Shown here piece by piece: positions 1 through 64,000 of a stretch of DNA of 64,000 bases; within the stretch, counting starts at the first letter, position 1, and each line of letters opens with the position of its first letter. Below the pieces are notes generated by a model. The model had not been told where the DNA came from and ran no database searches. It saw nothing but the letters and a program-made list of their open reading frames with translations. The stretch is from a virus. A program made the position numbers and the translations under genes. Location of the stretch: the IMG/VR virus record IMGVR_UViG_3300045988_087221; one strand, given 5' to 3'.

Positions 1-465
1 GATCACTTTACCATCCCAGTAGAATAATGCCTTTACACCATCAAGTTTTCTACTAATTAACCATTCTTTATTAAATATCTTAGGATTTGTAACCTTATCA
101 GCTTGTTTAGCTAATTGGGGTTTAATCACACCATACTGATTGGTCTTAACATCTCCAAATATACTAAGGAGTTCATCATCAGTATATTCGTTAGGATGTT
201 TGTCAATTTCCTTATAGCCCTTATCTAAATATTTCTTAACTTCAGAGTTAAATTGTAAAGTATATTGCTCCTGCCAATTTCTCTTCTGTTTAGTTCTATC
301 TACAATAATTTGAGGTGAGAGGGTTGTTTTTCCTCTCACCTGACCATAACTACGTTGAATTATATAACCGGCTGGTTCACAATCTGAATGCCATTCTTCA
401 TCACATTCTACAACTGCAAAACGAAATTTACCAGTACTAGCGCGTCCTAAAAGATATTTAATCAT
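1..465 (-). CDS. ATP-dependent DNA ligase, N-terminal part (gene continues beyond window start)
   Basis: Own translation from ATG (rc of 463-465): MIKYLLGRASTGKFRF...NKEWLISRKLDGVKALFYWDGKVI. KxDG adenylation motif (KLDG) lies near the window edge and the frame is open to position 1. Confidence 0.6.
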   Translation of the reverse strand, partial: MIKYLLGRASTGKFRFAVVECDEEWHSDCEPAGYIIQRSYGQVRGKTTLSPQIIVDRTKQKRNWQEQYTLQFNSEVKKYLDKGYKEIDKHPNEYTDDELLSIFGDVKTNQYGVIKPQLAKQADKVTNPKIFNKEWLISRKLDGVKALFYWDGKVI

Positions 466-634
466 TCGAGTGACTAATTATTAGTGTATATTCTGTATCT
501 CTATGTGATTTAGTCATAACATCTACAAAATTATCGAGTTCTTTAGGAATAACTAAAGATAAAATATATCCAGATTTATTATAATTACAATCCGGATCAA
601 AGGATAAGGTAGCCTTTATATCCTTTTCAATCAT
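458..634 (-). CDS. hypothetical small protein (58 aa)
   Basis: Own translation MIEKDIKATLSFDPDCNYNKSGYILSLVIPKELDNF... Start overlaps the upstream stop (TAATG) and the stop overlaps the ligase start. Below the track size cutoff. Confidence 0.3.
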   Translation of the reverse strand: MIEKDIKATLSFDPDCNYNKSGYILSLVIPKELDNFVDVMTKSHRDTEYTLIISHSND

Positions 635-948
635 TACTTACGAAACTTTTCTACAATATTCCAAAGGTCATCTACGGTTTCTGTTGGAATCTCGGAACCA
701 TCTTCATTATAGGCTTTATTTACTTCATCACCCTCAAACAAAGCAGGTCTTTCATATATCCACCAGTTAATCCAATCTACTCCATCTTCATCGAATACAA
801 TATTCCAAATTGATTCAGCAAGATCCGCTACAGTATCTCCAATAGGAAGTTCCCACAAATTAATGCCAAAATCATCCCATCTATCATATTCTTTATTTAA
901 CTTCAATGTGTCTTCAATAACCTTTGTGAATTGTTCCTTAGTAATCAT
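634..948 (-). CDS. hypothetical protein (acidic, Trp-rich)
   Basis: Minus-strand track ORF with ATG start and an intergenic AT-rich region upstream. No motif recognised. Confidence 0.6.
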   Translation of the reverse strand: MITKEQFTKVIEDTLKLNKEYDRWDDFGINLWELPIGDTVADLAESIWNIVFDEDGVDWINWWIYERPALFEGDEVNKAYNEDGSEIPTETVDDLWNIVEKFRK

Positions 949-1008
949 ATATAATCAATATTAAATATTAAATACTTATCTAATTAATCTAATAAATCTA
1001 ATATAATA

Positions 1009-1509
1009 TCAATTACGAACTCCAGTGTGCCCATAACCACCTTCTCCACGTTCCGTTTTATCGAGTTCGTCAACTAATGTAAATTCAGCTTGTTCACATT
1101 TATAAATAATACCTTGTCCAATTTTATCTCCCTGCTGTATTGTAAATGGCTCAAATCCATTATTCTGTACAATAAGACCAATGTCTCCACGATAATCAGC
1201 ATCTATAACTCCGAAAGAATTAGCCATAGTTACTCCTTTCTTGAGACCAAGACCACTTCTAGTTACAACAGCTAACATATATCCTTCTGGAATAGCCATA
1301 TGCAAACCCGTAGGAATTAGAGCACGACCTCCTGGATGAATTGTAATCTCAACAATCATCTTATTTATATTACGTAAAAAGGAGCAGTTCCAAGTAAGCT
1401 TTTCCTTTACTTCAGTTACATTGGCACAGAAATCAAATCCAGCAGAGCCAGATGTTGCGTATTTAGGAAGGTCATTATTAGACTCATTAATTACAGGTAC
1501 TTTCAACAT
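1009..1509 (-). CDS. dut: dUTP diphosphatase (trimeric dUTPase) with an insertion after motif I
   Basis: Motifs SAGFDF, TRSGLGLKKG, GVIDADYRGDIG, GDKIGQG and ERGEGGYGHTG, in canonical order. Confidence 0.9.
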   Translation of the reverse strand: MLKVPVINESNNDLPKYATSGSAGFDFCANVTEVKEKLTWNCSFLRNINKMIVEITIHPGGRALIPTGLHMAIPEGYMLAVVTRSGLGLKKGVTMANSFGVIDADYRGDIGLIVQNNGFEPFTIQQGDKIGQGIIYKCEQAEFTLVDELDKTERGEGGYGHTGVRN

Positions 1510-1777
1510 TACAATAACGATTTAAAATTTCAGAAATATTATCTAAAGTACATTCATTTGATTCACTATAAAAAGGAATCTCGTGATTATTATCTTTAAA
1601 TATAACAAAAGGGACTAATCTAGCACTATAACCACCTTTTAATCGGTATGCTTTCTTTTTCTCTAAATAATGAGACTCATTATAAGTTCTTATAGTGACA
1701 CTATAAATAGCAGCTAAGTCCTCCAATTGTTTTTTAAAATCTAAAATATCATTATTATAAGCTAACTCTAAAGTCAT
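1487..1777 (-). CDS. hypothetical protein
   Basis: Minus-strand track ORF between nrdG and dut with short overlaps to both. No motif recognised. Confidence 0.5.
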   Translation of the reverse strand: MTLELAYNNDILDFKKQLEDLAAIYSVTIRTYNESHYLEKKKAYRLKGGYSARLVPFVIFKDNNHEIPFYSESNECTLDNISEILNRYCNVESTCN

Positions 1778-2253
1778 TAATTACTTTTACGCCAAAAATA
1801 ACTAGTTATATCTTTAGTTATTGGTCTTCCGCAAGTGTTATCAATTTCCAACATTACTTGATTTGTATTGGGATTATCTAGTCCTCCTCTTTCTTCTACA
1901 TAAGGACCTAATTTTACATAATCAAAATACTGCAAATCAATTTCTGGAGATAAATGACTTCTACCACTATACCAACCAACTTTTAAATTATACTCTGTTT
2001 TAATATATTGTGCAAGAGCATTAACACTTTTTGGCTCTATGTCTCCACCCATAAATCCAACACAGGTAATACCTTTATTCTTTGTAATTAACTTATGTAA
2101 AGCTAATTCTCCTAAAGGTTCTCCTATGTCCTCAGCAAGATAAGATGAATGGCAACCAGGACAATGGCAAGGACATTGACTAATATTGATGCACAGACTA
2201 ATTTCGTTAGGAAACTCTGAGAAAGTAACCATTGAATTGACATATTTAATCAT
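1777..2253 (-). CDS. nrdG: anaerobic ribonucleotide reductase activating protein (radical SAM)
   Basis: CxxxCxxC cluster in SQCPCHCPGCHS near the N-terminus. Size of about 158 aa and the same operon as nrdD. Confidence 0.85.
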   Translation of the reverse strand: MIKYVNSMVTFSEFPNEISLCINISQCPCHCPGCHSSYLAEDIGEPLGELALHKLITKNKGITCVGFMGGDIEPKSVNALAQYIKTEYNLKVGWYSGRSHLSPEIDLQYFDYVKLGPYVEERGGLDNPNTNQVMLEIDNTCGRPITKDITSYFWRKSN

Positions 2254-2491
2254 TTAAATAATCAACACATTCATCATAAAGAGTATCTAATCCGTCATCC
2301 CAGTTAATATCTCCAAATGTTAATCCTAAAGAGCTTAAATAAGCTTCTATAAGACTATGGATATGGTCATCTATATAATTCATTAAATCCTCGTTAGAGA
2401 GTGAACCACACTGAGGATAATAGGACTTTATATAATCAATAAAATCTTCTACTTTTACCTCTTCATAAAGGTCAAGATTTATATATGCCAT
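2246..2491 (-). CDS. hypothetical small acidic protein
   Basis: Track ORF, very D/E/Y-rich, tightly packed with neighbours. Confidence 0.55.
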   Translation of the reverse strand: MAYINLDLYEEVKVEDFIDYIKSYYPQCGSLSNEDLMNYIDDHIHSLIEAYLSSLGLTFGDINWDDGLDTLYDECVDYLND

Positions 2492-3195
2492 TCTTCAATT
2501 TTATTGGTTTCTGTGTTTAACACAAATGGTTTGCAGCAATCTAACATAGCATACTTATCTGTAATTAAAGGCTTGGTTCTGCCTCCCCAAGTATGCCCAA
2601 ATATTTGATAATAGTCTTTATATGGAGTTTGTATCTGAAAGTCTTCTAGACTATTCCAAACGCAAGAACCATAAATATTATATCCTCCTCTAGAGTATGG
2701 AATTTGGTCTAAAGGACTAAGATTAGTTATATCTATATTATTTAAATCTTTTAATTCTAGATTATTACAAACTAACCAGTCCCCAGTAATGCCTGCATGG
2801 GAGAATAAGTATTTATGAGGTTCTTTAGTAGTCAAATCTTCATATATGTAATATAATTGAGGACTTAAGCCACTAATTAACTCTTTTACTTCTTTTTGTT
2901 GCCAATAATCAAATCTACATTTACCATTTCCATTGAAATAGCTTAAATCGTGATTACCTAATAAGCATATAACATCAGAAGTATGGCGTCTATTCTCTAC
3001 AAAAGCAGCTAATTCTCTAAGATTAGCTAAAGATACCGCTTTATCAGGTTCTCCATCTACGTATTCTCCATAAGGGTCATGGTAATCCCCTAAGAATACT
3101 ATTTTACCTGTCCAATTATTGCATGGTTCTTTCCAAAAACCACGACCATGAATATCCGGGATTACTAATATTTTAGTCACACAAATATTGTTCAA
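2479..3195 (-). CDS. calcineurin-like metallophosphoesterase (Ser/Thr phosphatase-like)
   Basis: Motifs VIPDIHGR, LGDYHDPYG and LLGNHD, in order. Confidence 0.75.
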   Translation of the reverse strand: MNNICVTKILVIPDIHGRGFWKEPCNNWTGKIVFLGDYHDPYGEYVDGEPDKAVSLANLRELAAFVENRRHTSDVICLLGNHDLSYFNGNGKCRFDYWQQKEVKELISGLSPQLYYIYEDLTTKEPHKYLFSHAGITGDWLVCNNLELKDLNNIDITNLSPLDQIPYSRGGYNIYGSCVWNSLEDFQIQTPYKDYYQIFGHTWGGRTKPLITDKYAMLDCCKPFVLNTETNKIEEWHI

Positions 3196-3475
3196 ACTCT
3201 GTCATAAATTCTTTGTTATCTAATAATTCAGTAATATTATCATTACTAATCTCACCTTCGGTATCTATTTCGGAATCTAATATAGAAAGAAATTCTTCTT
3301 TATAATTTTTTAAGTTATCTTTTAACCAGGTAATTATAAATTCAGCATAATCATATTCTTCTGGTATATCACCATAATAAGCGAGACATAAGTTGACTAA
3401 AGCTTCAAAGAGGGTATACTTTTCAAAAGTATAATCTATTTTTAAAGTCCAATGTAATTCAATTTCATCATTCAT
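3173..3475 (-). CDS. hypothetical small acidic protein (paralog of 3468..3755)
   Basis: C-terminus ITELLDNKEFMTEFEQYL resembles ITELVTEDKFLEKFKEWY of the next gene. Highly acidic. Confidence 0.55.
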   Translation of the reverse strand: MNDEIELHWTLKIDYTFEKYTLFEALVNLCLAYYGDIPEEYDYAEFIITWLKDNLKNYKEEFLSILDSEIDTEGEISNDNITELLDNKEFMTEFEQYLCD

Positions 3476-3755
3476 TTTCGTACCACTCTTTAAATTTTTC
3501 TAAGAATTTATCTTCAGTAACTAACTCCGTAATATCTTCAGCATCTATATCGCCATTAGAATAATTATAAGGAGAAGCCTCCTTAATTAATTCTTCTATA
3601 TAATTTTCAATATAATCTTGTATGCCTTCAATAATCTCGTCTATACCATCATCTTCAGTTCCTATATAGGTGCGATATACGTAAAGTAAAGCTGAGTAAA
3701 GGGCATCTTCTTCAACAAACACTTGTCGAATTTCACGCCATGTTAAATCTACCAT
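3468..3755 (-). CDS. hypothetical small acidic protein (paralog of 3173..3475)
   Basis: Track ORF that shares its C-terminal motif with the neighbouring gene. Confidence 0.55.
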   Translation of the reverse strand: MVDLTWREIRQVFVEEDALYSALLYVYRTYIGTEDDGIDEIIEGIQDYIENYIEELIKEASPYNYSNGDIDAEDITELVTEDKFLEKFKEWYENE

Positions 3756-4081
3756 TCTTCGAGTTTTAATTCTTTTAAATACTTAGTGTAGTAATCTAAT
3801 AATTTATCCTTAGCCACTTCTTCTATTTGTCTAGAGAGATCATTTTGAGACACATTATCTATAACATCTTGTTCTACATCAAAATTTTGCACAAAAGCAT
3901 CATACCACTCATCTGGTTCACAAAAAATGTCATCTACTATATCTCTAGCAGTAACAGCCTTTTCATAAACGGTTTTGATATAATCACCATCTATATAGTT
4001 TTTAAACCATTCTATTATAGATTCTACATTATAACTATATTCACTAGCTATACTTATACTCTTTTGATATACAAAATACAT
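3749..4081 (-). CDS. hypothetical acidic protein
   Basis: Track ORF, tightly packed with neighbours. No motif recognised. Confidence 0.55.
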   Translation of the reverse strand: MYFVYQKSISIASEYSYNVESIIEWFKNYIDGDYIKTVYEKAVTARDIVDDIFCEPDEWYDAFVQNFDVEQDVIDNVSQNDLSRQIEEVAKDKLLDYYTKYLKELKLEEW

Positions 4082-4082
4082 A

Positions 4083-4397
4083 TTAATATGGTTTAAATTG
4101 CTGTTTTACTAACTTACCTTCATTATATTCAAGAGTTCGTTCACCTTCTTCTGAATTATCAGGCTCATCTCCTTCATAATAATATTTACCATCTTTGAAA
4201 AATACTTCATCTTCTACGATAGTACAATTATAAGGAAGCCAATCTGCATCCCAATTTTCTTCAAAAGGTACGTAAACATCATACATTGATACAGCTTCTT
4301 TAGTGGTATAATAAACATCATCAAACCATCCAAAAGCTCTTAAATTACAAGAAATGTCAGTAATAGCACTGCCATCAAATTTTCCGTATAATTTCAT
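4083..4397 (-). CDS. hypothetical protein
   Basis: Track ORF, tightly packed with neighbours. No motif recognised. Confidence 0.55.
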   Translation of the reverse strand: MKLYGKFDGSAITDISCNLRAFGWFDDVYYTTKEAVSMYDVYVPFEENWDADWLPYNCTIVEDEVFFKDGKYYYEGDEPDNSEEGERTLEYNEGKLVKQQFKPY

Positions 4398-4834
4398 TGT
4401 AATAAAGATTTAAATATTTTGACAATAGTACTCTTTTGAGCAGTAGGGAATCTACTTTGAACATCTGCAATAACCCCTTTAGTGTCCTTAATAGTAAGAG
4501 TTGTTGCTTCCATTAATTCAGCAATAAGTTCTTCAATCTCCTGCTCTGAAGGCTCTTTAGGCATTATACCTAGAATATAACCAAGTTCTCTGGTCTCTTT
4601 AAGAGCTAAATCGTCACGACCAGCTTTCTCATAAATAGCTATAGCTTTTTCACGCTCTTTAGCCATTTTCTGTAAAACTTCTAATTCAGAAACAGGCTTT
4701 TCAGAATGCTTATTATTAATTAATGCAGCCTTAATTAATTTAGCCATTTCTAAAATGAAAGTGTTAGAAGTTTTTCTAGCACCTTCAATCAAGATGTCAA
4801 CTGTTTGTTCTAGTGTCTTTTTATTATCGTTCAT
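4394..4834 (-). CDS. GatB/YqeY-domain protein
   Basis: The 146-aa layout matches YqeY proteins as I remember them: ...AIYEKAGRDDLALKETRELGYILGIMPKEPSEQEIEELIAELM...KDTKGVIADVQSRF. Confidence 0.65.
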   Translation of the reverse strand: MNDNKKTLEQTVDILIEGARKTSNTFILEMAKLIKAALINNKHSEKPVSELEVLQKMAKEREKAIAIYEKAGRDDLALKETRELGYILGIMPKEPSEQEIEELIAELMEATTLTIKDTKGVIADVQSRFPTAQKSTIVKIFKSLLQ

Positions 4835-4997
4835 CGTTAATTGTAATATTTTTGTTAACCATCCATTCTATGTCATCTAAATTAAATCCCATAGAATCTA
4901 ACCAATCATCTATAGCAGTATCATCCATATTTAACCATGGTAATTTATAAATCCAGACAGACCCATCACAATAGTCTAGTACAATTATTTCCTCCAT
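4824..4997 (-). CDS. hypothetical small protein (57 aa)
   Basis: Own translation MEEIIVLDYCDGSVWIYKLPWLNMDDTAIDDWLDSMGFNLDDIEWM... It fills an otherwise empty gap. Below the track cutoff. Confidence 0.3.
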   Translation of the reverse strand: MEEIIVLDYCDGSVWIYKLPWLNMDDTAIDDWLDSMGFNLDDIEWMVNKNITINDER

Positions 4998-4999
4998 AG

Positions 5000-5221
5000 T
5001 TAGTCAAGCTTAGATTCATAGTCATAATCTATCATAGCAGTTAAATAATTAATAGCTGCTAATTCTCCACTATGTAGACTAATCTGTTTATCGTTAATTG
5101 TTATATCCCAACCTTCTCCATTAGCCCATTCTGTTACTACTATATAATCAGAATTTAGACCATATGTAAAGTTACGTAGAGAACAATTAACTGATTTAAG
5201 CTGTTTTCTTTCCACACTCAT
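5000..5221 (-). CDS. hypothetical protein
   Basis: Track ORF immediately downstream of an intrinsic terminator/restart region. Confidence 0.5.
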   Translation of the reverse strand: MSVERKQLKSVNCSLRNFTYGLNSDYIVVTEWANGEGWDITINDKQISLHSGELAAINYLTAMIDYDYESKLD

Positions 5222-5223
5222 AT

Positions 5224-5258
5224 ATAGAAAAAGGAGACCTAGTTACCTAAGTCTCCTT
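5224..5258 (-). terminator. rho-independent terminator
   Basis: Minus strand reads AAGGAGAC-TTAGGTAACTAG-GTCTCCTT followed by TTTCTATATA. 8-bp stem, intergenic. Confidence 0.6.
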
Positions 5259-5264
5259 AACCAT

Positions 5265-5495
5265 TTATAAATTATTTTCTAAATAATCTAAAATATTTTG
5301 ATAGGTAGAATCATCTATTTGCATACCAACTTCACCTACCAAATTACATATACAAGATTCTAGATATTCAAGTCCTTTGTCAGTTTCTAAATAGTCTAAA
5401 ATCTCATCTATGCTTTTATTTTGAAATTCTTGATTGATAAAGTCTCTTAGAGCTTCTTCATCAAGTGTTTCTTCTTTAACTAATGTTATTTCCAT
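5265..5495 (-). CDS. hypothetical small acidic protein
   Basis: Track ORF. D/E/L-rich, like the 2246-4081 acidic set. Confidence 0.5.
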   Translation of the reverse strand: MEITLVKEETLDEEALRDFINQEFQNKSIDEILDYLETDKGLEYLESCICNLVGEVGMQIDDSTYQNILDYLENNL

Positions 5496-5749
5496 TATTT
5501 ACTAAGTAATTCCTTTATCTTATTAGCTGGAACTGCTCCAGATAATCTACCTACTTCTACTCCATCTTTTAAATAGATAAGAGTAGGCATATTTCTAATC
5601 TGATACTTTAGTGTTTTCTGCTCTTCAATCTCGCAATCTACTATTGTTAATTTAACGTCAGGAAAATCCTTGAGTACATTATCCAATGTAGGTTTAAGAG
5701 CTTTACACTGACCACACCACTCTGCTTCAAACTTTAATAACTCTTTCAT
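5495..5749 (-). CDS. trxA: thioredoxin
   Basis: WCGQCK active site at the expected position of an 84-aa thioredoxin fold, adjacent to nrdD. Confidence 0.85.
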   Translation of the reverse strand: MKELLKFEAEWCGQCKALKPTLDNVLKDFPDVKLTIVDCEIEEQKTLKYQIRNMPTLIYLKDGVEVGRLSGAVPANKIKELLSK

Positions 5750-5770
5750 TAAAAATCAATTTCTGTCATA

Positions 5771-5977
5771 TTAATAATTTATTTCAATAATACTACCAAT
5801 ATCATCAACGCTAAAATCATCTACATTCACTCGTCCTTCATCCCAAAGCCATTCTTTTTGTTCTTTTAAAGACAAAGATTTAAATTTCTCAAAATCTTTA
5901 TCATTCAATTCCATTTCTAAATGACCCATTCTTAAATAACCTTGGACATAATCAAGATCCCCGTAAATTGTATGCAT
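5771..5977 (-). CDS. hypothetical protein
   Basis: The track ORF 5771..6037 begins at TTG inside nrdD. The first ATG (MHTIYGDL...) at 5975-5977 follows the nrdD stop directly, so the start is trimmed to it. Confidence 0.5.
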   Translation of the reverse strand: MHTIYGDLDYVQGYLRMGHLEMELNDKDFEKFKSLSLKEQKEWLWDEGRVNVDDFSVDDIGSIIEINY

Positions 5978-5978
5978 A

Positions 5979-8162
5979 TTAAAGATTTGGTTTATATGTA
6001 AAGCTTCTATCCCCACTCTTATACTTACGTATTGCAAATTCTAGCTGTCTAGGATTACTCCAATTGTCTACACATACAAGATAACCAATAATTCTAGTAT
6101 AATATTTAATGTGTCTGCAATGACAAATAGGACACTCGTCAATAGGAGCATTTACTACATGTCCGCATTCTCTACATTGGGACATTGGAATGTTAAATGT
6201 GAAATAACTAGTACCTTCATCTTTAGCTACATCTAATAGGTGTAAATACTGTTGTTTACTCAAATGAGCATCAAGATTTGCATGAAGAGCTTGTCCTCCA
6301 TCACAATACTGAGCTATTCCTCTACCATGAAGCTTAAATTTATCAAGAATAGAGGTCTCATCCCATGGATTATAGAAATAACAATTATACAGATTCTGGT
6401 TTTCGGGTACTGCATAACCATCTTTCTTATCCCAATTATAGAGTTTTACACCCAATCCTTCTCCTGGGATAGCTTCACTATTAAATAGGAAGGGTCTCTT
6501 GCTATCGTGGATAGAGTTTTTCTTATTTTCTTCTTTAACAGTACCAAATACTAATTTAAGAAAATTCTTATATGCCTCATTATTAGATACAGGTAGGCAC
6601 AAGAATTGTGCAGCTTCACAATAACCTATCAATCCAATAGTAGAATACAATTTACGCATATAAATATATCCTGCATTACAATCAGAGAACATTTTAGCGT
6701 CTTCCATTTCGTAAAGCATTGTCTTATATGCAATATGATACTTGTATACTCTTTCAAGAATTGGAATTAAGTATTGTTTAAACTTATTTGCCCATTCCTC
6801 ACCAGAATCCAATTCATCAGGAGTTAAAGGTGATTTTATCCAATCCTGAACAATTCTGTTAATATTAAGGGTAATTACATTACAAGAACCTGTCATAACT
6901 CCGGTCATACCTGTAGTAGAACTAAAAGTATTATCAGACATTTCATTTAAGACTCTACAACATGATGCTAAAGATGTAGGATTGTCACTAGTATAGCAGA
7001 AGAAACTTCCACCTTTAGCCCACTCTTCAGCACATAACTCTTTATATTCTGGATCCAGATATTCTTTACCATTATGTACAAGAGCCATAGTAGTTACTGG
7101 GAATGTAAGAGGTTTAATTAACCTAATCTCTCTTAAAAGTTGCATAAAGATTCTCTGCAACTTATCTATGGCATTCCATTCAGGCTGTGTTCCATCAGGA
7201 TAATAAAATTCTCCAAAGAGTGATTTAAAATATATTTTATCATAAAAAGAAACATTAGAGAAAGGTGAATTGTAGCTTCTATTGCCTGCAGGTTGATTAA
7301 CTCCATAAATAAACTGCTTCATACCCTTTCGGATATAATGTCCAACAGTATACTGATGCAGAAAGTGAGAATTAGTTACAACTTCATCCACCTTCTCATA
7401 CCATACAGGTCCAAACTCTTGAATTACATAATAATTAAGAGCTATAAAATAATCACCGAGAGCAACAGCTCCTTTACACTGAGAACTAAACAAAAACACA
7501 GCATTAGTTACCTGACCACTAAAAGATTGAATATCATTTGGGGCGCTAGGAGTAACTCCATCAATATTACCCACACCTTCAAGCATTAAGGGATACAATG
7601 TAACTGCTTTACAATAAGGTTTAAGTACTGGAGTACTTGCCTCATCATGAGTATAGATAATATGATTCTCCAAATCCTTAATATACTGTCTTCCAAGTTC
7701 TTGACCTGGATACAATTTATTAAGTTTATCTTTCATTCGTTGTCTTTGAATAATTCTATTGGTTACTTTATATACTTCACCCTCAAGATTAGCTACATTC
7801 TTAGAAGCAACATTAGCATTAGCATCAGTTTCCGAAGAAGTGGATGCATTTACACCAGAATCTTTATAAGTGTCCATGTAATTAAGTCTACTTCTAATAA
7901 ATCTAGCTTTCTTGTGTTCTTCTCTATAAATGGAATAAGCTCTAGCTACATCAAAATATTCGTAATTATATAAAGTCTCTTCTACTTCATCTTGAATTTC
8001 TTCTACAGTGATATTATCCCAGAATCTCATTTCTGAAACCATATCCCGAATAACATTTTCAACAGAAGTATAACCACAAGCTTTAAATGCTTTAGTTAAA
8101 GCATTAAATATTTTATCTGCATTAAACTCTTCCTTTGTTCCGTCTCTTTTTATAATGACCAT
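5979..8162 (-). CDS. nrdD: anaerobic ribonucleoside-triphosphate reductase (class III)
   Basis: N-terminal ATP-cone (IIKRDGTKEEFNADKI). C-terminal Zn ribbon CRECGH...CPICHC followed by the glycyl-radical motif TRIIGYL. 727 aa. Confidence 0.92.
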   Translation of the reverse strand: MVIIKRDGTKEEFNADKIFNALTKAFKACGYTSVENVIRDMVSEMRFWDNITVEEIQDEVEETLYNYEYFDVARAYSIYREEHKKARFIRSRLNYMDTYKDSGVNASTSSETDANANVASKNVANLEGEVYKVTNRIIQRQRMKDKLNKLYPGQELGRQYIKDLENHIIYTHDEASTPVLKPYCKAVTLYPLMLEGVGNIDGVTPSAPNDIQSFSGQVTNAVFLFSSQCKGAVALGDYFIALNYYVIQEFGPVWYEKVDEVVTNSHFLHQYTVGHYIRKGMKQFIYGVNQPAGNRSYNSPFSNVSFYDKIYFKSLFGEFYYPDGTQPEWNAIDKLQRIFMQLLREIRLIKPLTFPVTTMALVHNGKEYLDPEYKELCAEEWAKGGSFFCYTSDNPTSLASCCRVLNEMSDNTFSSTTGMTGVMTGSCNVITLNINRIVQDWIKSPLTPDELDSGEEWANKFKQYLIPILERVYKYHIAYKTMLYEMEDAKMFSDCNAGYIYMRKLYSTIGLIGYCEAAQFLCLPVSNNEAYKNFLKLVFGTVKEENKKNSIHDSKRPFLFNSEAIPGEGLGVKLYNWDKKDGYAVPENQNLYNCYFYNPWDETSILDKFKLHGRGIAQYCDGGQALHANLDAHLSKQQYLHLLDVAKDEGTSYFTFNIPMSQCRECGHVVNAPIDECPICHCRHIKYYTRIIGYLVCVDNWSNPRQLEFAIRKYKSGDRSFTYKPNL

Positions 8163-8521
8163 ACATTCTTTTTATTCATTAATTTTTTAGCATCTGAAGA
8201 TAATTTATCTGGATTATAGTTATCTAAATTTATTGTAAAATTAATGAGTTTAAAATTATCAGCGACTTTATCATTTATGAGTCTTTTAACTAACTCAATT
8301 AAAGTTTCTTCAGAATACTCACTACCCTTAGCACTTTTAACTATTGTAGTATTATCAATAGTATTAAACAATGCCCAGGGAATAGCTTCTCCACATGTAT
8401 AAGCTATGTAACCAACAGCATCGTTACCTTTATAAGGTATGACTATACCTGTAATTTCATTGTCAATAGCACCTAAATCAATAGCATCAGAGGTTTCACT
8501 TGGCAATATAATATCTTTCAT
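8150..8521 (-). CDS. hypothetical protein
   Basis: Track ORF, tightly packed with neighbours. No motif recognised. Confidence 0.5.
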   Translation of the reverse strand: MKDIILPSETSDAIDLGAIDNEITGIVIPYKGNDAVGYIAYTCGEAIPWALFNTIDNTTIVKSAKGSEYSEETLIELVKRLINDKVADNFKLINFTINLDNYNPDKLSSDAKKLMNKKNVWSL

Positions 8522-8526
8522 ACTAT

Positions 8527-9168
8527 TTATTTTAAAGACTCTAAAAATTCATCTACAGCAGGATATTCATCATCATAGATAATATCATCAATCTTGAAAT
8601 CCTTAATAGCAAAATCAGGTCTTCCATGAGATTGCCAATACTTTGTTACATACTCAGCATTAGAATTAGGACTTCCCACCATTAAAGCCATAGTCATATC
8701 GAACTGATTAGACTCTCTAGAATGTCCACAATAAAAATTCTGACACTTTTTAATATGCTCTAGACACTTATCAGTAGCTTCCTTACCAATCAAGGTATCT
8801 AATGCTGGGACCTTTTTATAATCTCTATAAGCAGGTCTATCCTTAGTGGCAGGTTTATAATCGTCTTCCGTGCCCCCTTTAACTAGATAATCTATTAGTA
8901 ATTCAAAAGTGTCATTCCAATTATCAGTAATTCCATAAGCATCTTTATATATGTCTCTCAGATAGATAAAATTCTTTTCTGACAAATAGTGTTTCTTATA
9001 TAGAGGATCTTCTTTAGAATCTTTATATCCATCTGCAATAAGCTTATCTAAATCTATAGCTGGTTGAGCCCATTTATACATTTCAACCAAGCATTTATGA
9101 ATTGCCTCATTTAAAATATCACTTCTAGTTAACATATAGTTTCTATTTTTCCACGATTTGATGCTCAT
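8527..9168 (-). CDS. hypothetical protein
   Basis: Track ORF. Its ATG directly follows the TAG stop of the upstream gene. Confidence 0.55.
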   Translation of the reverse strand: MSIKSWKNRNYMLTRSDILNEAIHKCLVEMYKWAQPAIDLDKLIADGYKDSKEDPLYKKHYLSEKNFIYLRDIYKDAYGITDNWNDTFELLIDYLVKGGTEDDYKPATKDRPAYRDYKKVPALDTLIGKEATDKCLEHIKKCQNFYCGHSRESNQFDMTMALMVGSPNSNAEYVTKYWQSHGRPDFAIKDFKIDDIIYDDEYPAVDEFLESLK

Positions 9169-10686
9169 CTAGTTACTTCCTTTAACTGTACCCATTAACA
9201 TATCATCTTCTGTAACTACAGAATAATTAATACTCCATTTAGTATGCCCAAAATTAGCAACAATATAATTACTACTTCCATACATACTGCCTACTGAAAT
9301 ATAATCAAACTGTTTGCCTGTGGTATAGGCATAGTTATGCAAATCACCCTTTACTACATAGATATATTTATTACTGATATTCTGTTCTGCTATATAGTTA
9401 GCAAAATATAATTCAGTTTGAGGATTAAGTGTAAGTGGAAATTGGCGAGACTGATTGTTATTGTCTTTGCCGTGCATGAAAATCCATGAATGTTTACCAA
9501 TAGTGAAATGGTCAATGGGAAAGTTACTAATGAAACTCTTAACCCCTTCATTAGCTAAATATGCAGCTAATAACTTATTATTTAACCATCCCCAATTACC
9601 ATCATGATTACTCTCACCTATACAGAGATAATTAAACTCGTCACTCTTTATATTAGATTTAAGAGACTTAAAGAACTCCATCATACACTCTATATAAGTC
9701 TCACTAATTTCTTTATCATCCATAACTTCAGGGAGTTGATGTCCACCTCTAGTAGTTTCTTTATTATAACCATCAATAGAATCACCAAGATTAACTACAT
9801 AAACTGCTCCATAGGACTGCCCAGCAAATGTCTGTACAATCTTAGTTAGTCTAGCCTTAATCTCCTCTTTATCATAATTAGGAAGAGTTACAAAACTACT
9901 ATACTTAGCATTATAAGCTCCAATATGTAAATCAGACAACCATATAATTAATACTGGATATGTTGGATTACTGCTATTAATGTTAACTGGAAACTCTTTA
10001 TAGTCTTTATTAGTTTCTTTAATTAATTGAATTAGTTTCTCCTCACTAATGGAACTTTTCATTTGTTCTTTAGTGAGTTTAATAACTAGTTGTTTGAGGT
10101 CTCTTACCTCATTCTTTTCCACAGCTTTTAAGAAATCATTCTCCTTCTCTCTAAGTTGCATTTCCTGAAGTTCTTCTGGTGTATGCTCTTCAATTACATG
10201 AGGAGCAAATGGACTAGAAGCTTTAGTTATATTAAAAGCACGTAAGATTCTCTTAAAATCAACTAAAGAATAATCAGGAAAATGTCTACTTACTTGTCGC
10301 TGTGTGAGACTAGAACCATAATAAGAATAAAGTCTATAGATAAGATTCATTTCATCTCTAGTTAAGGCTCCTATTACAGGGGTCTTATCACGACGAAATA
10401 CCTTAAATCTATAACTAACTATTGTGCCATCTTCATTACGAATCTGTTCAGTCTCAGCTCTTTCATCAGTATCAATATGCTCTACAGAATTACCTGTAGG
10501 CTTCTTTACAGAATCATATAGAGAAATAATATCTTCATCTTTACCAATACTACGAGTATATTTAATAGTATTCATTAAAGTGCTATAATTATAGTTTTTT
10601 GCAATACAAGCTGCTTTTACACTACAATTATTCTCTTTAGCATAGTTCAATACTTTCTCAATACGATTTCTGGTTTCCTTTTTCAT
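9169..10686 (-). CDS. metallophosphoesterase with N-terminal helix-turn-helix-like region
   Basis: C-terminal half carries LSDLHIG, NLGDSIDGYN, GESNHDGN, MHGKD and GDLHNY, the calcineurin-like/Mre11-type motif order. Confidence 0.65.
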   Translation of the reverse strand: MKKETRNRIEKVLNYAKENNCSVKAACIAKNYNYSTLMNTIKYTRSIGKDEDIISLYDSVKKPTGNSVEHIDTDERAETEQIRNEDGTIVSYRFKVFRRDKTPVIGALTRDEMNLIYRLYSYYGSSLTQRQVSRHFPDYSLVDFKRILRAFNITKASSPFAPHVIEEHTPEELQEMQLREKENDFLKAVEKNEVRDLKQLVIKLTKEQMKSSISEEKLIQLIKETNKDYKEFPVNINSSNPTYPVLIIWLSDLHIGAYNAKYSSFVTLPNYDKEEIKARLTKIVQTFAGQSYGAVYVVNLGDSIDGYNKETTRGGHQLPEVMDDKEISETYIECMMEFFKSLKSNIKSDEFNYLCIGESNHDGNWGWLNNKLLAAYLANEGVKSFISNFPIDHFTIGKHSWIFMHGKDNNNQSRQFPLTLNPQTELYFANYIAEQNISNKYIYVVKGDLHNYAYTTGKQFDYISVGSMYGSSNYIVANFGHTKWSINYSVVTEDDMLMGTVKGSN

Positions 10687-10800
10687 TGTTAAATGTTTAA
10701 ATAAGCTATTAAGCCGTTAAAAATATAATCTATTTATAAACATCTAATCATTACTGAATCTATATTATATTTTATTATTTAGCTAATTCCAAATATTTTC

Positions 10801-11577
10801 TTATTTAATACCTAGAATCTCTTTAACTAAATAAATCTTCTCAAATTTATTAACTATATCCCTACCCTTATCATGAGTAATGATGTCTGTAAATGCCTGA
10901 TAAGCATCGAACATACAAATATCCTCATTATTAGGTACAAAATAGTCAGACTTCTCGTCAATTACTAATTTTTTATAAGCATCAATAGCTGTAGATTCTG
11001 CCAACTTTACAGTACCAAATCCCGAATTAAATTTGCTACTAATACAATTATCTACCCAATGTCCCAAATTGTCATAGAGTTCATTTCTCTTAATATATGT
11101 ATTAGCTAAATTTTCCAGCATCACCTTTGTATTATCAGTCATTTCCATAACTTGATTTACAAAGGTATATTCCATAGCTGTTTCAGGTTCTAATTCTCTA
11201 ACTTGCAGCATATTTGGAGAAAATACACACATATTTAAACAAGCACTACGTACTGCATTTTGAAATATCTTATATACTGGTTTACGGGTATCTAAAGCAT
11301 ACAGAAGACTAACTGACTGAGTGTGACCCTCATAAGCATATTCTCCTGGAAGTTGTGCTTCTACCCACACTCTATTATATACGATATTTTCAAAATTAAC
11401 TTCACCATCATTAGTTAGACTAATTTGATCTGCGGGTTTAACCTGAATTTCAAACTTGTCTGTAAATTTAGACATTCTGTCTATAAATGGCATTACATAC
11501 TGCTCAGTCGTAAAATATTCCTTTTCTTTAATTCTAGTGGCTTTTCCTGAATAAAGTTGCTCTAAAGTTACTTGCAT
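10801..11577 (-). CDS. hypothetical protein
   Basis: Track ORF flanked by intergenic regions of more than 100 nt. No motif recognised. Confidence 0.55.
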   Translation of the reverse strand: MQVTLEQLYSGKATRIKEKEYFTTEQYVMPFIDRMSKFTDKFEIQVKPADQISLTNDGEVNFENIVYNRVWVEAQLPGEYAYEGHTQSVSLLYALDTRKPVYKIFQNAVRSACLNMCVFSPNMLQVRELEPETAMEYTFVNQVMEMTDNTKVMLENLANTYIKRNELYDNLGHWVDNCISSKFNSGFGTVKLAESTAIDAYKKLVIDEKSDYFVPNNEDICMFDAYQAFTDIITHDKGRDIVNKFEKIYLVKEILGIK

Positions 11578-11627
11578 TTAATTTAATTACTTAATTATTT
11601 AAAGTAATCTAGCTATTAATGTATCTA

Positions 11628-11665
11628 AAGAAAAAAAGGTGACTATCCTCACGGACAATCACCTT
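11628..11665 (-). terminator. rho-independent terminator
   Basis: Minus strand reads AGGTGA-TTGTCCGTGAGGATAG-TCACCT followed by TTTTTTC, about 40 nt after the stop of 11705..12286. Confidence 0.6.
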
Positions 11666-11704
11666 ACTTAATTCTAACAGCAATGTTAGTTACCCAATAT
11701 ATTA

Positions 11705-12286
11705 TTATGCATTCTCAATACCAAAAGCAATGTATGAACCTGGCTTAGTATTCTTAGAAGGAGTATACTTAGCTGTAGCTACAACTGCATTACCCTCTAC
11801 TACATCCTTTGTCTTTACCAACTTAGCATCACCTCTAAATGCACCGCTCTTATAGAGTTCCTTGATAGCATTCTTAGCATCAGCCTTATTAGTATCAACC
11901 TGACATACTGTCTTACCTTCAGCGTCAATCCACTTATACATTGACTTAAACTTTCTCTTACCCTCGCTCTTTACATCTTCAATCTTATATGGACGCTCAC
12001 GAGTGTCACCAATAGCAGCCTCTACTACAATAATGTAACCAGCACCTGGACAGCTCTTACCTTTCTTCTCCAAATAATCCAACTTAAATGCCTTGTCGTC
12101 ACGCTCTGTCCAAACACCCTGATGCTTAGCCTTTGCGTTCTTGTAAGCCTGAGTTGCATCACCGTTAATATGGAAATACTGCTCTTCAATGTTTGCGATT
12201 GCTACATCCTTAGACTCTGCTGATACTGCTACACTCTTAAAATTCAAAACCTTTGTACTCATAATTATTAAATCCTTATTAAACAT
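11705..12286 (-). CDS. hypothetical protein (Lys/Ala-rich, transcriptionally insulated)
   Basis: Track ORF with a 152-nt upstream intergenic region and its own terminator. An alternative ATG (MSTKVLNF) lies at 12260-12262. Confidence 0.6.
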   Translation of the reverse strand: MFNKDLIIMSTKVLNFKSVAVSAESKDVAIANIEEQYFHINGDATQAYKNAKAKHQGVWTERDDKAFKLDYLEKKGKSCPGAGYIIVVEAAIGDTRERPYKIEDVKSEGKRKFKSMYKWIDAEGKTVCQVDTNKADAKNAIKELYKSGAFRGDAKLVKTKDVVEGNAVVATAKYTPSKNTKPGSYIAFGIENA

Positions 12287-12438
12287 TAATCATTTTCATG
12301 TCATCTACGAAATACTTATCTAAAATCAGTTTTCTTGACTGATGTAAACAACAATAATCCATTTAGGAAATTATCCAAGGATTATAGTGTTAATTAATGT
12401 TAATCTAAATAATTGTACAAATTTTTGATAAAATATTA

Positions 12439-12786
12439 TCAAAATGGTACATAAGAATCTAATAATTTTTTAAGCTGTTTTGGCATATTTTTGAGAGGCA
12501 CTCCATAGTCCGGGAAGTCTTTAACTCCATACATAAAGTCCTCACAAATAGCACCAAGTGATTTCAGAAAGGTTTCTTTTTCTTCTTTTCCGAAATCTTT
12601 TCCTACCTTTAATAAAACATCATAACAAGTAATTTCTTTGTCTTTTTTCCTGAGTTCATTAGTTATATAACAAGTTAAGGCTATTACAGCTAATTTATCA
12701 CCCAAGTTACTGTTTAAAAAATGAACACTAAAGAACTTTTTATATATTGCTAGAGTCTTATCAAAGTCTAAATCTTTGAGTTCCAT
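12439..12786 (-). CDS. hypothetical protein
   Basis: Track ORF. Its start overlaps the upstream stop by 1 nt. Confidence 0.5.
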   Translation of the reverse strand: MELKDLDFDKTLAIYKKFFSVHFLNSNLGDKLAVIALTCYITNELRKKDKEITCYDVLLKVGKDFGKEEKETFLKSLGAICEDFMYGVKDFPDYGVPLKNMPKQLKKLLDSYVPF

Positions 12787-13811
12787 TAAAGAGAATATCC
12801 TTTATAGCAAATTAAATATGCTACATGACGTAACAAGGTTCCTAACTCATACATACCTTCTTGTATTTCCTTATTAGTTACAGGTCTAACTTTAGTATAG
12901 TATTGTGGAATAGTAGATACTACTAAATAATTAGCCTTTATTGAAGGTTTTGATATATTGTATTCCTTTGCTACATACAAATTTAATAGGTATAAATATT
13001 CAGCTAATTCCCTACTATAGTGATATCTATTGATATTATCATCGATAGCAGACACTACTTTACTAATAGTTTTAACATCATTTACAGTAATAATGTCTTG
13101 CTCCGTATCAATGGTAAAATTATCAAGTTTAGCTTTTAAGTGTAATATGGTTTTCTTACCATTAGCACATTCAGCCTCTATATCTAATAGGAATGCTTGT
13201 TCATTCATAGAAAGAGGAGGATCTAAGAGTCCTGAAGGATTAAGTAACTCTTGAATTTGTGGATTCTTAGTTAATGCTTCTACACAATTATATACAGTAT
13301 CACGACTTTTATCATCTAAATAGATAAGTTCCTTGGTACTATTTAATTGTGCATTCTTTCTAGCTTTCCAATATGGAATACATTGCTCATTCACCCTTTT
13401 AATAATATCTGGAGTGAGCTTATTTTTATAGTAATTAACCTTACTTGAAGCTTCTTCAATATCAGAGGTTCTAATAGGATGTTGTAACCATACTGGATAA
13501 AGTTCATCTGCCATAGCTCCTAGTTTAGCAGTAGGTTTTCCTAGAGCAGGAGCAAGTTCAAAACTCTCATCCTGCAAAGTGAGACAATGAACTGCAGAAC
13601 CTATAACTAAACTAGAAACAAATCCTTCGTCTTTGAACCCTGCAAAGAAAGCATCTGTTGAACCTCCTTGAAATGGATTAAGTAATCCTAACCTTGAATT
13701 ACTTATATAACTTCCATATTTAGAAGAGAAATACTCTGCATCATCAATTTTAACTAATTTAAGAGTGTCAATTAATGGAGTAAGTTTAACTATGTCTCTT
13801 AATTTTGCCAT
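12786..13811 (-). CDS. PD-(D/E)XK-type exonuclease (RecE/DUF3799-like)
   Basis: IGSAVHCLTLQ motif followed by LKAKLD...VNDVKT (D...D-x-K), as in PDDEXK recombination exonucleases. Family recalled from memory. Confidence 0.5.
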   Translation of the reverse strand: MAKLRDIVKLTPLIDTLKLVKIDDAEYFSSKYGSYISNSRLGLLNPFQGGSTDAFFAGFKDEGFVSSLVIGSAVHCLTLQDESFELAPALGKPTAKLGAMADELYPVWLQHPIRTSDIEEASSKVNYYKNKLTPDIIKRVNEQCIPYWKARKNAQLNSTKELIYLDDKSRDTVYNCVEALTKNPQIQELLNPSGLLDPPLSMNEQAFLLDIEAECANGKKTILHLKAKLDNFTIDTEQDIITVNDVKTISKVVSAIDDNINRYHYSRELAEYLYLLNLYVAKEYNISKPSIKANYLVVSTIPQYYTKVRPVTNKEIQEGMYELGTLLRHVAYLICYKGYSL

Positions 13812-14326
13812 TCTAAGACATTTAACTCATTCATATATGCATCTAGGATTTCTTCATAATCTAAATTATAAATGCGAAATTCACACTCCACATTTTGATT
13901 GTGTGGTCTATCAATAAGAAGGGCAGGTAATCCACTCTGTATAGCCTTAGTTACATTAAATAAACTATCATCTATAAGAACATCACATCTTCCCTTTATT
14001 ATATCAGCTTTATTACCATTTTGATTATAAGTCTGATAAATGGGTTTTATTGGCAAACCATTTTTAATTAAAGAATTACGAGTGTAACTCTTTTGATTTA
14101 TACGTTTAGTTGAGTAAATATGAGGTTCAAAATTAGGACGCTCTAATAACTCTAGATTTTCCCAAAATTCTCTATCATACTGTAACTTACGTACATTTCT
14201 GGTAATTATATGTTGCACTAAATTACGTTCACCAGGAAAACGCTTTTGATAAGCCTCAAACCACTTTAAAATGGTATCATCTATATCTAGTGCAATACGT
14301 AGGTTATTCATATTCTTCAATTTCAT
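13799..14326 (-). CDS. HAD-superfamily 5'(3')-deoxyribonucleotidase-like phosphatase
   Basis: DxDxT nucleophile motif in RIALDIDDTILKW. Start moved to an internal ATG (MKLKNMNN...) to reduce overlap with the upstream gene. Confidence 0.6.
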   Translation of the reverse strand: MKLKNMNNLRIALDIDDTILKWFEAYQKRFPGERNLVQHIITRNVRKLQYDREFWENLELLERPNFEPHIYSTKRINQKSYTRNSLIKNGLPIKPIYQTYNQNGNKADIIKGRCDVLIDDSLFNVTKAIQSGLPALLIDRPHNQNVECEFRIYNLDYEEILDAYMNELNVLEWQN

Positions 14327-14531
14327 GAATGCTTCCCAAGAAAATATCGTGATTATCATATATCAACTGCATAAATTCTTCGTAATCTGTACACTCTGCC
14401 AAAGCATCTGAATCAAATTCTTCTGCATAATGTTTAATTACTTTGTCTACACAGTCTTCATAACTATTTGCGGTAATTTTGAGAATATCGCACTCTCCTG
14501 GGTCACTCCAAGGAATCAAATAAGTATTCAT
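14304..14531 (-). CDS. hypothetical small acidic protein
   Basis: Track ORF, tightly packed with neighbours. Confidence 0.5.
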   Translation of the reverse strand: MNTYLIPWSDPGECDILKITANSYEDCVDKVIKHYAEEFDSDALAECTDYEEFMQLIYDNHDIFLGSIHEIEEYE

Positions 14532-14532
14532 T

Positions 14533-15060
14533 TTATTTACTAATTAGTTGGTAAAAGTAATCTATCGGTATAACGGCAACTGTACCAGGACTTTGTTCTC
14601 CATCTTTGCCTGCTTTCTTCCAACACATTACAAAAGGCTTGTCCTTTAAACTACAAGCATCTCTAATTGTGAAGTAATTAGGCATGTTCTGAGTATATTT
14701 AGCTTGTATATAACAAGGAACTTCCTCATCACAAATATCCACTTTATTAGCGTCTAAAGTTTTATCTTTATTACGGCTAGTCATGCAATTAGGATATCCA
14801 ATTTCCCTTAATTTATGTACAATATCAAGTTCAAAGCTAGATCCCTTTTTCTTACTCTTTTTAGCAGTAAGACTTCTTCTAACAGCAGGATCTGCCCATT
14901 GAAATGTCATTCCATCTTTAGATTTAGCTCCAGAGCCAGGTTTATTAGCTCTAGACTTAATTGAATTAACTGTTAATTTAGTTACTTCGGAAGCTTCTTC
15001 TATTGTTTGGAATGTTTGTGTGTCGCCATTCTTATATTTTACTGTTACACTAGTATTCAC
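14533..15060 (-). CDS. PD-(D/E)XK nuclease (Holliday-junction-resolvase-like) with N-terminal DNA-binding module
   Basis: GSSFELDIVHKLREIGY...KVDICDEE...YIQAKY fits the E...D...(E/Q)xK resolvase pattern. The N-terminal FQTIEEASEVTKLTVNSI resembles NUMOD/HTH modules. Confidence 0.5.
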   Translation of the reverse strand: MNTSVTVKYKNGDTQTFQTIEEASEVTKLTVNSIKSRANKPGSGAKSKDGMTFQWADPAVRRSLTAKKSKKKGSSFELDIVHKLREIGYPNCMTSRNKDKTLDANKVDICDEEVPCYIQAKYTQNMPNYFTIRDACSLKDKPFVMCWKKAGKDGEQSPGTVAVIPIDYFYQLISK

Positions 15061-16061
15061 CTATGTCTTTCCCATTCTTTTATATATTTAATAGATTCTT
15101 TAATAAATTTAATAGTCTCCTCTCTCCCATACTTCTTATAGAAATCACTAATATCCTTAGCCCCATACCTTCTAGGTATAATACAAGGAATTAAGAAATC
15201 ATATTTCCTACGCAGTACATTAGTATAGTGTATTCCTGTAAGATCTGAATCAAATAAAAGTACTATTTTATCAAATCTCTGCTTTAAATCTTCTAAGATA
15301 GTATTAGAAATAAATTGAGTTTCACTTTGTGGAGCACATGCAGGTATTCCCATACTATATAAACAAGCACAATCTTTTAAACTCTTAGTTATTACTAATA
15401 ACTTACCATTCTTAGGTAATTGTCTATAACCTTGAATAGTTTTAGTAGATATATTACCTATAAATCTATAATCAGACCTTTTCGGATAATATATTTTCCA
15501 CTGTTCTACATGTTCCTTCTTTCCAAAGTAATATCCATAACTAGGGCATTTTGGAGTAGACTGACTAACTATAGAACCATTTAAAAAGACTGTTCTACAA
15601 CTAAATATTCTATACTTATTTAATATAGGTTTAGTTATACCATACTGATTCCACCATTTTAGTTCCTCTTCGGAAAATTCTTGTGCCTCTATTTGAATGA
15701 AAGTTTGTTTGTCTCCTTTAAATTCAGCTTGCTTAACTACAGGTTTAGATATAGGAGATTCTCCCTTAATAAACCCAAAGTCTTTAGCTATAATTCTCAG
15801 AGCCTCATGGTAATTACAATTAAACTTTTTCATTACAACATTTTCAAAGGCAAAGCATTCTCCGGTAGCAAAGTCTTTAAAGTAAAGTCTGCCAGATTTA
15901 CCTCTAAAAAATCCACAAGTTTTATGATGGTCAGAACGTAGAGGAGACACATACAAGCCCTTATCTACAGGTATTCCTAAATAATAACTCATATATGTCT
16001 CCTCATTGTTTTCACTTAGAAGAAACTCCCTAGTAACTTTAGGTTCAAAACTAAAGTCCAT
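15057..16061 (-). CDS. DNA primase (TOPRIM type)
   Basis: C-terminal TOPRIM-like LLVITKSLKD...VLLFDSDLTG. Sits in the replication cluster next to the helicase genes. Confidence 0.6.
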   Translation of the reverse strand: MDFSFEPKVTREFLLSENNEETYMSYYLGIPVDKGLYVSPLRSDHHKTCGFFRGKSGRLYFKDFATGECFAFENVVMKKFNCNYHEALRIIAKDFGFIKGESPISKPVVKQAEFKGDKQTFIQIEAQEFSEEELKWWNQYGITKPILNKYRIFSCRTVFLNGSIVSQSTPKCPSYGYYFGKKEHVEQWKIYYPKRSDYRFIGNISTKTIQGYRQLPKNGKLLVITKSLKDCACLYSMGIPACAPQSETQFISNTILEDLKQRFDKIVLLFDSDLTGIHYTNVLRRKYDFLIPCIIPRRYGAKDISDFYKKYGREETIKFIKESIKYIKEWERHR

Positions 16062-16075
16062 AGAGAATTATTTAA

Positions 16076-16765
16076 TTAAAGCAAGCTATCGAGATCCAAA
16101 TCGTCCTTAGGAGCTTCATCTACTCCCGCTGTATCTGCGACAGCCTTATCTGGATCAGTAGGAGTTGACTTCAAATACTCATCACGCTTACCAGCCTCAT
16201 AATCAGACCAGAAAAGCTTTGGACCAATATAATTGTCACAAATAAATGCTTCTCCCTCCTTATTCAAAGCCAAGATGCGTGGAATCTGAGCAACTACCTT
16301 ACCGTCACGATTCTTACCTGTCAATTTAATTTTAATATCTGTATCAATAGCTGGTGTAGTTACTTTAATGAAAGTCTTTGCAACATCATCAAAACTCTTA
16401 AACTTAACACTCAGCTTTTGCATCTGTTCAAAACCTTTAGGGTTAAGAACCTGTGCAGTCTGTTTTACTATTGCCATAGTGGTCTCAAATGAGGAAGCCA
16501 TCTGAACCTTACCACCATTAGCACCATCAAATTCTGGTCGTACATCATCACCATCTTTAGGGAAGAATAAATCTACATTAAAATAGCCATCCTCATTCTC
16601 ATATTTAATAGAGAGCAACTTATAATGAGCGTTAGGGTCTTTCTTACCGTTAAACTCACGAATTTCAGCTCCTTTAAACTTTACATCATGGATTTCCCAT
16701 GGTGCGAGTGGACGACGACTGTTACGAACTGCAGAATCAGATGAAATAGCAAAATTAAATGACAT
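16076..16765 (-). CDS. putative single-stranded DNA-binding protein
   Basis: Acidic C-terminal tail (APKDDLDLDSLL) typical of phage SSBs, and a location in the replication module. No OB-fold motif verified. Confidence 0.4.
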   Translation of the reverse strand: MSFNFAISSDSAVRNSRRPLAPWEIHDVKFKGAEIREFNGKKDPNAHYKLLSIKYENEDGYFNVDLFFPKDGDDVRPEFDGANGGKVQMASSFETTMAIVKQTAQVLNPKGFEQMQKLSVKFKSFDDVAKTFIKVTTPAIDTDIKIKLTGKNRDGKVVAQIPRILALNKEGEAFICDNYIGPKLFWSDYEAGKRDEYLKSTPTDPDKAVADTAGVDEAPKDDLDLDSLL

Positions 16766-16847
16766 ATATTATATAATTTTCAAAATTTAAGTAATCATAA
16801 TCTAATAAATTAATTGTTATCTAATATATTTAATTAACTCTATTTTA

Positions 16848-17411
16848 TTAGAGAGTATAACTCAGACCAGATAGGTCTGTAGATTCCTCTTCTATAGCAT
16901 CCAAGTTAGTTATATCAAGCTCATCCTCAATATTAACTAACTCTTTTGGAACCTCTTGTTCTTCAGGCATTTTGTCTCCTACAAGCCAATAAATACCCTC
17001 ATCTTCAGTTGGTTCCATTTTAAAGGTAGTACCATATCCTGCTAACTTCTTATTATTAGCACCTCCATATCTTACAGTATTCTTACCTGAAAGTAAATTA
17101 CCTCCCTTAGATTTAAAAGCAGCATCTGTTCCAATCTTTGGAAGCAGCTGTTTGCCCTTCTTGTCATACTTGATGTCTATACGACAATCTTCACAGACTT
17201 GTAATAAATCAACTGCTCCTTGGGTAAGCGTTAATTTAGTAGAATCAAGTGTTACAATAGGCTCAGGGTTTTCATCTTTCTTAGTAGAACTCTTTCTGGA
17301 AGAAGAAGAAGTTTTCTTAGCAGTGTCTACCTTAATCTCATCTTTACCAATAAAAGTGATTTCTCCTGTTGCTTCATCAACAGAATAGTGCATTACAATG
17401 TCCAGCTTCAT
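16848..17411 (-). CDS. hypothetical protein
   Basis: Track ORF with a Ser/Lys-rich linker and an acidic C-terminus. Confidence 0.5.
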   Translation of the reverse strand: MKLDIVMHYSVDEATGEITFIGKDEIKVDTAKKTSSSSRKSSTKKDENPEPIVTLDSTKLTLTQGAVDLLQVCEDCRIDIKYDKKGKQLLPKIGTDAAFKSKGGNLLSGKNTVRYGGANNKKLAGYGTTFKMEPTEDEGIYWLVGDKMPEEQEVPKELVNIEDELDITNLDAIEEESTDLSGLSYTL

Positions 17412-17448
17412 ATATTCAATAATTAGTTAATTAGTTAGTTAAATAGTC

Positions 17449-18144
17449 TTAATCTTCGTTTTCAAATGCATTAATAGTATCTATAACCAGTTTCATATCA
17501 GGCTCAATATACTTTTCGTCAAAACAGCCTGCCACACTTCTACAAGTATCATTACCATCTGTTCTAGTCTTAAAACGATAATGTACTTCTCCATCTACAT
17601 CATCCACAATTCTTTCTGAATAAATAATGTATGAAAACATTCCATCCAAATTAATTTGGTTAGTTAACATCTTACCAGTTGTCCAGAGACGATATTGTGG
17701 ATCCAAATCAGTTCCAAAATTTTCAGTATGTGAAATAACTACAATAGTTAAATCATCACGAAGAAGTTGACACTCTGCTAGCAAATCATAATAATTCTTT
17801 GCCATCAATGTAAACTTCTCATATCCCTTGGTAGTAGCATTCTCAAAGGTTTCATTAGATAACAGATAATTAATATCATCAAGAACTACTACCTTTATAT
17901 CTGGTCGAGAATCAGAAATCATATGCAATACATTCTCAATTTTAGTATAATTATTCTGAATATACCAATTGCCAATGAGCTTTTTATCTCTAATAGCTAC
18001 CTTAGGATACTTCTTACGAAATCCTGGAATCTGAAGCTGCTTATTAGTACAACTTATAATAAATGTAGACTCTGGGTCAAGAGTGCGTAGACTAGTTGAT
18101 TTTCCACTATTTGATAAACCTGCCAAGCAAATAAGATTACTCAT
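17449..18144 (-). CDS. RecA-like AAA ATPase (AAA_24/Sak4-like)
   Basis: Walker A in GLSNSGKST and Walker B in KVVVLDD. Size of about 230 aa, directly downstream of the helicase. Confidence 0.6.
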   Translation of the reverse strand: MSNLICLAGLSNSGKSTSLRTLDPESTFIISCTNKQLQIPGFRKKYPKVAIRDKKLIGNWYIQNNYTKIENVLHMISDSRPDIKVVVLDDINYLLSNETFENATTKGYEKFTLMAKNYYDLLAECQLLRDDLTIVVISHTENFGTDLDPQYRLWTTGKMLTNQINLDGMFSYIIYSERIVDDVDGEVHYRFKTRTDGNDTCRSVAGCFDEKYIEPDMKLVIDTINAFENED

Positions 18145-19280
18145 AATATAAATGAATATTTAGAATTTTGATTGTTATCATCTATTTCTTCTTCATCTAT
18201 ATGATTAAGTTCAACATTTAATTGCTGAACCCCATCTTCTAATAAATAATTAGGACTAGTATATTTCTCCCAGTCAAATATATTCTCAGGTTTAGGTAAA
18301 TCTGCATAATGACTGCAATCACCATAAAAACCGGTAGGAATCATTAAGTCTGAAGAACCAAATCTACTTTTTAAGATAAATACACCAATAAAACACTGCT
18401 CTAGTATCTTGATATTATATTTCTTATAAGTAGATAATTTATATTTATGTGGACTAAATAAACCTATAGCTACTTGTGAGTCTTCAAGTAATGATCCACT
18501 GTCTTTATAGTCTTCCATAGATGGGTCTTGTAGACCTTGTTTCATTCTCTCCTGACCATTAGCATTTCTATTAAACTGAGAAATCATTATCGGAGATACA
18601 ATTTTAGTATTATTTCTGATTTGAACAGAATCTCTAGAAATTGCATCAATTTCATCTTTCTTAGTTCGACCACCACTTGCCTTTACCAAGGTCATATGGT
18701 CAATCATAATACCTAGAAACATGTTAGGATTATTTGGAATGTATTTACCATTCTCAAATTTACCCCACTTTAATAATTCCTCATTTACTTCCTTTAAATA
18801 GACTGCTTCTGTAAGACTACCTTCATAAAAAGATAATCTTTCATCAAGAATTTTGATAAAGTCAGCACTCCTAGTTAAGAGTTCATACTCTTCATCAGAT
18901 AATACACAGTCTTTTCCTCTAGAGAATATCTGCTTAAATCGCAATTCAACTCCAAAATTGTCAAATATGTACATACTAACTAACTTAGCATATACTTGAC
19001 TACGAGTCATCTCTAGTGAGAATAATAACCATCTAGGGTCTCTTTCTGGACTATCCCCATTTAAATAATGCATTAATGGTTGATATACGTAAGTCCAAAG
19101 TGCCCAGGTAGATTTACCACTGCCTGAAGCACCTCCTATTAAATAAGAGGTACCTGGAAGAACTCCATCGGTATATAAATCTAACTTAGGTGAACCTGTA
19201 CTAAGTCCTATATTGTGTCCTTCTCTTCCTTCTTTAACTAATTGAAAGAACTCCTCTAAACCACTAATTCTCTCTGCCAT
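18141..19280 (-). CDS. DnaB-like replicative DNA helicase
   Basis: Walker A GGASGSGKST, Walker B GIMIDHMTL and ISQFNRN (the DnaB Q-x-N-R motif). Confidence 0.8.
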   Translation of the reverse strand: MAERISGLEEFFQLVKEGREGHNIGLSTGSPKLDLYTDGVLPGTSYLIGGASGSGKSTWALWTYVYQPLMHYLNGDSPERDPRWLLFSLEMTRSQVYAKLVSMYIFDNFGVELRFKQIFSRGKDCVLSDEEYELLTRSADFIKILDERLSFYEGSLTEAVYLKEVNEELLKWGKFENGKYIPNNPNMFLGIMIDHMTLVKASGGRTKKDEIDAISRDSVQIRNNTKIVSPIMISQFNRNANGQERMKQGLQDPSMEDYKDSGSLLEDSQVAIGLFSPHKYKLSTYKKYNIKILEQCFIGVFILKSRFGSSDLMIPTGFYGDCSHYADLPKPENIFDWEKYTSPNYLLEDGVQQLNVELNHIDEEEIDDNNQNSKYSFIL

Positions 19281-19289
19281 AATATTTAA

Positions 19290-19895
19290 TTATACAACCT
19301 TAATAGCGTCAAAATTAGTATTGGCTAAATCTCCATTACGAAGAGCTTCTAATTCATCCCATCTATGATCTATTACAAAGTTACACAAACTTACACAGAG
19401 AATATTATTCTCTCGAGCCCATTTAACTAATTCAATAATATGGTCATGAGTTTCCTGTTTCCACCTAATAGTCTTTCCATAGAAGCGATAAAAGTCTTCT
19501 AGACTATCAAACTTCTTAGAAACACTACGTATACCAACTGGATTCCCATTGATGAAACCGAATTGAGGATATTCTTCAAACAGTTCTTTACCTAATTCAA
19601 AAGAACACTTATAAAAGTCTTTTACAAGATTTCTATTAATAGGAATACTAAATAAATCTAATCGTTCACCTTTTTTAGGTAACTTATAAGACTTTAATAT
19701 TACTCCTACCTCTTGTAATCTAATTAATTGTTCCAATAGGCTTCCCTTTGCCTCTGATTGAAAATAAAGCTGGACAAGTTCTGCATCGTCACCCTCTTGA
19801 GCGATGAGAATAATTTCTAGCAACAATAATTGATTTGCATCAATTTTATATTTTTCACAAAATACAAGCTGCTGTTTAAGTTCTAAATTCTTCAC
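19290..19895 (-). CDS. hypothetical protein (possible replication organiser, position only)
   Basis: Track ORF immediately upstream of the helicase. No motif recognised. Confidence 0.5.
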   Translation of the reverse strand: MKNLELKQQLVFCEKYKIDANQLLLLEIILIAQEGDDAELVQLYFQSEAKGSLLEQLIRLQEVGVILKSYKLPKKGERLDLFSIPINRNLVKDFYKCSFELGKELFEEYPQFGFINGNPVGIRSVSKKFDSLEDFYRFYGKTIRWKQETHDHIIELVKWARENNILCVSLCNFVIDHRWDELEALRNGDLANTNFDAIKVV

Positions 19896-19984
19896 GTATA
19901 ATTAACATATTTAGCTAGTTAACACTAGACTTGTAATACTTGTTATAGCTTTAGAGTCTAGTTACGTGAATATTATAGACTTAT

Positions 19985-20170
19985 CTATTCAGTGGTTTCT
20001 TCAGCCACTGGATCCATTTCAAAATCTGGTTCGAATACCACCTCTTTAGTGTATTCTAATTCCTTTACTTTCTTCTGAAGCTTTTCAATCTGCTTCTTCA
20101 AACGCTTATTCTCACTAGTAAGAGCATTTTTCATTTGATTATACTCTCGCTTTGTGTAATACATTTCCAT
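19985..20170 (-). CDS. hypothetical coiled-coil protein
   Basis: The track ORF 19985..20248 overlaps the helicase gene. An internal ATG (MEMYYTKREYNQ...) at 20168-20170 lies 11 nt after the helicase stop. Confidence 0.45.
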   Translation of the reverse strand: MEMYYTKREYNQMKNALTSENKRLKKQIEKLQKKVKELEYTKEVVFEPDFEMDPVAEETTE

Positions 20171-20180
20171 TTCTAATGTC

Positions 20181-21455
20181 TTAAAACCTAAATGTAAAAT
20201 TCTTAATCTTCCTTTTATAAAGCTCGTATGGTTCCCCTTTAAGGACATGCATTAAATTCTCTACATCAATAATTTCAATCTGAGAATCCTTCTTGGCATT
20301 TTGCATCCATTTAGTTTCTACAGTATCATTAATTACTAATGTAAAAAACTCAGCACCAAGTTTACCCTTCGCCAATCGTACTACTCTTCCAAGAGACTGC
20401 ACCGCTTTAGTTTTACTACTATCTATACCAGTTTGTATACCTACTGATAAATCGGGTACATCCAAGCCTTCAATTGCCATTTTACAACTGTTTAGCACTC
20501 CACTTGGCATTTTAGAAAACTCTTCTAGGGTTATTCTATTTTTCTTTTTACCTTCTTTACCGGTATAAACATATCCCTCTTTATAAGCTTCAGCCATAGC
20601 TGTATTGGCATTAAAAGTGACAATTTTCTTATCGCTTCTATACTTAATTATCTCTTTAGCTATTCTTATTTTCTCAGGATGATTCTGTACAAACTTCTTT
20701 CTAGATTGCATAGTTTTCATAAAACCCATAGCATGAAATGTAACAGATTTTAAATAGTCTTTTTGCATAGCATAATCATCAGGATAGGTATCCTTACAAT
20801 ATTGCCATCTATTAGTAAAACCATTTTTACCTGTCATAGACATAACCTTGTTGAAGTCCCATTGAAAGAATTCAAAGTGTTCATTAAATTCTTTATTATA
20901 TTTCTGATAAACATCAATATCAGGGACATCAATAACAACTACAAAGTCTTTATATTTAGCTACCCATCCATTAAAGAGGGCATCCTCCATAGTTATAGTG
21001 TCTACAACTGGAGCATATTTAGCTAAAATTTCATGTCTTCCATCCAGTCTTTCGAAAGTAGCAGTTAAACCAAGTATCAATTTAAACTTAGTATTTGTAA
21101 GAACATTACTAAGAACTTCACTATTGATTTTATGGGCTTCATCGATAATTAGTAAATCACAAGACCATTCCTTTTTAGATGCTCCCATCATTACTCTTAC
21201 ATCAGTATTAAATCCCAAACCTCTCTCATCAAGTTCTTTAGACCATTGTTCTTTTAAGTTATCGAAAGGTACTACCACTAGTACTGACATTGTAGGATAC
21301 TTTGATCGTAATTTAGTTATAGCATTTATAGCTACCCTAGTCTTGCCGAATCCCGTACATCCTACAATAGTTCCGTGTCCTTTAGCTTTAATCCAAGCTT
21401 TAAGTGCTTGAGCCTGTCTTTCATCTCGAGAAACAGGCTCAAATAAATCGTGCAT
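20181..21455 (-). CDS. superfamily II DNA helicase (DEAH/SNF2-like)
   Basis: GCTGFGKTRVA (Walker A), LLIIDEAHK (DEAH box) and SLGRVVRL (motif VI-like). The track start is GTG; the first ATG (MHDLFEP) is at 21453-21455. Confidence 0.8.
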   Translation of the reverse strand: MHDLFEPVSRDERQAQALKAWIKAKGHGTIVGCTGFGKTRVAINAITKLRSKYPTMSVLVVVPFDNLKEQWSKELDERGLGFNTDVRVMMGASKKEWSCDLLIIDEAHKINSEVLSNVLTNTKFKLILGLTATFERLDGRHEILAKYAPVVDTITMEDALFNGWVAKYKDFVVVIDVPDIDVYQKYNKEFNEHFEFFQWDFNKVMSMTGKNGFTNRWQYCKDTYPDDYAMQKDYLKSVTFHAMGFMKTMQSRKKFVQNHPEKIRIAKEIIKYRSDKKIVTFNANTAMAEAYKEGYVYTGKEGKKKNRITLEEFSKMPSGVLNSCKMAIEGLDVPDLSVGIQTGIDSSKTKAVQSLGRVVRLAKGKLGAEFFTLVINDTVETKWMQNAKKDSQIEIIDVENLMHVLKGEPYELYKRKIKNFTFRF

Positions 21456-21497
21456 TACTGGCACTTATGACAATATTTTCACTAGTATGCTAACTTA

Positions 21498-22367
21498 TTA
21501 CAAGTCAGCACGTGTTACATCCCAACCTTTATCTGCAGCAACTTTATTAATTTCATCTATCTTAGTAAGCCATTGCTTAGCCTGCTCTTCACACTGAATC
21601 TGGAAACGATACAGAATTTTATTAGAAAGTAATTTAAGTTGCTCACTAGTTAAGTTAGAATATTTATCTCTCTGCAGCATATAGATTGCCTTAAACTCAG
21701 TATAAGACAAACCTGTATCACAAATACGTAAATACTGATTAGGTCTCAAACTAATTCTAAGTTCTTCCTTAACTACATCAAAACGATTTCTAGCCTTACC
21801 AGTTTCAGGGTCTTTACGATACAAATCCTTTTGCATCTCACGTGGTGTAAACCACAGACCCATTTTAAGAATAAAGTTAAGTGTAATATGGCTATTATCA
21901 AAAATTCCCAAAAGGTCAAGACAAGCATCCATTACCAATTTAACAGGCACTTGCTGATAGTCGATAGGAAGACCATCCATTACCTTACTAATAGGGAATG
22001 ATTTAATTGCCTCTGGGGTTAGTGTATCTTTATTGTTACTGATTAACTTTCGTAAATCTTCCAAACATCTTGTGTTAGAATACTGCTTCTCAGCCATAAG
22101 CCATCTTATAAGAAGTTCTGCTCTACAACGACTAATTTGATCCTGTACAATCTCAAGTAAGGTAACTCTTCCTGGATTTTTAGAATCCTCATTATAAAGC
22201 ATTTGCTGACAATGACGATACCACTTTTTAAGTTGATCAAAGGAAGCATCAATCATTAAGATTTCTTGCTGCTCTCCATTAACCTTTGGACCCTTCCATA
22301 CATAAGTAGTAATATCACTTGCCTTTTTACTCATAGCTGCCTGAAGCTTATCTCCTAATACTGTCAT
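21498..22367 (-). CDS. hypothetical protein
   Basis: Track ORF with an intergenic region upstream. No motif recognised. Confidence 0.55.
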   Translation of the reverse strand: MTVLGDKLQAAMSKKASDITTYVWKGPKVNGEQQEILMIDASFDQLKKWYRHCQQMLYNEDSKNPGRVTLLEIVQDQISRCRAELLIRWLMAEKQYSNTRCLEDLRKLISNNKDTLTPEAIKSFPISKVMDGLPIDYQQVPVKLVMDACLDLLGIFDNSHITLNFILKMGLWFTPREMQKDLYRKDPETGKARNRFDVVKEELRISLRPNQYLRICDTGLSYTEFKAIYMLQRDKYSNLTSEQLKLLSNKILYRFQIQCEEQAKQWLTKIDEINKVAADKGWDVTRADL

Positions 22368-22427
22368 ATAATTAAATTCAAATAATGTTTCATAGTAATC
22401 TAATAATTAATAATCTACAATATAAAT

Positions 22428-22745
22428 TTAATCTAAAATAATTTCACTTATATCAACTTTAGGTTTATCCTCAATAAACTTGAGAAATATGACATTAGTA
22501 TATTTATAAGGTATTAGGTTCTGACCATCAAACCATGTATCTTTTCCTCCTTCTACATATCTTATATTTAAATATCCAATTTCATCAATTTCGATACTTT
22601 TTTGCTCCCAATTAGGAAATCGAACACACATTATATATCTAAAGTCTTCATCCTTAGGATTTAAATCTTCAAATACATAATTAGTATATCCCATTCCGTC
22701 TATTTGTTCCGCAACTAGTTTAGCATGAATTGTTATTTGCTCCAT
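22428..22745 (-). CDS. hypothetical protein
   Basis: Track ORF. No motif recognised. Confidence 0.5.
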   Translation of the reverse strand: MEQITIHAKLVAEQIDGMGYTNYVFEDLNPKDEDFRYIMCVRFPNWEQKSIEIDEIGYLNIRYVEGGKDTWFDGQNLIPYKYTNVIFLKFIEDKPKVDISEIILD

Positions 22746-22918
22746 TAATGAAACACATTCATATCATCAAAGTGCTTACATCCATATTTAGCAAAATCGC
22801 TATATAACTTATCCATATTAGCTATACATGGATATTTTAAACATCTTTTACAACTTCTTTCTGGATGTTTATAAGTTAATCCATTTGGATCTTTATAGTT
22901 TACTTTACTAACAGGCAT
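22745..22918 (-). CDS. hypothetical small Cys-rich protein (57 aa)
   Basis: Own translation MPVSKVNYKDPNGLTYKHPERSCKRCLKYPCIANMDKLYSDFAKYGCKHFDDMNVFH. Its stop overlaps the next ATG (TAATG). Confidence 0.3.
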   Translation of the reverse strand: MPVSKVNYKDPNGLTYKHPERSCKRCLKYPCIANMDKLYSDFAKYGCKHFDDMNVFH

Positions 22919-23268
22919 GCAAGAATGATATTTAATATTATACTAATCTTAGTTACAACTTTATATTTTTTGTGTGAACTTTGTAATTGTGTTATTCTAA
23001 TGCTATCCTTTTTAATAATAGCGTTATATTGCTTTTCATTAATTCTTCTTATAGAATCAGTATGTAACCAAGATTTATTTATCTTTTCTAGTGTTTCAAT
23101 CTTCTTATTCAACAATGGAACTTCTTTTGTATATTTCTCATGCTCTAGAAATATAAGATTAGTTGTTTTCAGTTGTTCCGGAGTTATTGTAATGGTTGAT
23201 GTAGTTTGTGAAAAACTGTATGTCGGCAGAAGTATCATTAGACATAATAATAGCTTTCTTATCTTCAT
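22900..23268 (-). CDS. membrane/secreted protein (N-terminal signal-like segment, coiled coil, C-terminal TM)
   Basis: Begins MKIRKLLLCLMILLPTYSFSQ and ends ISIILNIILACLLVK. ATG start. Overlaps the upstream gene by 110 nt in another frame. Confidence 0.45.
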   Translation of the reverse strand: MKIRKLLLCLMILLPTYSFSQTTSTITITPEQLKTTNLIFLEHEKYTKEVPLLNKKIETLEKINKSWLHTDSIRRINEKQYNAIIKKDSIRITQLQSSHKKYKVVTKISIILNIILACLLVK

Positions 23269-23476
23269 ACGTCTCTCTTATTTTTACTATTTTAATTGTT
23301 AAGGAATCCTTAGTGTGATTTAGAGTATCCCTAACTAAAGAATCTCTAATTATTTCTTTATTAGAAGGGACACTCTGTATATTATTATTTAATTGTTCTA
23401 TACGTACAATTATAAATAAAATTCCTACAATTATAAATAGTTTAATCAACCAACTTAGAACCGTTTTCAATTGCAT
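23159..23476 (-). CDS. membrane protein (single N-terminal TM)
   Basis: Begins MQLKTVLSWLIKLFIIVGILFIIV, followed by a polar domain. ATG start. Confidence 0.45.
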   Translation of the reverse strand: MQLKTVLSWLIKLFIIVGILFIIVRIEQLNNNIQSVPSNKEIIRDSLVRDTLNHTKDSLTIKIVKIRETYEDKKAIIMSNDTSADIQFFTNYINHYNNSGTTENN

Positions 23477-23996
23477 CTACTAGGGTCTTTGTCTTATCAA
23501 TAACTCCCTGCACATCTACCCCTCTAGACATTAAGGTTAATATCGCTTGTTCTGCAGGAGAGGCACTCTGAATGTATTCTTTCTCCTTCTGAATCTGCTC
23601 ATACTTAGCCTTATTAGCATTGTAATCCTTAATAACTATCTCAGGATTCTTGATAAAGTGATTAATTTTCTCAGTCAGAAGTGCATCAATACACTCTTTA
23701 GTAATTACACCACCTTTACCAATAAACCAACAAGGATCTCCTGCAAGAGCTTTCTTATAAGCTTGTTCCTTACCAAAAGTGAGATTGAACTCATCTTCTG
23801 GATTGTATACTGCAATGCCGATAGATATAGCTCGTACAATCTCGAAAGAATCCTCAACACCTGGAATATTCCAAGTTGCAGTAAGACCTTCCTTCACTGG
23901 CATACTTACAGCACAAGCAACTACCAATCTTTCAACACCCTTAAAGTCAACAAACTGACCAAGCTTATAACTAGCAATTTCTTTCTTCATTTTCAT
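23442..23996 (-). CDS. hypothetical protein
   Basis: Track ORF. No motif recognised. Confidence 0.55.
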   Translation of the reverse strand: MKMKKEIASYKLGQFVDFKGVERLVVACAVSMPVKEGLTATWNIPGVEDSFEIVRAISIGIAVYNPEDEFNLTFGKEQAYKKALAGDPCWFIGKGGVITKECIDALLTEKINHFIKNPEIVIKDYNANKAKYEQIQKEKEYIQSASPAEQAILTLMSRGVDVQGVIDKTKTLVDAIENGSKLVD

Positions 23997-24271
23997 TTAC
24001 TATTAATTAGTGTATAACCCTCTTTAATTAAGTAGGATTCTGGAGCAAATTCCAGAGTTAAAAATCTAATAAAATACTCATCTGCTTTTTTCTTCCTATT
24101 TATAAAGTCTTTCTTTTTAAGTTTCAAAGGTTTATTAGTACTATATTGTTTTTCTTCAAATAAAGAAATCCCACCTTTAAATACCTTATAGATAGAATCT
24201 TCATAAATAAAAGAATTATGTGTTTGAACTATCTGACCTTCCTTCTCGTAAATCGCTACTGAAGTTGTCAT
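23993..24271 (-). CDS. hypothetical protein
   Basis: Track ORF with ATG start. Overlaps the upstream gene by 56 nt. Confidence 0.45.
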   Translation of the reverse strand: MTTSVAIYEKEGQIVQTHNSFIYEDSIYKVFKGGISLFEEKQYSTNKPLKLKKKDFINRKKKADEYFIRFLTLEFAPESYLIKEGYTLINSK

Positions 24272-24725
24272 ATATTAAATTAATTATATATTTAATAAAC
24301 TTATTTTTAGCAATTTCATAAAAAGAGTTCCAAATATTATTAGTATAGAAGTTGTATATATCTTGTGAAGTGACATTACTATAATGAAAATATTCTTCAT
24401 CACTATATTCACCTACATTAATTTTATATGTATCCTTAATAGGTTTAGCCTCTAGACATATATGATATACTGAATCATTTAAGTCTTCAAAATCATCAGG
24501 ATAGCCATCATCTTCATAGCAAGGTTCTGAAACTAATACTTCAAATGGAATATCTTCTCTTTCAAGTATTTCTGCTATTACATAGGCTATATAACAACAA
24601 CCACCAGAGTTTGTATGATATATTGTATTCAAACAATCACACAAACTATTTATTTTATTAAATAGGTCTGAATAATTATCTTCCGACTTCTTTATAGATC
24701 TCCTCTTGAATTTGCTTGAAAACAT
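24216..24725 (-). CDS. hypothetical protein (possible Cys/His hydrolase, very tentative)
   Basis: Track ORF. SGGCCYIAYV ... SVYHICLE could form a Cys-His pair, but no family was recognised. Confidence 0.45.
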   Translation of the reverse strand: MFSSKFKRRSIKKSEDNYSDLFNKINSLCDCLNTIYHTNSGGCCYIAYVIAEILEREDIPFEVLVSEPCYEDDGYPDDFEDLNDSVYHICLEAKPIKDTYKINVGEYSDEEYFHYSNVTSQDIYNFYTNNIWNSFYEIAKNKFIKYIINLIYDNFSSDLREGRSDSSNT

Positions 24726-24951
24726 TTAAATATTCTTTCAAGGTCGTAATCTCATCTTTTCCATATTTGCTATTAATAGCATATCTAATTATTCTACCAA
24801 TAGCAGAATCTAAAGGCATACCATAGCCCTCTAATTGAAATTCTTCTCTGGGATTGGTTTTACTATTCACTTTTCTAAGCAAATACAAATCCCATAATGG
24901 AGAATTATCATTTATTGGTTCAATTCGATAAAAATTACCTTGAATTATCAT
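24676..24951 (-). CDS. hypothetical protein
   Basis: Track ORF with ATG start. Confidence 0.45.
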   Translation of the reverse strand: MIIQGNFYRIEPINDNSPLWDLYLLRKVNSKTNPREEFQLEGYGMPLDSAIGRIIRYAINSKYGKDEITTLKEYLNVFKQIQEEIYKEVGR

Positions 24952-25206
24952 TTAAATATCGCGATTAAGCATTTTGAAGAATTTGGAAACTGGATTAGAA
25001 CCTGCTAAATTAGAACCATCATGACACCAAATAGTTAATAATACACCAAATACTATTACTTCTATGATGTTAAGTACAGGAACAAATAACAGTAGTAATG
25101 CTATTATAAATACGTAGAGAGGAATCCCTACCTTTGGCTTTAAATCTATGACAAGCATAAATTCAATAGCTGCCACAACTAAACAGAATATAAATAAACC
25201 AAACAT
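24952..25206 (-). CDS. small integral membrane protein
   Basis: Two to three hydrophobic helices (FGLFIFCLVVAAIEFMLV, IPLYVFIIALLLLFVPVL, VIVFGVLLTIW). Confidence 0.5.
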   Translation of the reverse strand: MFGLFIFCLVVAAIEFMLVIDLKPKVGIPLYVFIIALLLLFVPVLNIIEVIVFGVLLTIWCHDGSNLAGSNPVSKFFKMLNRDI

Positions 25207-25212
25207 AATAAA

Positions 25213-25992
25213 TTAATTATCAAGTCCTACTAATGTTGATGAGTTACCTGTAACCTTAGGAAGATGTCCGTCCCAAGCTTCAATCCACTGCTTCTTAACA
25301 AGCAATGGTGTAAGAGAAGCATTTACAATGGCATTAGCTTTAGCTTCTGCTTCAGCTACTACAATCTTCTTCTTTGCCTCTGCTTCAGCTACTTGTACTT
25401 CATTAGCTGCTTTCTGTGCTAACTGAATAGCTCTATTCTTAGCATCTACAGCTTCTACAATAGTCTTAGGATATTGCAAACCACTAGTAAACTGGTCAAG
25501 TACAAATCCTTCCTTGTCAAGAAGTTTAGAAAGACGCTTCTCAATCGCTTGTTCTACAGCTTCACGATTTGACACAATCTGGTCTGTAGTAAATTTATTA
25601 ATCTCAATGCGGCAAGCATCCTTTACATACTTAAATACAGGACCATTAATCACATCAGTTAATTCTTTGCGATACTTACGAAATACTTTTGGAGCAGCAC
25701 CATCCTTAACTTTAAGATTGACATTTGGATCAACTTTAAATTCGGAACCGTCCTTAGCATTAATTGTAAATGGTTCATAATCAATAGTCTGAACGTAAGT
25801 AGGATACTCATATACTTCTTGAGTAGCTGGATTATAGAATACTCGTCCAGTTACCATAGATACATCATCTACACCTCTTTCAGAGCCATAGAGATTAACT
25901 AAGATACCTTCACAACCAGCATCAATACGTTCACAACTAGTAAAGCTTAATGATAACATTAAAGCACTCGCAAATAAAAAGACTTTTCTCAT
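25213..25992 (-). CDS. SPFH/band-7 (prohibitin/stomatin-like) lipoprotein
   Basis: Lipoprotein signal MRKVFLFASALMLSLSFTSC. SPFH-like core, then an Ala/Glu/Lys coiled coil (AANEVQVAEAEAKKKIVVAEAEAKANAI) typical of the family. Confidence 0.75.
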   Translation of the reverse strand: MRKVFLFASALMLSLSFTSCERIDAGCEGILVNLYGSERGVDDVSMVTGRVFYNPATQEVYEYPTYVQTIDYEPFTINAKDGSEFKVDPNVNLKVKDGAAPKVFRKYRKELTDVINGPVFKYVKDACRIEINKFTTDQIVSNREAVEQAIEKRLSKLLDKEGFVLDQFTSGLQYPKTIVEAVDAKNRAIQLAQKAANEVQVAEAEAKKKIVVAEAEAKANAIVNASLTPLLVKKQWIEAWDGHLPKVTGNSSTLVGLDN

Positions 25993-26216
25993 TTAAATAA
26001 ACTTTTTAATTTATCAACACTTTCAACAACTAAGGTAACTACTAACACAGCCATAGTTGCTAATATTAGCATACCCATAATGCAACAAAATGTACTCTCA
26101 CTACTAATTAAGTAAGTACACATACTTATTAAGTATATCATAGCTATAAAACCAATGACATATTTAATAACTTTAAAAACCAATTTATACTTTCTCAAGA
26201 ATTTTGGGGTTTCCAT
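25989..26216 (-). CDS. small integral membrane protein
   Basis: Two TM helices. ATGA overlap with the SPFH gene. Confidence 0.5.
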   Translation of the reverse strand: METPKFLRKYKLVFKVIKYVIGFIAMIYLISMCTYLISSESTFCCIMGMLILATMAVLVVTLVVESVDKLKSLFK

Positions 26217-26480
26217 AAAATATAATGTTTTCTTTCAGTAAACCAATTATACCAAATAATTATCTTATCTTGTTGTATGTCTATATAAGGATTTAGTAAT
26301 ATAAGACATACTAGAACAATAATTAAGATAATCATCGAGTCTTTACTGAACCTGGTTTAGTTGTTGCCTTCTGTACTGAAGCTGGTAATTTTGACCACCA
26401 ATTCTGCTTCATCTGTAACCACTCACGCTTATGCTTTGCTTTCATTTTCAAATTAATTAGAATATTTAATTGTAATCTAA

Positions 26481-26900
26481 CTAATCTGCAAAATGACTAG
26501 CTTCCACAGCCAATCTATCTGCTAGATTATTATATTCATCTATGTTATGTCCTTTTGTCCATTCAAATTTTATATCTGAACAAAATTCTTTAGCTCTATT
26601 ATATACCTTGTCAAATAGCTGCCAATAATTCTGATTCTTCTTGCGCTTCCATCCTTTATTGATACATCCTAGAACGTATTGTGAATCAGATACCACAGTA
26701 ATGGAATCAAAGTTTGTACTAATGGCATGTAAAGCATAAATAACAGCCATTATCTCCATTTGATTATTAGTTACATTTTTGAAGTGTTTATTAAATTGAT
26801 AAATTACTTCATTATCTTTAATAAATACAACTCCAACACCTCCATTACCTGTAGACACTTGACAAGCTCCATCTGTATATATGGTTAATAATTTCCCCAT
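26481..26900 (-). CDS. rnhA: ribonuclease HI
   Basis: IYTDGAC, NNQMEIMAVIYAL, VSDSQYV and WTKGH...NNLADRLA give the DEDD pattern in order. Confidence 0.85.
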   Translation of the reverse strand: MGKLLTIYTDGACQVSTGNGGVGVVFIKDNEVIYQFNKHFKNVTNNQMEIMAVIYALHAISTNFDSITVVSDSQYVLGCINKGWKRKKNQNYWQLFDKVYNRAKEFCSDIKFEWTKGHNIDEYNNLADRLAVEASHFAD

Positions 26901-27268
26901 GATTCTACTACGAAGTCAAGAGTTAAATTACCATATAAATAAGTTACTTTAAATGGACCTGAGGCTATACCCTGATAATTACTTTTAGGGTTTTTATGTA
27001 CTTCTTTAATTACATCATCTAGTAATTTTTCTGCACAGCAATACAAATCGTAAACATTGGGTACCCTGAGTTCATGCTTTGTAAGTATTTTCCAAGGTTC
27101 ATATCCAATGATTTCTGGCTCCTCTTCATTCTTATAGATAGGCAAACATGGAGAAGCCATAATCATAGCTACTTGTTCAAAATGAAAATTACTCAGAATA
27201 TCCTTTTTTTGGTCTTCTAAGCTACCTCTGTAGGCATCTTCCGAATTAATTACTTTTGGTTCTAACAT
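26885..27268 (-). CDS. hypothetical protein
   Basis: Track ORF. No motif recognised. Confidence 0.5.
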   Translation of the reverse strand: MLEPKVINSEDAYRGSLEDQKKDILSNFHFEQVAMIMASPCLPIYKNEEEPEIIGYEPWKILTKHELRVPNVYDLYCCAEKLLDDVIKEVHKNPKSNYQGIASGPFKVTYLYGNLTLDFVVESWGNY

Positions 27269-27269
27269 A

Positions 27270-27304
27270 AATAAATAAAAAGAGCTACCCCTTTCAGAGT
27301 AGCT
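27270..27304 (-). terminator. rho-independent terminator
   Basis: Minus strand reads AGCTAC-TCTGAAAGGG-GTAGCT followed by CTTTTTATTTATTT. The stem overlaps the stop of the lipoprotein gene. Confidence 0.55.
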
Positions 27305-27492
27305 TAATCAGGACACACCATAGAAAATGATGTGCTATCTACAGAATTTACAGTATCAACTTTAACAGAATCTACTGTATCACAAGTATCGACAAATGTA
27401 GAATCTACACTGCCTGTTGTCCTAGAACAACCATTACCACAACTTGAACAGAGGGCAATGATTGCGAAAGCAAAAACAAATAATTTCTTCAT
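27304..27492 (-). CDS. small lipoprotein with V-D-S/T repeats
   Basis: An internal ATG gives MKKLFVFAFAIIALCSSCGNGC... (lipobox). The track N-terminal extension runs through a strong terminator hairpin and is rejected. Confidence 0.5.
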   Translation of the reverse strand: MKKLFVFAFAIIALCSSCGNGCSRTTGSVDSTFVDTCDTVDSVKVDTVNSVDSTSFSMVCPD

Positions 27493-27507
27493 AATTAAAT
27501 AAATTAA

Positions 27508-27541
27508 ATTAAATAATAAAGGGTGGAGAGTTTCTCCACCC
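27508..27541 (-). terminator. rho-independent terminator (strong, GC-rich)
   Basis: Minus strand reads GGGTGGAGA-AAC-TCTCCACCC followed by TTTATTATTT. 9-bp GC-rich stem in an AT-rich genome. Confidence 0.75.
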
Positions 27542-27721
27542 CTTGATTGTAGGAAATCAACCTCCCGATTTCTCATCTTGAAAAGTATAGGAATTAAAAG
27601 TCACTATAATCTTAATTATAGAAGCACCTACAGTTTAAAGAAACATAGGACAAACTAAAGAATATCATAAGGATTAGCAGCATAGACTTAGAATGTGTCT
27701 TAGCTTTAGACTCGTTCCCAC

Positions 27722-27742
27722 GACTTAGACTTAGACTTAGAC
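27722..27742. repeat. tandem hexamer GACTTA x3.5
   Basis: gacttagacttagacttagac read directly. Related copies are agacttag at 27684-27691 and gtcttag/tttagac at 27697-27711. Confidence 0.85.
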
Positions 27743-27919
27743 CAAGTAACACCGCATAACATTTTTAGCCCTATTATGTTTTAGGTGATACTTATAAATA
27801 AAAATATGTGTGGAAACGACCATTAAACATACCTAATATGTGGTATTGCGACAATCCCGCAACAAATTATATTATTCCTGTAATATATTTAATGCTAATC
27901 CTTAATCTATTCTTATTAA

Positions 27920-28816
27920 TTACTCAGTAAGTAAAGCCTTAATAGACTTATATGTTTCCATCAAAGAATCCGGAACATTAATTTTAAGTTTACTAATCTT
28001 TTCTTTCTCAGTAATTATATATTGATTAAATCTTGACTGTAAATCTTCATTTTTGTCAAGCCAATCATTATATTCTTTAGAATAAGCAGTTCTAGCTTTC
28101 TGATACTCCTGCTCATTAGCTATATTCTGTTTATTTGCTTCTTCAATAGCATCAGCTTTAATACTATTAAGTTGAGCATTTAAATTTCTATGTTCAGACA
28201 TTAAAGATAAGAACATGCCATCTACATCATCAACATTTACAGAAGGTGTATATTTGTATACTACAGTATCTCTACCGGCTCCACTAATCTTATTTGGTTC
28301 AGCAAGTACCTTACCTAACATTACCTTAGCTCTAGAAACGCTACCACCTTCATGTATAAATTTACCAATAGCAGCAGCTTTAGACTGCAAAGTAAAATAT
28401 TTATTAAGTTCTGTAGCTCCTAAGTTTCTAATTACATCCTCTTTAGTTACTGTAGCCTCTTTACTTGGAGATTTAGGAGCAGGATAATATTCATATTCTG
28501 ACCAATCTTGAATACGTGTACTTGATAATTCACCAAGTGCTTCCTCCTTATTTTTAATAGCTTCTTTAAGCCAAGCAATCAAAGAGTTATACCGACCTAT
28601 TGTTACTATTTCATCTTGAATCCAAGACACATTTCTAGTACCAATACCTGCATGTATTTCATTATCTGAAGATATAATACTAGTTATGGAAGTATTGTAA
28701 AATTGAACAGAATTAAGATGTTCTGTTAATCTTGCAATAATTTCGTTAGCTACATTACAAATATTTTGAGCTTCTGTTGATGTAAGAAACCCATCTTTAA
28801 AAAATACATTATTCAT
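27920..28816 (-). CDS. hypothetical protein
   Basis: Track ORF of 298 aa with a coiled-coil C-terminal part. No motif recognised. Confidence 0.55.
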   Translation of the reverse strand: MNNVFFKDGFLTSTEAQNICNVANEIIARLTEHLNSVQFYNTSITSIISSDNEIHAGIGTRNVSWIQDEIVTIGRYNSLIAWLKEAIKNKEEALGELSSTRIQDWSEYEYYPAPKSPSKEATVTKEDVIRNLGATELNKYFTLQSKAAAIGKFIHEGGSVSRAKVMLGKVLAEPNKISGAGRDTVVYKYTPSVNVDDVDGMFLSLMSEHRNLNAQLNSIKADAIEEANKQNIANEQEYQKARTAYSKEYNDWLDKNEDLQSRFNQYIITEKEKISKLKINVPDSLMETYKSIKALLTE

Positions 28817-28861
28817 GTTCCTATGATATATAATATTTAATTACTTATTAGTTAATAATTG

Positions 28862-29197
28862 TTAATCAATAAATTCAATAGTATCTACCATTGTATTATA
28901 CTTTAATCTACCATCTTCTAATTCTATAATATAATAATAGTCCTCCCAAGTTTCTTCTATACCCTTAAACACACCTACTATATCATGTGATTTACATTTG
29001 TGTCCTATAAAAGGTATTAATTCTTGTACTTGAGAACTACAATCTTTAGCATCCTCTGAACTCTTTATTATTCTCCGAGTTTCAAATATGTATGCAGTTC
29101 TAGCTAATTCAATAGCCTTAATCATTGCATCTTTTTCTTCTAGAGTAGCTTCATCCCAATTAAGGATAAATCCCTCTGAGTTTAATTTAAATATCAT
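28862..29197 (-). CDS. hypothetical protein
   Basis: Track ORF. Confidence 0.5.
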   Translation of the reverse strand: MIFKLNSEGFILNWDEATLEEKDAMIKAIELARTAYIFETRRIIKSSEDAKDCSSQVQELIPFIGHKCKSHDIVGVFKGIEETWEDYYYIIELEDGRLKYNTMVDTIEFID

Positions 29198-29508
29198 CCG
29201 AAATTACCTCCTAATGGTTTTTGTGGCGTATCTAAATTATCTATAAGAACTTCTTGTAGTTTAAAAGACTTTCCTTTAACTTCTACATTATTATATACAA
29301 AGTTGTAAAGATAATCAATGGACATAAATCTAGTTGGAGTAGTAATACAATGATCATGTTGAGAATCTTTTTTATACTTTTCAACATGTTTAGTTATATT
29401 ACCATCTTTATATAATCTATAAATTATAGTTCCCTCCCATTCATTTATAGGAGAGATACCTGTGATATATAAATCACTATTATTTAAATGTACCTGTTGT
29501 ATTATCAC
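29194..29508 (-). CDS. hypothetical protein
   Basis: Track ORF with 4-nt overlaps to both neighbours. Confidence 0.5.
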   Translation of the reverse strand: MIIQQVHLNNSDLYITGISPINEWEGTIIYRLYKDGNITKHVEKYKKDSQHDHCITTPTRFMSIDYLYNFVYNNVEVKGKSFKLQEVLIDNLDTPQKPLGGNFG

Positions 29509-30158
29509 TCTAATTGTATTTTTTGAATTTCATTGGATTCCAAACTTTTTATATAATTATATACCCTACTAAGATTCCCTTCACTAAATAGAGTTTTATT
29601 ACTAAAGATTAATATCTTATATAGATTTATAGCCTGTATAAAACTTACTTTATTTTCTTTTAGATATTTAGTAAATATAGTATTAAATCCGCAAGATTGC
29701 TTAAAATATTGCATGATTGCTTGTTTAAGACACTTTATTTCTGAATTTGACCAGTAATCTTCTTTCTTTTTAAATATCCTATTTGTTGCAGAATCCTTTA
29801 TAGGTCTTGGTATATATAAAGTTTCTGGTAAAATTAATTCATCCTTCTTAACAGCTTCAGCAAATGTTATAGTCGAAGTACTTAACAATTCATTAACTTG
29901 TGCATAATGTATTATAAAGTCTATAGTATTAGAAGCATTAATTATCATAATCTTAGCACTTCCTCTTATAAATACAGCATAGTTAATGGAATCAAATACA
30001 GAAGATTTAATTATTTGTAATTCCCCAGTACTTTGCTTTGCCATATGGTCTGAATATCTAATCTCTAAGTTTTTATAATAGAAATATAAAGAATTACTAG
30101 TCTGTCCATTGTCTTTTAATGTACAATTAGTCCATAACCATTTTTCAAGTTTGTTCAT
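29505..30158 (-). CDS. hypothetical protein
   Basis: The track start at 30191 is TTG inside the terminator U-tract. The first ATG (MNKLEKWLW...) is at 30156-30158. Confidence 0.5.
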   Translation of the reverse strand: MNKLEKWLWTNCTLKDNGQTSNSLYFYYKNLEIRYSDHMAKQSTGELQIIKSSVFDSINYAVFIRGSAKIMIINASNTIDFIIHYAQVNELLSTSTITFAEAVKKDELILPETLYIPRPIKDSATNRIFKKKEDYWSNSEIKCLKQAIMQYFKQSCGFNTIFTKYLKENKVSFIQAINLYKILIFSNKTLFSEGNLSRVYNYIKSLESNEIQKIQLE

Positions 30159-30185
30159 TTCTTTTAATCTGTTAAGTATTAATCT

Positions 30186-30223
30186 ATACAAAAATAGCTC
30201 ACCTAAATTAATAGATGAGCTAT
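30186..30223 (-). terminator. rho-independent terminator closing the tRNA cluster
   Basis: Minus strand reads ATAGCTCA-TCTATTAATTTAGG-TGAGCTAT followed by TTTTTG. Confidence 0.6.
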
Positions 30224-30296
30224 ATACTACAAGTAGGTTGACTTTGTAATAGGATCTTATTCTCTACCATTACTAGTTCTCTACTTTATTAATTAG

Positions 30297-30380
30297 TTGT
30301 CTAGGAGAGATTCGAACTCCCGAAGCTAAATAGCAGCTGATTTACAGTCAGCCGTGTTTGACCACTTCACATACTAGACA
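30297..30380 (-). tRNA. tRNA-Tyr (anticodon GTA), long variable arm
   Basis: Hand fold: acceptor TGTCTAG/CTAGACA, anticodon arm GCTGA-CTGTAAA-TCAGC, long variable arm, T-arm GGGAG-TTCGAAT-CTCTC. Confidence 0.75.
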
Positions 30381-30398
30381 ATAAATTTTTTTATAAGT

Positions 30399-30467
30399 TG
30401 CGGATGTTCGATTCGAACGACTACTCTAGGTTATGAGCCTAGTATGTTACCATTACACCACATCCGC
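30399..30467 (-). tRNA. tRNA-Met (anticodon CAT), short (69 nt) with 4-position T-stem
   Basis: Acceptor GCGGATG/CATCCGC, anticodon arm CTAGG-CTCATAA-CCTAG, T-arm GTCG-TTCGAAT-CGAA (three Watson-Crick pairs plus G.A). Confidence 0.6.
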
Positions 30468-30646
30468 GATATATTGTTTTAAAGAATTTTCGGCGGAGCA
30501 AAGTCTTTAAGTACCATCTATCGATGACTTTTTATAAGGTTCTCTTAACCTTCGACATGACTATATTATGAGTAACGTTACCTCTCTTTTCAATGCCCCT
30601 TGAGTTAAAATACTTCTTTGGTACATGCTCCATATTAAATATAAAG

Positions 30647-30718
30647 AGCTTCAAGTAGGATTTGAACCCACGACCTGCACTTTACAAGAGTGCTGCACTA
30701 CCACTGTGCTATTGAAGC
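30647..30718 (-). tRNA. tRNA-Thr (anticodon TGT)
   Basis: Canonical hand fold: GCTTCAA-TA-GCAC-AGTGGTA-GTGC-A-GCACT-CTTGTAA-AGTGC-AGGTC-GTGGG-TTCAAAT-CCTAC-TTGAAGC-T. Confidence 0.85.
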
Positions 30719-30863
30719 TAAAATAAAGACGAATATGGCATTAGACGGGTGAACTATCATGACCATATTCTAATAATACATTGAGCTATCAGGCATACTC
30801 GTGGATCACCACCGCTACCTCTAACAACCGCCTAGTTAAATGCTAGGTCCTCTCCATTATTTG

Positions 30864-30936
30864 TGGACCGTGTCGGACTTGAACCGCAATGATTGCTTGC
30901 AAAGCAATAGTGTTAGCCAGTTACACTACACAGCCC
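30864..30936 (-). tRNA. tRNA-Ala (anticodon TGC), 4-position T-stem
   Basis: Anticodon arm ATTGC-TTTGCAA-GCAAT, T-arm GCGG-TTCAAGT-CCGA, acceptor GGCTGTG/CACGGTC (or a register shifted by 1 nt that gives G3:U70). Confidence 0.6.
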
Positions 30937-30952
30937 ATTTCTAGTATTTTTG

Positions 30953-31029
30953 CGGAATATAAGGGACTCGAACCCTTAGTTTTACTAGAGTGACAGTCTA
31001 GTTCCCTTACCAACAGGGCTTAATACTCC
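30953..31029 (-). tRNA. tRNA-Asp (anticodon GTC)
   Basis: Acceptor GGAGTAT/ATATTCC plus G73, anticodon arm CTAGA-CTGTCAC-TCTAG, T-arm AAGGG-TTCGAGT-CCCTT. Confidence 0.75.
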
Positions 31030-31320
31030 AGGCGCCTCTTGTGTACACATTTCTTTTCGAGAAGGTAATGAACCTTAGAAATAAGAGGCATATATTTAAA
31101 TTTACTCTTCCAACATCAGTAAGTACCCATTTGGCACTTACTAGTAGAAATCTAATTAGATTACTGTAAAAGGCAATACTCGATAATCTCTAACATCATA
31201 CCAAGCTGCTACAGTTTTCATTCCTTTCCACCATGATTTGATAATTCTTTTCATACAGTTTAAAATTTAATTGTTAATTAAATAATCTAATTGTATAGAA
31301 GGAAGAAGAAGTAAACATCG

Positions 31321-31392
31321 TGCAGAAAACCGGATTCGAACCGACAAATCCTGCTTGGAAGGCAGGCATGTTACCATTAACACCATTTCTGC
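31321..31392 (-). tRNA. tRNA-Gly (anticodon TCC)
   Basis: Acceptor GCAGAAA/TTTCTGC, anticodon arm CCTGC-CTTCCAA-GCAGG, T-arm GTCGG-TTCGAAT-CCGGT. Confidence 0.85.
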
Positions 31393-31682
31393 ATTAAAAA
31401 TTCATTTATTAACTTAACAAGTCAACAGTATATTGAATTACTGAAATTAAATAGTTAATAAATATTAAATATATATTTATAGTAATACCCATATAGATAG
31501 TCTTTGCCTTAAACGGCAAGTTCTCTACGAGAACAATATAAGAGCATTTCCTTCTCTCCAAGTTAAGAAATGTTAAAAATTCTAAACAGAGATTAAGAAA
31601 TGCTCTCCACCTAAATAATCACACTACTTTACAGATGGATGACTATTTGTAGGTGTTGTCTCACTAAAATAATTATCTGTTT

Positions 31683-32015
31683 TCATAATTTAATCTTGTT
31701 AATAAATTCATTATATTTATCAATAAATTCTTGCTCTGTAATTATATCGCCTCTATTAGCCAAAGTTAAAGATTCTTCGCAATATGAAATAGAACCAAAT
31801 TTGTTAGATTCTCTCAAGTGTAATTCTAGAACAGTACAGTTACATTCATTAACCGAAATGATTTTATACCAATACATGTCTTCACCATAATCACAATATC
31901 TATATCTATTTTTGGATAATTCAGCCTTCAATATTGTATCTTGTATCTCACTTTGTTTAACTAATAGGTCAGCTATCTGTTTACTTATATCTTTTAAAGT
32001 TTCAGAATTAGTCAT
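31683..32015 (-). CDS. hypothetical coiled-coil protein
   Basis: The track start is GTG. The ATG (MTNSETLKDISKQ...) at 32013-32015 overlaps the upstream stop by 8 nt. Confidence 0.5.
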   Translation of the reverse strand: MTNSETLKDISKQIADLLVKQSEIQDTILKAELSKNRYRYCDYGEDMYWYKIISVNECNCTVLELHLRESNKFGSISYCEESLTLANRGDIITEQEFIDKYNEFINKIKL

Positions 32016-32229
32016 TAAATAACTTTTCAATAGATTTCTTATAATCTGAATTCTTATGTACGAAATACAGAGCACATATAGTATTTATTAGAGGGCATAA
32101 TACTATAAATAAAGTTAGCAAATTTATTTCTACTTTCTTAAGGTCCATGCGATAACTAATGTAGAAGCAACTTGCAAGATATATTACTATGCAAATAAGT
32201 CCTATAATAAGTAACTCTCCAAAACTCAT
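32008..32229 (-). CDS. small integral membrane protein
   Basis: Two TM helices (LLIIGLICIVIYLASCFYI, LLTLFIVLCPLINTICALYFV). Confidence 0.45.
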   Translation of the reverse strand: MSFGELLIIGLICIVIYLASCFYISYRMDLKKVEINLLTLFIVLCPLINTICALYFVHKNSDYKKSIEKLFND

Positions 32230-33377
32230 AATTCTTTAATATCAGAATCTTCAGACTTTCCTAGATATATATCATTTATAATACAATTACTTGTACGTAA
32301 TTGTTCTATAAAACGTATTATACCGATAATTCTTGGAGATTTATCTTGATAATCACATATAGTAGGAATGTACTTAGTCTTAAGGCAATCCCAATGAGTT
32401 ATGACAATGTTAAACTTACAATGATATGTCTCACTATAATTATCTAAACAATGTCTTTCTACAGCTCTTTTAAACAAAGGATAGTCAAAAGGACCTGTTT
32501 TAAACTCTCCTTGTGGTCCATCGTTAGTATTTGATGGTTCTTCTAGAGTAAAATACATTCCTAAGTCCATAGAATAAGGATTGTATCCATTTCCATGTCT
32601 AGTTAAATATGGACGCATAACTAAGTATACTTCTGCATTTTCTAGACACTTCTCTGGGATTCCATTTAATCCTACTTTACTAGGAGTACAGTGAGGCATA
32701 AATCCTCTTTCCATATCTAGAAGAAGACCTTGTGAACCCTCCCAAATAACAGTATCAACCTCATCAGGATAATAAGTTCCGATTATAAAAGTCTCAGGAT
32801 GTTCTTTAATAAAGGTACAAGCCTCTTTAAAAAGATCATCTAGTTTAGTGTCCCGTTCTAGATTATGATAATCCCTTACAGTCTGTAAAGCTACATCTGC
32901 ATATTCATCTGTATAAGGACACATACGAGCACTATAAGTTACATTATCTTTGTTTCTTTTAAAACAAGCATGTATACCTTTACCACAAGTTCCATTATAC
33001 TTCACTCGTCCATCCATAGAGTCAGCTAATACATCATAAGGTGTAATAACTCTACAGTTAGGATTTATATATAACTTAGGAACTTCAATACCCTCACTAA
33101 CTAAGACTTTATATTCATTATAAATACATATTGGGTCAATGAATACTTCCTTATATAAGCAAGTTGGTACTCCTAGCAAAACACCGCTTCCCCAAGAAGA
33201 ACATACGTGTGATTTACCTTTATAAACCACACGATGACCGGCTTGTGGACCTCCACTAAATCTGATGACAACAGGTTTGTAACTATTCATACATAGCCAT
33301 TGTACTACATTACCCTTACCCTCATCACCAAATAGAGATCCAAGTACTATTTGATTACGAATTTGTTTGCTGTCCAT
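32226..33377 (-). CDS. adenylosuccinate synthetase (PurA)-like protein
   Basis: GDEGKGN P-loop, SGGPQAGHRV, GTCGKGI and WEGSQGLLLDMERG...TPS...TRHGNG follow the PurA motif order. The track start is GTG; the ATG (MDSKQIRN) is at 33375-33377. Confidence 0.75.
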   Translation of the reverse strand: MDSKQIRNQIVLGSLFGDEGKGNVVQWLCMNSYKPVVIRFSGGPQAGHRVVYKGKSHVCSSWGSGVLLGVPTCLYKEVFIDPICIYNEYKVLVSEGIEVPKLYINPNCRVITPYDVLADSMDGRVKYNGTCGKGIHACFKRNKDNVTYSARMCPYTDEYADVALQTVRDYHNLERDTKLDDLFKEACTFIKEHPETFIIGTYYPDEVDTVIWEGSQGLLLDMERGFMPHCTPSKVGLNGIPEKCLENAEVYLVMRPYLTRHGNGYNPYSMDLGMYFTLEEPSNTNDGPQGEFKTGPFDYPLFKRAVERHCLDNYSETYHCKFNIVITHWDCLKTKYIPTICDYQDKSPRIIGIIRFIEQLRTSNCIINDIYLGKSEDSDIKEL

Positions 33378-34167
33378 AACTGTTAGAAACAATACGAGCA
33401 ATAGATTCACCTACATGCTCTTTATCTGAAATAATAAGATTGTCTCCTACATAAGGCTTCCAACTATCTGAAACCCTTTCTACACTATAATAACCATCAT
33501 GTTCTACATGAATGTGATAAATATCCCACTTCTCAGCGCACTCTCTGTAAATGAAAGAGGTAGCTAAATCTTCACTACACTCATCACCTATATAATGAGT
33601 TACTGCTTCTTTAGGAAGAGTTTTATGAATTGGCTCATCACTAATTGTGATTAAACAGCCTTTAATACCTCTTTTCTCCAGAGCATCGGTCTTAATATGA
33701 TTAGCAGCGAAGTACCAACACATATGAGGATCTTCTCCTCCATTGCCACCTCCTTTACCTTCAAGGTCAACTTTACGGAGCCATTTCTCCATAAGTTCAT
33801 CACTTGATTCAAACTGTCCTACTTGTAAAGGAGCCTCTTCATAACAGCCCTCTACATCGCCAAATGCCATAAAACAGATTTGAGGATTATCAATACCTGC
33901 CTTCATAATACTAGCTACACAATCTGGTAAAGTATTATCAATAAGATATTTAGGCACTTTACCCATAGAACCAGTCTCATCCAAAGCAATAATGATAGGG
34001 AATGATTCTGGGTGTTCTTCAGAATCACAAGACTCTCTGAAATTAATGTTAAGAGGATTCATTTCAGGGTCTAACTTTTTCTTGCTGAATGTCTTTTCAA
34101 TAGACTGAGATCTGTAACTATGACTTCTAGCTACAGCATCATTATACGAATAACTACCACATCCCAT
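33355..34167 (-). CDS. von Willebrand factor A (vWA) domain protein
   Basis: MIDAS motif in IIIALDETGSMG, followed by a typical alternating beta/alpha pattern. 270 aa. Confidence 0.7.
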   Translation of the reverse strand: MGCGSYSYNDAVARSHSYRSQSIEKTFSKKKLDPEMNPLNINFRESCDSEEHPESFPIIIALDETGSMGKVPKYLIDNTLPDCVASIMKAGIDNPQICFMAFGDVEGCYEEAPLQVGQFESSDELMEKWLRKVDLEGKGGGNGGEDPHMCWYFAANHIKTDALEKRGIKGCLITISDEPIHKTLPKEAVTHYIGDECSEDLATSFIYRECAEKWDIYHIHVEHDGYYSVERVSDSWKPYVGDNLIISDKEHVGESIARIVSNSYGQQTNS

Positions 34168-35228
34168 TACGCTTCCTCCTTTGCTTGTGATTTAATATTA
34201 CTAGCTAATGCACTAACTAAAGCATTTACATTATCTGTAAGTGCATCTACCTTAGCATTAATTTTATCTAATTCCGATGGTTCTGAAGTTTCAGTAGCAG
34301 GTTTGCTTGCTGCACCAAACATATTACCAAACATATTACCACCTCCCATAAGCTGACTCATCATCATCATAGTCATAAAATCAGAACTATTATTATCAGC
34401 GAGAGCCATAAGCATCATAGGATTGAATCCCTTACCTGCATTATTAAATAGTCCACCACCATTCATAGCAGACATCATAAGCAGATTCTTAACATCAAAT
34501 TTATTTCCACTCATATAAGCAAGAGCAAGTGGATTAAATCCATTAGAAGAATCAAAGTTAAATGGATTGACAATAACTCTAAATGTTGCAGAACCCATCA
34601 ACTCATCTTCAATAGCAATCTTATTGTTAATATTGCCATTAAAGTTCATAATCTTGATAGAACCATCTTCTGCTTTAGTCTTAACTACACCATAAGACCT
34701 GCCTGATTTTACAATATCTCCGATTACAATTTGATCAGAGTTCTTGCTAATATTGTAAATACAAGGCATAGGGAAAGTCATCTTATACTTCTTGAGTTTA
34801 CCTGCCGGAGAAACGCCTACGTATGCACCGTCACTATTCTTAAAACAAAGAACACCATCAGTGATACTGATTCTAGCACTCTCCTCAGCCTGTGGCATAA
34901 ACTCATTATACATATCTTTAGTTAAATCTCCAAAGACATTATCAACATTCATTTTTCCAAATTGTTCCATACTTGAAATATTTTTACTTATAGTATTAAT
35001 TTGTTTACCATTAATCTCAGAAATTGTTACCGTCTCATAACTTTCTTGTTCTCTAGAACTTGCATAAGTCCAGACAACTTGAAACTTACTGTCATAACCT
35101 ACAAGTTGTACTAAATCACCTCTTTTAAGCCCAGGACACTCATTAGCTACTATATAAGGTACAGTAGTTTCTGAATTCATTCTAGTAGGACTTAATTTAG
35201 TATTTGTAAATATACCTCTAATTACCAT
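34167..35228 (-). CDS. hypothetical protein with Met/Gly/Asn-rich low-complexity region and C-terminal coiled coil
   Basis: Track ORF. Contains ...LLMMSAMNGGGLFNNAGKGFNPMMLMALADNNSSDFMTMMMMSQLMGGGNMFGNMFG..., then KINAKVDALTDNVNALVSALASNI. Confidence 0.55.
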   Translation of the reverse strand: MVIRGIFTNTKLSPTRMNSETTVPYIVANECPGLKRGDLVQLVGYDSKFQVVWTYASSREQESYETVTISEINGKQINTISKNISSMEQFGKMNVDNVFGDLTKDMYNEFMPQAEESARISITDGVLCFKNSDGAYVGVSPAGKLKKYKMTFPMPCIYNISKNSDQIVIGDIVKSGRSYGVVKTKAEDGSIKIMNFNGNINNKIAIEDELMGSATFRVIVNPFNFDSSNGFNPLALAYMSGNKFDVKNLLMMSAMNGGGLFNNAGKGFNPMMLMALADNNSSDFMTMMMMSQLMGGGNMFGNMFGAASKPATETSEPSELDKINAKVDALTDNVNALVSALASNIKSQAKEEA

Positions 35229-35230
35229 AA

Positions 35231-35458
35231 TTATAAACTATTAAGTATGCTTTTATATCTATCTAAATATTTAGAACCTAATGCAGACATTATTTTATAA
35301 AATCCTGACCTAAATCCATCATCAGAACTAACTAATTGTTTTATGCTCTTTATATAATAATCAGGTATATCAGATCTACATTCATGTTGCATTAAGTTCC
35401 TAGCTAGTGCCATTTTATTTAATATTTCACCAGCTGCCTTAGCTTTATCTTCAGTCAA
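35231..35458 (-). CDS. hypothetical small protein
   Basis: The track start is TTG. An alternative ATG (MALARNLMQ...) is at 35411-35413. Confidence 0.4.
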   Translation of the reverse strand: MTEDKAKAAGEILNKMALARNLMQHECRSDIPDYYIKSIKQLVSSDDGFRSGFYKIMSALGSKYLDRYKSILNSL

Positions 35459-35668
35459 GTTTAAATATAACTAAATATACTAATAAAAAGACCAAAGCTA
35501 CTCCTAGAATATCTATAAACATTCAAATAGCTCTAATAGATTTAAATGGATAACGTTTCTGATCATAGCTACTAATGAAGTTTTCTTTTACTTTAGCTTC
35601 ATTAATACCTGTAAGTCTAATGGTTTGTTCTTTGTTTTTTAAAGAATCAAAATAAGTTACTTCAAATT

Positions 35669-36076
35669 TCATATAAAAGATTCTCTATTATTAAATTTAT
35701 TTTGAGCATCAAGTACTCCTTCTTTATCTGTAATATCTACAATAAGTCCTATTTGTCGTAACCAAACATCAAATGGACCACTGTACCCTAGGTCACCAAC
35801 CCAACCTCCTTTACAAAATACTATTTTCTTCCAAACAAAAATAGCACATAATATCCCATCAACTTCACATAAATGTTTGCCTTCTGGAATATCTAGGAAT
35901 GTTGGAGCTAAACCTACTCCCTCTCGATAATATTTAGATATTCGAGTATGAAATACATCATCCTGCATAACTACTGCATCTGTCTCATAATTAGTAGACA
36001 ATTTACCATGCAAATAAAAATCAGGCTGATAAATCCAATTCTCGTTTCGACTACTTAATGGCTTAAATTTAATCAT
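35669..36076 (-). CDS. hypothetical protein
   Basis: Track ORF with ATG start. Confidence 0.5.
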   Translation of the reverse strand: MIKFKPLSSRNENWIYQPDFYLHGKLSTNYETDAVVMQDDVFHTRISKYYREGVGLAPTFLDIPEGKHLCEVDGILCAIFVWKKIVFCKGGWVGDLGYSGPFDVWLRQIGLIVDITDKEGVLDAQNKFNNRESFI

Positions 36077-36177
36077 TTATGTTTCTTTTTCCATCGAAAC
36101 CATAAACCTAATACAATACCAATTATAAACCAAACTAGTATTGTAATAATAAAGGTTCCAATATTAAGTACAATCAT
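36073..36177 (-). CDS. hypothetical TM micro-protein (34 aa)
   Basis: Own translation MIVLNIGTFIITILVWFIIGIVLGLWFRWKKKHK. ATGA overlap with the next gene. Confidence 0.3.
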   Translation of the reverse strand: MIVLNIGTFIITILVWFIIGIVLGLWFRWKKKHK

Positions 36178-36191
36178 AATCTAATATTTAT

Positions 36192-36222
36192 AGAGAGGGC
36201 TAGCTATTAACCAGTCCTCTCT
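36192..36222 (-). terminator. hairpin after the ATPase gene (weak terminator candidate)
   Basis: AGAGAGG...CCTCTCT, a 7-bp stem 7 nt after the stop of 36229..38688, with no clear U-tract. Confidence 0.35.
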
Positions 36223-36228
36223 CGTTAA

Positions 36229-38688
36229 TTACTTGAATAACTTTTTAGCCCAATACAGGAGTTCTCTACAAACTGGTACAATTGCAGTAAGACCTACAAT
36301 CTCCAACCATGTTTCAATACTTAATGGCTCTGTTCTGAACACATCGCCACCAAATTGAACTATCAAAATTTGACCAATAAATATAACCAAACATATTCCA
36401 ATAAATGCAGGATTACTTAACAAACCATTAAAGATACTTCTGTCTTGTCCAAATACTCTTGCATTAAACAAGTTCCAGAATTGTAACATAACAAAAATAG
36501 TGAAGAACTCTGTAAGGCTATATGTATTACTAATCAGCAAATATAATAATATGCCGAAATACAAAATACCTACACCAAAGATTTCATACCACATTCTCTT
36601 TGTGATAATAAATGCCTTAGGATCACGTGGCTGTTCAGACATTACTGCTTCATTAGCTGGTTCTGTAGCCAATGCTAAAGCAGCAAAAGTATCCATAATT
36701 AAGTTAACCCATAGCATTTGGATAACAGTGAATGGTAAGTCTACCCCAATAAATGGACCTACACAAGCAATACCAATAGCTACAACATTTACAGTAAGCT
36801 GGAAAAGAATAAAGTGCTGAATATTCTTATACAAGCTTCTTCCCCACTTAACTCCTAAGATAACAGAAGGGAATGAATTATCAAGAAGAATAACATCAGC
36901 TGCATTCTTAGCAATATCAGTACCATTATTCATAGCTACACCTACTTCAGCTTGGTTAAGAGCAGCTGAATCATTAGTTCCATCACCAGTTACAGCTACT
37001 ACTTCTCCCATTCTCTGGAATCTCTTAACAAGTGTCTGCTTGTCTTCAGGTTTAGTTCTGGCAAATACATCTACTTTACGTAAATTAGTATCTGTCTGAG
37101 CTTCGACTTCCTTACCAAGCATTGTGTTAGGAGTCTGAGAGATATTAGCTTGAGCAGCGATAGAAGCAGCTGTTTCAGGATTATCACCTGTCACAATCTT
37201 AACTTTAATTCCTGCGTTTCTAGCAGCCTGAATTGCATCAGGTACATTACTTCTTACTGGGTCTTCGATAGCTACGTAGCCATCCCATATGAAGTCTGAG
37301 AGGGTATTTATATCAGAACCAATCTTGTGTGCAAAAGCAATACATCTTCTGCCTTTAGATTGTTGTTCTGCAAAATTAGGTATGTTCTCATTAGAGCAGA
37401 AATTCATTACTATTTCTGGAGCTCCCTTAATATAAGTAACTGCTCCATCACTAGTAATCATATATTTATTCTTAGAATTAAATTCTACTCTACCTGTTAT
37501 ATGAGTTTTATTTCTTTTATCGGTGATGTCAACTGACTTTTGTACATATTGCAGACAAGCACCCTCTGTAGGATTTCCTACTACTTCTCCTGCAGGACTA
37601 AGATTAGCAGTAGAATTAAGTACAATATTATTTATGACAGCATTTCTATCTGTAAAGTCCTGGAATACTACTTTCATTTTATTCTCTGTAAGAGTTCCTG
37701 TCTTATCAGTAAGAATAAGAGTTGTAGCACCGAGAGTTTCACAAGCATGCATCTTTCTAATAAGGTTATTAGCTTTAGCCATTCTCTTCATAGAATAAGC
37801 AAGAGCAAGAGTTACCGCCATAGGTAAACCTTCTGGTACTGCTACTACAATAAGAGCTACTGCAATCATTAAGAATTGTAAGCAATCATTTACAATATCA
37901 ATAGTATCTTTGCCTACATATCCTTGCTCTATAAATATATAACGTATAGCAAGAGACACAATAAGGATACCTGCAGCTGTGAATGCTATCTTATTAATTA
38001 AGCTAGCTAATCCATTAAGCTGTTTATTAAGAGGTGTTTCTACATCAGTAATAGAAGATGCTTCTCTAGCAGTCTTACCTACTTCTGTTTCATCTCCTAC
38101 TGCAAATACTTCACCTACACAAGTACCCTCAGCTACAATAGTGCTTTTATAAATTCTATTTGTAGGATAGGTAGCAGTCTCTGATTCAAAATTAGTTTTA
38201 GTTACAGGATTTGTTTCTCCAGTTAAAGAAGCTTCACTTACCTTCAAATTGCTATATTCTCTAACAATAATATCGGCAGGAACTTCTTCACCAGCTTCAA
38301 GTATTACAATATCCCCTACAACTAAGTCTTTACGAGCTACTTGAATTACTCCATTATCTCGTCTTACCTTAACTAGAGTATCATCACTACTAGTTAAAAG
38401 AAGGTCAAACTTTTTAGCTGCTGACCAGGTATTCCAAAAACCAATACCTACAGCTAAAGCAATGGCTACAATAATACCAATAGGCTCTGTAAATTCACCC
38501 TTTACAAATCCTAAGGCAATAGATACTGCAGCTGCAATAAGTAATATTACAATAAGTGGGTCTTTAAATCCATCAAGTAACATTACATACCAAGCATCTC
38601 TCTTCGGAGGTGTCAATACATTAATGCCATGTCTAGCACGTGAATCTTCTACTTCTGTTAAGCTAAGACCGTAATTTATATCTGTCAT
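36229..38688 (-). CDS. P-type ATPase, type II (Ca2+-transporting family)
   Basis: LTGETNPV (TGE), DKTGTLT, VPEGLPMAVT (PEGLP), VTGDNPETA and VTGDGTNDSAALNQAEVG, about 10 TM segments, and an N-terminal cation-ATPase-N-like start. Confidence 0.92.
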   Translation of the reverse strand: MTDINYGLSLTEVEDSRARHGINVLTPPKRDAWYVMLLDGFKDPLIVILLIAAAVSIALGFVKGEFTEPIGIIVAIALAVGIGFWNTWSAAKKFDLLLTSSDDTLVKVRRDNGVIQVARKDLVVGDIVILEAGEEVPADIIVREYSNLKVSEASLTGETNPVTKTNFESETATYPTNRIYKSTIVAEGTCVGEVFAVGDETEVGKTAREASSITDVETPLNKQLNGLASLINKIAFTAAGILIVSLAIRYIFIEQGYVGKDTIDIVNDCLQFLMIAVALIVVAVPEGLPMAVTLALAYSMKRMAKANNLIRKMHACETLGATTLILTDKTGTLTENKMKVVFQDFTDRNAVINNIVLNSTANLSPAGEVVGNPTEGACLQYVQKSVDITDKRNKTHITGRVEFNSKNKYMITSDGAVTYIKGAPEIVMNFCSNENIPNFAEQQSKGRRCIAFAHKIGSDINTLSDFIWDGYVAIEDPVRSNVPDAIQAARNAGIKVKIVTGDNPETAASIAAQANISQTPNTMLGKEVEAQTDTNLRKVDVFARTKPEDKQTLVKRFQRMGEVVAVTGDGTNDSAALNQAEVGVAMNNGTDIAKNAADVILLDNSFPSVILGVKWGRSLYKNIQHFILFQLTVNVVAIGIACVGPFIGVDLPFTVIQMLWVNLIMDTFAALALATEPANEAVMSEQPRDPKAFIITKRMWYEIFGVGILYFGILLYLLISNTYSLTEFFTIFVMLQFWNLFNARVFGQDRSIFNGLLSNPAFIGICLVIFIGQILIVQFGGDVFRTEPLSIETWLEIVGLTAIVPVCRELLYWAKKLFK

Positions 38689-38709
38689 TTTTTCTGTTAT
38701 TATAATTAA

Positions 38710-39336
38710 TTAAAGAAATGAAATTGTTGGACGCTTCATAGCATCAATTGAAGTCCAACCTCCGAACTCACCAACTGCCTTAAAGCGCCATTCACCATCC
38801 TTTTTATAGGCAACACCAAGGATAACTGCCTGCTTATCAGAAATCTTAGTACCTTCCTTACCGTCTTCAAGATTAAACTTAGCTAAGACATTTACAGGAG
38901 TATTAGTGTTTCTCTGTACTCTATCACCTGTATAAATACGAAGACCCATATAAGGAATCTCACCAAATGTCTGGTGTGTAAAGTTATTGAGAGTAAATGC
39001 AATATACTCAACACGTGGGTCAAGCTCATTTAAGCGTACCTCAATAGTCTCATTATCAAGACCATCATTACCATTTGTATCACCCGAACGATCATCACCA
39101 CTATGACGAATACCTGGAGCACTTAAATTGTAATAAGCTACTTCGCCAATACAATTCTTATTAGCATCATACAGAAGAACAGTAGAATCCAAATCTACCT
39201 TCTCGATAGAACCGCCAATGCCAAATAAACCCTTACGTCTGATAGCTCCCCAGTTTGAACCAAAGAATAATTTACTCAAACCATTGTTAGACTCTTTAGA
39301 CAGATTGATTCTGCCACCTTTACTTAAATTAATCAT
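38710..39336 (-). CDS. TerD-family protein
   Basis: MINLSKGGRINLSK start, SGDDRSGDTNGNDGLDNETIEVRL Ca-binding-type loop, about 200 aa. Paralog of 39448..40050. Confidence 0.85.
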   Translation of the reverse strand: MINLSKGGRINLSKESNNGLSKLFFGSNWGAIRRKGLFGIGGSIEKVDLDSTVLLYDANKNCIGEVAYYNLSAPGIRHSGDDRSGDTNGNDGLDNETIEVRLNELDPRVEYIAFTLNNFTHQTFGEIPYMGLRIYTGDRVQRNTNTPVNVLAKFNLEDGKEGTKISDKQAVILGVAYKKDGEWRFKAVGEFGGWTSIDAMKRPTISFL

Positions 39337-39371
39337 AAAGCTTTATTAAATAATTGTGAATTACTAATTAA

Positions 39372-39405
39372 CTAAAAATGGGAGTACCTAATTAAAGATA
39401 CTCCC
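39372..39405 (-). terminator. rho-independent terminator between the two TerD genes
   Basis: Minus strand reads GGGAGTA-TCTTTAATTAGG-TACTCCC followed by ATTTTTAG. Confidence 0.6.
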
Positions 39406-39447
39406 TTATAGAATCAAGAATTAAAACCGAATTAATTTATCAATTAA

Positions 39448-40050
39448 TTAAATAGCTGGGGCATCTGGCAAGATGAGTCCATAGTTACGAAGAATATCAC
39501 GATAGATAACATTCTGATAACTACCCTTGTCTTCTCCAAGAGCCTTGAACTTCCAATCACCATTGTGGCGATAAAGTTGGCAGAATACAACACAGCGAGA
39601 CATACTTGCATCCTCAGTAAGATCAAACTTAGCCAAAGGAGTAGTGTTACCTTTAGCATACAAGTTGCAATAAGCATTGTTAACCATACCAAAGTTCTGC
39701 TGACGATTCTTAGCATCGTGAATATTAACTAAGATGATAATTTTCTGGACATCTGCAGGAACCTTAGTAGTGTCTACTACAATTGTCTCATCATCTCCAG
39801 CACCAGCACCTGTACGGTTATCACCTGAATGCTTAATAGCATCTTTCCAATTTGGGTTATTGTAGAAAATGAAACCATTGTCAGGATCTACTGCTTTATC
39901 CTGAGCATTCAAAGGAATAGTAGCTACATCCAAGTCAAATTCTACACCTGCCTGGGATGCTACATCCCAACCCAAACCAATTGAAAACTCTGTTACACCA
40001 TTTGCTTCTTTAGCGAGGTTGATGTTACCTCCTTTACTTAATTGAATCAT
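39448..40050 (-). CDS. TerD-family protein
   Basis: MIQLSKGGNINLAK start and SGDNRTGAGAGDDETIVVDT loop. Canonical TerD length. Confidence 0.88.
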   Translation of the reverse strand: MIQLSKGGNINLAKEANGVTEFSIGLGWDVASQAGVEFDLDVATIPLNAQDKAVDPDNGFIFYNNPNWKDAIKHSGDNRTGAGAGDDETIVVDTTKVPADVQKIIILVNIHDAKNRQQNFGMVNNAYCNLYAKGNTTPLAKFDLTEDASMSRCVVFCQLYRHNGDWKFKALGEDKGSYQNVIYRDILRNYGLILPDAPAI

Positions 40051-40064
40051 AATTGTGAATTGAA

Positions 40065-40256
40065 TTAATATTTACCGCAAAATTTACGGCTAATTATAGT
40101 CATAACTTTATCATAAGTTAACTTTTTAGCTTCCTTCTCAGAATAACCTTCTATAATATAAGAATCTACTATTTTCTCAATTGCAGCATTCATTTCAGAG
40201 AATAAGTATTTTTGTTCTTTAGTTAACTTATCATCATATAAATAAGATTTATTCAT
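40065..40256 (-). CDS. hypothetical small protein
   Basis: Track ORF of 63 aa. Confidence 0.4.
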   Translation of the reverse strand: MNKSYLYDDKLTKEQKYLFSEMNAAIEKIVDSYIIEGYSEKEAKKLTYDKVMTIISRKFCGKY

Positions 40257-40515
40257 CTACTTGTAAATCAGCCTGAGTACTTTCTATATAATCTTTTACA
40301 TCTAAGTCTGTAATAAGATTAACTAAGTCTCCAACAGTCTTTAGATTCTGAACTTTATCATCTGTGATAGGATAACCAAACTCCTGTTCACACTCAGTAA
40401 TAATCTCTACTAAATCAAGACTGTCTGCATACAAATCATCGAAAGTATCTTCACTCTTGGCATCTACACCTAGTTCTTCATTAATTATATTAATGACCCT
40501 TGTTTCTATACTCAT
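40249..40515 (-). CDS. acyl carrier protein
   Basis: DLYADSLDLVEIITECEQEFG carries the DSLD phosphopantetheine-attachment motif at the expected position of an 88-aa acidic four-helix protein. Confidence 0.85.
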   Translation of the reverse strand: MSIETRVINIINEELGVDAKSEDTFDDLYADSLDLVEIITECEQEFGYPITDDKVQNLKTVGDLVNLITDLDVKDYIESTQADLQVDE

Positions 40516-40907
40516 GCTTCAGGTCTTACTGGATAAATAGCGTCCTCGAAACCATCAATATCATCAGCATCAAGACCACTAATAGGCTTATCACTGAATA
40601 GCTGATTATGAATTGCTACGTCAATACTAATGGAGCGAGCAAGAATAACTAATTCTTCAGCTGCAGCATTAACATCTGTAGTGAATTTAACTGGATCAAT
40701 ACTTCTAATCTTAGAAGCAATATCCATAGTAGTGTCATCTCCGAGATCTAACAGAGAATCAAACTTCATTCTCTTGTTACGGAAATTCACCACTTTGCTC
40801 TGAATGTTCTGTTCAGAGACACTTGCCATGTTCTTTAAGGCACTACTAACTCTAGAATCTTTTAAATCCTTAGTTGAAGCACCTACTACTTCTTTAATAC
40901 TTTTCAT
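40512..40907 (-). CDS. hypothetical protein
   Basis: Track ORF. Confidence 0.5.
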   Translation of the reverse strand: MKSIKEVVGASTKDLKDSRVSSALKNMASVSEQNIQSKVVNFRNKRMKFDSLLDLGDDTTMDIASKIRSIDPVKFTTDVNAAAEELVILARSISIDVAIHNQLFSDKPISGLDADDIDGFEDAIYPVRPEA

Positions 40908-40913
40908 TCTTAA

Positions 40914-41489
40914 TTAAATTAATAAACGTTTATTTAAAATTACTGGTGTACCCTTTGATTCCTTAGTTGGACCTGGTGCAGGGAGTGCTTGAGACTCTTC
41001 ACCCTTAGGCTTATAATGTTCTTGTATATATGTACTGAAGGGCTTTGAATCAAGTAACGTTGGAATATGCCAATCAAAAAGCTCATAATGGATAGCTACT
41101 TCATTATCTACCTTATAAGTATCTGTACGAGCTAGAACCTTTTTAAGATCCATTTTATTTTCCTTAGGCTCATCAAATATGTAAGCTATTGAATTTTCAT
41201 CTGGCACTAATCCTATGACAAATAGAAAATTATATCCTTTGTTACATAGAGATGGAACGCCAAATAAACCTACACAATAAGCATTTAGATATGACATGTT
41301 CTTTTCACACGCTTTATAAAAAGGCCCCTTGTTATAATCAGGTTTCTCCTTCATTATATATACTGTCTTACTATCTTCAGGACGTATTAAATAGTATTTA
41401 GCATCAGGAATAGAGTCTTTGGAATTATTTCCAAAAAAACCCACTTCTGTCGAGGGAATACAACCCTTTACTACCTCATCTTCATTCAT
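40914..41489 (-). CDS. hypothetical protein
   Basis: Track ORF. Confidence 0.5.
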   Translation of the reverse strand: MNEDEVVKGCIPSTEVGFFGNNSKDSIPDAKYYLIRPEDSKTVYIMKEKPDYNKGPFYKACEKNMSYLNAYCVGLFGVPSLCNKGYNFLFVIGLVPDENSIAYIFDEPKENKMDLKKVLARTDTYKVDNEVAIHYELFDWHIPTLLDSKPFSTYIQEHYKPKGEESQALPAPGPTKESKGTPVILNKRLLI

Positions 41490-42292
41490 TATATATCTTC
41501 CTTTTTAGTGTTAAACACATGTTCAGTATGGGTAGAAGTAAATCCTGGATTATATTGTAATTTCTGAATACCAAGTATCTTATTATACATTACATTAGGA
41601 AAAGAATCCAACATCGAGTTCTGTTGCCTTACTGTTTCCATGCATGCTTCTTCTAACTTGTAATACTCTTCTCGTTGTCCATTTACAAATCCAGATAAGT
41701 CACCATAAAATTTAGTAAATTCAGAATAAGGAATATTTTGATTCTCTTGGAGCCATTTCCAAGTAACTTGCGCTCCATCATGTCTCCCCTCCATAATCAT
41801 ATTAGTGACTTCCAAGAAAGTATTCTTATTTAATTCACAAATTTCATACTTCTGAAGATACACTTTCCATAATTTATCGAAGAACATTTTACGGGCATAC
41901 TGTTGCTTGTCTAACTGATTAGTATATTCAATATTCTTATTATACAATTTTATTATAGCGCCAATAGGACTTATAAACCAACACAATATAATAATTCCGG
42001 GAATTATAATCCACTTTTTCTTAATATTTATATTTGAATAGTCTTCTGTTTTATCATTAAATGCACATATAGCAGTAATGGCAGTGACAAAAGTCGCAAT
42101 AAATAAAACCCATTGAATGACACAATGACAAAAACCCATCCTTATAGCATTAGGGGAACCCTCTAAAGTTAGAAATCCCTTGTCACTAATCATATCATCA
42201 AATATCTGAGTATTCCATAAAAGTAAGAACAGAATGGCACATATAATAGATGCACCTAAAAATAATAAACCATGCTTAATATTATTTTTCAT
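41489..42292 (-). CDS. integral membrane protein (N-terminal multi-TM, C-terminal soluble domain)
   Basis: Three to four hydrophobic helices in the first ~115 aa. Confidence 0.55.
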   Translation of the reverse strand: MKNNIKHGLLFLGASIICAILFLLLWNTQIFDDMISDKGFLTLEGSPNAIRMGFCHCVIQWVLFIATFVTAITAICAFNDKTEDYSNINIKKKWIIIPGIIILCWFISPIGAIIKLYNKNIEYTNQLDKQQYARKMFFDKLWKVYLQKYEICELNKNTFLEVTNMIMEGRHDGAQVTWKWLQENQNIPYSEFTKFYGDLSGFVNGQREEYYKLEEACMETVRQQNSMLDSFPNVMYNKILGIQKLQYNPGFTSTHTEHVFNTKKEDI

Positions 42293-42293
42293 A

Positions 42294-42470
42294 TTATTTA
42301 ATTAAAAATTTATTAAATTTATCATGAAGAGGCTGAAATTCTTTTCTAAGTTCTACTAGTTCTCCCATTTCTTCTATAGAACTAACATCACTTAGTTTAA
42401 TGTTATTAATTATATTCAAAGCATCTCTAAGACGACATTGAATACCTTTTATTGGAGTGTCATTTACCAT
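42294..42470 (-). CDS. hypothetical small protein (58 aa)
   Basis: Own translation MVNDTPIKGIQCRLRDALNIINNIKLSDVSSIEEMGELVELRKEF... Fills a track gap. Confidence 0.3.
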   Translation of the reverse strand: MVNDTPIKGIQCRLRDALNIINNIKLSDVSSIEEMGELVELRKEFQPLHDKFNKFLIK

Positions 42471-42472
42471 AA

Positions 42473-42631
42473 TTAAGATTCTATAAAGACTATTATAATT
42501 AAAAAGATAAGTGCAATAAGTGCTGTCGTTTTACAAAACTCAATGAGTTCCATATTCTGTACAGCAAGCACACTTTCTATTATACCAAATAGCAATAAAC
42601 TACCGCTAATTATTATAAGTTTTTTAATCAT
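42473..42631 (-). CDS. hypothetical small membrane protein (52 aa)
   Basis: Own translation MIKKLIIISGSLLLFGIIESVLAVQNMELIEFCKTTALIALIFLIIIVFIES. Confidence 0.3.
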   Translation of the reverse strand: MIKKLIIISGSLLLFGIIESVLAVQNMELIEFCKTTALIALIFLIIIVFIES

Positions 42632-42935
42632 CACCTAATAAACCTAATTCCTCCAATGTAGAAGTGTCATCAATATCTACATGTAATGGATAATCCTTAT
42701 CCTTAATATCTCTATTAAACTCCATACGAGTTGCCCCATAATAAGCATCTAAATAAGCTTTTCGTAAAAGTCCTAAAAATAGACTAGTGGATAAAGTAAT
42801 AGTACCATTAACTTCTTCTAATCCCTCTAAATATTTACGACACCATTCATATGATGCGACTTTAGATAAGGGCTGTGAAGTACACATAGCAAAACCATCA
42901 AAATCAGGACATTTTGGACAATATAATTTAGCCAT
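42624..42935 (-). CDS. hypothetical protein
   Basis: Track ORF. Confidence 0.5.
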   Translation of the reverse strand: MAKLYCPKCPDFDGFAMCTSQPLSKVASYEWCRKYLEGLEEVNGTITLSTSLFLGLLRKAYLDAYYGATRMEFNRDIKDKDYPLHVDIDDTSTLEELGLLGDD

Positions 42936-42942
42936 AATTAAT

Positions 42943-43326
42943 CTACTTAAGAATTTTAATTTTTACATGTCTTATACTAATTCTCTTAGAGTTTTTGGGG
43001 TGTATTAATATATCAATACGATGTTTATGTCTTTTGTTCATAACATCCCTAACTTCATATATTCCAAATCCTTCTATAAACACTTTTTTAGGTTTATTCT
43101 TTGGAAATAAATAAAGTAAATCACGAGATATAGCACACCATTTAATACTGCCCCTTTTTAAATGACGCAAGTTAATTTTAGAACCATCAGCTGTAACTAA
43201 TGGTTTACTGTCACACTGACTCTTTACTGGTTGATAACAAGTAAGAGTTACATGAGTAGTTGTTTGGCAGAAAGCCTTACTCATGAAGCTTAATAATAAT
43301 AAAAATATTAATATCTGTTTCCTCAT
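42943..43326 (-). CDS. secreted 3D-domain (MltA/RlpA-like DPBB) protein, putative cell-wall hydrolase
   Basis: Signal peptide MRKQILIFLLLLSFMSKAFC. LTCYQP...QCDSKPLVTADGSKI...WCAISRDL...IEGFGIYEVRDVMNKRHKHRIDIL matches the 3D-domain pattern as I recall it. Confidence 0.5.
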   Translation of the reverse strand: MRKQILIFLLLLSFMSKAFCQTTTHVTLTCYQPVKSQCDSKPLVTADGSKINLRHLKRGSIKWCAISRDLLYLFPKNKPKKVFIEGFGIYEVRDVMNKRHKHRIDILIHPKNSKRISIRHVKIKILK

Positions 43327-44475
43327 TTAATATATCTGATTAAGCTTACCTGAAGCACTTGAAGTGTATCCAGATTTAATTATATAAATATTAAAATTAC
43401 ATAAACTGGTTACAACGTAACGCTTTTGAGGGTCTATGTAGAATATAGTACGATCGTCAAACTCTTCTCCTATTTTGAGATACTTTATCTCCTTATTAGA
43501 TATAATAGTATCTGTGCGCATATAAGTGCCCTCCAGGACTTTCTTAGCTTCCAATTCTCTCTCAGAATATTCTTTAATAGGCTTTCCTGCAGCTTGGCAC
43601 ACTATTTCTCGACTTTCGACTATCTTATCAAAGAGTTGTCCATCAATATGAGGACTATTCCTTAATAATCCATCTCTTAATTCTAGAGATTCTACAAAAT
43701 AGGTAAAATTAGAGAACTCAAGATTAAAGTCTCTACGGATTGCCTCAATTTTGTCTTTACCATGAATATTAACTTCCTGAGCAAGAGCTTTTACTAGATC
43801 AACAGTAATTATCTGCATCTGTCTAATTAAGTCTAGTACTGGCTCTATTGCATCTTTGTCAATTAAAATATCATTAAGTAATTCAAGTGTAGTTTCTTCA
43901 GGTAGATTACCAAAAGAACGTACATATCTAATACGTGATGGGCGACCTAACAAATTATTATTAATTTCCAACTCATTAGTGGTAAGTAGAAATATTTTAC
44001 GATATTGTGAATTGTGAACACCGTCCATAAAAGAGAGAACTGATGAAGATTCCCTAAATTCTTTTTCGTATTCATCAAAGAAGAAGATACAGTCAAAGTT
44101 AATTTGAGTAGCTAAGAATTTAAGCATATCATTTACTTCTTTACAGGATTTAACAATAATAACTGGAAGTCCGATACGATTACAAAGCTCTTCTGCAGTA
44201 ACTGTTTTACCTGTTCCCTTGATACCATTAAATAATACTCCTAAATTACCTGTAGTATTATTGTAAGTTTTTACAAAATGATCAATAAACTCACTATTAA
44301 TACCATACAATTTGTAATTAAATACAAAAGAATCTCCAAGTCTATTTAAATAATAACCTGTCATTGATTCTTTAACTTCATAAATTCCTTTAGGCAATCC
44401 TTCAGGATGTGCTTTTGTTGTGGCACTACCCTTCACAAAAGTATTACCATCTTGAATCCAAATGTTTTGTTCCAT
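43327..44475 (-). CDS. AAA+ ATPase
   Basis: Walker A in FNGIKGTGKTVTAEEL and Walker B in CIFFFDEYEK. Confidence 0.7.
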   Translation of the reverse strand: MEQNIWIQDGNTFVKGSATTKAHPEGLPKGIYEVKESMTGYYLNRLGDSFVFNYKLYGINSEFIDHFVKTYNNTTGNLGVLFNGIKGTGKTVTAEELCNRIGLPVIIVKSCKEVNDMLKFLATQINFDCIFFFDEYEKEFRESSSVLSFMDGVHNSQYRKIFLLTTNELEINNNLLGRPSRIRYVRSFGNLPEETTLELLNDILIDKDAIEPVLDLIRQMQIITVDLVKALAQEVNIHGKDKIEAIRRDFNLEFSNFTYFVESLELRDGLLRNSPHIDGQLFDKIVESREIVCQAAGKPIKEYSERELEAKKVLEGTYMRTDTIISNKEIKYLKIGEEFDDRTIFYIDPQKRYVVTSLCNFNIYIIKSGYTSSASGKLNQIY

Positions 44476-44493
44476 AATTAAATTATTTTATCT

Positions 44494-44886
44494 TTATAAT
44501 CTCATATCAGAGTTTAACTCTAAACCAAATAGAAAATGTTGAAGTTGATGGACATATCTAATCTTTTTGAAGCGATGCTTAGTCTTACCACGACAAAGTT
44601 CCCATACAGAAGGATAATCTTTATTTGGTTTAATGAAGTAATATACACCATCAAATCTTGCTCTCCACCATGTATATCTCTTAGACTTTAACCTTTTCCA
44701 TTTGTTTTTGTCTAATATTTCTGGGGTAAGGGGGATTGGAACTATATCAGTACACTCAATATCTACATCATTATAATTTGCATCTAGAGCTTCATAGTAA
44801 TATTTACCACTGCTCATAATTGTATAATTATTGCAAAACTTTGGTATATAAACTAAATCTCCAGGAATATATTGAATTCGTTCCAT
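44494..44886 (-). CDS. hypothetical protein (paralog of 53902..54273)
   Basis: Shared motifs: PLTPEILDKNKW versus PVTPEILEKNGW, and YVHQLQHFLFGLELN versus YIHELQHLLFGLNLN. Confidence 0.5.
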   Translation of the reverse strand: MERIQYIPGDLVYIPKFCNNYTIMSSGKYYYEALDANYNDVDIECTDIVPIPLTPEILDKNKWKRLKSKRYTWWRARFDGVYYFIKPNKDYPSVWELCRGKTKHRFKKIRYVHQLQHFLFGLELNSDMRL

Positions 44887-44888
44887 AA

Positions 44889-45476
44889 TTAAACTAGATT
44901 ATTCAACTTCTTATATTCTTCAAATACTTTATCTTCCGCTTCATCTCCCCACATAGTATATATTAGTACTCCATAAGGACAGTATTGAAATATTATAGGG
45001 TCTATTGGTTTAGAAGATATAATAGTTTTTATTTGAAGTTCAGACTCAGGACAAGCTATAAAGAAACAATTTTTATCTACACAAGTTCTCTTAAATATAA
45101 CACAATCTGCCCATTTTTGATCTTTGAAAAAATCTTTTATTTCCCATCCCATTTTTACATGAAAGATACTAAAGGTAGCATCCAAAGACTTCTGAATTAA
45201 TTTATTACTATAATCACTATAATTTTGTACACCAGTAACCCTCCAAATATCCTCATTTATGCGAAGTTCATAGTACTTATTACTTAATTTATACTTAATA
45301 CGTGCTAATTCTTCTAGATTAGCTGCAGGCACAACTCCAGTATAATTTTGTAGACGACCTATAGATAAATTATATTTATGACATAATTCATAGAAAGCTG
45401 AGGTACTAACTAATATTACTGAATCTCCTAAAAGTTCATTTATCACTTTTATATATTCCAGTAATTTTTTTTGCAT
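44889..45476 (-). CDS. hypothetical protein
   Basis: Track ORF. Confidence 0.5.
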   Translation of the reverse strand: MQKKLLEYIKVINELLGDSVILVSTSAFYELCHKYNLSIGRLQNYTGVVPAANLEELARIKYKLSNKYYELRINEDIWRVTGVQNYSDYSNKLIQKSLDATFSIFHVKMGWEIKDFFKDQKWADCVIFKRTCVDKNCFFIACPESELQIKTIISSKPIDPIIFQYCPYGVLIYTMWGDEAEDKVFEEYKKLNNLV

Positions 45477-45768
45477 TTACAATAGCTTTATTATGATAAT
45501 TAATATTATCTAATTGTCTTTTAATAATTTTAGCATTAGCACTATTTTTCAATCCCAAATCAACCAGCTTATTATACTCACTGCTTAAATTATCTTCATC
45601 TAATGGAACTAATGAAGTATTCTTAGCAGCTCCAATTACTTCTATAGCTAAATTAGCTAAAGATTCTTTAATAGTTGGTTCTACTACAGGTTTTGTAGGA
45701 ACTTTTACAACTACGGGATTTTCCTCCTCTTTTGAATTTAGCTCAAATAAATTACTTAATATACCCAT
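45436..45768 (-). CDS. hypothetical protein
   Basis: Track ORF with ATG start. 41-nt overlap with the downstream gene. Confidence 0.45.
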   Translation of the reverse strand: MGILSNLFELNSKEEENPVVVKVPTKPVVEPTIKESLANLAIEVIGAAKNTSLVPLDEDNLSSEYNKLVDLGLKNSANAKIIKRQLDNINYHNKAIVNAKKITGIYKSDK

Positions 45769-45777
45769 TATTTAAAA

Positions 45778-46011
45778 TTATTTAATTGTTTCACCTACTC
45801 TGTAATCATCCCCATCGCACACACGAATAGTTTTAATCTCATATCGATTAGTTTTCTTATTATACATTCGTATTTTGAAAGCATAATACTCTAAGCATAT
45901 TGTTTTTGATATTATTACCCCTCCCTTATAATTCAATATAGAATCCTTACATTGAATTGAAGGACCACACGATACCAATAAAGATAAAATTACTAATACT
46001 ATTACTTTCAT
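45778..46011 (-). CDS. small lipoprotein
   Basis: MKVIVLVILSLLVSCGPS is a lipobox signal. Confidence 0.5.
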   Translation of the reverse strand: MKVIVLVILSLLVSCGPSIQCKDSILNYKGGVIISKTICLEYYAFKIRMYNKKTNRYEIKTIRVCDGDDYRVGETIK

Positions 46012-46020
46012 AATAATTTA

Positions 46021-46060
46021 AATACAAAAATCCCTGAACTATATAGGTAGCCCAGGGATT
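46021..46060 (-). terminator. rho-independent terminator after tmRNA
   Basis: Minus strand reads AATCCCTG-GGCTACCTATATAGTT-CAGGGATT followed by TTTTGTATT. Confidence 0.65.
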
Positions 46061-46097
46061 AAAATAACGTTAAATAATAAAAACAGTTCTATGAACC

Positions 46098-46433
46098 GGT
46101 GGAGCATTGGAGAGTCGAACTCCAGTCACTCCGATTTGCATCAAAACATTCTTACAGCATAGGTTTTAAAGACTATCCTTGTCTGCTAGGGTTGACAAGA
46201 TTAACATATTGTCAACTTCCACCACTCTGTTCCTAAAGTATACAGAGAACTTACAAAAGAAATGGAAAATAGTGCACCTTTCTGTTCCTAAGCAAGTGCT
46301 GCTCGGCTTCTCAGGCTGCGATAGCGTAAGAAGCGGAAGTGTTATTTACTTCGCCAATTAATTTTTTACTTGTCTATCCAAGTTGTCTTGCTGTGTTCCT
46401 TATCTCCTCGAAGTTCAAAACCACGAATGCCCC
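46098..46433 (-). ncRNA. ssrA: tmRNA (SsrA), one-piece, predicted tag GEVNNTSASYAIAA
   Basis: 5' GGGGCATTCGTGGTTTTGAAC pairs with the 3' ...ATGCTCC-A-CC (G3:U70). T-arm GGAG-TTCGACT-CTCC. An internal tag frame ends YAIAA-TGA. Confidence 0.8.
46311..46355 (-). other. tmRNA tag reading frame (resume codon GGC to TGA)
   Basis: GGC GAA GTA AAT AAC ACT TCC GCT TCT TAC GCT ATC GCA GCC TGA, read on the minus strand. Confidence 0.65.
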
Positions 46434-46752
46434 ATTTAAAAGAGTCCTAATAGAACTCTTTAATATCTTCTGATTCTTCTACTATATGGAGAACCCATAT
46501 CATACCAATCATCTGGATCTATTCTATCTTCGTCACCCATAATCTAAAAATTAATTAATGTTAAAAACTATATGTTAATCTGTTTCTTTTCGGAATCATC
46601 TTCTAAATAATATAATTCTGTTTATTATACGGAAAGCCCTTTTAACTGCAGGTATTTTGGAATCATCTGGATGTAAATGATAATTCCTAATAACTACATT
46701 AGCCTCATGTAGTTTCTTGATTTCTCTTAAACTATACATAAATATGACTTTA

Positions 46753-47358
46753 TTATTCTTTATTAATCATACATTGTCTTAATATAGTTTCATTAATTAT
46801 ATTATCATTTTCTCTTGCGAGTTTATCTAACAACTCTAGATTAAATTCTTCCTTTTGAAACTTAAATTGAATCCAATTAGGTTCAAATTCTCTGTAATCT
46901 AGATGAGACAAAGGTTTATCTGTATTTAATACATATTTAACTAATCTAGTTAAACGTTCTCCAGCTAGTTTAGATACTACAAAACCAGATAAATCATAAC
47001 CTATACCTCTACTTCTCCAATATTCACCTATTTCAGGCTTAGAGTCTGGAGCAACATAGAACATTTTATAATAGTCTGAAGAACCTAAAGTTACATAAGT
47101 ACCTAACTGACCACTACATATAGATAATCCTACATAGGAATATAAAGTATCATTATGATCTAGTGTAAGAAATACTGGGACTTTATCAGGATCCAAATTA
47201 TTAATCTCACAATGATGCAGTGCAGTATGCACATACTCAAGTAATTTAGATACTGATATAGTACTTAGTTTGGTATCTTCTTCACCTTTGTTCTCTTTAA
47301 TGGCAGCATCAGAACATCTAGTGTGCCAATTTTTCCATTTATCTCCTTCTAAATACAT
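46753..47358 (-). CDS. hypothetical protein
   Basis: Track ORF of 201 aa. Confidence 0.55.
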   Translation of the reverse strand: MYLEGDKWKNWHTRCSDAAIKENKGEEDTKLSTISVSKLLEYVHTALHHCEINNLDPDKVPVFLTLDHNDTLYSYVGLSICSGQLGTYVTLGSSDYYKMFYVAPDSKPEIGEYWRSRGIGYDLSGFVVSKLAGERLTRLVKYVLNTDKPLSHLDYREFEPNWIQFKFQKEEFNLELLDKLARENDNIINETILRQCMINKE

Positions 47359-47467
47359 AGTAATTAACTTATATAATACAATAAAAAAGTCATAGAAACA
47401 ATTAATATTCCTATTATAATAAAGAATAGAATTACAAATTGAATATCTGCATCCATATTATAGATAC

Positions 47468-47680
47468 TTAATCATCATAAGACAAACTATCCAAATACTG
47501 AGGAATAGTTACTTCCGTATTATTCTTCTCTTTTTCAAGTTGCTGAATAGCATTCGCCTGTCTAGTGACAGTTGCTTGTAACTCTTCAATTTCTATCTTT
47601 TGAGATGTGTTACTAACAGTTAAGCCTAGTACAGATATTACTAGACAAAACATTATTATTTTCCAAATTATATTATTCAT
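47468..47680 (-). CDS. small membrane-anchored coiled-coil protein
   Basis: N-terminal TM IIWKIIMFCLVISVLGLTV, followed by a coiled coil. Confidence 0.45.
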   Translation of the reverse strand: MNNIIWKIIMFCLVISVLGLTVSNTSQKIEIEELQATVTRQANAIQQLEKEKNNTEVTIPQYLDSLSYDD

Positions 47681-47684
47681 ATCT

Positions 47685-47924
47685 TTACCATATTATATAA
47701 AGTCCAGGGTCTCCATTAGCTAAATAAGATGTTTTAAATCCTAAACTATAAAAATAATCAAAATAAGCTTTTTCAGGCTTCATTTCTTTATGTATAAGGG
47801 TAATATTTGCACAGCGGTTACCCTTACTAGCTTCTGCAATTATAGCAGAGTTTACTCGGTCTAATATATGCTGGTCTAATACGACAGACCTAGATATAGC
47901 TTTTGCATCTTTTGCTTTAATCAT
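47685..47924 (-). CDS. hypothetical protein
   Basis: Track ORF. Confidence 0.45.
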   Translation of the reverse strand: MIKAKDAKAISRSVVLDQHILDRVNSAIIAEASKGNRCANITLIHKEMKPEKAYFDYFYSLGFKTSYLANGDPGLYIIW

Positions 47925-48096
47925 TTATTATTTCTTTAAATTTATATAAATGTTTTAAATACTCTAAATCTGCGATTAATGAATTTCTTAATCCAGGAGA
48001 AGCCCACTCACAATATTTATCAACTATGTCAGCTGTAGATAAATGACCTTCTACTAAGTCATATATCATAAGTTTCGTACATTCTTCTACTGTCAT
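47920..48096 (-). CDS. hypothetical small protein (58 aa)
   Basis: Own translation MTVEECTKLMIYDLVEGHLSTADIVDKYCEWASPGLRNSLIADLEYLKHLYKF... ATGA overlap with the upstream gene. Confidence 0.3.
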
Positions 48097-48497
48097 AACT
48101 CTTTAACTTTTAAACTGGCGTCTTTAAACCATATATTAAGTCTATCTATGGCACTTTCCCACTCAGATTGAGAACAGATTTTATAATATTTTAAAAAGTC
48201 GATAGTATCTGCATTGAACTGGTATATACCCATACATTTACCACCAGGAGTGATTTTAGTCACAGTATATCCAGTACCATCATTGATAACTACTTTTAAA
48301 TAAGATGCGTTGTCTTTATAGTAAGGATGTTCTCTAAGAGCATGATTATTAACTTGTATCTTTTTAGCTCTTATATTACTTACTATTTCTCCTATAGTAT
48401 TCTCTATATTATCTCTCTGACTTAGAAACTTTATTTTTAGTTTCTCCAAGTCCTCAATGGACATTTCTGAATAATTGCTTATATTTTCTGTTTCCAT
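48093..48497 (-). CDS. hypothetical coiled-coil protein
   Basis: Track ORF. N-terminal coiled coil plus a beta-rich C-terminal part. Confidence 0.5.
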   Translation of the reverse strand: METENISNYSEMSIEDLEKLKIKFLSQRDNIENTIGEIVSNIRAKKIQVNNHALREHPYYKDNASYLKVVINDGTGYTVTKITPGGKCMGIYQFNADTIDFLKYYKICSQSEWESAIDRLNIWFKDASLKVKEL

Positions 48498-48499
48498 AA

Positions 48500-48796
48500 C
48501 TATAATTTTTTTAATATCTTTACATTTTTAATTAATGGCTCACCATCAGTACCAGTTTCATCTAACAAATCCCCTATTACTAGATATTTATTACCAGTAA
48601 AATGTCTTATATAATATATAAAATCATTAAATGCCATCTCATTTGTCGGAAATGGGAGAACGGGAGAGTATGTTCCATTTATGTTTTTATGAGCTTCATA
48701 AACCGAAACCCCAGGTTCTTCTCCAATTTTTTCGTCACCTCTCCAAATACATGATTTTTCATTTTTAGGAATTTCATTAAATCTATAAAATATCAT
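48500..48796 (-). CDS. hypothetical protein
   Basis: Track ORF. Confidence 0.5.
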   Translation of the reverse strand: MIFYRFNEIPKNEKSCIWRGDEKIGEEPGVSVYEAHKNINGTYSPVLPFPTNEMAFNDFIYYIRHFTGNKYLVIGDLLDETGTDGEPLIKNVKILKKL

Positions 48797-48913
48797 TTTT
48801 TATAATATACATAATTATAGAAAAGATACTTACTGTAGCAGCTACTACACTAATAACTGCTATCAGAATCATTATAATTAATAAAGGAATACCCATAGCT
48901 ATTTTGTTTAATC

Positions 48914-49093
48914 TTATTTAAGTTCTACTGGCTCATCATTCCAAGATAATTCTCTTCCGATGAGTTTTTTGATACTGCCATTTGGAATACGAACTATTCC
49001 AAGATAACTCCACCAACAACCTATCTCAGTTCTGAAAGGTTCTTCTTCATAGATGTATTCGATACTATCTTTATCTACTGCTACCCATGCCAT
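48914..49093 (-). CDS. hypothetical small protein (59 aa)
   Basis: Own translation MAWVAVDKDSIEYIYEEEPFRTEIGCWWSYLGIVRIPNGSIKKLIGRELSWNDEPVELK. Confidence 0.35.
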   Translation of the reverse strand: MAWVAVDKDSIEYIYEEEPFRTEIGCWWSYLGIVRIPNGSIKKLIGRELSWNDEPVELK

Positions 49094-49105
49094 AACTATT
49101 TTTTA

Positions 49106-49534
49106 TTACAATTTACCAGTATCTATCCACTCTTTACTAAATATGATATTATCAGGAATTGGACCAGCTTCTAGAAACATATCTATCATCTCTAGTCCAG
49201 TATATCCATTAAGAGAAGTAGAATAAGTATTTCTATAAGCTATTTTAAACTGTTTATCAGAATATTGTTTAGCAGTTTCATAAAGCTTTTTAATAGACTT
49301 TATAATGTCTTCTTTTGAGATACTTCTTAGACCCCAATTTTCTTTCACTCGAAGATCTTTAGTAGGTAAAGCATAAGCATTACCTTGTAGACCTTCACCC
49401 TGACCATAAATAGCACCAAATTGATTTCTTGCTACTTTAGCTGCTCCTGCACCATGTCTTCCTTCAGGGTTACTACCAAATACAAATATAGTATTTGTCT
49501 CAGGAGTAATATTACCAATATAAAATTTTCTCAT
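49106..49534 (-). CDS. conserved phage protein (FVFGSNxxGRHGAGAA motif), function unknown
   Basis: The track start is TTG; the ATG (MRKFYIGN) is at 49532-49534. I have seen the motif FVFGSNPEGRHGAGAAKVA...GNAYALPTKD in phage and bacterial hypothetical proteins but cannot name the family. Confidence 0.5.
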   Translation of the reverse strand: MRKFYIGNITPETNTIFVFGSNPEGRHGAGAAKVARNQFGAIYGQGEGLQGNAYALPTKDLRVKENWGLRSISKEDIIKSIKKLYETAKQYSDKQFKIAYRNTYSTSLNGYTGLEMIDMFLEAGPIPDNIIFSKEWIDTGKL

Positions 49535-49634
49535 AACTATTTCTTCATTTTTGAATAAGGACAAACTACTACTTTTCGATAGTGTTCACACTTATCCTTG
49601 TAATTACAAATATCACAAAAACAATATGCCATAA

Positions 49635-49877
49635 CTATTCCTCCAACTTTGGACTCCAATATTTTGTCCCACAGTAATCTTCCCCACATAGCTCTCTATT
49701 GTTCTGATACTGACAATTAGAACAACTTCTCTCGCTTGGATTCCACAGCATGAAATAAATCGCATTACGAAAACCTTGGTCATATATCTCTTGTTCATAT
49801 GCGCTAAAATCTTCTATATAAGCTCCTTCTTCTTTTGCTTGTTGAATTATTTCATCTATTTTTTCATTAATTTCCAT
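49635..49877 (-). CDS. hypothetical protein (C-terminal Cys-rich)
   Basis: Track ORF, preferred over the overlapping 49613..49798 frame. Confidence 0.45.
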   Translation of the reverse strand: MEINEKIDEIIQQAKEEGAYIEDFSAYEQEIYDQGFRNAIYFMLWNPSERSCSNCQYQNNRELCGEDYCGTKYWSPKLEE

Positions 49878-49879
49878 AA

Positions 49880-50290
49880 CTATTTCTCCACTTTTACACC
49901 GAATGGACTGTCATCAATAAAGGTGAAATCTTCGAATATATCCTTTAGAAAGAGTATTTCTGAGTTACACATACAGACAGAATTGTCTGAATTTATACTT
50001 CCAATAAAAGTTTTATTGCCGTCTCTATCTTTTACCCACCCAAATGGTTGATGCTTTTGCATTTCATTCCAGCATTCTTTTAGGTTTTCAAATGGATAAT
50101 ACTTTGGTTCTGGCTTGATGCGATATCTTTGTGGGGTAGCTATGAGAGTATCAAGAAACAAACCTTCTTCATTGCCATCTATATCTACCCAGCTATCACC
50201 ATTTACTCCAAATTGAATAGTTTTACCTTCTGCAAATGCTTTAAGAATAGGCATCAATTTATTAATATCTTTTTTATAAATTTTTTCCAT
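49880..50290 (-). CDS. hypothetical protein
   Basis: Track ORF. Confidence 0.5.
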   Translation of the reverse strand: MEKIYKKDINKLMPILKAFAEGKTIQFGVNGDSWVDIDGNEEGLFLDTLIATPQRYRIKPEPKYYPFENLKECWNEMQKHQPFGWVKDRDGNKTFIGSINSDNSVCMCNSEILFLKDIFEDFTFIDDSPFGVKVEK

Positions 50291-50477
50291 ATTCTAACCT
50301 ATATAATTTTTTATTCTTCCGCACTTTCGGCATTCTTCAAAGTTGATTCTGCCGTATTCTTTATAGACATACTTATGACGACAAGTAACATTTTGCTGCC
50401 ACCATGTCTTTAAGAATAAAATTATATCTCCTATCATAATTAATTCTTCATCTCTTTTATTAATAAATTACTTTTTC

Positions 50478-50813
50478 CTAACTATTTAAATTGGTTTTAT
50501 AAAAGTCTGGAACTCTATTGACTTCCCACCAAAAACTTCCTTCGTCTCCCCAAGATACTATCCATACTGGTTCTTTAGTATCTTTATCTCGACAATATAC
50601 TATACCTTGAACCTCTTCTTGCATATCGAAAGGGCTGACTTCAAAGTCTAAATCCTCTAAAGTGGTATAGACTTTACAAGAAAACACATCTCTTTCTTCA
50701 CCATAGAATCTAGCAGCGGATTCTTCATCATTGCACAAGTCTATTTTAAGTATTTCTAGATTATTCTCTTCAACAACCTCTAGAATTGATTCTTTAACAT
50801 TCATTTTACCCAT
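50478..50813 (-). CDS. hypothetical acidic protein
   Basis: Track ORF. Confidence 0.5.
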   Translation of the reverse strand: MGKMNVKESILEVVEENNLEILKIDLCNDEESAARFYGEERDVFSCKVYTTLEDLDFEVSPFDMQEEVQGIVYCRDKDTKEPVWIVSWGDEGSFWWEVNRVPDFYKTNLNS

Positions 50814-50828
50814 TATTTATCCTTCTTG

Positions 50829-50990
50829 TTACAGTCCAAATATATCCTCATTATCAATGTCACATTCAATAAATGCATTATGTTTACTATCTACATTAAT
50901 TGCAATTAAATGCAAACAACCCAAACAATCATGGCAATCTTTTCTTGGTCTATCATTGTCTGGCACAAGTTCAAAAACATCTATATTCAT
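50829..50990 (-). CDS. hypothetical small Cys-rich protein (53 aa)
   Basis: Own translation MNIDVFELVPDNDRPRKDCHDCLGCLHLIAINVDSKHNAFIECDIDNEDIFGL. Confidence 0.3.
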   Translation of the reverse strand: MNIDVFELVPDNDRPRKDCHDCLGCLHLIAINVDSKHNAFIECDIDNEDIFGL

Positions 50991-51025
50991 ATCTTTTTGA
51001 GTTTATTTAATAATTAATTTGTTAA

Positions 51026-51313
51026 TTAAGTATTCATAAAATCTTCTATTGGGTCTGATAAATATATCCATTCATCAGTTCCCTTTCTTCTGGCTTGAAA
51101 CTCCATAGGTGGAACATTTTCCCAATCATCAAAATTATACTTTTGGTGAGCATCAATCAGACATTCATATAAATCTTCACTGAAAGGTTTATCAAATATT
51201 GAACTTGGCTTATATTCTTTCGATGTAAATAATACATCTACCACATTATCTTTCTCATCCAATATAACTAATCTAAATTGGATTAAATCAATGCACTTAT
51301 TATACCATGTCAT
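51026..51313 (-). CDS. hypothetical protein
   Basis: Track ORF. A GAGGA Shine-Dalgarno-like element lies 5 nt upstream of the ATG. Confidence 0.5.
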   Translation of the reverse strand: MTWYNKCIDLIQFRLVILDEKDNVVDVLFTSKEYKPSSIFDKPFSEDLYECLIDAHQKYNFDDWENVPPMEFQARRKGTDEWIYLSDPIEDFMNT

Positions 51314-51327
51314 ATTTCCTCTTTCTA

Positions 51328-51351
51328 CCCTCTCCCTTTCTCAGGAGAGGG
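51328..51351. promoter_or_regulatory. GC-rich 8-bp hairpin between the Tad2-like gene and the next gene
   Basis: CCCTCTCC-ctttctca-GGAGAGGG read directly. No U-tract on the minus strand. Confidence 0.5.
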
Positions 51352-51358
51352 TAATTTG

Positions 51359-51691
51359 CTAATCTGTTACAACTTCCCAATCTTCTGCAAACACATCGCT
51401 AGAAGAAGGAACCCATGAATCTGCTCTACCATCGAGATTGATAATTAACATTTGATTGGTATAGTCAATGTGAGGATTGTCACGAGACATCAAGATGTCC
51501 TTAGCAGATTGAGGAAGCGATTGCATCTTAGGAATGATATCACCTTCAATGTGTGAAGGAACCTGCTTAACGATAAACAATCCTTTACCATTCCAACCGC
51601 TACGACGGCAAGCTTTACCCTCTTTCAAAAACTGAATGGCATTTCCAAAATCAAAATGCCTATTTGCTAAATACTCATTATTTTCTGTCAT
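51359..51691 (-). CDS. DUF2829-domain protein (Tad2-like, candidate Thoeris anti-defence sponge)
   Basis: FDFGNAIQFLKEGKACRRSGWNGKGLFI ... DSWVPSSSDVFAEDWEVV matches the DUF2829 signature (GWNGKG ... W.PS..D..AEDWE). Confidence 0.75.
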   Translation of the reverse strand: MTENNEYLANRHFDFGNAIQFLKEGKACRRSGWNGKGLFIVKQVPSHIEGDIIPKMQSLPQSAKDILMSRDNPHIDYTNQMLIINLDGRADSWVPSSSDVFAEDWEVVTD

Positions 51692-51725
51692 ATTACAAAT
51701 TATTTTATATTCTCATAGGAGATGG

Positions 51726-52211
51726 TTAGTCTTTCTTAGGCTTAATGCCCCAAGCAATACATCCAAATCTAGTGTCTGTGTCAATATTTGAACCGTCAAA
51801 TACAATTTCTTCTCCACCGATAGATGTTAAAGTAATACCTGTAGGTAAAGAAGGATAAAGATATAGTGGAATTAAACGAAGTCCAAGAGTATTTTTCTGG
51901 TTAGCAACCTTCTTCTCAAATTCTTCCTTTGTAAGATGCCCCTTCCCAAATTCAGACCGAATGAGAGAAATCTCTTCTTCAACATCTTCATCAGATTGCC
52001 AACTTCCAAAATGCAAAGCCTTACATTGACTTTCTGTAAGAGTGCTCCAATCAATGTCTTTCTTGAACTGCTTTTGGACTTTTTGCCAAGCATCATTGAA
52101 ACTTTTCTTTTTATAATCTTCACCCCAATGATATACTTGAATACATGCAATTTGATTTGCAAGCCATTTCAAGGTATTATTAACCTTTTCTTCTAATGAA
52201 ATTTGTTTCAT
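51726..52211 (-). CDS. hypothetical protein
   Basis: Track ORF. The overlapping frame 51872..52162 is rejected. Confidence 0.5.
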   Translation of the reverse strand: MKQISLEEKVNNTLKWLANQIACIQVYHWGEDYKKKSFNDAWQKVQKQFKKDIDWSTLTESQCKALHFGSWQSDEDVEEEISLIRSEFGKGHLTKEEFEKKVANQKNTLGLRLIPLYLYPSLPTGITLTSIGGEEIVFDGSNIDTDTRFGCIAWGIKPKKD

Positions 52212-52242
52212 ATTACTTACATTTATGTCCTATAAGGACTGA

Positions 52243-52374
52243 TTATTCTTCCACTTCAATGTACTTAACGGGATTGTTTGGGTCTGCACAACATGCGTGC
52301 TGAATACATTCAAACTTACCGTCATATACACATCCCTCACACATCAAAGTAGGGTCAGGAACTTCTTTAATCAT
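52243..52374 (-). CDS. Cys-rich micro-protein (43 aa; C-x2-C ... C-x4-CC)
   Basis: Own translation MIKEVPDPTLMCEGCVYDGKFECIQHACCADPNNPVKYIEVEE. Same Cys pattern as 54455..54619. Confidence 0.35.
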   Translation of the reverse strand: MIKEVPDPTLMCEGCVYDGKFECIQHACCADPNNPVKYIEVEE

Positions 52375-52377
52375 AAT

Positions 52378-52836
52378 CTATTTATTATTTAATGTATCTT
52401 TAATATAACCTTCTTCAACACACCAATTATAGGCATTCTTGGCAGCTTCAAAGGGAGTTACTCCTTTTATTACTTCTATAGAATCACTCTCCTCTGCGTC
52501 TATCCAATCAATAGCCCACATTCCTTCAAACTTGTATAAAGTAGGAATATAAGCCCAATCATTATCTGTTGTTTCAAGTTTACCATTCTTAAAAGTAAAG
52601 TAAGGAAGTGCTATAATATAATCCTCCAATGTTGGTGTTGAATATTTAAGTTCACAGAAACTTACCATTGTTGCAGTTTTTCCATGTTCCTTAGTCTTAG
52701 CTTCTTCAAAAGCTTCAACATCTTCTTGAGTCATCATGGATTTCACTTCATAGATAGCTGTATACTCAAGATAAGGAATTGTTGATGTTTCTGATATGTC
52801 TACTCGATAGTTTACTAAATATTTTCTCATTGTCAA
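52378..52836 (-). CDS. hypothetical protein
   Basis: Track ORF. Confidence 0.5.
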   Translation of the reverse strand: MTMRKYLVNYRVDISETSTIPYLEYTAIYEVKSMMTQEDVEAFEEAKTKEHGKTATMVSFCELKYSTPTLEDYIIALPYFTFKNGKLETTDNDWAYIPTLYKFEGMWAIDWIDAEESDSIEVIKGVTPFEAAKNAYNWCVEEGYIKDTLNNK

Positions 52837-53008
52837 ATATTTTATTCTTCTAATTCTTTTTGAATATCATCCAACATCTCTGAAACTTCATCTATAGATA
52901 AATTAGAATCAAGATCAGGATGACGAGCTCTATAATAGAGGTCTCTTCGAAATTCGATGATTTTATTTATAGCTGTAATCTTACTCATCTATTAATTTAA
53001 GTTTATTA

Positions 53009-53440
53009 TTAAAATATTGAGTGTCTTTTAGTTATAGTGAATTTAGATAAATCTTGAACATCCTTTATATCGGGTCTTCCCTTTGGACTAAGCCAGTAAT
53101 CATATCTAATATACAATTCATCATAGTCACCAAGTAACCAACATTTACGTCCATTTGAAATATCTACCAATTCATCATCTATGCAGACAACGTTTCCCTG
53201 ACTATCTTTAAGATTTGTAGTTCTCCTTATTTTAAACCAATAAGTTAGAACATCCTTAGTTTTCTTATTAATGTATACAGAAAAATCTACCGTACTTCCA
53301 TAAAGTAAATTATAACCTGGATATTTAGTAAATATCTCCTTCTCTGTATCTTCAAGCTCTTCCCAAGAATGAACTATTTTATACAGTTCCTTATTTAAAT
53401 ATACAAAGAACTCTGTTTTTACTATTTTACCAACGTTCAT
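53009..53440 (-). CDS. hypothetical protein
   Basis: Track ORF. Confidence 0.5.
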   Translation of the reverse strand: MNVGKIVKTEFFVYLNKELYKIVHSWEELEDTEKEIFTKYPGYNLLYGSTVDFSVYINKKTKDVLTYWFKIRRTTNLKDSQGNVVCIDDELVDISNGRKCWLLGDYDELYIRYDYWLSPKGRPDIKDVQDLSKFTITKRHSIF

Positions 53441-53710
53441 TAATTAATATATTTATAAAAGTGCACAACCTATAATAGTAGCTGTAGTTATAAGTATTAA
53501 TATAACCCATCCTAATGCTTCATCTACTTCTGTCATTTATTTATATTTAATCCTTTATAGGATAATTAATCAATTTTTATTATTGCCATAGAGGAAACAT
53601 CCCTGATATTTCCATAACAAGTGTATACTGCCTCTATGAAATCGTTCTTAGTGAGAAACTTTTCATCAGGAGGCAATGTTATATCTATTGTGAACTTAAT
53701 ATGTTTCATA

Positions 53711-53905
53711 CTAATATCTATTTATGTTCAAAGTGTTAAACATCAGACATATTAAACTTAAAGAGGATACTGACATAATGACTACTCCGAATATGAAAAG
53801 AGGAACACCTACAACAGCAAACCATATACTCTTAGTCATTTCCATCCCGGAATAAGACATAATATAACCAAAAAGTATTGCTATTATTAACAATACTATA
53901 TTCAT
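53711..53905 (-). CDS. small integral membrane protein
   Basis: Two TM helices in 64 aa. Confidence 0.45.
   Translation of the reverse strand: MNIVLLIIAILFGYIMSYSGMEMTKSIWFAVVGVPLFIFGVVIMSVSSLSLICLMFNTLNINRY

Positions 53906-64000: not shown

Follow-up and report, generated by a model that had tools for sequence, protein, structure and literature searches.

Two adjacent accessory modules, a TerD and Ca2+-type pump unit and a vWA–PurA-like cassette, in a large phage of a probable Bacteroidales host

The 7.8-kb block described here is two adjacent accessory modules that are inherited independently. It lies in a window of 64 kb from a gut phage of about 185 kb, probably with a host in Bacteroidales, and both modules are located in the replication and nucleotide-metabolism arm of that phage. 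Module 1 (36073-40050, minus strand) holds the TerDb and TerDa genes with a hairpin between them, followed by genes for a PMCA-type Ca2+-ATPase and a membrane peptide of 34 aa. Module 2 (32226-35458, minus strand) encodes a 75-aa protein, a 353-aa Met-rich protein, a vWA/MIDAS protein and a PurA-like enzyme. The initial annotation had read all of this as a single Ter-like island, and it is the synteny comparison, made over about 220 related loci, that splits it in two. We favor a reading in which a Ca2+-handling unit sits beside a vWA–PurA-like cassette, and we consider that account reasonably probable as a whole.

All the open reading frames first listed for the block were recovered on the minus strand, at the positions given. 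Since all 119 genes called in the window share that strand, by a script that called minus-strand frames only, the co-directionality of the block is uninformative; plus-strand frames in the six-frame list are minor and overlap the minus-strand genes. The gene spacing fits a pair of transcription units with 210 nt between them, the largest intergenic gap of the block. A Bacteroides-type promoter-like match, TTTG..TAnnTTTG (35493..35527, minus strand), falls in that gap, about 35 nt before the second, compactly arranged unit begins. As the promoter of that unit it is suggestive only, the pattern having three matches in the window against 3.5 expected, with no enrichment over chance.

The general role of TerD proteins is still debated. 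According to Pan 2011 and Daigle 2015, both cited in PMC8123226, TerD binds Ca2+ and has an effect on Ca2+ homeostasis. The two TerD paralogs first recognized from motifs are borne out by Pfam. TerDb (39448..40050, minus strand), the first gene of module 1, is a canonical TerD-domain protein of 200 aa (Pfam TerD 7e-59; PDB 3ibz 4.5e-52 and 2kxt 2.7e-50), and its loop GDNRTGAGAGDDE aligns with the GDNRTGEGDGDDE loop of the PDB TerD matches. It is found upstream of the pump in 48/50 related loci. TerDa (38710..39336, minus strand) is a divergent paralog of 208 aa with an expanded acidic loop, GDDRSGDTNGNDGLDNE (Pfam TerD 2.6e-23; PDB 2kxt 2.8e-12), and lies 21 nt from the downstream pump gene. 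TerDa orthologs that are 45–56% identical hold the same position in a divergent clade, as does one of 50% identity in a 306-kb contig (L142). Each of the two paralogs persists as a separate ortholog in the related loci.

The terminator proposed between the TerD genes is also real, in the sense that a hairpin (39405-39380) followed by a T-run forms a terminator- or attenuator-like element there (39371..39405, minus strand). It has a 10-bp stem with five GC pairs and a folding energy of -17.2 kcal/mol (z = -3.5), and it is the top terminator-like site of the region. The hairpin is kept across the close clade and in 20 loci altogether, and in locus L011 it shows one compensatory change (T-A to C-G) plus two one-sided pair-preserving changes. 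In the divergent clade, the TerD genes are 0–12 nt apart, with no hairpin between them. Within the close clade only, the hairpin could plausibly let TerDb transcripts exceed TerDa–pump transcripts, in line with the over-expression first suggested for the upstream TerD.

The next gene (36229..38688, minus strand) encodes an 819-aa P-type ATPase of the PMCA type (P2B), predicted to translocate Ca2+ and full-length as first described. Pfam assigns it the domains E1-E2_ATPase, Cation_ATPase_N, Cation_ATPase_C and Hydrolase. Among NCBIfam models, it clears the PMCA-type equivalog TIGR01517 (627.8 bits, cut-off 507) and fails those for SERCA, PMR1, Mg2+ and H+ pumps. The top PDB matches are ACA8, PMCA, SPCA1 and LMCA1, and the TGE, DKTGT, PEGLP, WVNLIMD, TGDN and GDGTND motifs align with ACA8. 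Unlike plant ACA8, the phage pump has no N-terminal extension, and it has a single PMCA-like ion site only. SPCA-type pumps are among the top matches, and judged by sequence the ion could be Mn2+ as well as Ca2+.

Two TerD genes and a Ca2+-type pump are a real, evolutionarily conserved unit. TerD is directly upstream of the pump in 49/50 related viral loci, down to 60% pump identity. That figure is made up of the 48 loci with both TerD paralogs and one cut by a contig end, and because the ~185-kb family's loci are related by descent, it does not represent 49 independent observations. Thirty divergent loci have a 113–135-aa acidic protein inserted between TerDa and the pump, and this protein is TerB/DUF533-like (DUF533 in 9/11 aligned members, best 5e-6; TerB in 3/11, best 2e-7). 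A pump-profile scan added 19 loci that include more distant viral pumps, and TerD is within 10 kb of the pump in nine of them (one of the nine, L133, belongs to the ~185-kb family). The order in L142 is TerD-TerD...EndoV::TerB...pump, that in L143 is TerD-TerD-membrane protein-pump with an adjoining integrase, and in L151, a match to TerD lies about 1.5 kb upstream of the pump. Locus L146 combines three TerD genes with three TerY-type vWA genes, one of them carrying TerY_C, and with a PP2C phosphatase and a kinase; the pump comes after these, again with an integrase adjoining. L146 is an integrative element whose canonical TerD/TerY-P system has a pump of this kind at its end. The pump has no TerD nearby in L039 or in the other 10 of the 19 scan loci, and TerD or TerB occurs within 8 kb of it in 0/80 of the closest Bacteroidales loci. 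In genomes of about 400 kb with several terD genes, proximity could be partly chance. Of the Ca2+ module as first proposed, then, the TerD pair and the pump stand, with Ca2+ handling as the best reading, but the vWA and PurA-like genes are outside the unit.

Small genes follow the pump. A 34-codon frame (36073..36177, minus strand), 51 nt past the pump stop, would encode a single-pass membrane peptide, MIVLNIGTFIITILVWFIIGIVLGLWFRWKKKHK, and its stop overlaps the start of the next gene. The peptide is conserved in the close clade with conservative substitutions only; L011 has a diverged 36-aa analog 8 nt past the pump, and in the divergent clade, a 101-aa hydrophobic protein begins 2 nt past the pump stop. 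The peptide is a candidate accessory subunit of the pump. The 135-aa protein translationally coupled to it (35669..36076, minus strand) has no match in Pfam, PHROG or PADLOC and is kept only in the close clade, with about 40% identity in L011 and L012.

It is possible, as a minority reading, that the purpose of the TerD–pump unit is mainly conflict and not housekeeping control of Ca2+, the unit being a Ter-type device for superinfection exclusion or counter-defense. Envelope or ion changes would then make competing phages fail or would blunt a Ca2+-triggered abortive response of the host. Resistance to phages has been ascribed to Ter systems, the Ter genes of jumbo phages counter superinfecting phages in a proposal by Iyer et al. 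(PMC7824862), and TerY-P-like modules are antiphage defense (PMC11090510). TerD–pump clusters also occur in the integrase-bearing elements L143 and L146, and in some relatives the neighbors of TerD are SPFH and coiled-coil membrane proteins. However, PADLOC defense models match no protein of the block, and direct evidence for Ca2+-triggered defense in Bacteroidales is absent. Being a claim about purpose, conflict is in any case compatible with a mechanism of Ca2+ buffering and export.

Module 2 begins with a 75-aa helical protein (35231..35458, minus strand) that has no match in Pfam or PHROG. A 37% identical homolog lies about 120 nt upstream of the TerD-less pump of L039, and this arrangement recalls the 77–91-aa gene co-transcribed upstream of the Jug-phage pump (PMC12880540). 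Next is the Met/Gly/Asn-rich protein of 353 aa (34167..35228, minus strand), which is a real gene, as annotated, conserved in 59 database proteins. It comprises a pair of small beta domains, a tract rich in Met, Gly and Asn and a helix at the C terminus. It has no family match, and its AlphaFold2 model (pLDDT 65) has no significant fold match. The stop of this gene and the start of the vWA gene share 1 nt. Homologs of 31–43% identity immediately precede the vWA gene in 12 loci (L167-L177 and L190), including the 396-kb contig L173, and many of the database matches are natural deletion fusions with vWA or PurA-like sequences. We regard it as an optional first member of the cassette.

The vWA/MIDAS-fold protein (33355..34167, minus strand; 270 aa) belongs to a large phage-specific family, phrog_2971 (PHROG 4.6e-34), and has no match in Pfam, NCBIfam or PDB sequence searches. 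Its identification from the MIDAS motif DETGS is supported by predicted structure and not by Pfam. The AlphaFold2 model (pLDDT 91.6, pTM 0.92) matches integrin I and beta-I, vWF A, BatA, the MDN1 MIDAS domain and TFIIH p44 in Foldseek (E 5e-7 to 1e-4, probability 1.0). Among 27 homologs, DETGS, GGGN..E and LITIGDEP vary little or not at all; the homologs number 1713, and Pfam finds no domain in any of the 120 listed. The vWA gene is followed by the PurA-like gene in 65/72 viral loci, at 29–99% PurA-like identity, and the pair is present in the cultured phages Bxz1 (gp248-gp250), RHph_TM39 and phiKT1024. It is a two-gene cassette across many large phages. A 73-aa hydrophobic protein (32008..32229, minus strand), whose gene overlaps the PurA-like stop by 4 nt, is conserved downstream (34–99% identity) in the close clade, L011 and L012.

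The PurA-fold enzyme (32226..33377, minus strand) has 383 aa from its ATG, and an alternative GTG start at 33410 would extend it by 11 residues. The initial call is upheld by Pfam Adenylsucc_synt (8e-35), over profile positions 1-319 of 416 only. Assignment as either PurA or PurZ fails the curated NCBIfam cut-offs (104 vs 402 bits and 37.9 vs 300 bits, respectively), and the enzyme represents a distinct subfamily with a remodeled aspartate site. Of 60 distinct members of the family, all retain D13, K16 and H41, 59 retain Q224 and 57 the guanine-specific D333; N38 is Q in 60/60, T301 is Q in 58/60, R303 is deleted in 60/60, and R305 is F or L in 58/60. R303 contacts aspartate and the IMP 2'-OH (PMC8342488). 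The catalytic residues are kept and the aspartate-binding arginines lost, which shows a changed aspartate site without revealing the current ligand. It is doubtful that this is a true adenylosuccinate synthetase, carried as an auxiliary metabolic gene to boost AMP and dATP for a 31% GC genome and unrelated to the vWA protein. The Pfam match, the conserved catalytic and guanine-specific residues, a window rich in nucleotide metabolism (NrdD, dUTPase and a weak NrdG-like match) and the GenBank naming of homologs as PurA or PurA-like agree with that role. The wide failure at all five NCBIfam PurA equivalog cut-offs and the substitutions at T301, R303 and R305 do not. Nor does the near-obligate vWA adjacency in phages of at least three host phyla, from which we argue that the two genes are a functional pair. 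We infer that the enzyme most likely still activates a purine nucleotide 6-oxo group with GTP, that the activated group would go to a nucleophile other than aspartate, and that the vWA/MIDAS protein, as obligate partner, would present the substrate or regulate the enzyme.

Canonical Ter systems join TerD with vWA proteins and nucleotide-metabolite enzymes. A summary in PMC7824862 likewise joins TerD/TerB, vWA and nucleotide-derivative biosynthesis. One could imagine one integrated Ter-like system, in which the TerDs sense Ca2+ with a TerY-type vWA partner, the PurA-like enzyme makes the nucleoside-like Ter metabolite and the pump is the effector. L146 does have a real TerD/TerY-P system ending in such a pump, and in both clades of the ~185-kb family, the two modules are found within about 8 kb of one another. 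Nevertheless, we judge this unlikely. The vWA protein was first taken for a TerY-type partner of TerD, but Pfam VWA, TerY_C and an adjoining PP2C phosphatase or kinase are all absent, the TerY-type proteins of L146 look quite different, and its consistent neighbor is the PurA-like gene, in cultured phages as well. Outside the window's own lineage, no locus has TerD or the pump within 6 kb of the vWA–PurA-like pair, and the 403-kb and 282-kb contigs have neither within 8 kb of it. Among divergent relatives, L017 and L047 have the pair on the opposite side of TerD, and the close relatives L007, L008 and L013 have lost it by deletion, with TerD–pump remaining intact. A looser functional link between the modules may still exist.

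It is very improbable that the PurA-like enzyme is PurZ, making 2-aminoadenine to replace adenine in a Z-genome, as the label "2-aminooxy adenylosuccinate synthetase" on its best PHROG match (phrog_1211) and in some RefSeq mycobacteriophage records might suggest. The corresponding Ser of PurZ is S23 in S-2L (PMC8342488), and that position is Asp in 60/60 family members; besides the low score to the PurZ model, no PurZ structure is among the PDB matches at E <= 0.001, DatZ, MazZ and DpoZ-like genes were not found among the window proteins scanned, and the family keeps the guanine-specific Asp of the GTP site, while PurZ uses ATP. Although the closest cellular pump relatives are from Bacteroidales, the chance that host DNA or chimeric assembly accounts for the block is negligible, because the same gene order recurs in more than 20 independent IMG/VR contigs of 100–225 kb, GC (0.27-0.36) and GC skew are uniform across the 64 kb, and bacterial pumps are 43–47% identical vs 60–100% among phage copies.

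The initial annotation did not know the gene combination as a described phage system, a claim of novelty that is in part out of date. Ca2+ P-type ATPases are on record for Jug phages and further gut phages (PMC12880540; bioRxiv August 2025, Sci Adv February 2026), with high transcription of the homologous Jug-phage pumps in human gut samples (PMC12880540), and a 2021 paper describes Ter genes of jumbo phages (PMC7824862). The TerD–pump wiring and the vWA–PurA-like cassette appear to be new to the literature. Returning to Ca2+ handling as the role of module 1, we infer that the two non-redundant TerD paralogs would bind cytoplasmic Ca2+ as buffer or sensor and that the minimal pump would export it at the cost of ATP. 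Together they would hold down the cytosolic level of free Ca2+, or reset that level once the envelope has been damaged, and such control would span the long infection cycle of a large phage.

The gene block at 32226–40050, which the initial annotation took for a single phage-borne Ter-like calcium island, appears to be composed of two modules. Every open reading frame named in that annotation exists, but its interpretation is only partly supported. All proteins of the block were mapped onto 50 pump loci from IMG/VR contigs. The two TerD genes (TerDb, then TerDa) and the P-type ATPase, hereafter the pump, lie side by side in one fixed order in 48 of the 50, bearing in mind that the loci of the 185-kb phage family are mutually related. 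One further locus ends at a contig edge, and only L039 is without TerD genes. The vWA-PurA-like gene pair follows a different pattern. In the close relatives, it is downstream of the pump; in two loci of the divergent clade (L017 and L047), it is upstream of the TerD genes, beginning ~6–8 kb before them; and in four loci (L004, L007, L008 and L013), the segment that spans the 353-aa through PurA-like genes is partly or wholly deleted, with TerD-pump intact. Conserved synteny, proposed as a check on the whole block, therefore holds for TerD-TerD-pump but not for the vWA-PurA-like pair, which moves and is deleted independently. Gene spacing agrees with the two-module split. From the acyl carrier protein gene through a 135-aa gene the packing is tight, the sole exception being a 111-nt spacer with a hairpin between the TerD genes. 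A 210-nt gap comes next and separates the modules, and beyond it the 75-aa (35231–35458), 353-aa, vWA-like, PurA-like and 73-aa genes overlap or abut.

The composition of the 64-kb window is uniform, with a constantly negative GC skew and a GC content of 0.27–0.36 throughout, so that the GC continuity raised in the initial annotation is borne out. A misassembly reading was considered and then rejected. All 119 genes called by our own minus-strand-only ORF script are on the minus strand, and in a six-frame ORF list, the plus-strand ORFs are minor and overlap minus-strand genes. The co-directionality of the block is thus true but uninformative, because the entire window is co-directional. The surroundings are the replication and nucleotide-metabolism arm of a large phage, with NrdD, exonucleases, a primase, a DnaB-type helicase, a second helicase, an SPFH protein, a dUTPase, a RusA-like resolvase and a weak NrdG-like match. 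Six tRNA genes (Tyr, Met, Thr, Ala, Asp and Gly; 30296–31392, minus strand) lie directly downstream of the block. A tmRNA with the tag GEVNNTSASYAIAA is encoded at 46098–46433 (minus strand), and further genes (62637–63027, minus strand) are a tRNA-Ile(tat) and one tRNA-like gene for which the anticodon call is oddly of two bases. The Bxz1-type mycobacteriophages, which carry the vWA-PurA-like cassette, also have many tRNAs and a tmRNA.

Several neighboring genes deserve mention. The acyl carrier protein gene (40249–40515, minus strand; Pfam PP-binding 3e-13, slightly below the NCBIfam ACP cut-offs) is two genes upstream of TerDb and is found in the close clade only. An AAA+ ATPase gene (43327–44475, minus strand) is ~3 kb upstream of TerDb; the 396-kb contig L173 also has an AAA+ ATPase gene (3041–4165), two genes before its 353-aa homologue. 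An SPFH/Band-7 membrane-scaffold gene (25213–25992, minus strand) lies downstream of the PurA-like gene at a distance of ~6 kb. Several sister-clade genomes have an SPFH gene of 36–38% identity directly upstream of TerD-TerD-TerB-pump (L017, 7497–8306; also L133, L043 and L045), and the SPFH gene may be part of the same membrane and ion theme.

The pump (36229–38688, minus strand) has the full P-type ATPase domain set. It passes the NCBIfam PMCA-type equivalog TIGR01517 with 627.8 bits against a cut-off of 507 and fails the rival subfamily models: PMR1-type with 442 bits (cut-off 798), SERCA-type with 388 (703), Mg2+ with 233 (611), and likewise the H+ model. The motifs TGE, DKTGT, TGDN and GDGxND are all present, as are the M4 PEGLP Glu and the M6 Asn/Asp, and the catalytic and ion-site motifs are invariant across eight phage pumps. 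The best solved relatives are plant ACA8, PMCA1/2, SPCA1 and Listeria LMCA1, and the segments VAVPEGLP, WVNLIMD, DKTGTLT, TGDN and GDGTND align to ACA8 (8qmp). The P-type ATPase recognized in the initial annotation by PEGLP and other motifs is thereby sustained as PMCA-type by both profile domains and TIGR01517, and on score and motifs it is predicted to be a P2B Ca2+ P-type ATPase. The catalytic motifs, M4 PEGLP and the M6 N..D ion-site residues are shared with bacterial and eukaryotic P2B/P2A-like pumps, whereas this copy is virus-encoded. The alignment to ACA8 begins at about ACA8 residue 148, so the N-terminal extension of the plant pump is absent, and at 819 aa, the phage pump is ~60 residues shorter than its Bacteroidales relatives. 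Pumps of the PMCA/LMCA1 type export one Ca2+ per ATP.

The pump is present in 50 IMG/VR contigs, mostly of 140–225 kb, at 60–100% protein identity, and the GenBank phage collection contains no close relative. A first genome scan with single-protein peptide patterns returned no bacterial relatives; these were detectable only after a profile was built from the phage pumps. The nearest cellular pumps are those of Bacteroidales (Bacteroides, Phocaeicola, Mediterranea, Prevotellaceae and Alistipes), with only 43–47% identity, which suggests a Bacteroidales host and acquisition of the pump long ago.

A full-length PMCA/LMCA1-like pump has been described in the Jug phages and other huge gut phages (PMC12880540; bioRxiv August 2025, Sci Adv February 2026). 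The Jug-phage homologues are highly transcribed in gut samples, their carriers are thought to infect Bacteroidaceae, and the pump is closest to those of Bacteroides and Phocaeicola (PMC12880540). Four smaller pump phages of 159–197 kb are also listed there (PMC12880540), which is the size class of the family studied here. IMG/VR contigs of ~400 kb encode a pump 48–49% identical to that of the window. In the Jug phages, the co-transcribed gene upstream of the pump encodes a 77–91-aa protein without homologues, and the abundant TerD genes are described at loci other than that of the pump (PMC12880540). The window differs in having two TerD genes directly upstream (with a TerB-like gene in addition in the sister clade) and a 34-aa membrane peptide downstream. 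Adjacency of TerD and the pump is not mentioned in the main text of PMC12880540.

Both TerD proteins recognized in the initial annotation score above the Pfam PF02342 gathering score of 25.3 bits. TerDb (39448–40050, minus strand) has 198.8 bits (7e-59) and TerDa (38710–39336, minus strand) has 82.9 bits (2.6e-23), and both are similar to the solved structures PDB 3ibz and 2kxt. The feature sought in them was an acidic Ca2+-binding type loop, GDN(R)TG-x-G-x-GDDE. TerDb shares ~50% identity with the solved TerD proteins of Klebsiella and Streptomyces, and in the alignment with 2kxt its acidic loop, GDNRTGAGAGDDE, corresponds to GDNRTGEGDGDDE. The paralogue TerDa is divergent and its acidic loop, GDDRSGDTNGNDGLDNE, is expanded, so that the loop is present in altered form. 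The Ca2+ ligands of the loop are the residues reportedly identified by Pan et al. 2011. The two paralogues are not redundant, since the sister clade and a 306-kb contig each retain both as separate orthologues. Before its pump, the sister clade has a gap of 408–511 nt that encodes a 113–135-aa acidic protein with repeated ADGxIxxEE motifs. Single sequences of this protein are below the gathering score; at family level, DUF533 is matched by 9 of 11 (best 5e-6) and TerB by 3 of 11 (best 2e-7), and PDB 2h5n is matched at E = 0.05. Because of the family-level DUF533 and TerB matches, we call the protein TerB-like, with moderate confidence.

Directly downstream of the pump, a 34-codon ORF (36073–36177, minus strand) encodes a single-pass membrane peptide. 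The ORF is too short for ordinary ORF cut-offs and would be overlooked. The peptide is conserved, and its substitutions between relatives are conservative only; L011, another pump locus, has a diverged 36-aa analogue in its place, and the sister clade has a 101-aa hydrophobic protein in the same position. Micropeptide regulators are known for other P-type ATPases, and by analogy, it is a reasonable guess that the 34-aa peptide is a regulatory subunit of the pump.

The hairpin with a T-run between the TerD genes (39405–39371), also part of the initial annotation, is real. The close clade keeps it throughout, and the L011 copy differs by one compensatory change and by two one-sided changes after which the bases still pair. 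The sister clade lacks the hairpin, and its TerD genes are separated by 0–12 nt. The only Bacteroides-type promoter-like match of the region is in the 210-nt gap between the modules, and it is not significant by itself. Over the window, Bacteroides-type promoters are not enriched (3 found, 3.5 expected), and sigma-70-like sites are about as frequent as chance predicts (39 found, 43 expected). The sole product of a k-mer search over intergenic regions is a weak motif, TTAGATTA. As TTAGATTA(T), it occurs in about eight intergenic regions of the window, often 36–120 nt upstream of a gene start, with modest enrichment; minus-strand sites include 36184, 31290, 26480, 22403, 16805, 12408 and 992. 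One site directly precedes the micropeptide ORF. The motif may be a phage promoter or an element of the translation-initiation region.

The linkage of TerD to the pump extends beyond the 185-kb family. A pump-profile scan gave 19 more viral loci, 9 of them with TerD within 10 kb, and some of this proximity may be chance because Jug-size genomes have several terD genes. In L151, a TerD match is ~1.5 kb upstream of the pump. The 306-kb contig L142 has the order TerD, TerD, a 114-aa protein, an EndoV::TerB fusion, GroES, GroEL, two small ORFs and the pump. In this contig, an Endonuclease V-like domain is fused to TerB (6414–7340) and followed by GroES and GroEL (7414–9376); the TerB domain has 23.0 bits against a cut-off of 24.4. 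In L143, TerD, TerD, a membrane protein and the pump adjoin a Bacteroidetes-type tyrosine integrase. This integrase-bearing element also encodes two large proteins (1301 and 678 aa; 1892–7833) before TerD-TerD-pump, neither with a significant Pfam match. L146 has the order three TerD, two vWA, vWA plus TerY_C, a PP2C phosphatase, a Ser/Thr kinase, a 106-aa ORF and the pump, with an integrase nearby. From its gene content, L146 is recognizable as a textbook TerD/TerY-P system terminating in the same kind of pump. Among the 80 closest chromosomal Bacteroidales pump loci, none has a TerD, TerB-like or vWA-like gene within 8 kb (1.2 Mb in total). The TerD-pump association is therefore a trait of phages and mobile elements and not of a housekeeping pump locus.

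TerD binds Ca2+ and influences Ca2+ homeostasis, according to Pan 2011 and Daigle 2015 as cited in PMC8123226. Ter components have been described in jumbo phages with a superinfection-exclusion hypothesis (PMC7824862), and TerY-P is defined by a TerY-like vWA protein (Pfam VWA, often with TerY_C), a PP2C phosphatase and a Ser/Thr kinase (PMC11090510). All three of these features are found in L146, which serves as a positive control. The window shares with Ter systems the TerD paralogue array and a membrane-stress context (SPFH), and the sister clade adds its putative TerB-like protein, whereas the membrane effector is a P-type ATPase. A P-type ATPase is not mentioned in the accounts of Ter systems in PMC7824862 and PMC11090510. 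The window proteins scanned include no TerC, TelA, TerY, PP2C, kinase or PRTase/HAD genes. The comparison with a TerY-type vWA protein made in the initial annotation is therefore not upheld: the vWA-like protein has no Pfam VWA or TerY_C match, and the phosphatase and kinase are absent from the window proteins scanned. No block protein has a PADLOC defence-system match. We consider it fairly probable, from gene order and profile matches, that the block is two modules and that the TerD-pump module serves in Ca2+ buffering and export. The TerD pair would buffer or sense cytosolic Ca2+, an unregulated minimal pump would remove it, and in the close clade, the hairpin would let the TerDb transcript exceed the TerDa-pump transcript. 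The purpose could be to keep ions in balance while a long infection proceeds, to suppress a host response linked to Ca2+, or to exclude other phages, as hypothesized for phage Ter genes (PMC7824862).

The second module is centered on the vWA-like gene (33355–34167, minus strand). Its protein has no Pfam, NCBIfam or PDB sequence match, and only structure prediction settled its identity. The AF2 model (pLDDT 91.6, pTM 0.92) matches integrin I and beta-I domains, vWF A domains, BatA, the MDN1 MIDAS and TFIIH p44. The family conserves DETGS, with Thr for the first Ser of DxSxS, and LITI(G/S)DEP. The vWA protein with a MIDAS motif of the initial annotation thus stands by predicted fold but not by Pfam VWA search; the model indicates a vWA/MIDAS fold with a putative metal site. 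The family comprises 1713 proteins, with no Pfam domain among the 120 listed. A vWA profile scan gave 72 viral loci at 26–97% identity, in contigs up to 494 kb, and in 65 of these the PurA-like gene is next on the same strand. Of the seven loci that deviate, two are at contig ends, one is a truncated match, three are the most distant matches and one is a further locus. Two unrelated huge-phage contigs (403 and 282 kb) have a vWA-like gene of 46–52% identity abutting a PurA-like gene, and within 8 kb of this pair there is neither TerD nor a pump.

The 353-aa gene (34167–35228) belongs with this pair. Since its homologues precede the vWA gene in 12 further loci, including the 396-kb contig, it is an optional first gene of the cassette and not part of the pump module. 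The model of its protein (pLDDT 65) has two small beta domains, a poorly predicted Met-rich tract and a C-terminal helix, with no significant fold match. Many of its database relatives are in-frame deletion fusions with vWA or PurA-like proteins, and therefore the cassette is often eroded in natural populations; the database proteins P0047, P0012, P0013, P0054 and P0122 are examples of such chimeras. The cassette is dispensable, or counter-selected in some hosts.

The cassette is also found in phages of other hosts. In a BFVD fold search, the best viral match to the vWA model is an uncharacterised 595-aa protein of Mycobacterium phage Sauce, and tblastn with the PurA-like protein gives 201 mycobacteriophage records together with Rhizobium and Vibrio phages. 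In Bxz1, the unannotated gp248 is a vWA-like homologue (hhalign 99.9%, E = 9e-32), followed by gp249 and then by gp250, a “PurA-like” gene. RHph_TM39 and phiKT1024 have the same vWA-PurA-like pair. The pairing resembles MoxR-vWA, the BchI/BchD chelatase and CbbQ/CbbO in placing a MIDAS vWA protein beside a P-loop NTPase-fold partner; here, however, that partner is a PurA-fold enzyme, and in those systems, it is an AAA+ ATPase. MoxR-vWA pairs are known in jumbo phages (PMC7824862). The literature searched describes no precedent for a vWA protein with a PurA-fold partner, and for the mycobacteriophage cassette genes, it holds only the annotation labels “PurA-like” and “hypothetical protein”.

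The PurA-like gene (32226–33377, minus strand) keeps its original designation through a Pfam Adenylsucc_synt match, which is partial, covering profile positions 1–319 of 416 only. All NCBIfam PurA cut-offs are failed, the best score being 104.2 bits against 402, with TIGR00184 at 92.6 against 395.6. We aligned 60 distinct members to E. coli PurA, using a reference sequence whose residues 4–328 agree with the PDB alignment. In E. coli numbering, D13, K16 and H41 are retained in 60/60, Q224 in 59/60, T239 in 58/60 and the guanine-specific D333 in 57/60. Other positions are changed just as consistently: N38 to Q in 60/60, V273 to H in 58/60, T129 to C or V in 59/60, T301 to Q in 58/60 and R305 to F or L in 58/60, and R303 is deleted in 60/60. 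The aspartate loop TTGRRRR (T300, T301, R303 and R305) is replaced by x-Q-G-x-(F/L)-(K/R). We take T300, T301 and R305 to be residues of the aspartate-binding loop in E. coli PurA; R303 contacts the aspartate substrate and the IMP 2'-OH (PMC8342488). The fold, the P-loop GDxGKG, the H41, Q224 and T239 equivalents and the guanine-specific Asp are common to PurA and the phage enzyme, whereas the phage enzyme has a remodelled aspartate/2'-OH site and a shortened C-terminal domain, and its gene is paired with a vWA gene (65 of 72 viral vWA loci).

As read from the residues of the 60 members, the machinery of phosphotransfer and 6-oxopurine activation looks intact, and the aspartate site looks rebuilt with hydrophobic residues. 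The most economical hypothesis is that the enzyme would be a GTP-dependent ligase acting with a nucleophile other than aspartate and partnered by the MIDAS protein. With the aspartate loop replaced, it is unlikely that the enzyme is still a plain adenylosuccinate synthetase. The PurZ/Z-genome reading was rejected: PurZ is also a phage-encoded PurA homologue of the same PHROG, but the present family has Asp (60/60) where PurZ has Ser (S-2L S23) and keeps the GTP-type Asp, the PurZ model NF038379 is failed with 37.9 bits against 300, and the Z-cluster partners DatZ, MazZ and DpoZ are absent from the ~50 window proteins scanned (64 of ~185 kb). Returning to a ligase with a different nucleophile, we tentatively suggest that the vWA-PurA-like pair may be a new two-component modifier of purine nucleotides, common to large phages of Bacteroidota, Actinomycetota and Pseudomonadota, in which the GTP-activated C6 of IMP, dIMP or a related nucleotide would accept an amine other than aspartate that the MIDAS protein supplies or gates. 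The reaction would yield an N6-substituted (deoxy)adenylate or, directly, AMP.

Genes of both modules are interrupted in some relatives. In L014 and L015, two close relatives, 1127 nt (11711–12837) interrupt the pump ORF exactly inside the invariant TGDG|TNDS motif, between residues equivalent to G570 and T571 of the window pump (~36977 in the window). The insert contains a 242-aa ORF and matches the group I intron model RF00028 over its full length, with a sub-threshold score (36.3 bits against a gathering score of 50, E = 2.5e-7). Probably, a homing intron occupies a phage P-type ATPase gene here. In L002 (~14544–15797) and L015 (~16490–17742), the PurA-like ORF is interrupted within its GDEGKG P-loop (~33290 in the window) by ~1.25 kb encoding a 188-aa protein with two LAGLIDADG-like motifs. 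This insert has no Rfam intron match and is probably a second, putative mobile intron. At gathering thresholds, Rfam finds no intron in L014 or L002, and a sensitive scan finds the sub-threshold group I intron in L014 only.

The novelty first attached to the block has to be divided. Phage Ca2+ pumps (PMC12880540) and phage Ter genes (PMC7824862) are published, and PurA-like annotations in Bxz1-type phages are already known, but the TerD-pump operon was not found in the literature searched. Neither the TerD-TerD-(TerB)-pump operon, with its recurrence beside TerY-P, nor the micropeptide ORF appears in that literature, the Jug supplements (and for the operon, the 2012 Ter paper) being outside its scope. 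The vWA-PurA-like(-353 aa) cassette and its active-site signature are likewise absent from the literature searched.

To our knowledge, the function of TerD has been unclear for decades. Two TerD paralogues, accompanied in relatives by TerB-like or TerY-P proteins, wired to a Ca2+ pump make the most direct genomic argument known to us for a role of Ter in Ca2+ handling, and TerD-TerD-pump, a minimal three-gene unit, opens the TerD/Ca2+ question to testing. At least in this phage family, the pump would belong to a buffer-and-pump module with a candidate micropeptide subunit instead of standing alone as an auxiliary gene. New biochemistry is most likely to be found in the PurA-like cassette. The last PurA relative with its chemistry solved in phages, PurZ, revealed a new DNA base pathway; the active-site change in the present subfamily is as clear as that of PurZ, and the subfamily is widespread and tractable in Bxz1-type phages. 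If the proposed chemistry is true, the product of the cassette could be a DNA-modification precursor, a signal or an anti-defence molecule, and the enzyme would add a third functional branch to the PurA fold, next to PurA and PurZ.

Follow-up and report, generated by a model that had tools for sequence, protein, structure and literature searches.

A virus record from IMG/VR (IMGVR_UViG_3300045988_087221) carries what looks like a complete tmRNA gene, and the question it raises is whether the phage has a working ribosome-rescue RNA of its own and what it would need one for. Throughout, the window is the whole stretch of 64,000 nucleotides that was analyzed. ARAGORN and the Rfam model RF00023 agree on a one-piece, full-length tmRNA at 46098-46433 on the minus strand. 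ARAGORN reads the tag as GEVNNTSASYAIAA*, with its coding part at gene nucleotides 79-123 (window 46355-46311), and a search of the whole window with RF00023 gave a match at 46097-46433 (-) that spans the model end to end (1-374) with 51.0 bits (E=3.7e-17). This allele is 4 bits above the gathering score of 47, barely over the threshold because its pseudoknot region aligns poorly, with low posterior probability; in close relatives the score rises to 65-69 bits. Read directly from the sequence, the RNA begins with GGGGCAUUCGUGGUUUUGAAC. An A-rich single strand, AAAAAAUUAAUU, leads into GGC...GCC UGA, the GGC sits at the consensus resume codon of the Rfam alignment, and the in-frame stop lies within helix 5. 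The base after the terminal CC is G, and therefore the CCA end is not fully encoded. The gene is uninterrupted, with no group I intron in its T-loop. The first-pass annotation, made from the letters alone, had proposed a complete gene with 5′ half, tag and 3′ half, had read the acceptor stem with its G3:U70 pair, the T-arm and the tag frame as we do (Table 1), and was right on each of these points, the covariance model now adding its agreement.

The gene had also been described as bracketed by hairpins. The one on the 5′ side is present, and probably terminates the upstream gene or forms a piece of a precursor leader. For the terminator claimed downstream, our scan found a 13-pair hairpin; the scan returned 2 terminator-like sites against 0.4 expected. 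The other site, a hairpin that abuts the 3′ end of the RNA, had gone unnoticed. Sigma-70-like promoter sites occur at chance level (5 against 4.0 expected) under a model that is ill-suited to Bacteroidota, and no promoter was assigned.

Table 1. Parts of the tmRNA gene and its flanking hairpins, in window coordinates, ordered along the transcript
Feature	Position	Strand	Basis or remark
Hairpin AAGAGU..ACUCUU, 6 nt upstream of the tmRNA	46440..46460	-	sequence; kept in relatives
tmRNA (ssrA), one-piece standard form	46098..46433	-	334 nt to discriminator A, plus CC; kept in relatives
Acceptor stem 5′ strand GGGGCAU, with G3 of the G3:U70 alanine identity pair	46427..46433	-	sequence
D-loop analogue UCGUGGUUUUGA, Bacteroidota-type GGUUUUGA	46415..46426	-	sequence
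Helix 2a 5′ strand ACUUCGA, partner 46128-46134	46408..46414	-	covariation
Simple hairpin ACUUG-GAUAGA-CAAGU, where other tmRNAs have pseudoknot 1	46368..46383	-	covariation
Tag frame GGC..GCC UGA = GEVNNTSASYAIAA plus stop, resume codon GGC	46311..46355	-	ARAGORN; Rfam alignment
Helix 5 hairpin GCUUCU/AGAAGC around tag end and stop codon	46306..46334	-	covariation
Pseudoknot-region core	46168..46304	-	candidate PK2, PK3, PK4 pairings
Candidate PK2 GAGCA/UGCUU + GCAC/GUGC	within 46168..46304	-	drawable pairs
Candidate PK3 CUCUGU/ACAGAG + ACUUU/GAAGU	within 46168..46304	-	drawable pairs
Candidate PK4 stem UUGACA/UGUCAA	within 46168..46304	-	drawable pairs
Helix 2 3′ strand (UGCUGU, GUUUU, UCGGAGU), partner 46389-46414	46128..46167	-	H2a and H2c covariation
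T-arm UGGAG-UUCGACU-CUCCA (5-bp stem, 7-nt loop of UUCNNNN type)	46108..46124	-	sequence
Acceptor 3′ strand AUGCUCC (U70), discriminator A, then CC	46098..46107	-	sequence
Terminator-like hairpin CGGUUC-AUA-GAACUG (46084-46098) and U-run, abutting the 3′ end	46074..46098	-	terminator scan; kept in relatives
Second terminator-like hairpin, 13 pairs, and T-run	46029..46060	-	terminator scan

Comparison of related alleles demonstrates that the tmRNA fold is under selection. Across the alignment, 99.6% of the tested pair cells are paired, as against 38-46% when the partners are slid, 12 pairs have changed on both sides in a compensatory manner, and the covariation score of 0.212 (0.088 in shuffles) was reached by 0 of 500 shuffles. 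In the acceptor stem, where pairs were counted per sequence instead of per alignment column since the 5′ ends come out staggered in MAFFT, 27/27 distinct alleles form all 7 pairs, with three compensating haplotypes and G3:U70 never lost; the T-stem of the same 27 alleles has four haplotypes, every one fully paired. Both-side changes affect 5 of the 7 pairs of helix 2a, which remains 100% paired, and H2a, H2c and H2d together are 98-100% paired with 6 compensatory pairs. Helix 5 contributes another two (C-G/U-A and C-G/A-U) at 98.8% pairing. At the position of pseudoknot 1, the stem CUUG/CAAG becomes GUUG/CAAC in relatives, while the third base of the loop is freely U, G, C or A, and the loop is therefore probably unpaired; PK1 appears to be reduced to a plain hairpin. 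Pseudoknots can be drawn for PK2 and PK3, two mutually exclusive pairings are possible for PK4, and most PK2-PK4 pairs are invariant among the relatives, with the PK3 segment 100% identical in 26 alleles. The core is also more conserved than its surroundings (PK3 100% and H2 96-98%, against 84-89% identity in flanking DNA). The tmRNA feature as a whole is far beyond chance.

The resemblance to Bacteroidota tmRNAs that had been suggested in the first reading holds up against a sample of 101 of them. Like the one-piece tmRNAs of this phylum, for example Bacteroides ssrA, the phage RNA has the acceptor G3:U70 pair and a UUCGNNU T-loop (the T-loop starts with UUC in 100/100 Bacteroidota tmRNAs), a D-loop analogue of the type GGUUUUGA, which is present in 62/101, a tag that starts with GGC GAA (Gly-Glu) and ends in YA[L/I]AA, a long helix 2, and a helix 5 around the stop codon. 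It shares with them the absence of CCA from the gene, which just 6/101 encode. It differs in being shorter than all 101 (334 nt, against 353-674 nt with a median of 396), in having a plain hairpin at the PK1 position, and in having no smpB adjacent to it or encoded by the phage. Its tag is likewise longer than theirs, as had been claimed: 14 residues, where 90/101 host-type genes encode 9-residue tags of the form GE.NYALAA. A 14-residue tag is long for Bacteroidota and ordinary among tmRNAs overall. Outside the tRNA-like 3′ end the sequences are dissimilar. In blastn against the 101 Bacteroidota tmRNAs, alignment is confined to a stretch of 50 nt and about 28 nt at the 3′ end; the search for a donor host thus matched only the tRNA-like end, and none of the 101 is near-identical.

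The gene is phage-encoded and not host contamination. Phage genes for replication and nucleotide metabolism flank it on both sides, and the same flanks recur in 34 IMG/VR contigs, 55 metagenome contigs and GenBank MT835492. A 21-mer from the core occurs in these 34 viral and 55 human-gut metagenome contigs, which reach 242 kb, and has 0 matches in 185,579 bacterial and archaeal species genomes; the same locus is kept in 88 related contig sequences, the two collections partly overlapping. Since no sampled host ssrA is nearly identical and the core is absent from the species genomes, the gene belongs to a diverged phage lineage and is not a recent capture. No integrase domain is among the Pfam families listed for the window, in line with the earlier statement that this is not an attP remnant, and Pfam searches of the eight ORFs flanking the tmRNA, the PurZ neighbors and other small ORFs returned nothing informative. 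Pfam found no SmpB in the window, and an SmpB HMM found none in a 121.6-kb relative or in any flank (best E=2). The query sequences were validated as PF01668 in Pfam, and none of the 120 bacterial ssrA flanks in the control set carried smpB. With no SmpB gene found, host SmpB is presumably used. The earlier suggestion of a phage translation and ribosome-rescue toolkit is only loosely supported: a YqeY gene exists, at 4394-4834, and lies about 41 kb away beside NrdD/dUTPase, and SmpB is not encoded. The phages are roughly 100-240 kb in size and come from the human gut. Membership in phAss-1/'Phassvirus' was rejected, this being a different group with predicted Clostridia hosts, and a crAss-like assignment was unsupported, the head protein matching only two unannotated GenBank records.

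Among the relatives, the gene is a mosaic. Three tRNA-like-domain cassettes (TLD-1, TLD-2 and TLD-3) are combined in many ways with four main tags. About 270 nt separate the 5′ strands of the tRNA-like domain and H2a from their 3′ strands, yet the two ends are always co-inherited as matched sets, while the tag between them reassorts. In one pair of alleles (L013 and L018) the flanks are 97-98% identical and the 272-nt interior has 3 differences, yet both ends are swapped. The tags are 14-16 residues long, and the four main versions differ in their N-terminal halves and in their ends (YAIAA or YQAAA). The tag frame is open and closed by UAA or UGA in 88/88 alleles, so the frame predicted from one sequence is kept in every relative, and within a tag class most substitutions are synonymous. 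TLD-3, found in 36% of alleles, has GUAUUUGA as its D-loop analogue and GGCAGUA as its T-loop, a non-canonical sequence outside the UUCNNNN type and outside all known variation, and the activity of these alleles is uncertain. We found no literature description of such reshuffling of tRNA-like-domain and tag cassettes at the population level.

Some relatives are interrupted. A group I intron (RF00028, 86-87 bits) is present in two relatives (L034 and L019) and in 5/55 metagenome contigs, inserted after the second T-loop base, at subsite 3, with U at position -1 and a terminal G, and its internal guide sequence covaries with the exon. This is the same site as in known tmRNA genes with a group I intron in the T-psi-C loop, and subsite 3 has been reported from class Bacteroidia only (PMC11915505). 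Unlike those genes, the intron carrier here is a phage gene, and the window gene itself is intron-less. The 867-nt intron holds, on the opposite strand, an ORF of 209 residues in which no LAGLIDADG endonuclease is recognizable; its sole Pfam match is a weak zinc-finger hit.

The lineage is also one with a changed genetic code, a context that the first-pass annotation had missed. In MT835492, a syntenic relative that shares 30-90% protein identity with the window genome, in-frame TAGs number 4-128 in late ORFs and are absent from early ones, the major head protein requires TAG read-through, and Gln is found opposite TAG at 14%, compared with a background of 3.7%. The late genes of MT835492 read TAG as sense and, to judge from these alignments, probably as Gln. 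The recoding is seen in MT835492; the window is standard-code throughout, and the tmRNA is located in the standard-code early region. This organization resembles that of the recoded gut phages of the Lak, crAss-like, Agate, Sapphire and Jade clades, which are large, combine standard-code early genes with TAG-containing structural genes, carry tRNA genes in the early region and have predicted Bacteroidota hosts (10.1101/2021.08.26.457843). The code-change modules described there comprise suppressor tRNA, release factor and aaRS, and do not list tmRNA (10.1101/2021.08.26.457843); in the recoding papers that we searched, tmRNA is unmentioned. No canonical CUA suppressor tRNA was present in the sequence examined. 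A tRNA at 62954-63027, whose 6-nt loop CACUAA contains CUA, was considered as an amber suppressor and set aside, its identity being ambiguous because homologs have the loops CAUUAA, CGUAGA and CGUUGA. The association of tmRNA with recoding is seen in one lineage, and the sole standard-code relative compared, MT835470, which has no tRNA or tmRNA, was dropped as a contrast because it is a scaffold without the syntenic early region.

Taken together, the locus is likely a one-piece tmRNA gene that is functional, encoded by the phage and of Bacteroidota ancestry, located in the standard-code early part of a gut-phage lineage in which TAG is recoded, probably to Gln. From established tmRNA biology we infer how it would be expressed and charged and would engage the host. 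The transcript would be trimmed to G46433 at its 5′ end and completed with CCA by a host enzyme, after which host AlaRS would charge it with alanine through G3:U70. Host SmpB and EF-Tu would then carry it to ribosomes that have stalled at the 3′ end of an mRNA, where translation would resume at GGC and end at UGA. The ribosome would be freed, and the nascent chain would gain Ala followed by GEVNNTSASYAIAA, a tag whose end is of the ...AA degron class. If tagging is active, it would leave peptides with AGEVNNTSASYAIAA, A-ARVINMTPAYQAAA or A-ARVINMTPVSYAIAA.

Why a phage would keep such a gene is a matter for more tentative proposals. Within one infection, the lineage has to turn a cell that uses the standard code over to TAG read-through, and it is possible that the phage copy is kept because this switch generates non-stop messages that need extra rescue. 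Once read-through is on, host and early-phage messages that end in TAG would be translated through to the 3′ end, the decay of host mRNA in the infected cell would add further non-stop messages, and extra rescue capacity could keep ribosomes available for late-gene expression. Read-through by nonsense suppressors does produce non-stop complexes that are handled by tmRNA, according to the account of Ueda 2002 given in PMC3985003, and in E. coli that lacks RF1 tmRNA acts at UAG (PMC6207430). If this link to recoding is true, tagging sites should map to TAG-terminated genes, with junctions at read-through 3′ ends. We offer with somewhat greater reserve the speculation that tmRNA is a dedicated part of the code switch in TAG-to-Gln phages, freeing ribosomes or replacing the host system, that selection keeps the tRNA-like-domain and tag cassettes interchangeable, and that TLD-3, with its T-loop and D-loop analogue, lies outside all known tmRNA variation. 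Such selection may reflect compatibility with the SmpB, AlaRS or proteases of different hosts, or escape from a T-loop-targeting intron homing endonuclease or nucleases.

The same facts can be read in other ways. Trans-translation with an altered, longer tag may itself be the selected function, changing the degradation rate or engaging another protease, adaptor or phage factor, for instance so that amino acids are recycled or particular products are spared or marked. The length of the phage tags beside the 9 residues of 90/101 host-type genes fits this idea, as do the four main versions reshuffled among phages. The native Bacteroides tag, GETNYALAA, is a very strong degron (bioRxiv 10.1101/2025.03.18.644028), and for phage Melnitz it has been proposed that tagging is selective (PMC9004378). 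We consider re-targeting unlikely, as every version keeps the terminal Ala-Ala of ordinary degradation tags, and it is in any case compatible with the main explanation instead of being a true alternative to it. Another view is that ribosome rescue is not the main task of the RNA, which would act as a competitor that displaces or blocks host tmRNA-SmpB, so that ribosomes paused at the many in-frame UAG codons of late messages escape abortion and their products escape destruction by the host. In RF1-less E. coli, host tmRNA tags UAG-stalled products and keeps phage and plasmids that contain UAG from propagating, a block lifted by ssrA deletion (PMC6207430), and expression in E. coli of a tmRNA-like RNA from mycobacteriophage DS6A inhibits the endogenous tmRNA (PMC11915505). 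As the phage has no SmpB, its RNA must compete with host tmRNA for the host protein, and the non-canonical T-loop of TLD-3 could bind without functioning. A pure decoy, however, needs neither a tag frame nor helix 5, and the frame is open in 88/88 alleles and invariably closed by UAA or UGA, changes within a class are mostly synonymous, and compensatory change is seen in helix 5; the tRNA-like domain of the window allele is moreover fully canonical. This makes a decoy improbable in our judgement.

It could finally be argued that the gene does nothing, being an imprecisely excised host ssrA, an attP-type fragment or an assembly chimera, since elements often integrate at tmRNA genes and pieces of ssrA are known from prophages (PMC9004378; PMC11915505). 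This reading is effectively refuted and retains hardly any probability. The gene is full length, its similarity to the 101 Bacteroidota tmRNAs is limited to about 28 nt of the 3′ end, its core occurs in none of the 185,579 species genomes, and the locus recurs with its flanks in dozens of independent phage contigs. Compensatory evolution, a core more conserved than the flanks, and the lack of an integrase domain in the Pfam listing for the window speak against a passenger as well.

The gene takes its place among phage tmRNAs that are already documented. A tmRNA was reported in 402/18,146 phage genomes, some huge phages have both tmRNA and SmpB, and phage Melnitz has a two-piece tmRNA (PMC9004378; PMC7162821). 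As in those reports, the ssrA found here is complete and sits beside tRNA genes in a large phage genome of lytic type; the role proposed for such genes is to keep the hijacked translation apparatus running (PMC9004378; PMC7162821). Unlike the RNA of Melnitz, the present one is one-piece and of Bacteroidota type; unlike the huge phages, neither the window nor the 121.6-kb relative has SmpB; and unlike previously reported phage tmRNAs, it belongs to a TAG-recoded lineage. The allele series, with three tRNA-like domains and four main tags around a constant core, amounts to a natural mutational panel that could be used to probe what AlaRS, SmpB and proteases need in gut Bacteroidota. ARAGORN and Rfam miss about one third of these genes, namely the TLD-3 alleles, and also the intron-containing ones, so surveys of phage tmRNAs probably undercount them.

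The first-pass annotation had proposed a complete phage tmRNA with a long tag, and this observation is confirmed: the minus-strand sequence reads exactly as described, ARAGORN calls a tmRNA with the same coordinates and the tag peptide GEVNNTSASYAIAA*, its coding part at gene positions 79-123 coincides with the proposed tag frame, and Rfam RF00023 matches along its whole model (51.0 bits against a gathering score of 47, E=3.7e-17). Confidence in the Rfam alignment is high at the tRNA-like ends, along the A-rich stretch and over the tag, but low across the pseudoknots. The acceptor stem GGGGCAU/AUGCUCC, followed by discriminator A, carries G3:U70, the T-arm reads UGGAG-UUCGACU-CUCCA, and the bracketing hairpins are present, with a further one past the 3′ end.

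Coordinates of the tmRNA gene, its variant alleles and other features
Feature	Sequence	Position (strand)	Remark
tmRNA gene	window	46098-46433 (-)
RF00023 match	window	46097-46433
Tag frame	window	46355-46311
Upstream hairpin	window	46440-46460
Terminator-like hairpin	window	46029-46060
Extra terminator-like hairpin	window	46084-46098	directly past tmRNA 3′ end
TLD-3 loci	L001	4017-4349
TLD-3 loci	L010-L014, L026, L027, L030-L033, L035		plus 19 metagenome loci
Intron allele	L034	9867-10743 (+)
Intron allele	L019	~397-648 (-)
Intron alleles	L189, L190, L203, L204, L211
Intron ORF (209 aa)	L034	10044-10673	strand opposite to intron
Allele with insertion	L024	6900-7359 (-)
YrlA-like (Y RNA-like) match	L024	7948-8059	weak
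tRNA-like gene	window	62954-63027 (-)	loop CACUAA
Homologues of tRNA-like gene	L165	7542-7616
	L011	4856-4928
	L022	11941-12013
	L028	1170-1242
tRNA, anticodon UUA	L011	7491-7576 (-)	ochre-suppressor type
YqeY-like gene	window	4394-4834 (-)
PurZ-like gene	window	32226-33410 (-)
P-type ATPase gene	window	36229-38688 (-)	819 aa

Proteins encoded in the window include an NrdD-like reductase, a DnaB-like helicase and further helicases, exonucleases, ATPases and a PurZ-like enzyme. Almost all genes of the window are on the minus strand, the coding density is ~90% in the standard code, and there are eight tRNA genes. Its region is 83% identical to GenBank MT835492.1, a 121.6-kb phage scaffold from human faeces deposited without annotation, and 44 window ORFs have syntenic homologues there (30-90% identity). 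Three collections were searched with a 21-nt motif of the RNA core, GGAACAGAGTGGTGGAAGTTG, which occurs in 34 IMG/VR contigs (94-225 kb) and 55 metagenome contigs (up to 242 kb; human gut wherever labelled), some of them the same assemblies, so that the counts overlap. The motif had no match across 185,579 bacterial and archaeal species genomes. Given the surrounding phage genes, the synteny and this distribution, both host contamination and an attP remnant are ruled out, the latter in agreement with the first-pass annotation.

Its resemblance to Bacteroidota tmRNAs, also proposed in the first-pass annotation, stood up to comparison. Scanning species genomes for genes encoding GE.NYALAA, the native Bacteroides tag being GETNYALAA (bioRxiv 10.1101/2025.03.18.644028), gave more than 120 loci, nearly all Bacteroidota, including Prevotella, Segatella, Bacteroides and Flavobacteriaceae, from which 101 tmRNAs were recovered. 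The phage RNA shares the GGUUUUGA motif (62/101), a T-loop starting UUC (all 100 that could be parsed) and the lack of an encoded CCA, which just 6 of the 101 genes possess. However, it is shorter (334 nt against 353-674, median 396), its tag has 14 amino acids against the 9 of the GE.NYALAA tags in 90/101 comparison genes, and it aligns along only ~28 nt of the 3′ end, with no near-identity to these host ssrA genes. We conclude that the phage gene represents a diverged lineage of Bacteroidota ancestry that resides in phages. Pfam shows no SmpB gene in the window, and a search with validated query sequences found none in MT835492 or any flank; the phage tmRNA presumably uses host SmpB.

Comparison among relatives indicates that the RNA fold is under selection. 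Complete genes numbered 35 from the window, GenBank and IMG/VR (27 distinct sequences) and 53 from metagenomes. Three haplotypes occur for the acceptor stem (GGGGCAU/AUGCUCC, GGGGAUG/CAUCUCC and GGGGCUA/UAGCUCC) and four for the T stem, every one fully paired and with G3:U70 kept in all. Across 57 pairs in 11 helices of the allele alignment, 99.6% of cells were paired, against 38-46% when partners were slid by 1-3 columns. Both sides had changed in 12 pairs (five of seven in helix 2a, four of five in the T stem, two in helix 5 and one in helix 2c), and the covariation score of 0.212 exceeded both the shuffle mean of 0.088, with 0/500 shuffles reaching it, and the slid controls (0.02-0.05). At the PK1 position the stem alternates between CUUG/CAAG and GUUG/CAAC and one loop position varies freely, suggesting that a simple hairpin takes the place of a pseudoknot there; stems can be drawn for candidate PK2-PK4, where most pairs never vary.

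Variation is greatest in the functional ends of the molecule. Mean pairwise identity among 26 alleles is 100% in PK3 (one haplotype) and 96-98% in the helix 2 strands, and falls to 74-80% in the tag, 74% in the acceptor 5′ strand and D-loop analogue, 67% in helix 2a and 66% in the T-arm; the 600-nt flanks on each side are 84-89% identical between contigs. Three tRNA-like domains, TLD-1 (the window's type), TLD-2 and TLD-3, occur with four main tags (GEVNNTSASYAIAA, GEVNNTSVSYAIAA, ARVINMTPAYQAAA and ARVINMTPVSYAIAA, besides rare variants) in at least 13 combinations, and the metagenome set agrees. The best example is a pair of contigs, L013 and L018, which are 97-98% identical in the flanks and differ at 3 positions in the 272-nt interior, while both mutually pairing ends (5′ 26 nt and 3′ 34 nt) are exchanged; matched ends are kept while the middle recombines, as expected under selection on pairing. 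TLD-3, found in 13/35 alleles and 19/53 metagenome alleles, has the T-loop GGCAGUA and D-loop analogue GUAUUUGA (AACUAGUAUUUGA), with intact stems (acceptor GGGGCUA/UAGCUCC, T-arm GACGG-GGCAGUA-CCGUC). It is missed by ARAGORN and scores at most 20 bits with Rfam, and a GGCAGUA-like T-loop was absent from all sampled bacterial tmRNAs. The sole allele from a different metagenome (3300001528), on contig L024 in a dense tRNA cluster, has a ~130-nt insertion between PK2 and PK3 and totals 460 nt, still scoring 65 bits.

In L034, in L019 and in 5/55 metagenome contigs, the T-loop is interrupted past its second base (subsite 3) by an 867-nt group I intron (RF00028, 86-87 bits) with U at -1 and a terminal G, whose predicted splicing would restore UUCGACU. 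This one intron, ~100% identical, is shared by TLD-1 and TLD-2 exons, its guide sequence covarying with the exon (GACUC/GGAGUU, GACCC/GGGGUU). Its ORF, with a weak zinc-finger as sole Pfam match, may encode a homing endonuclease. Intron-form tmRNA genes are already known, with loop subsite 3 reported from class Bacteroidia only (PMC11915505).

The lineage's genetic code may bear on function. Under the standard code, coverage by ORFs of 100 aa or more is 81-91% across most of the first 60 kb of MT835492, whereas from 60 to 120 kb it is 11-33% and rises to 90-100% with TAG read through. Every long ORF at 63-118 kb holds 4-128 in-frame TAGs, and the long early ORFs hold none; the late ones include a 3,401-aa ORF with 128 TAGs and the TAG-containing major head protein (PHROG 11589). 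Against the standard-code relative MT835470, 320 TAG positions of late genes could be aligned, and 14% of them stand opposite Gln (background 3.7%). TAG is thus recoded, probably to Gln, in late genes of the lineage, and by synteny the window's own genome would share this; the tmRNA itself belongs to the region that keeps the standard code. A tRNA-like gene in the window, whose anticodon stem has 4 bp and whose 6-nt loop contains CUA, might be an unconventional amber suppressor of ambiguous decoding identity; its family keeps the 4-bp stem, with loops CACUAA, CAUUAA, CGUUGA and CGUAGA. One relative carries a UUA-anticodon tRNA, called by ARAGORN, in a seven-tRNA cluster.

Ordinary trans-translation through host AlaRS, SmpB, EF-Tu and proteases is the best-supported reading, by which a nascent chain would gain alanine plus GEVNNTSASYAIAA. 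In a passage of PMC3985003 citing Ueda et al. 2002, nonsense-suppressor read-through yields non-stop complexes that tmRNA deals with, so a TAG-reading phage would generate them, here on TAG-terminated host and early messages once it switched read-through on, a speculative reason for carrying a tmRNA of its own; in RF1-less E. coli, tmRNA acts at UAG (PMC6207430). TAG terminates 15 of 130 window ORFs. The tag frame itself always ends in UAA or UGA (88/88 alleles), which is consistent, if weakly, with a recoding-linked role. The RNA could instead be a decoy against host tmRNA, but in its pure form this is unlikely because the tag frame is conserved; a re-targeted tag is a rival reading to ordinary trans-translation. 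Phage tmRNAs have been documented in 402 of 18,146 phage genomes (PMC9004378), and together with SmpB in huge phages (PMC7162821), so a phage-encoded tmRNA as such is of a known kind. Three aspects of it appear to lack a description in the literature searched: its occurrence alongside stop-codon recoding, the cassette-like polymorphism in which the ends stay matched, and the TLD-3 form.

The YqeY-like protein that had been grouped with the tmRNA is present, beside NrdD, NrdG-like and dUTPase genes, but its gene is not physically linked to the tmRNA, being ~41 kb away. The PurZ-like gene product, a homologue of adenylosuccinate synthetase (PHROG 1211, E=4e-43; Pfam Adenylsucc_synt), may be a sign of 2-aminoadenine (Z) DNA; no DatZ/MazZ partner was identified, and the adjoining ORFs have no Pfam matches. 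A P-type cation-transporting ATPase (E1-E2 ATPase and Cation_ATPase_C domains; PHROG 12316) is unusual phage cargo. Pfam also identifies two TerD-domain proteins, a Tad2-like (Thoeris anti-defence) domain, a YkuD-type L,D-transpeptidase domain, an SPFH/Band 7 protein and an acyl-carrier (PP-binding) protein in the window.
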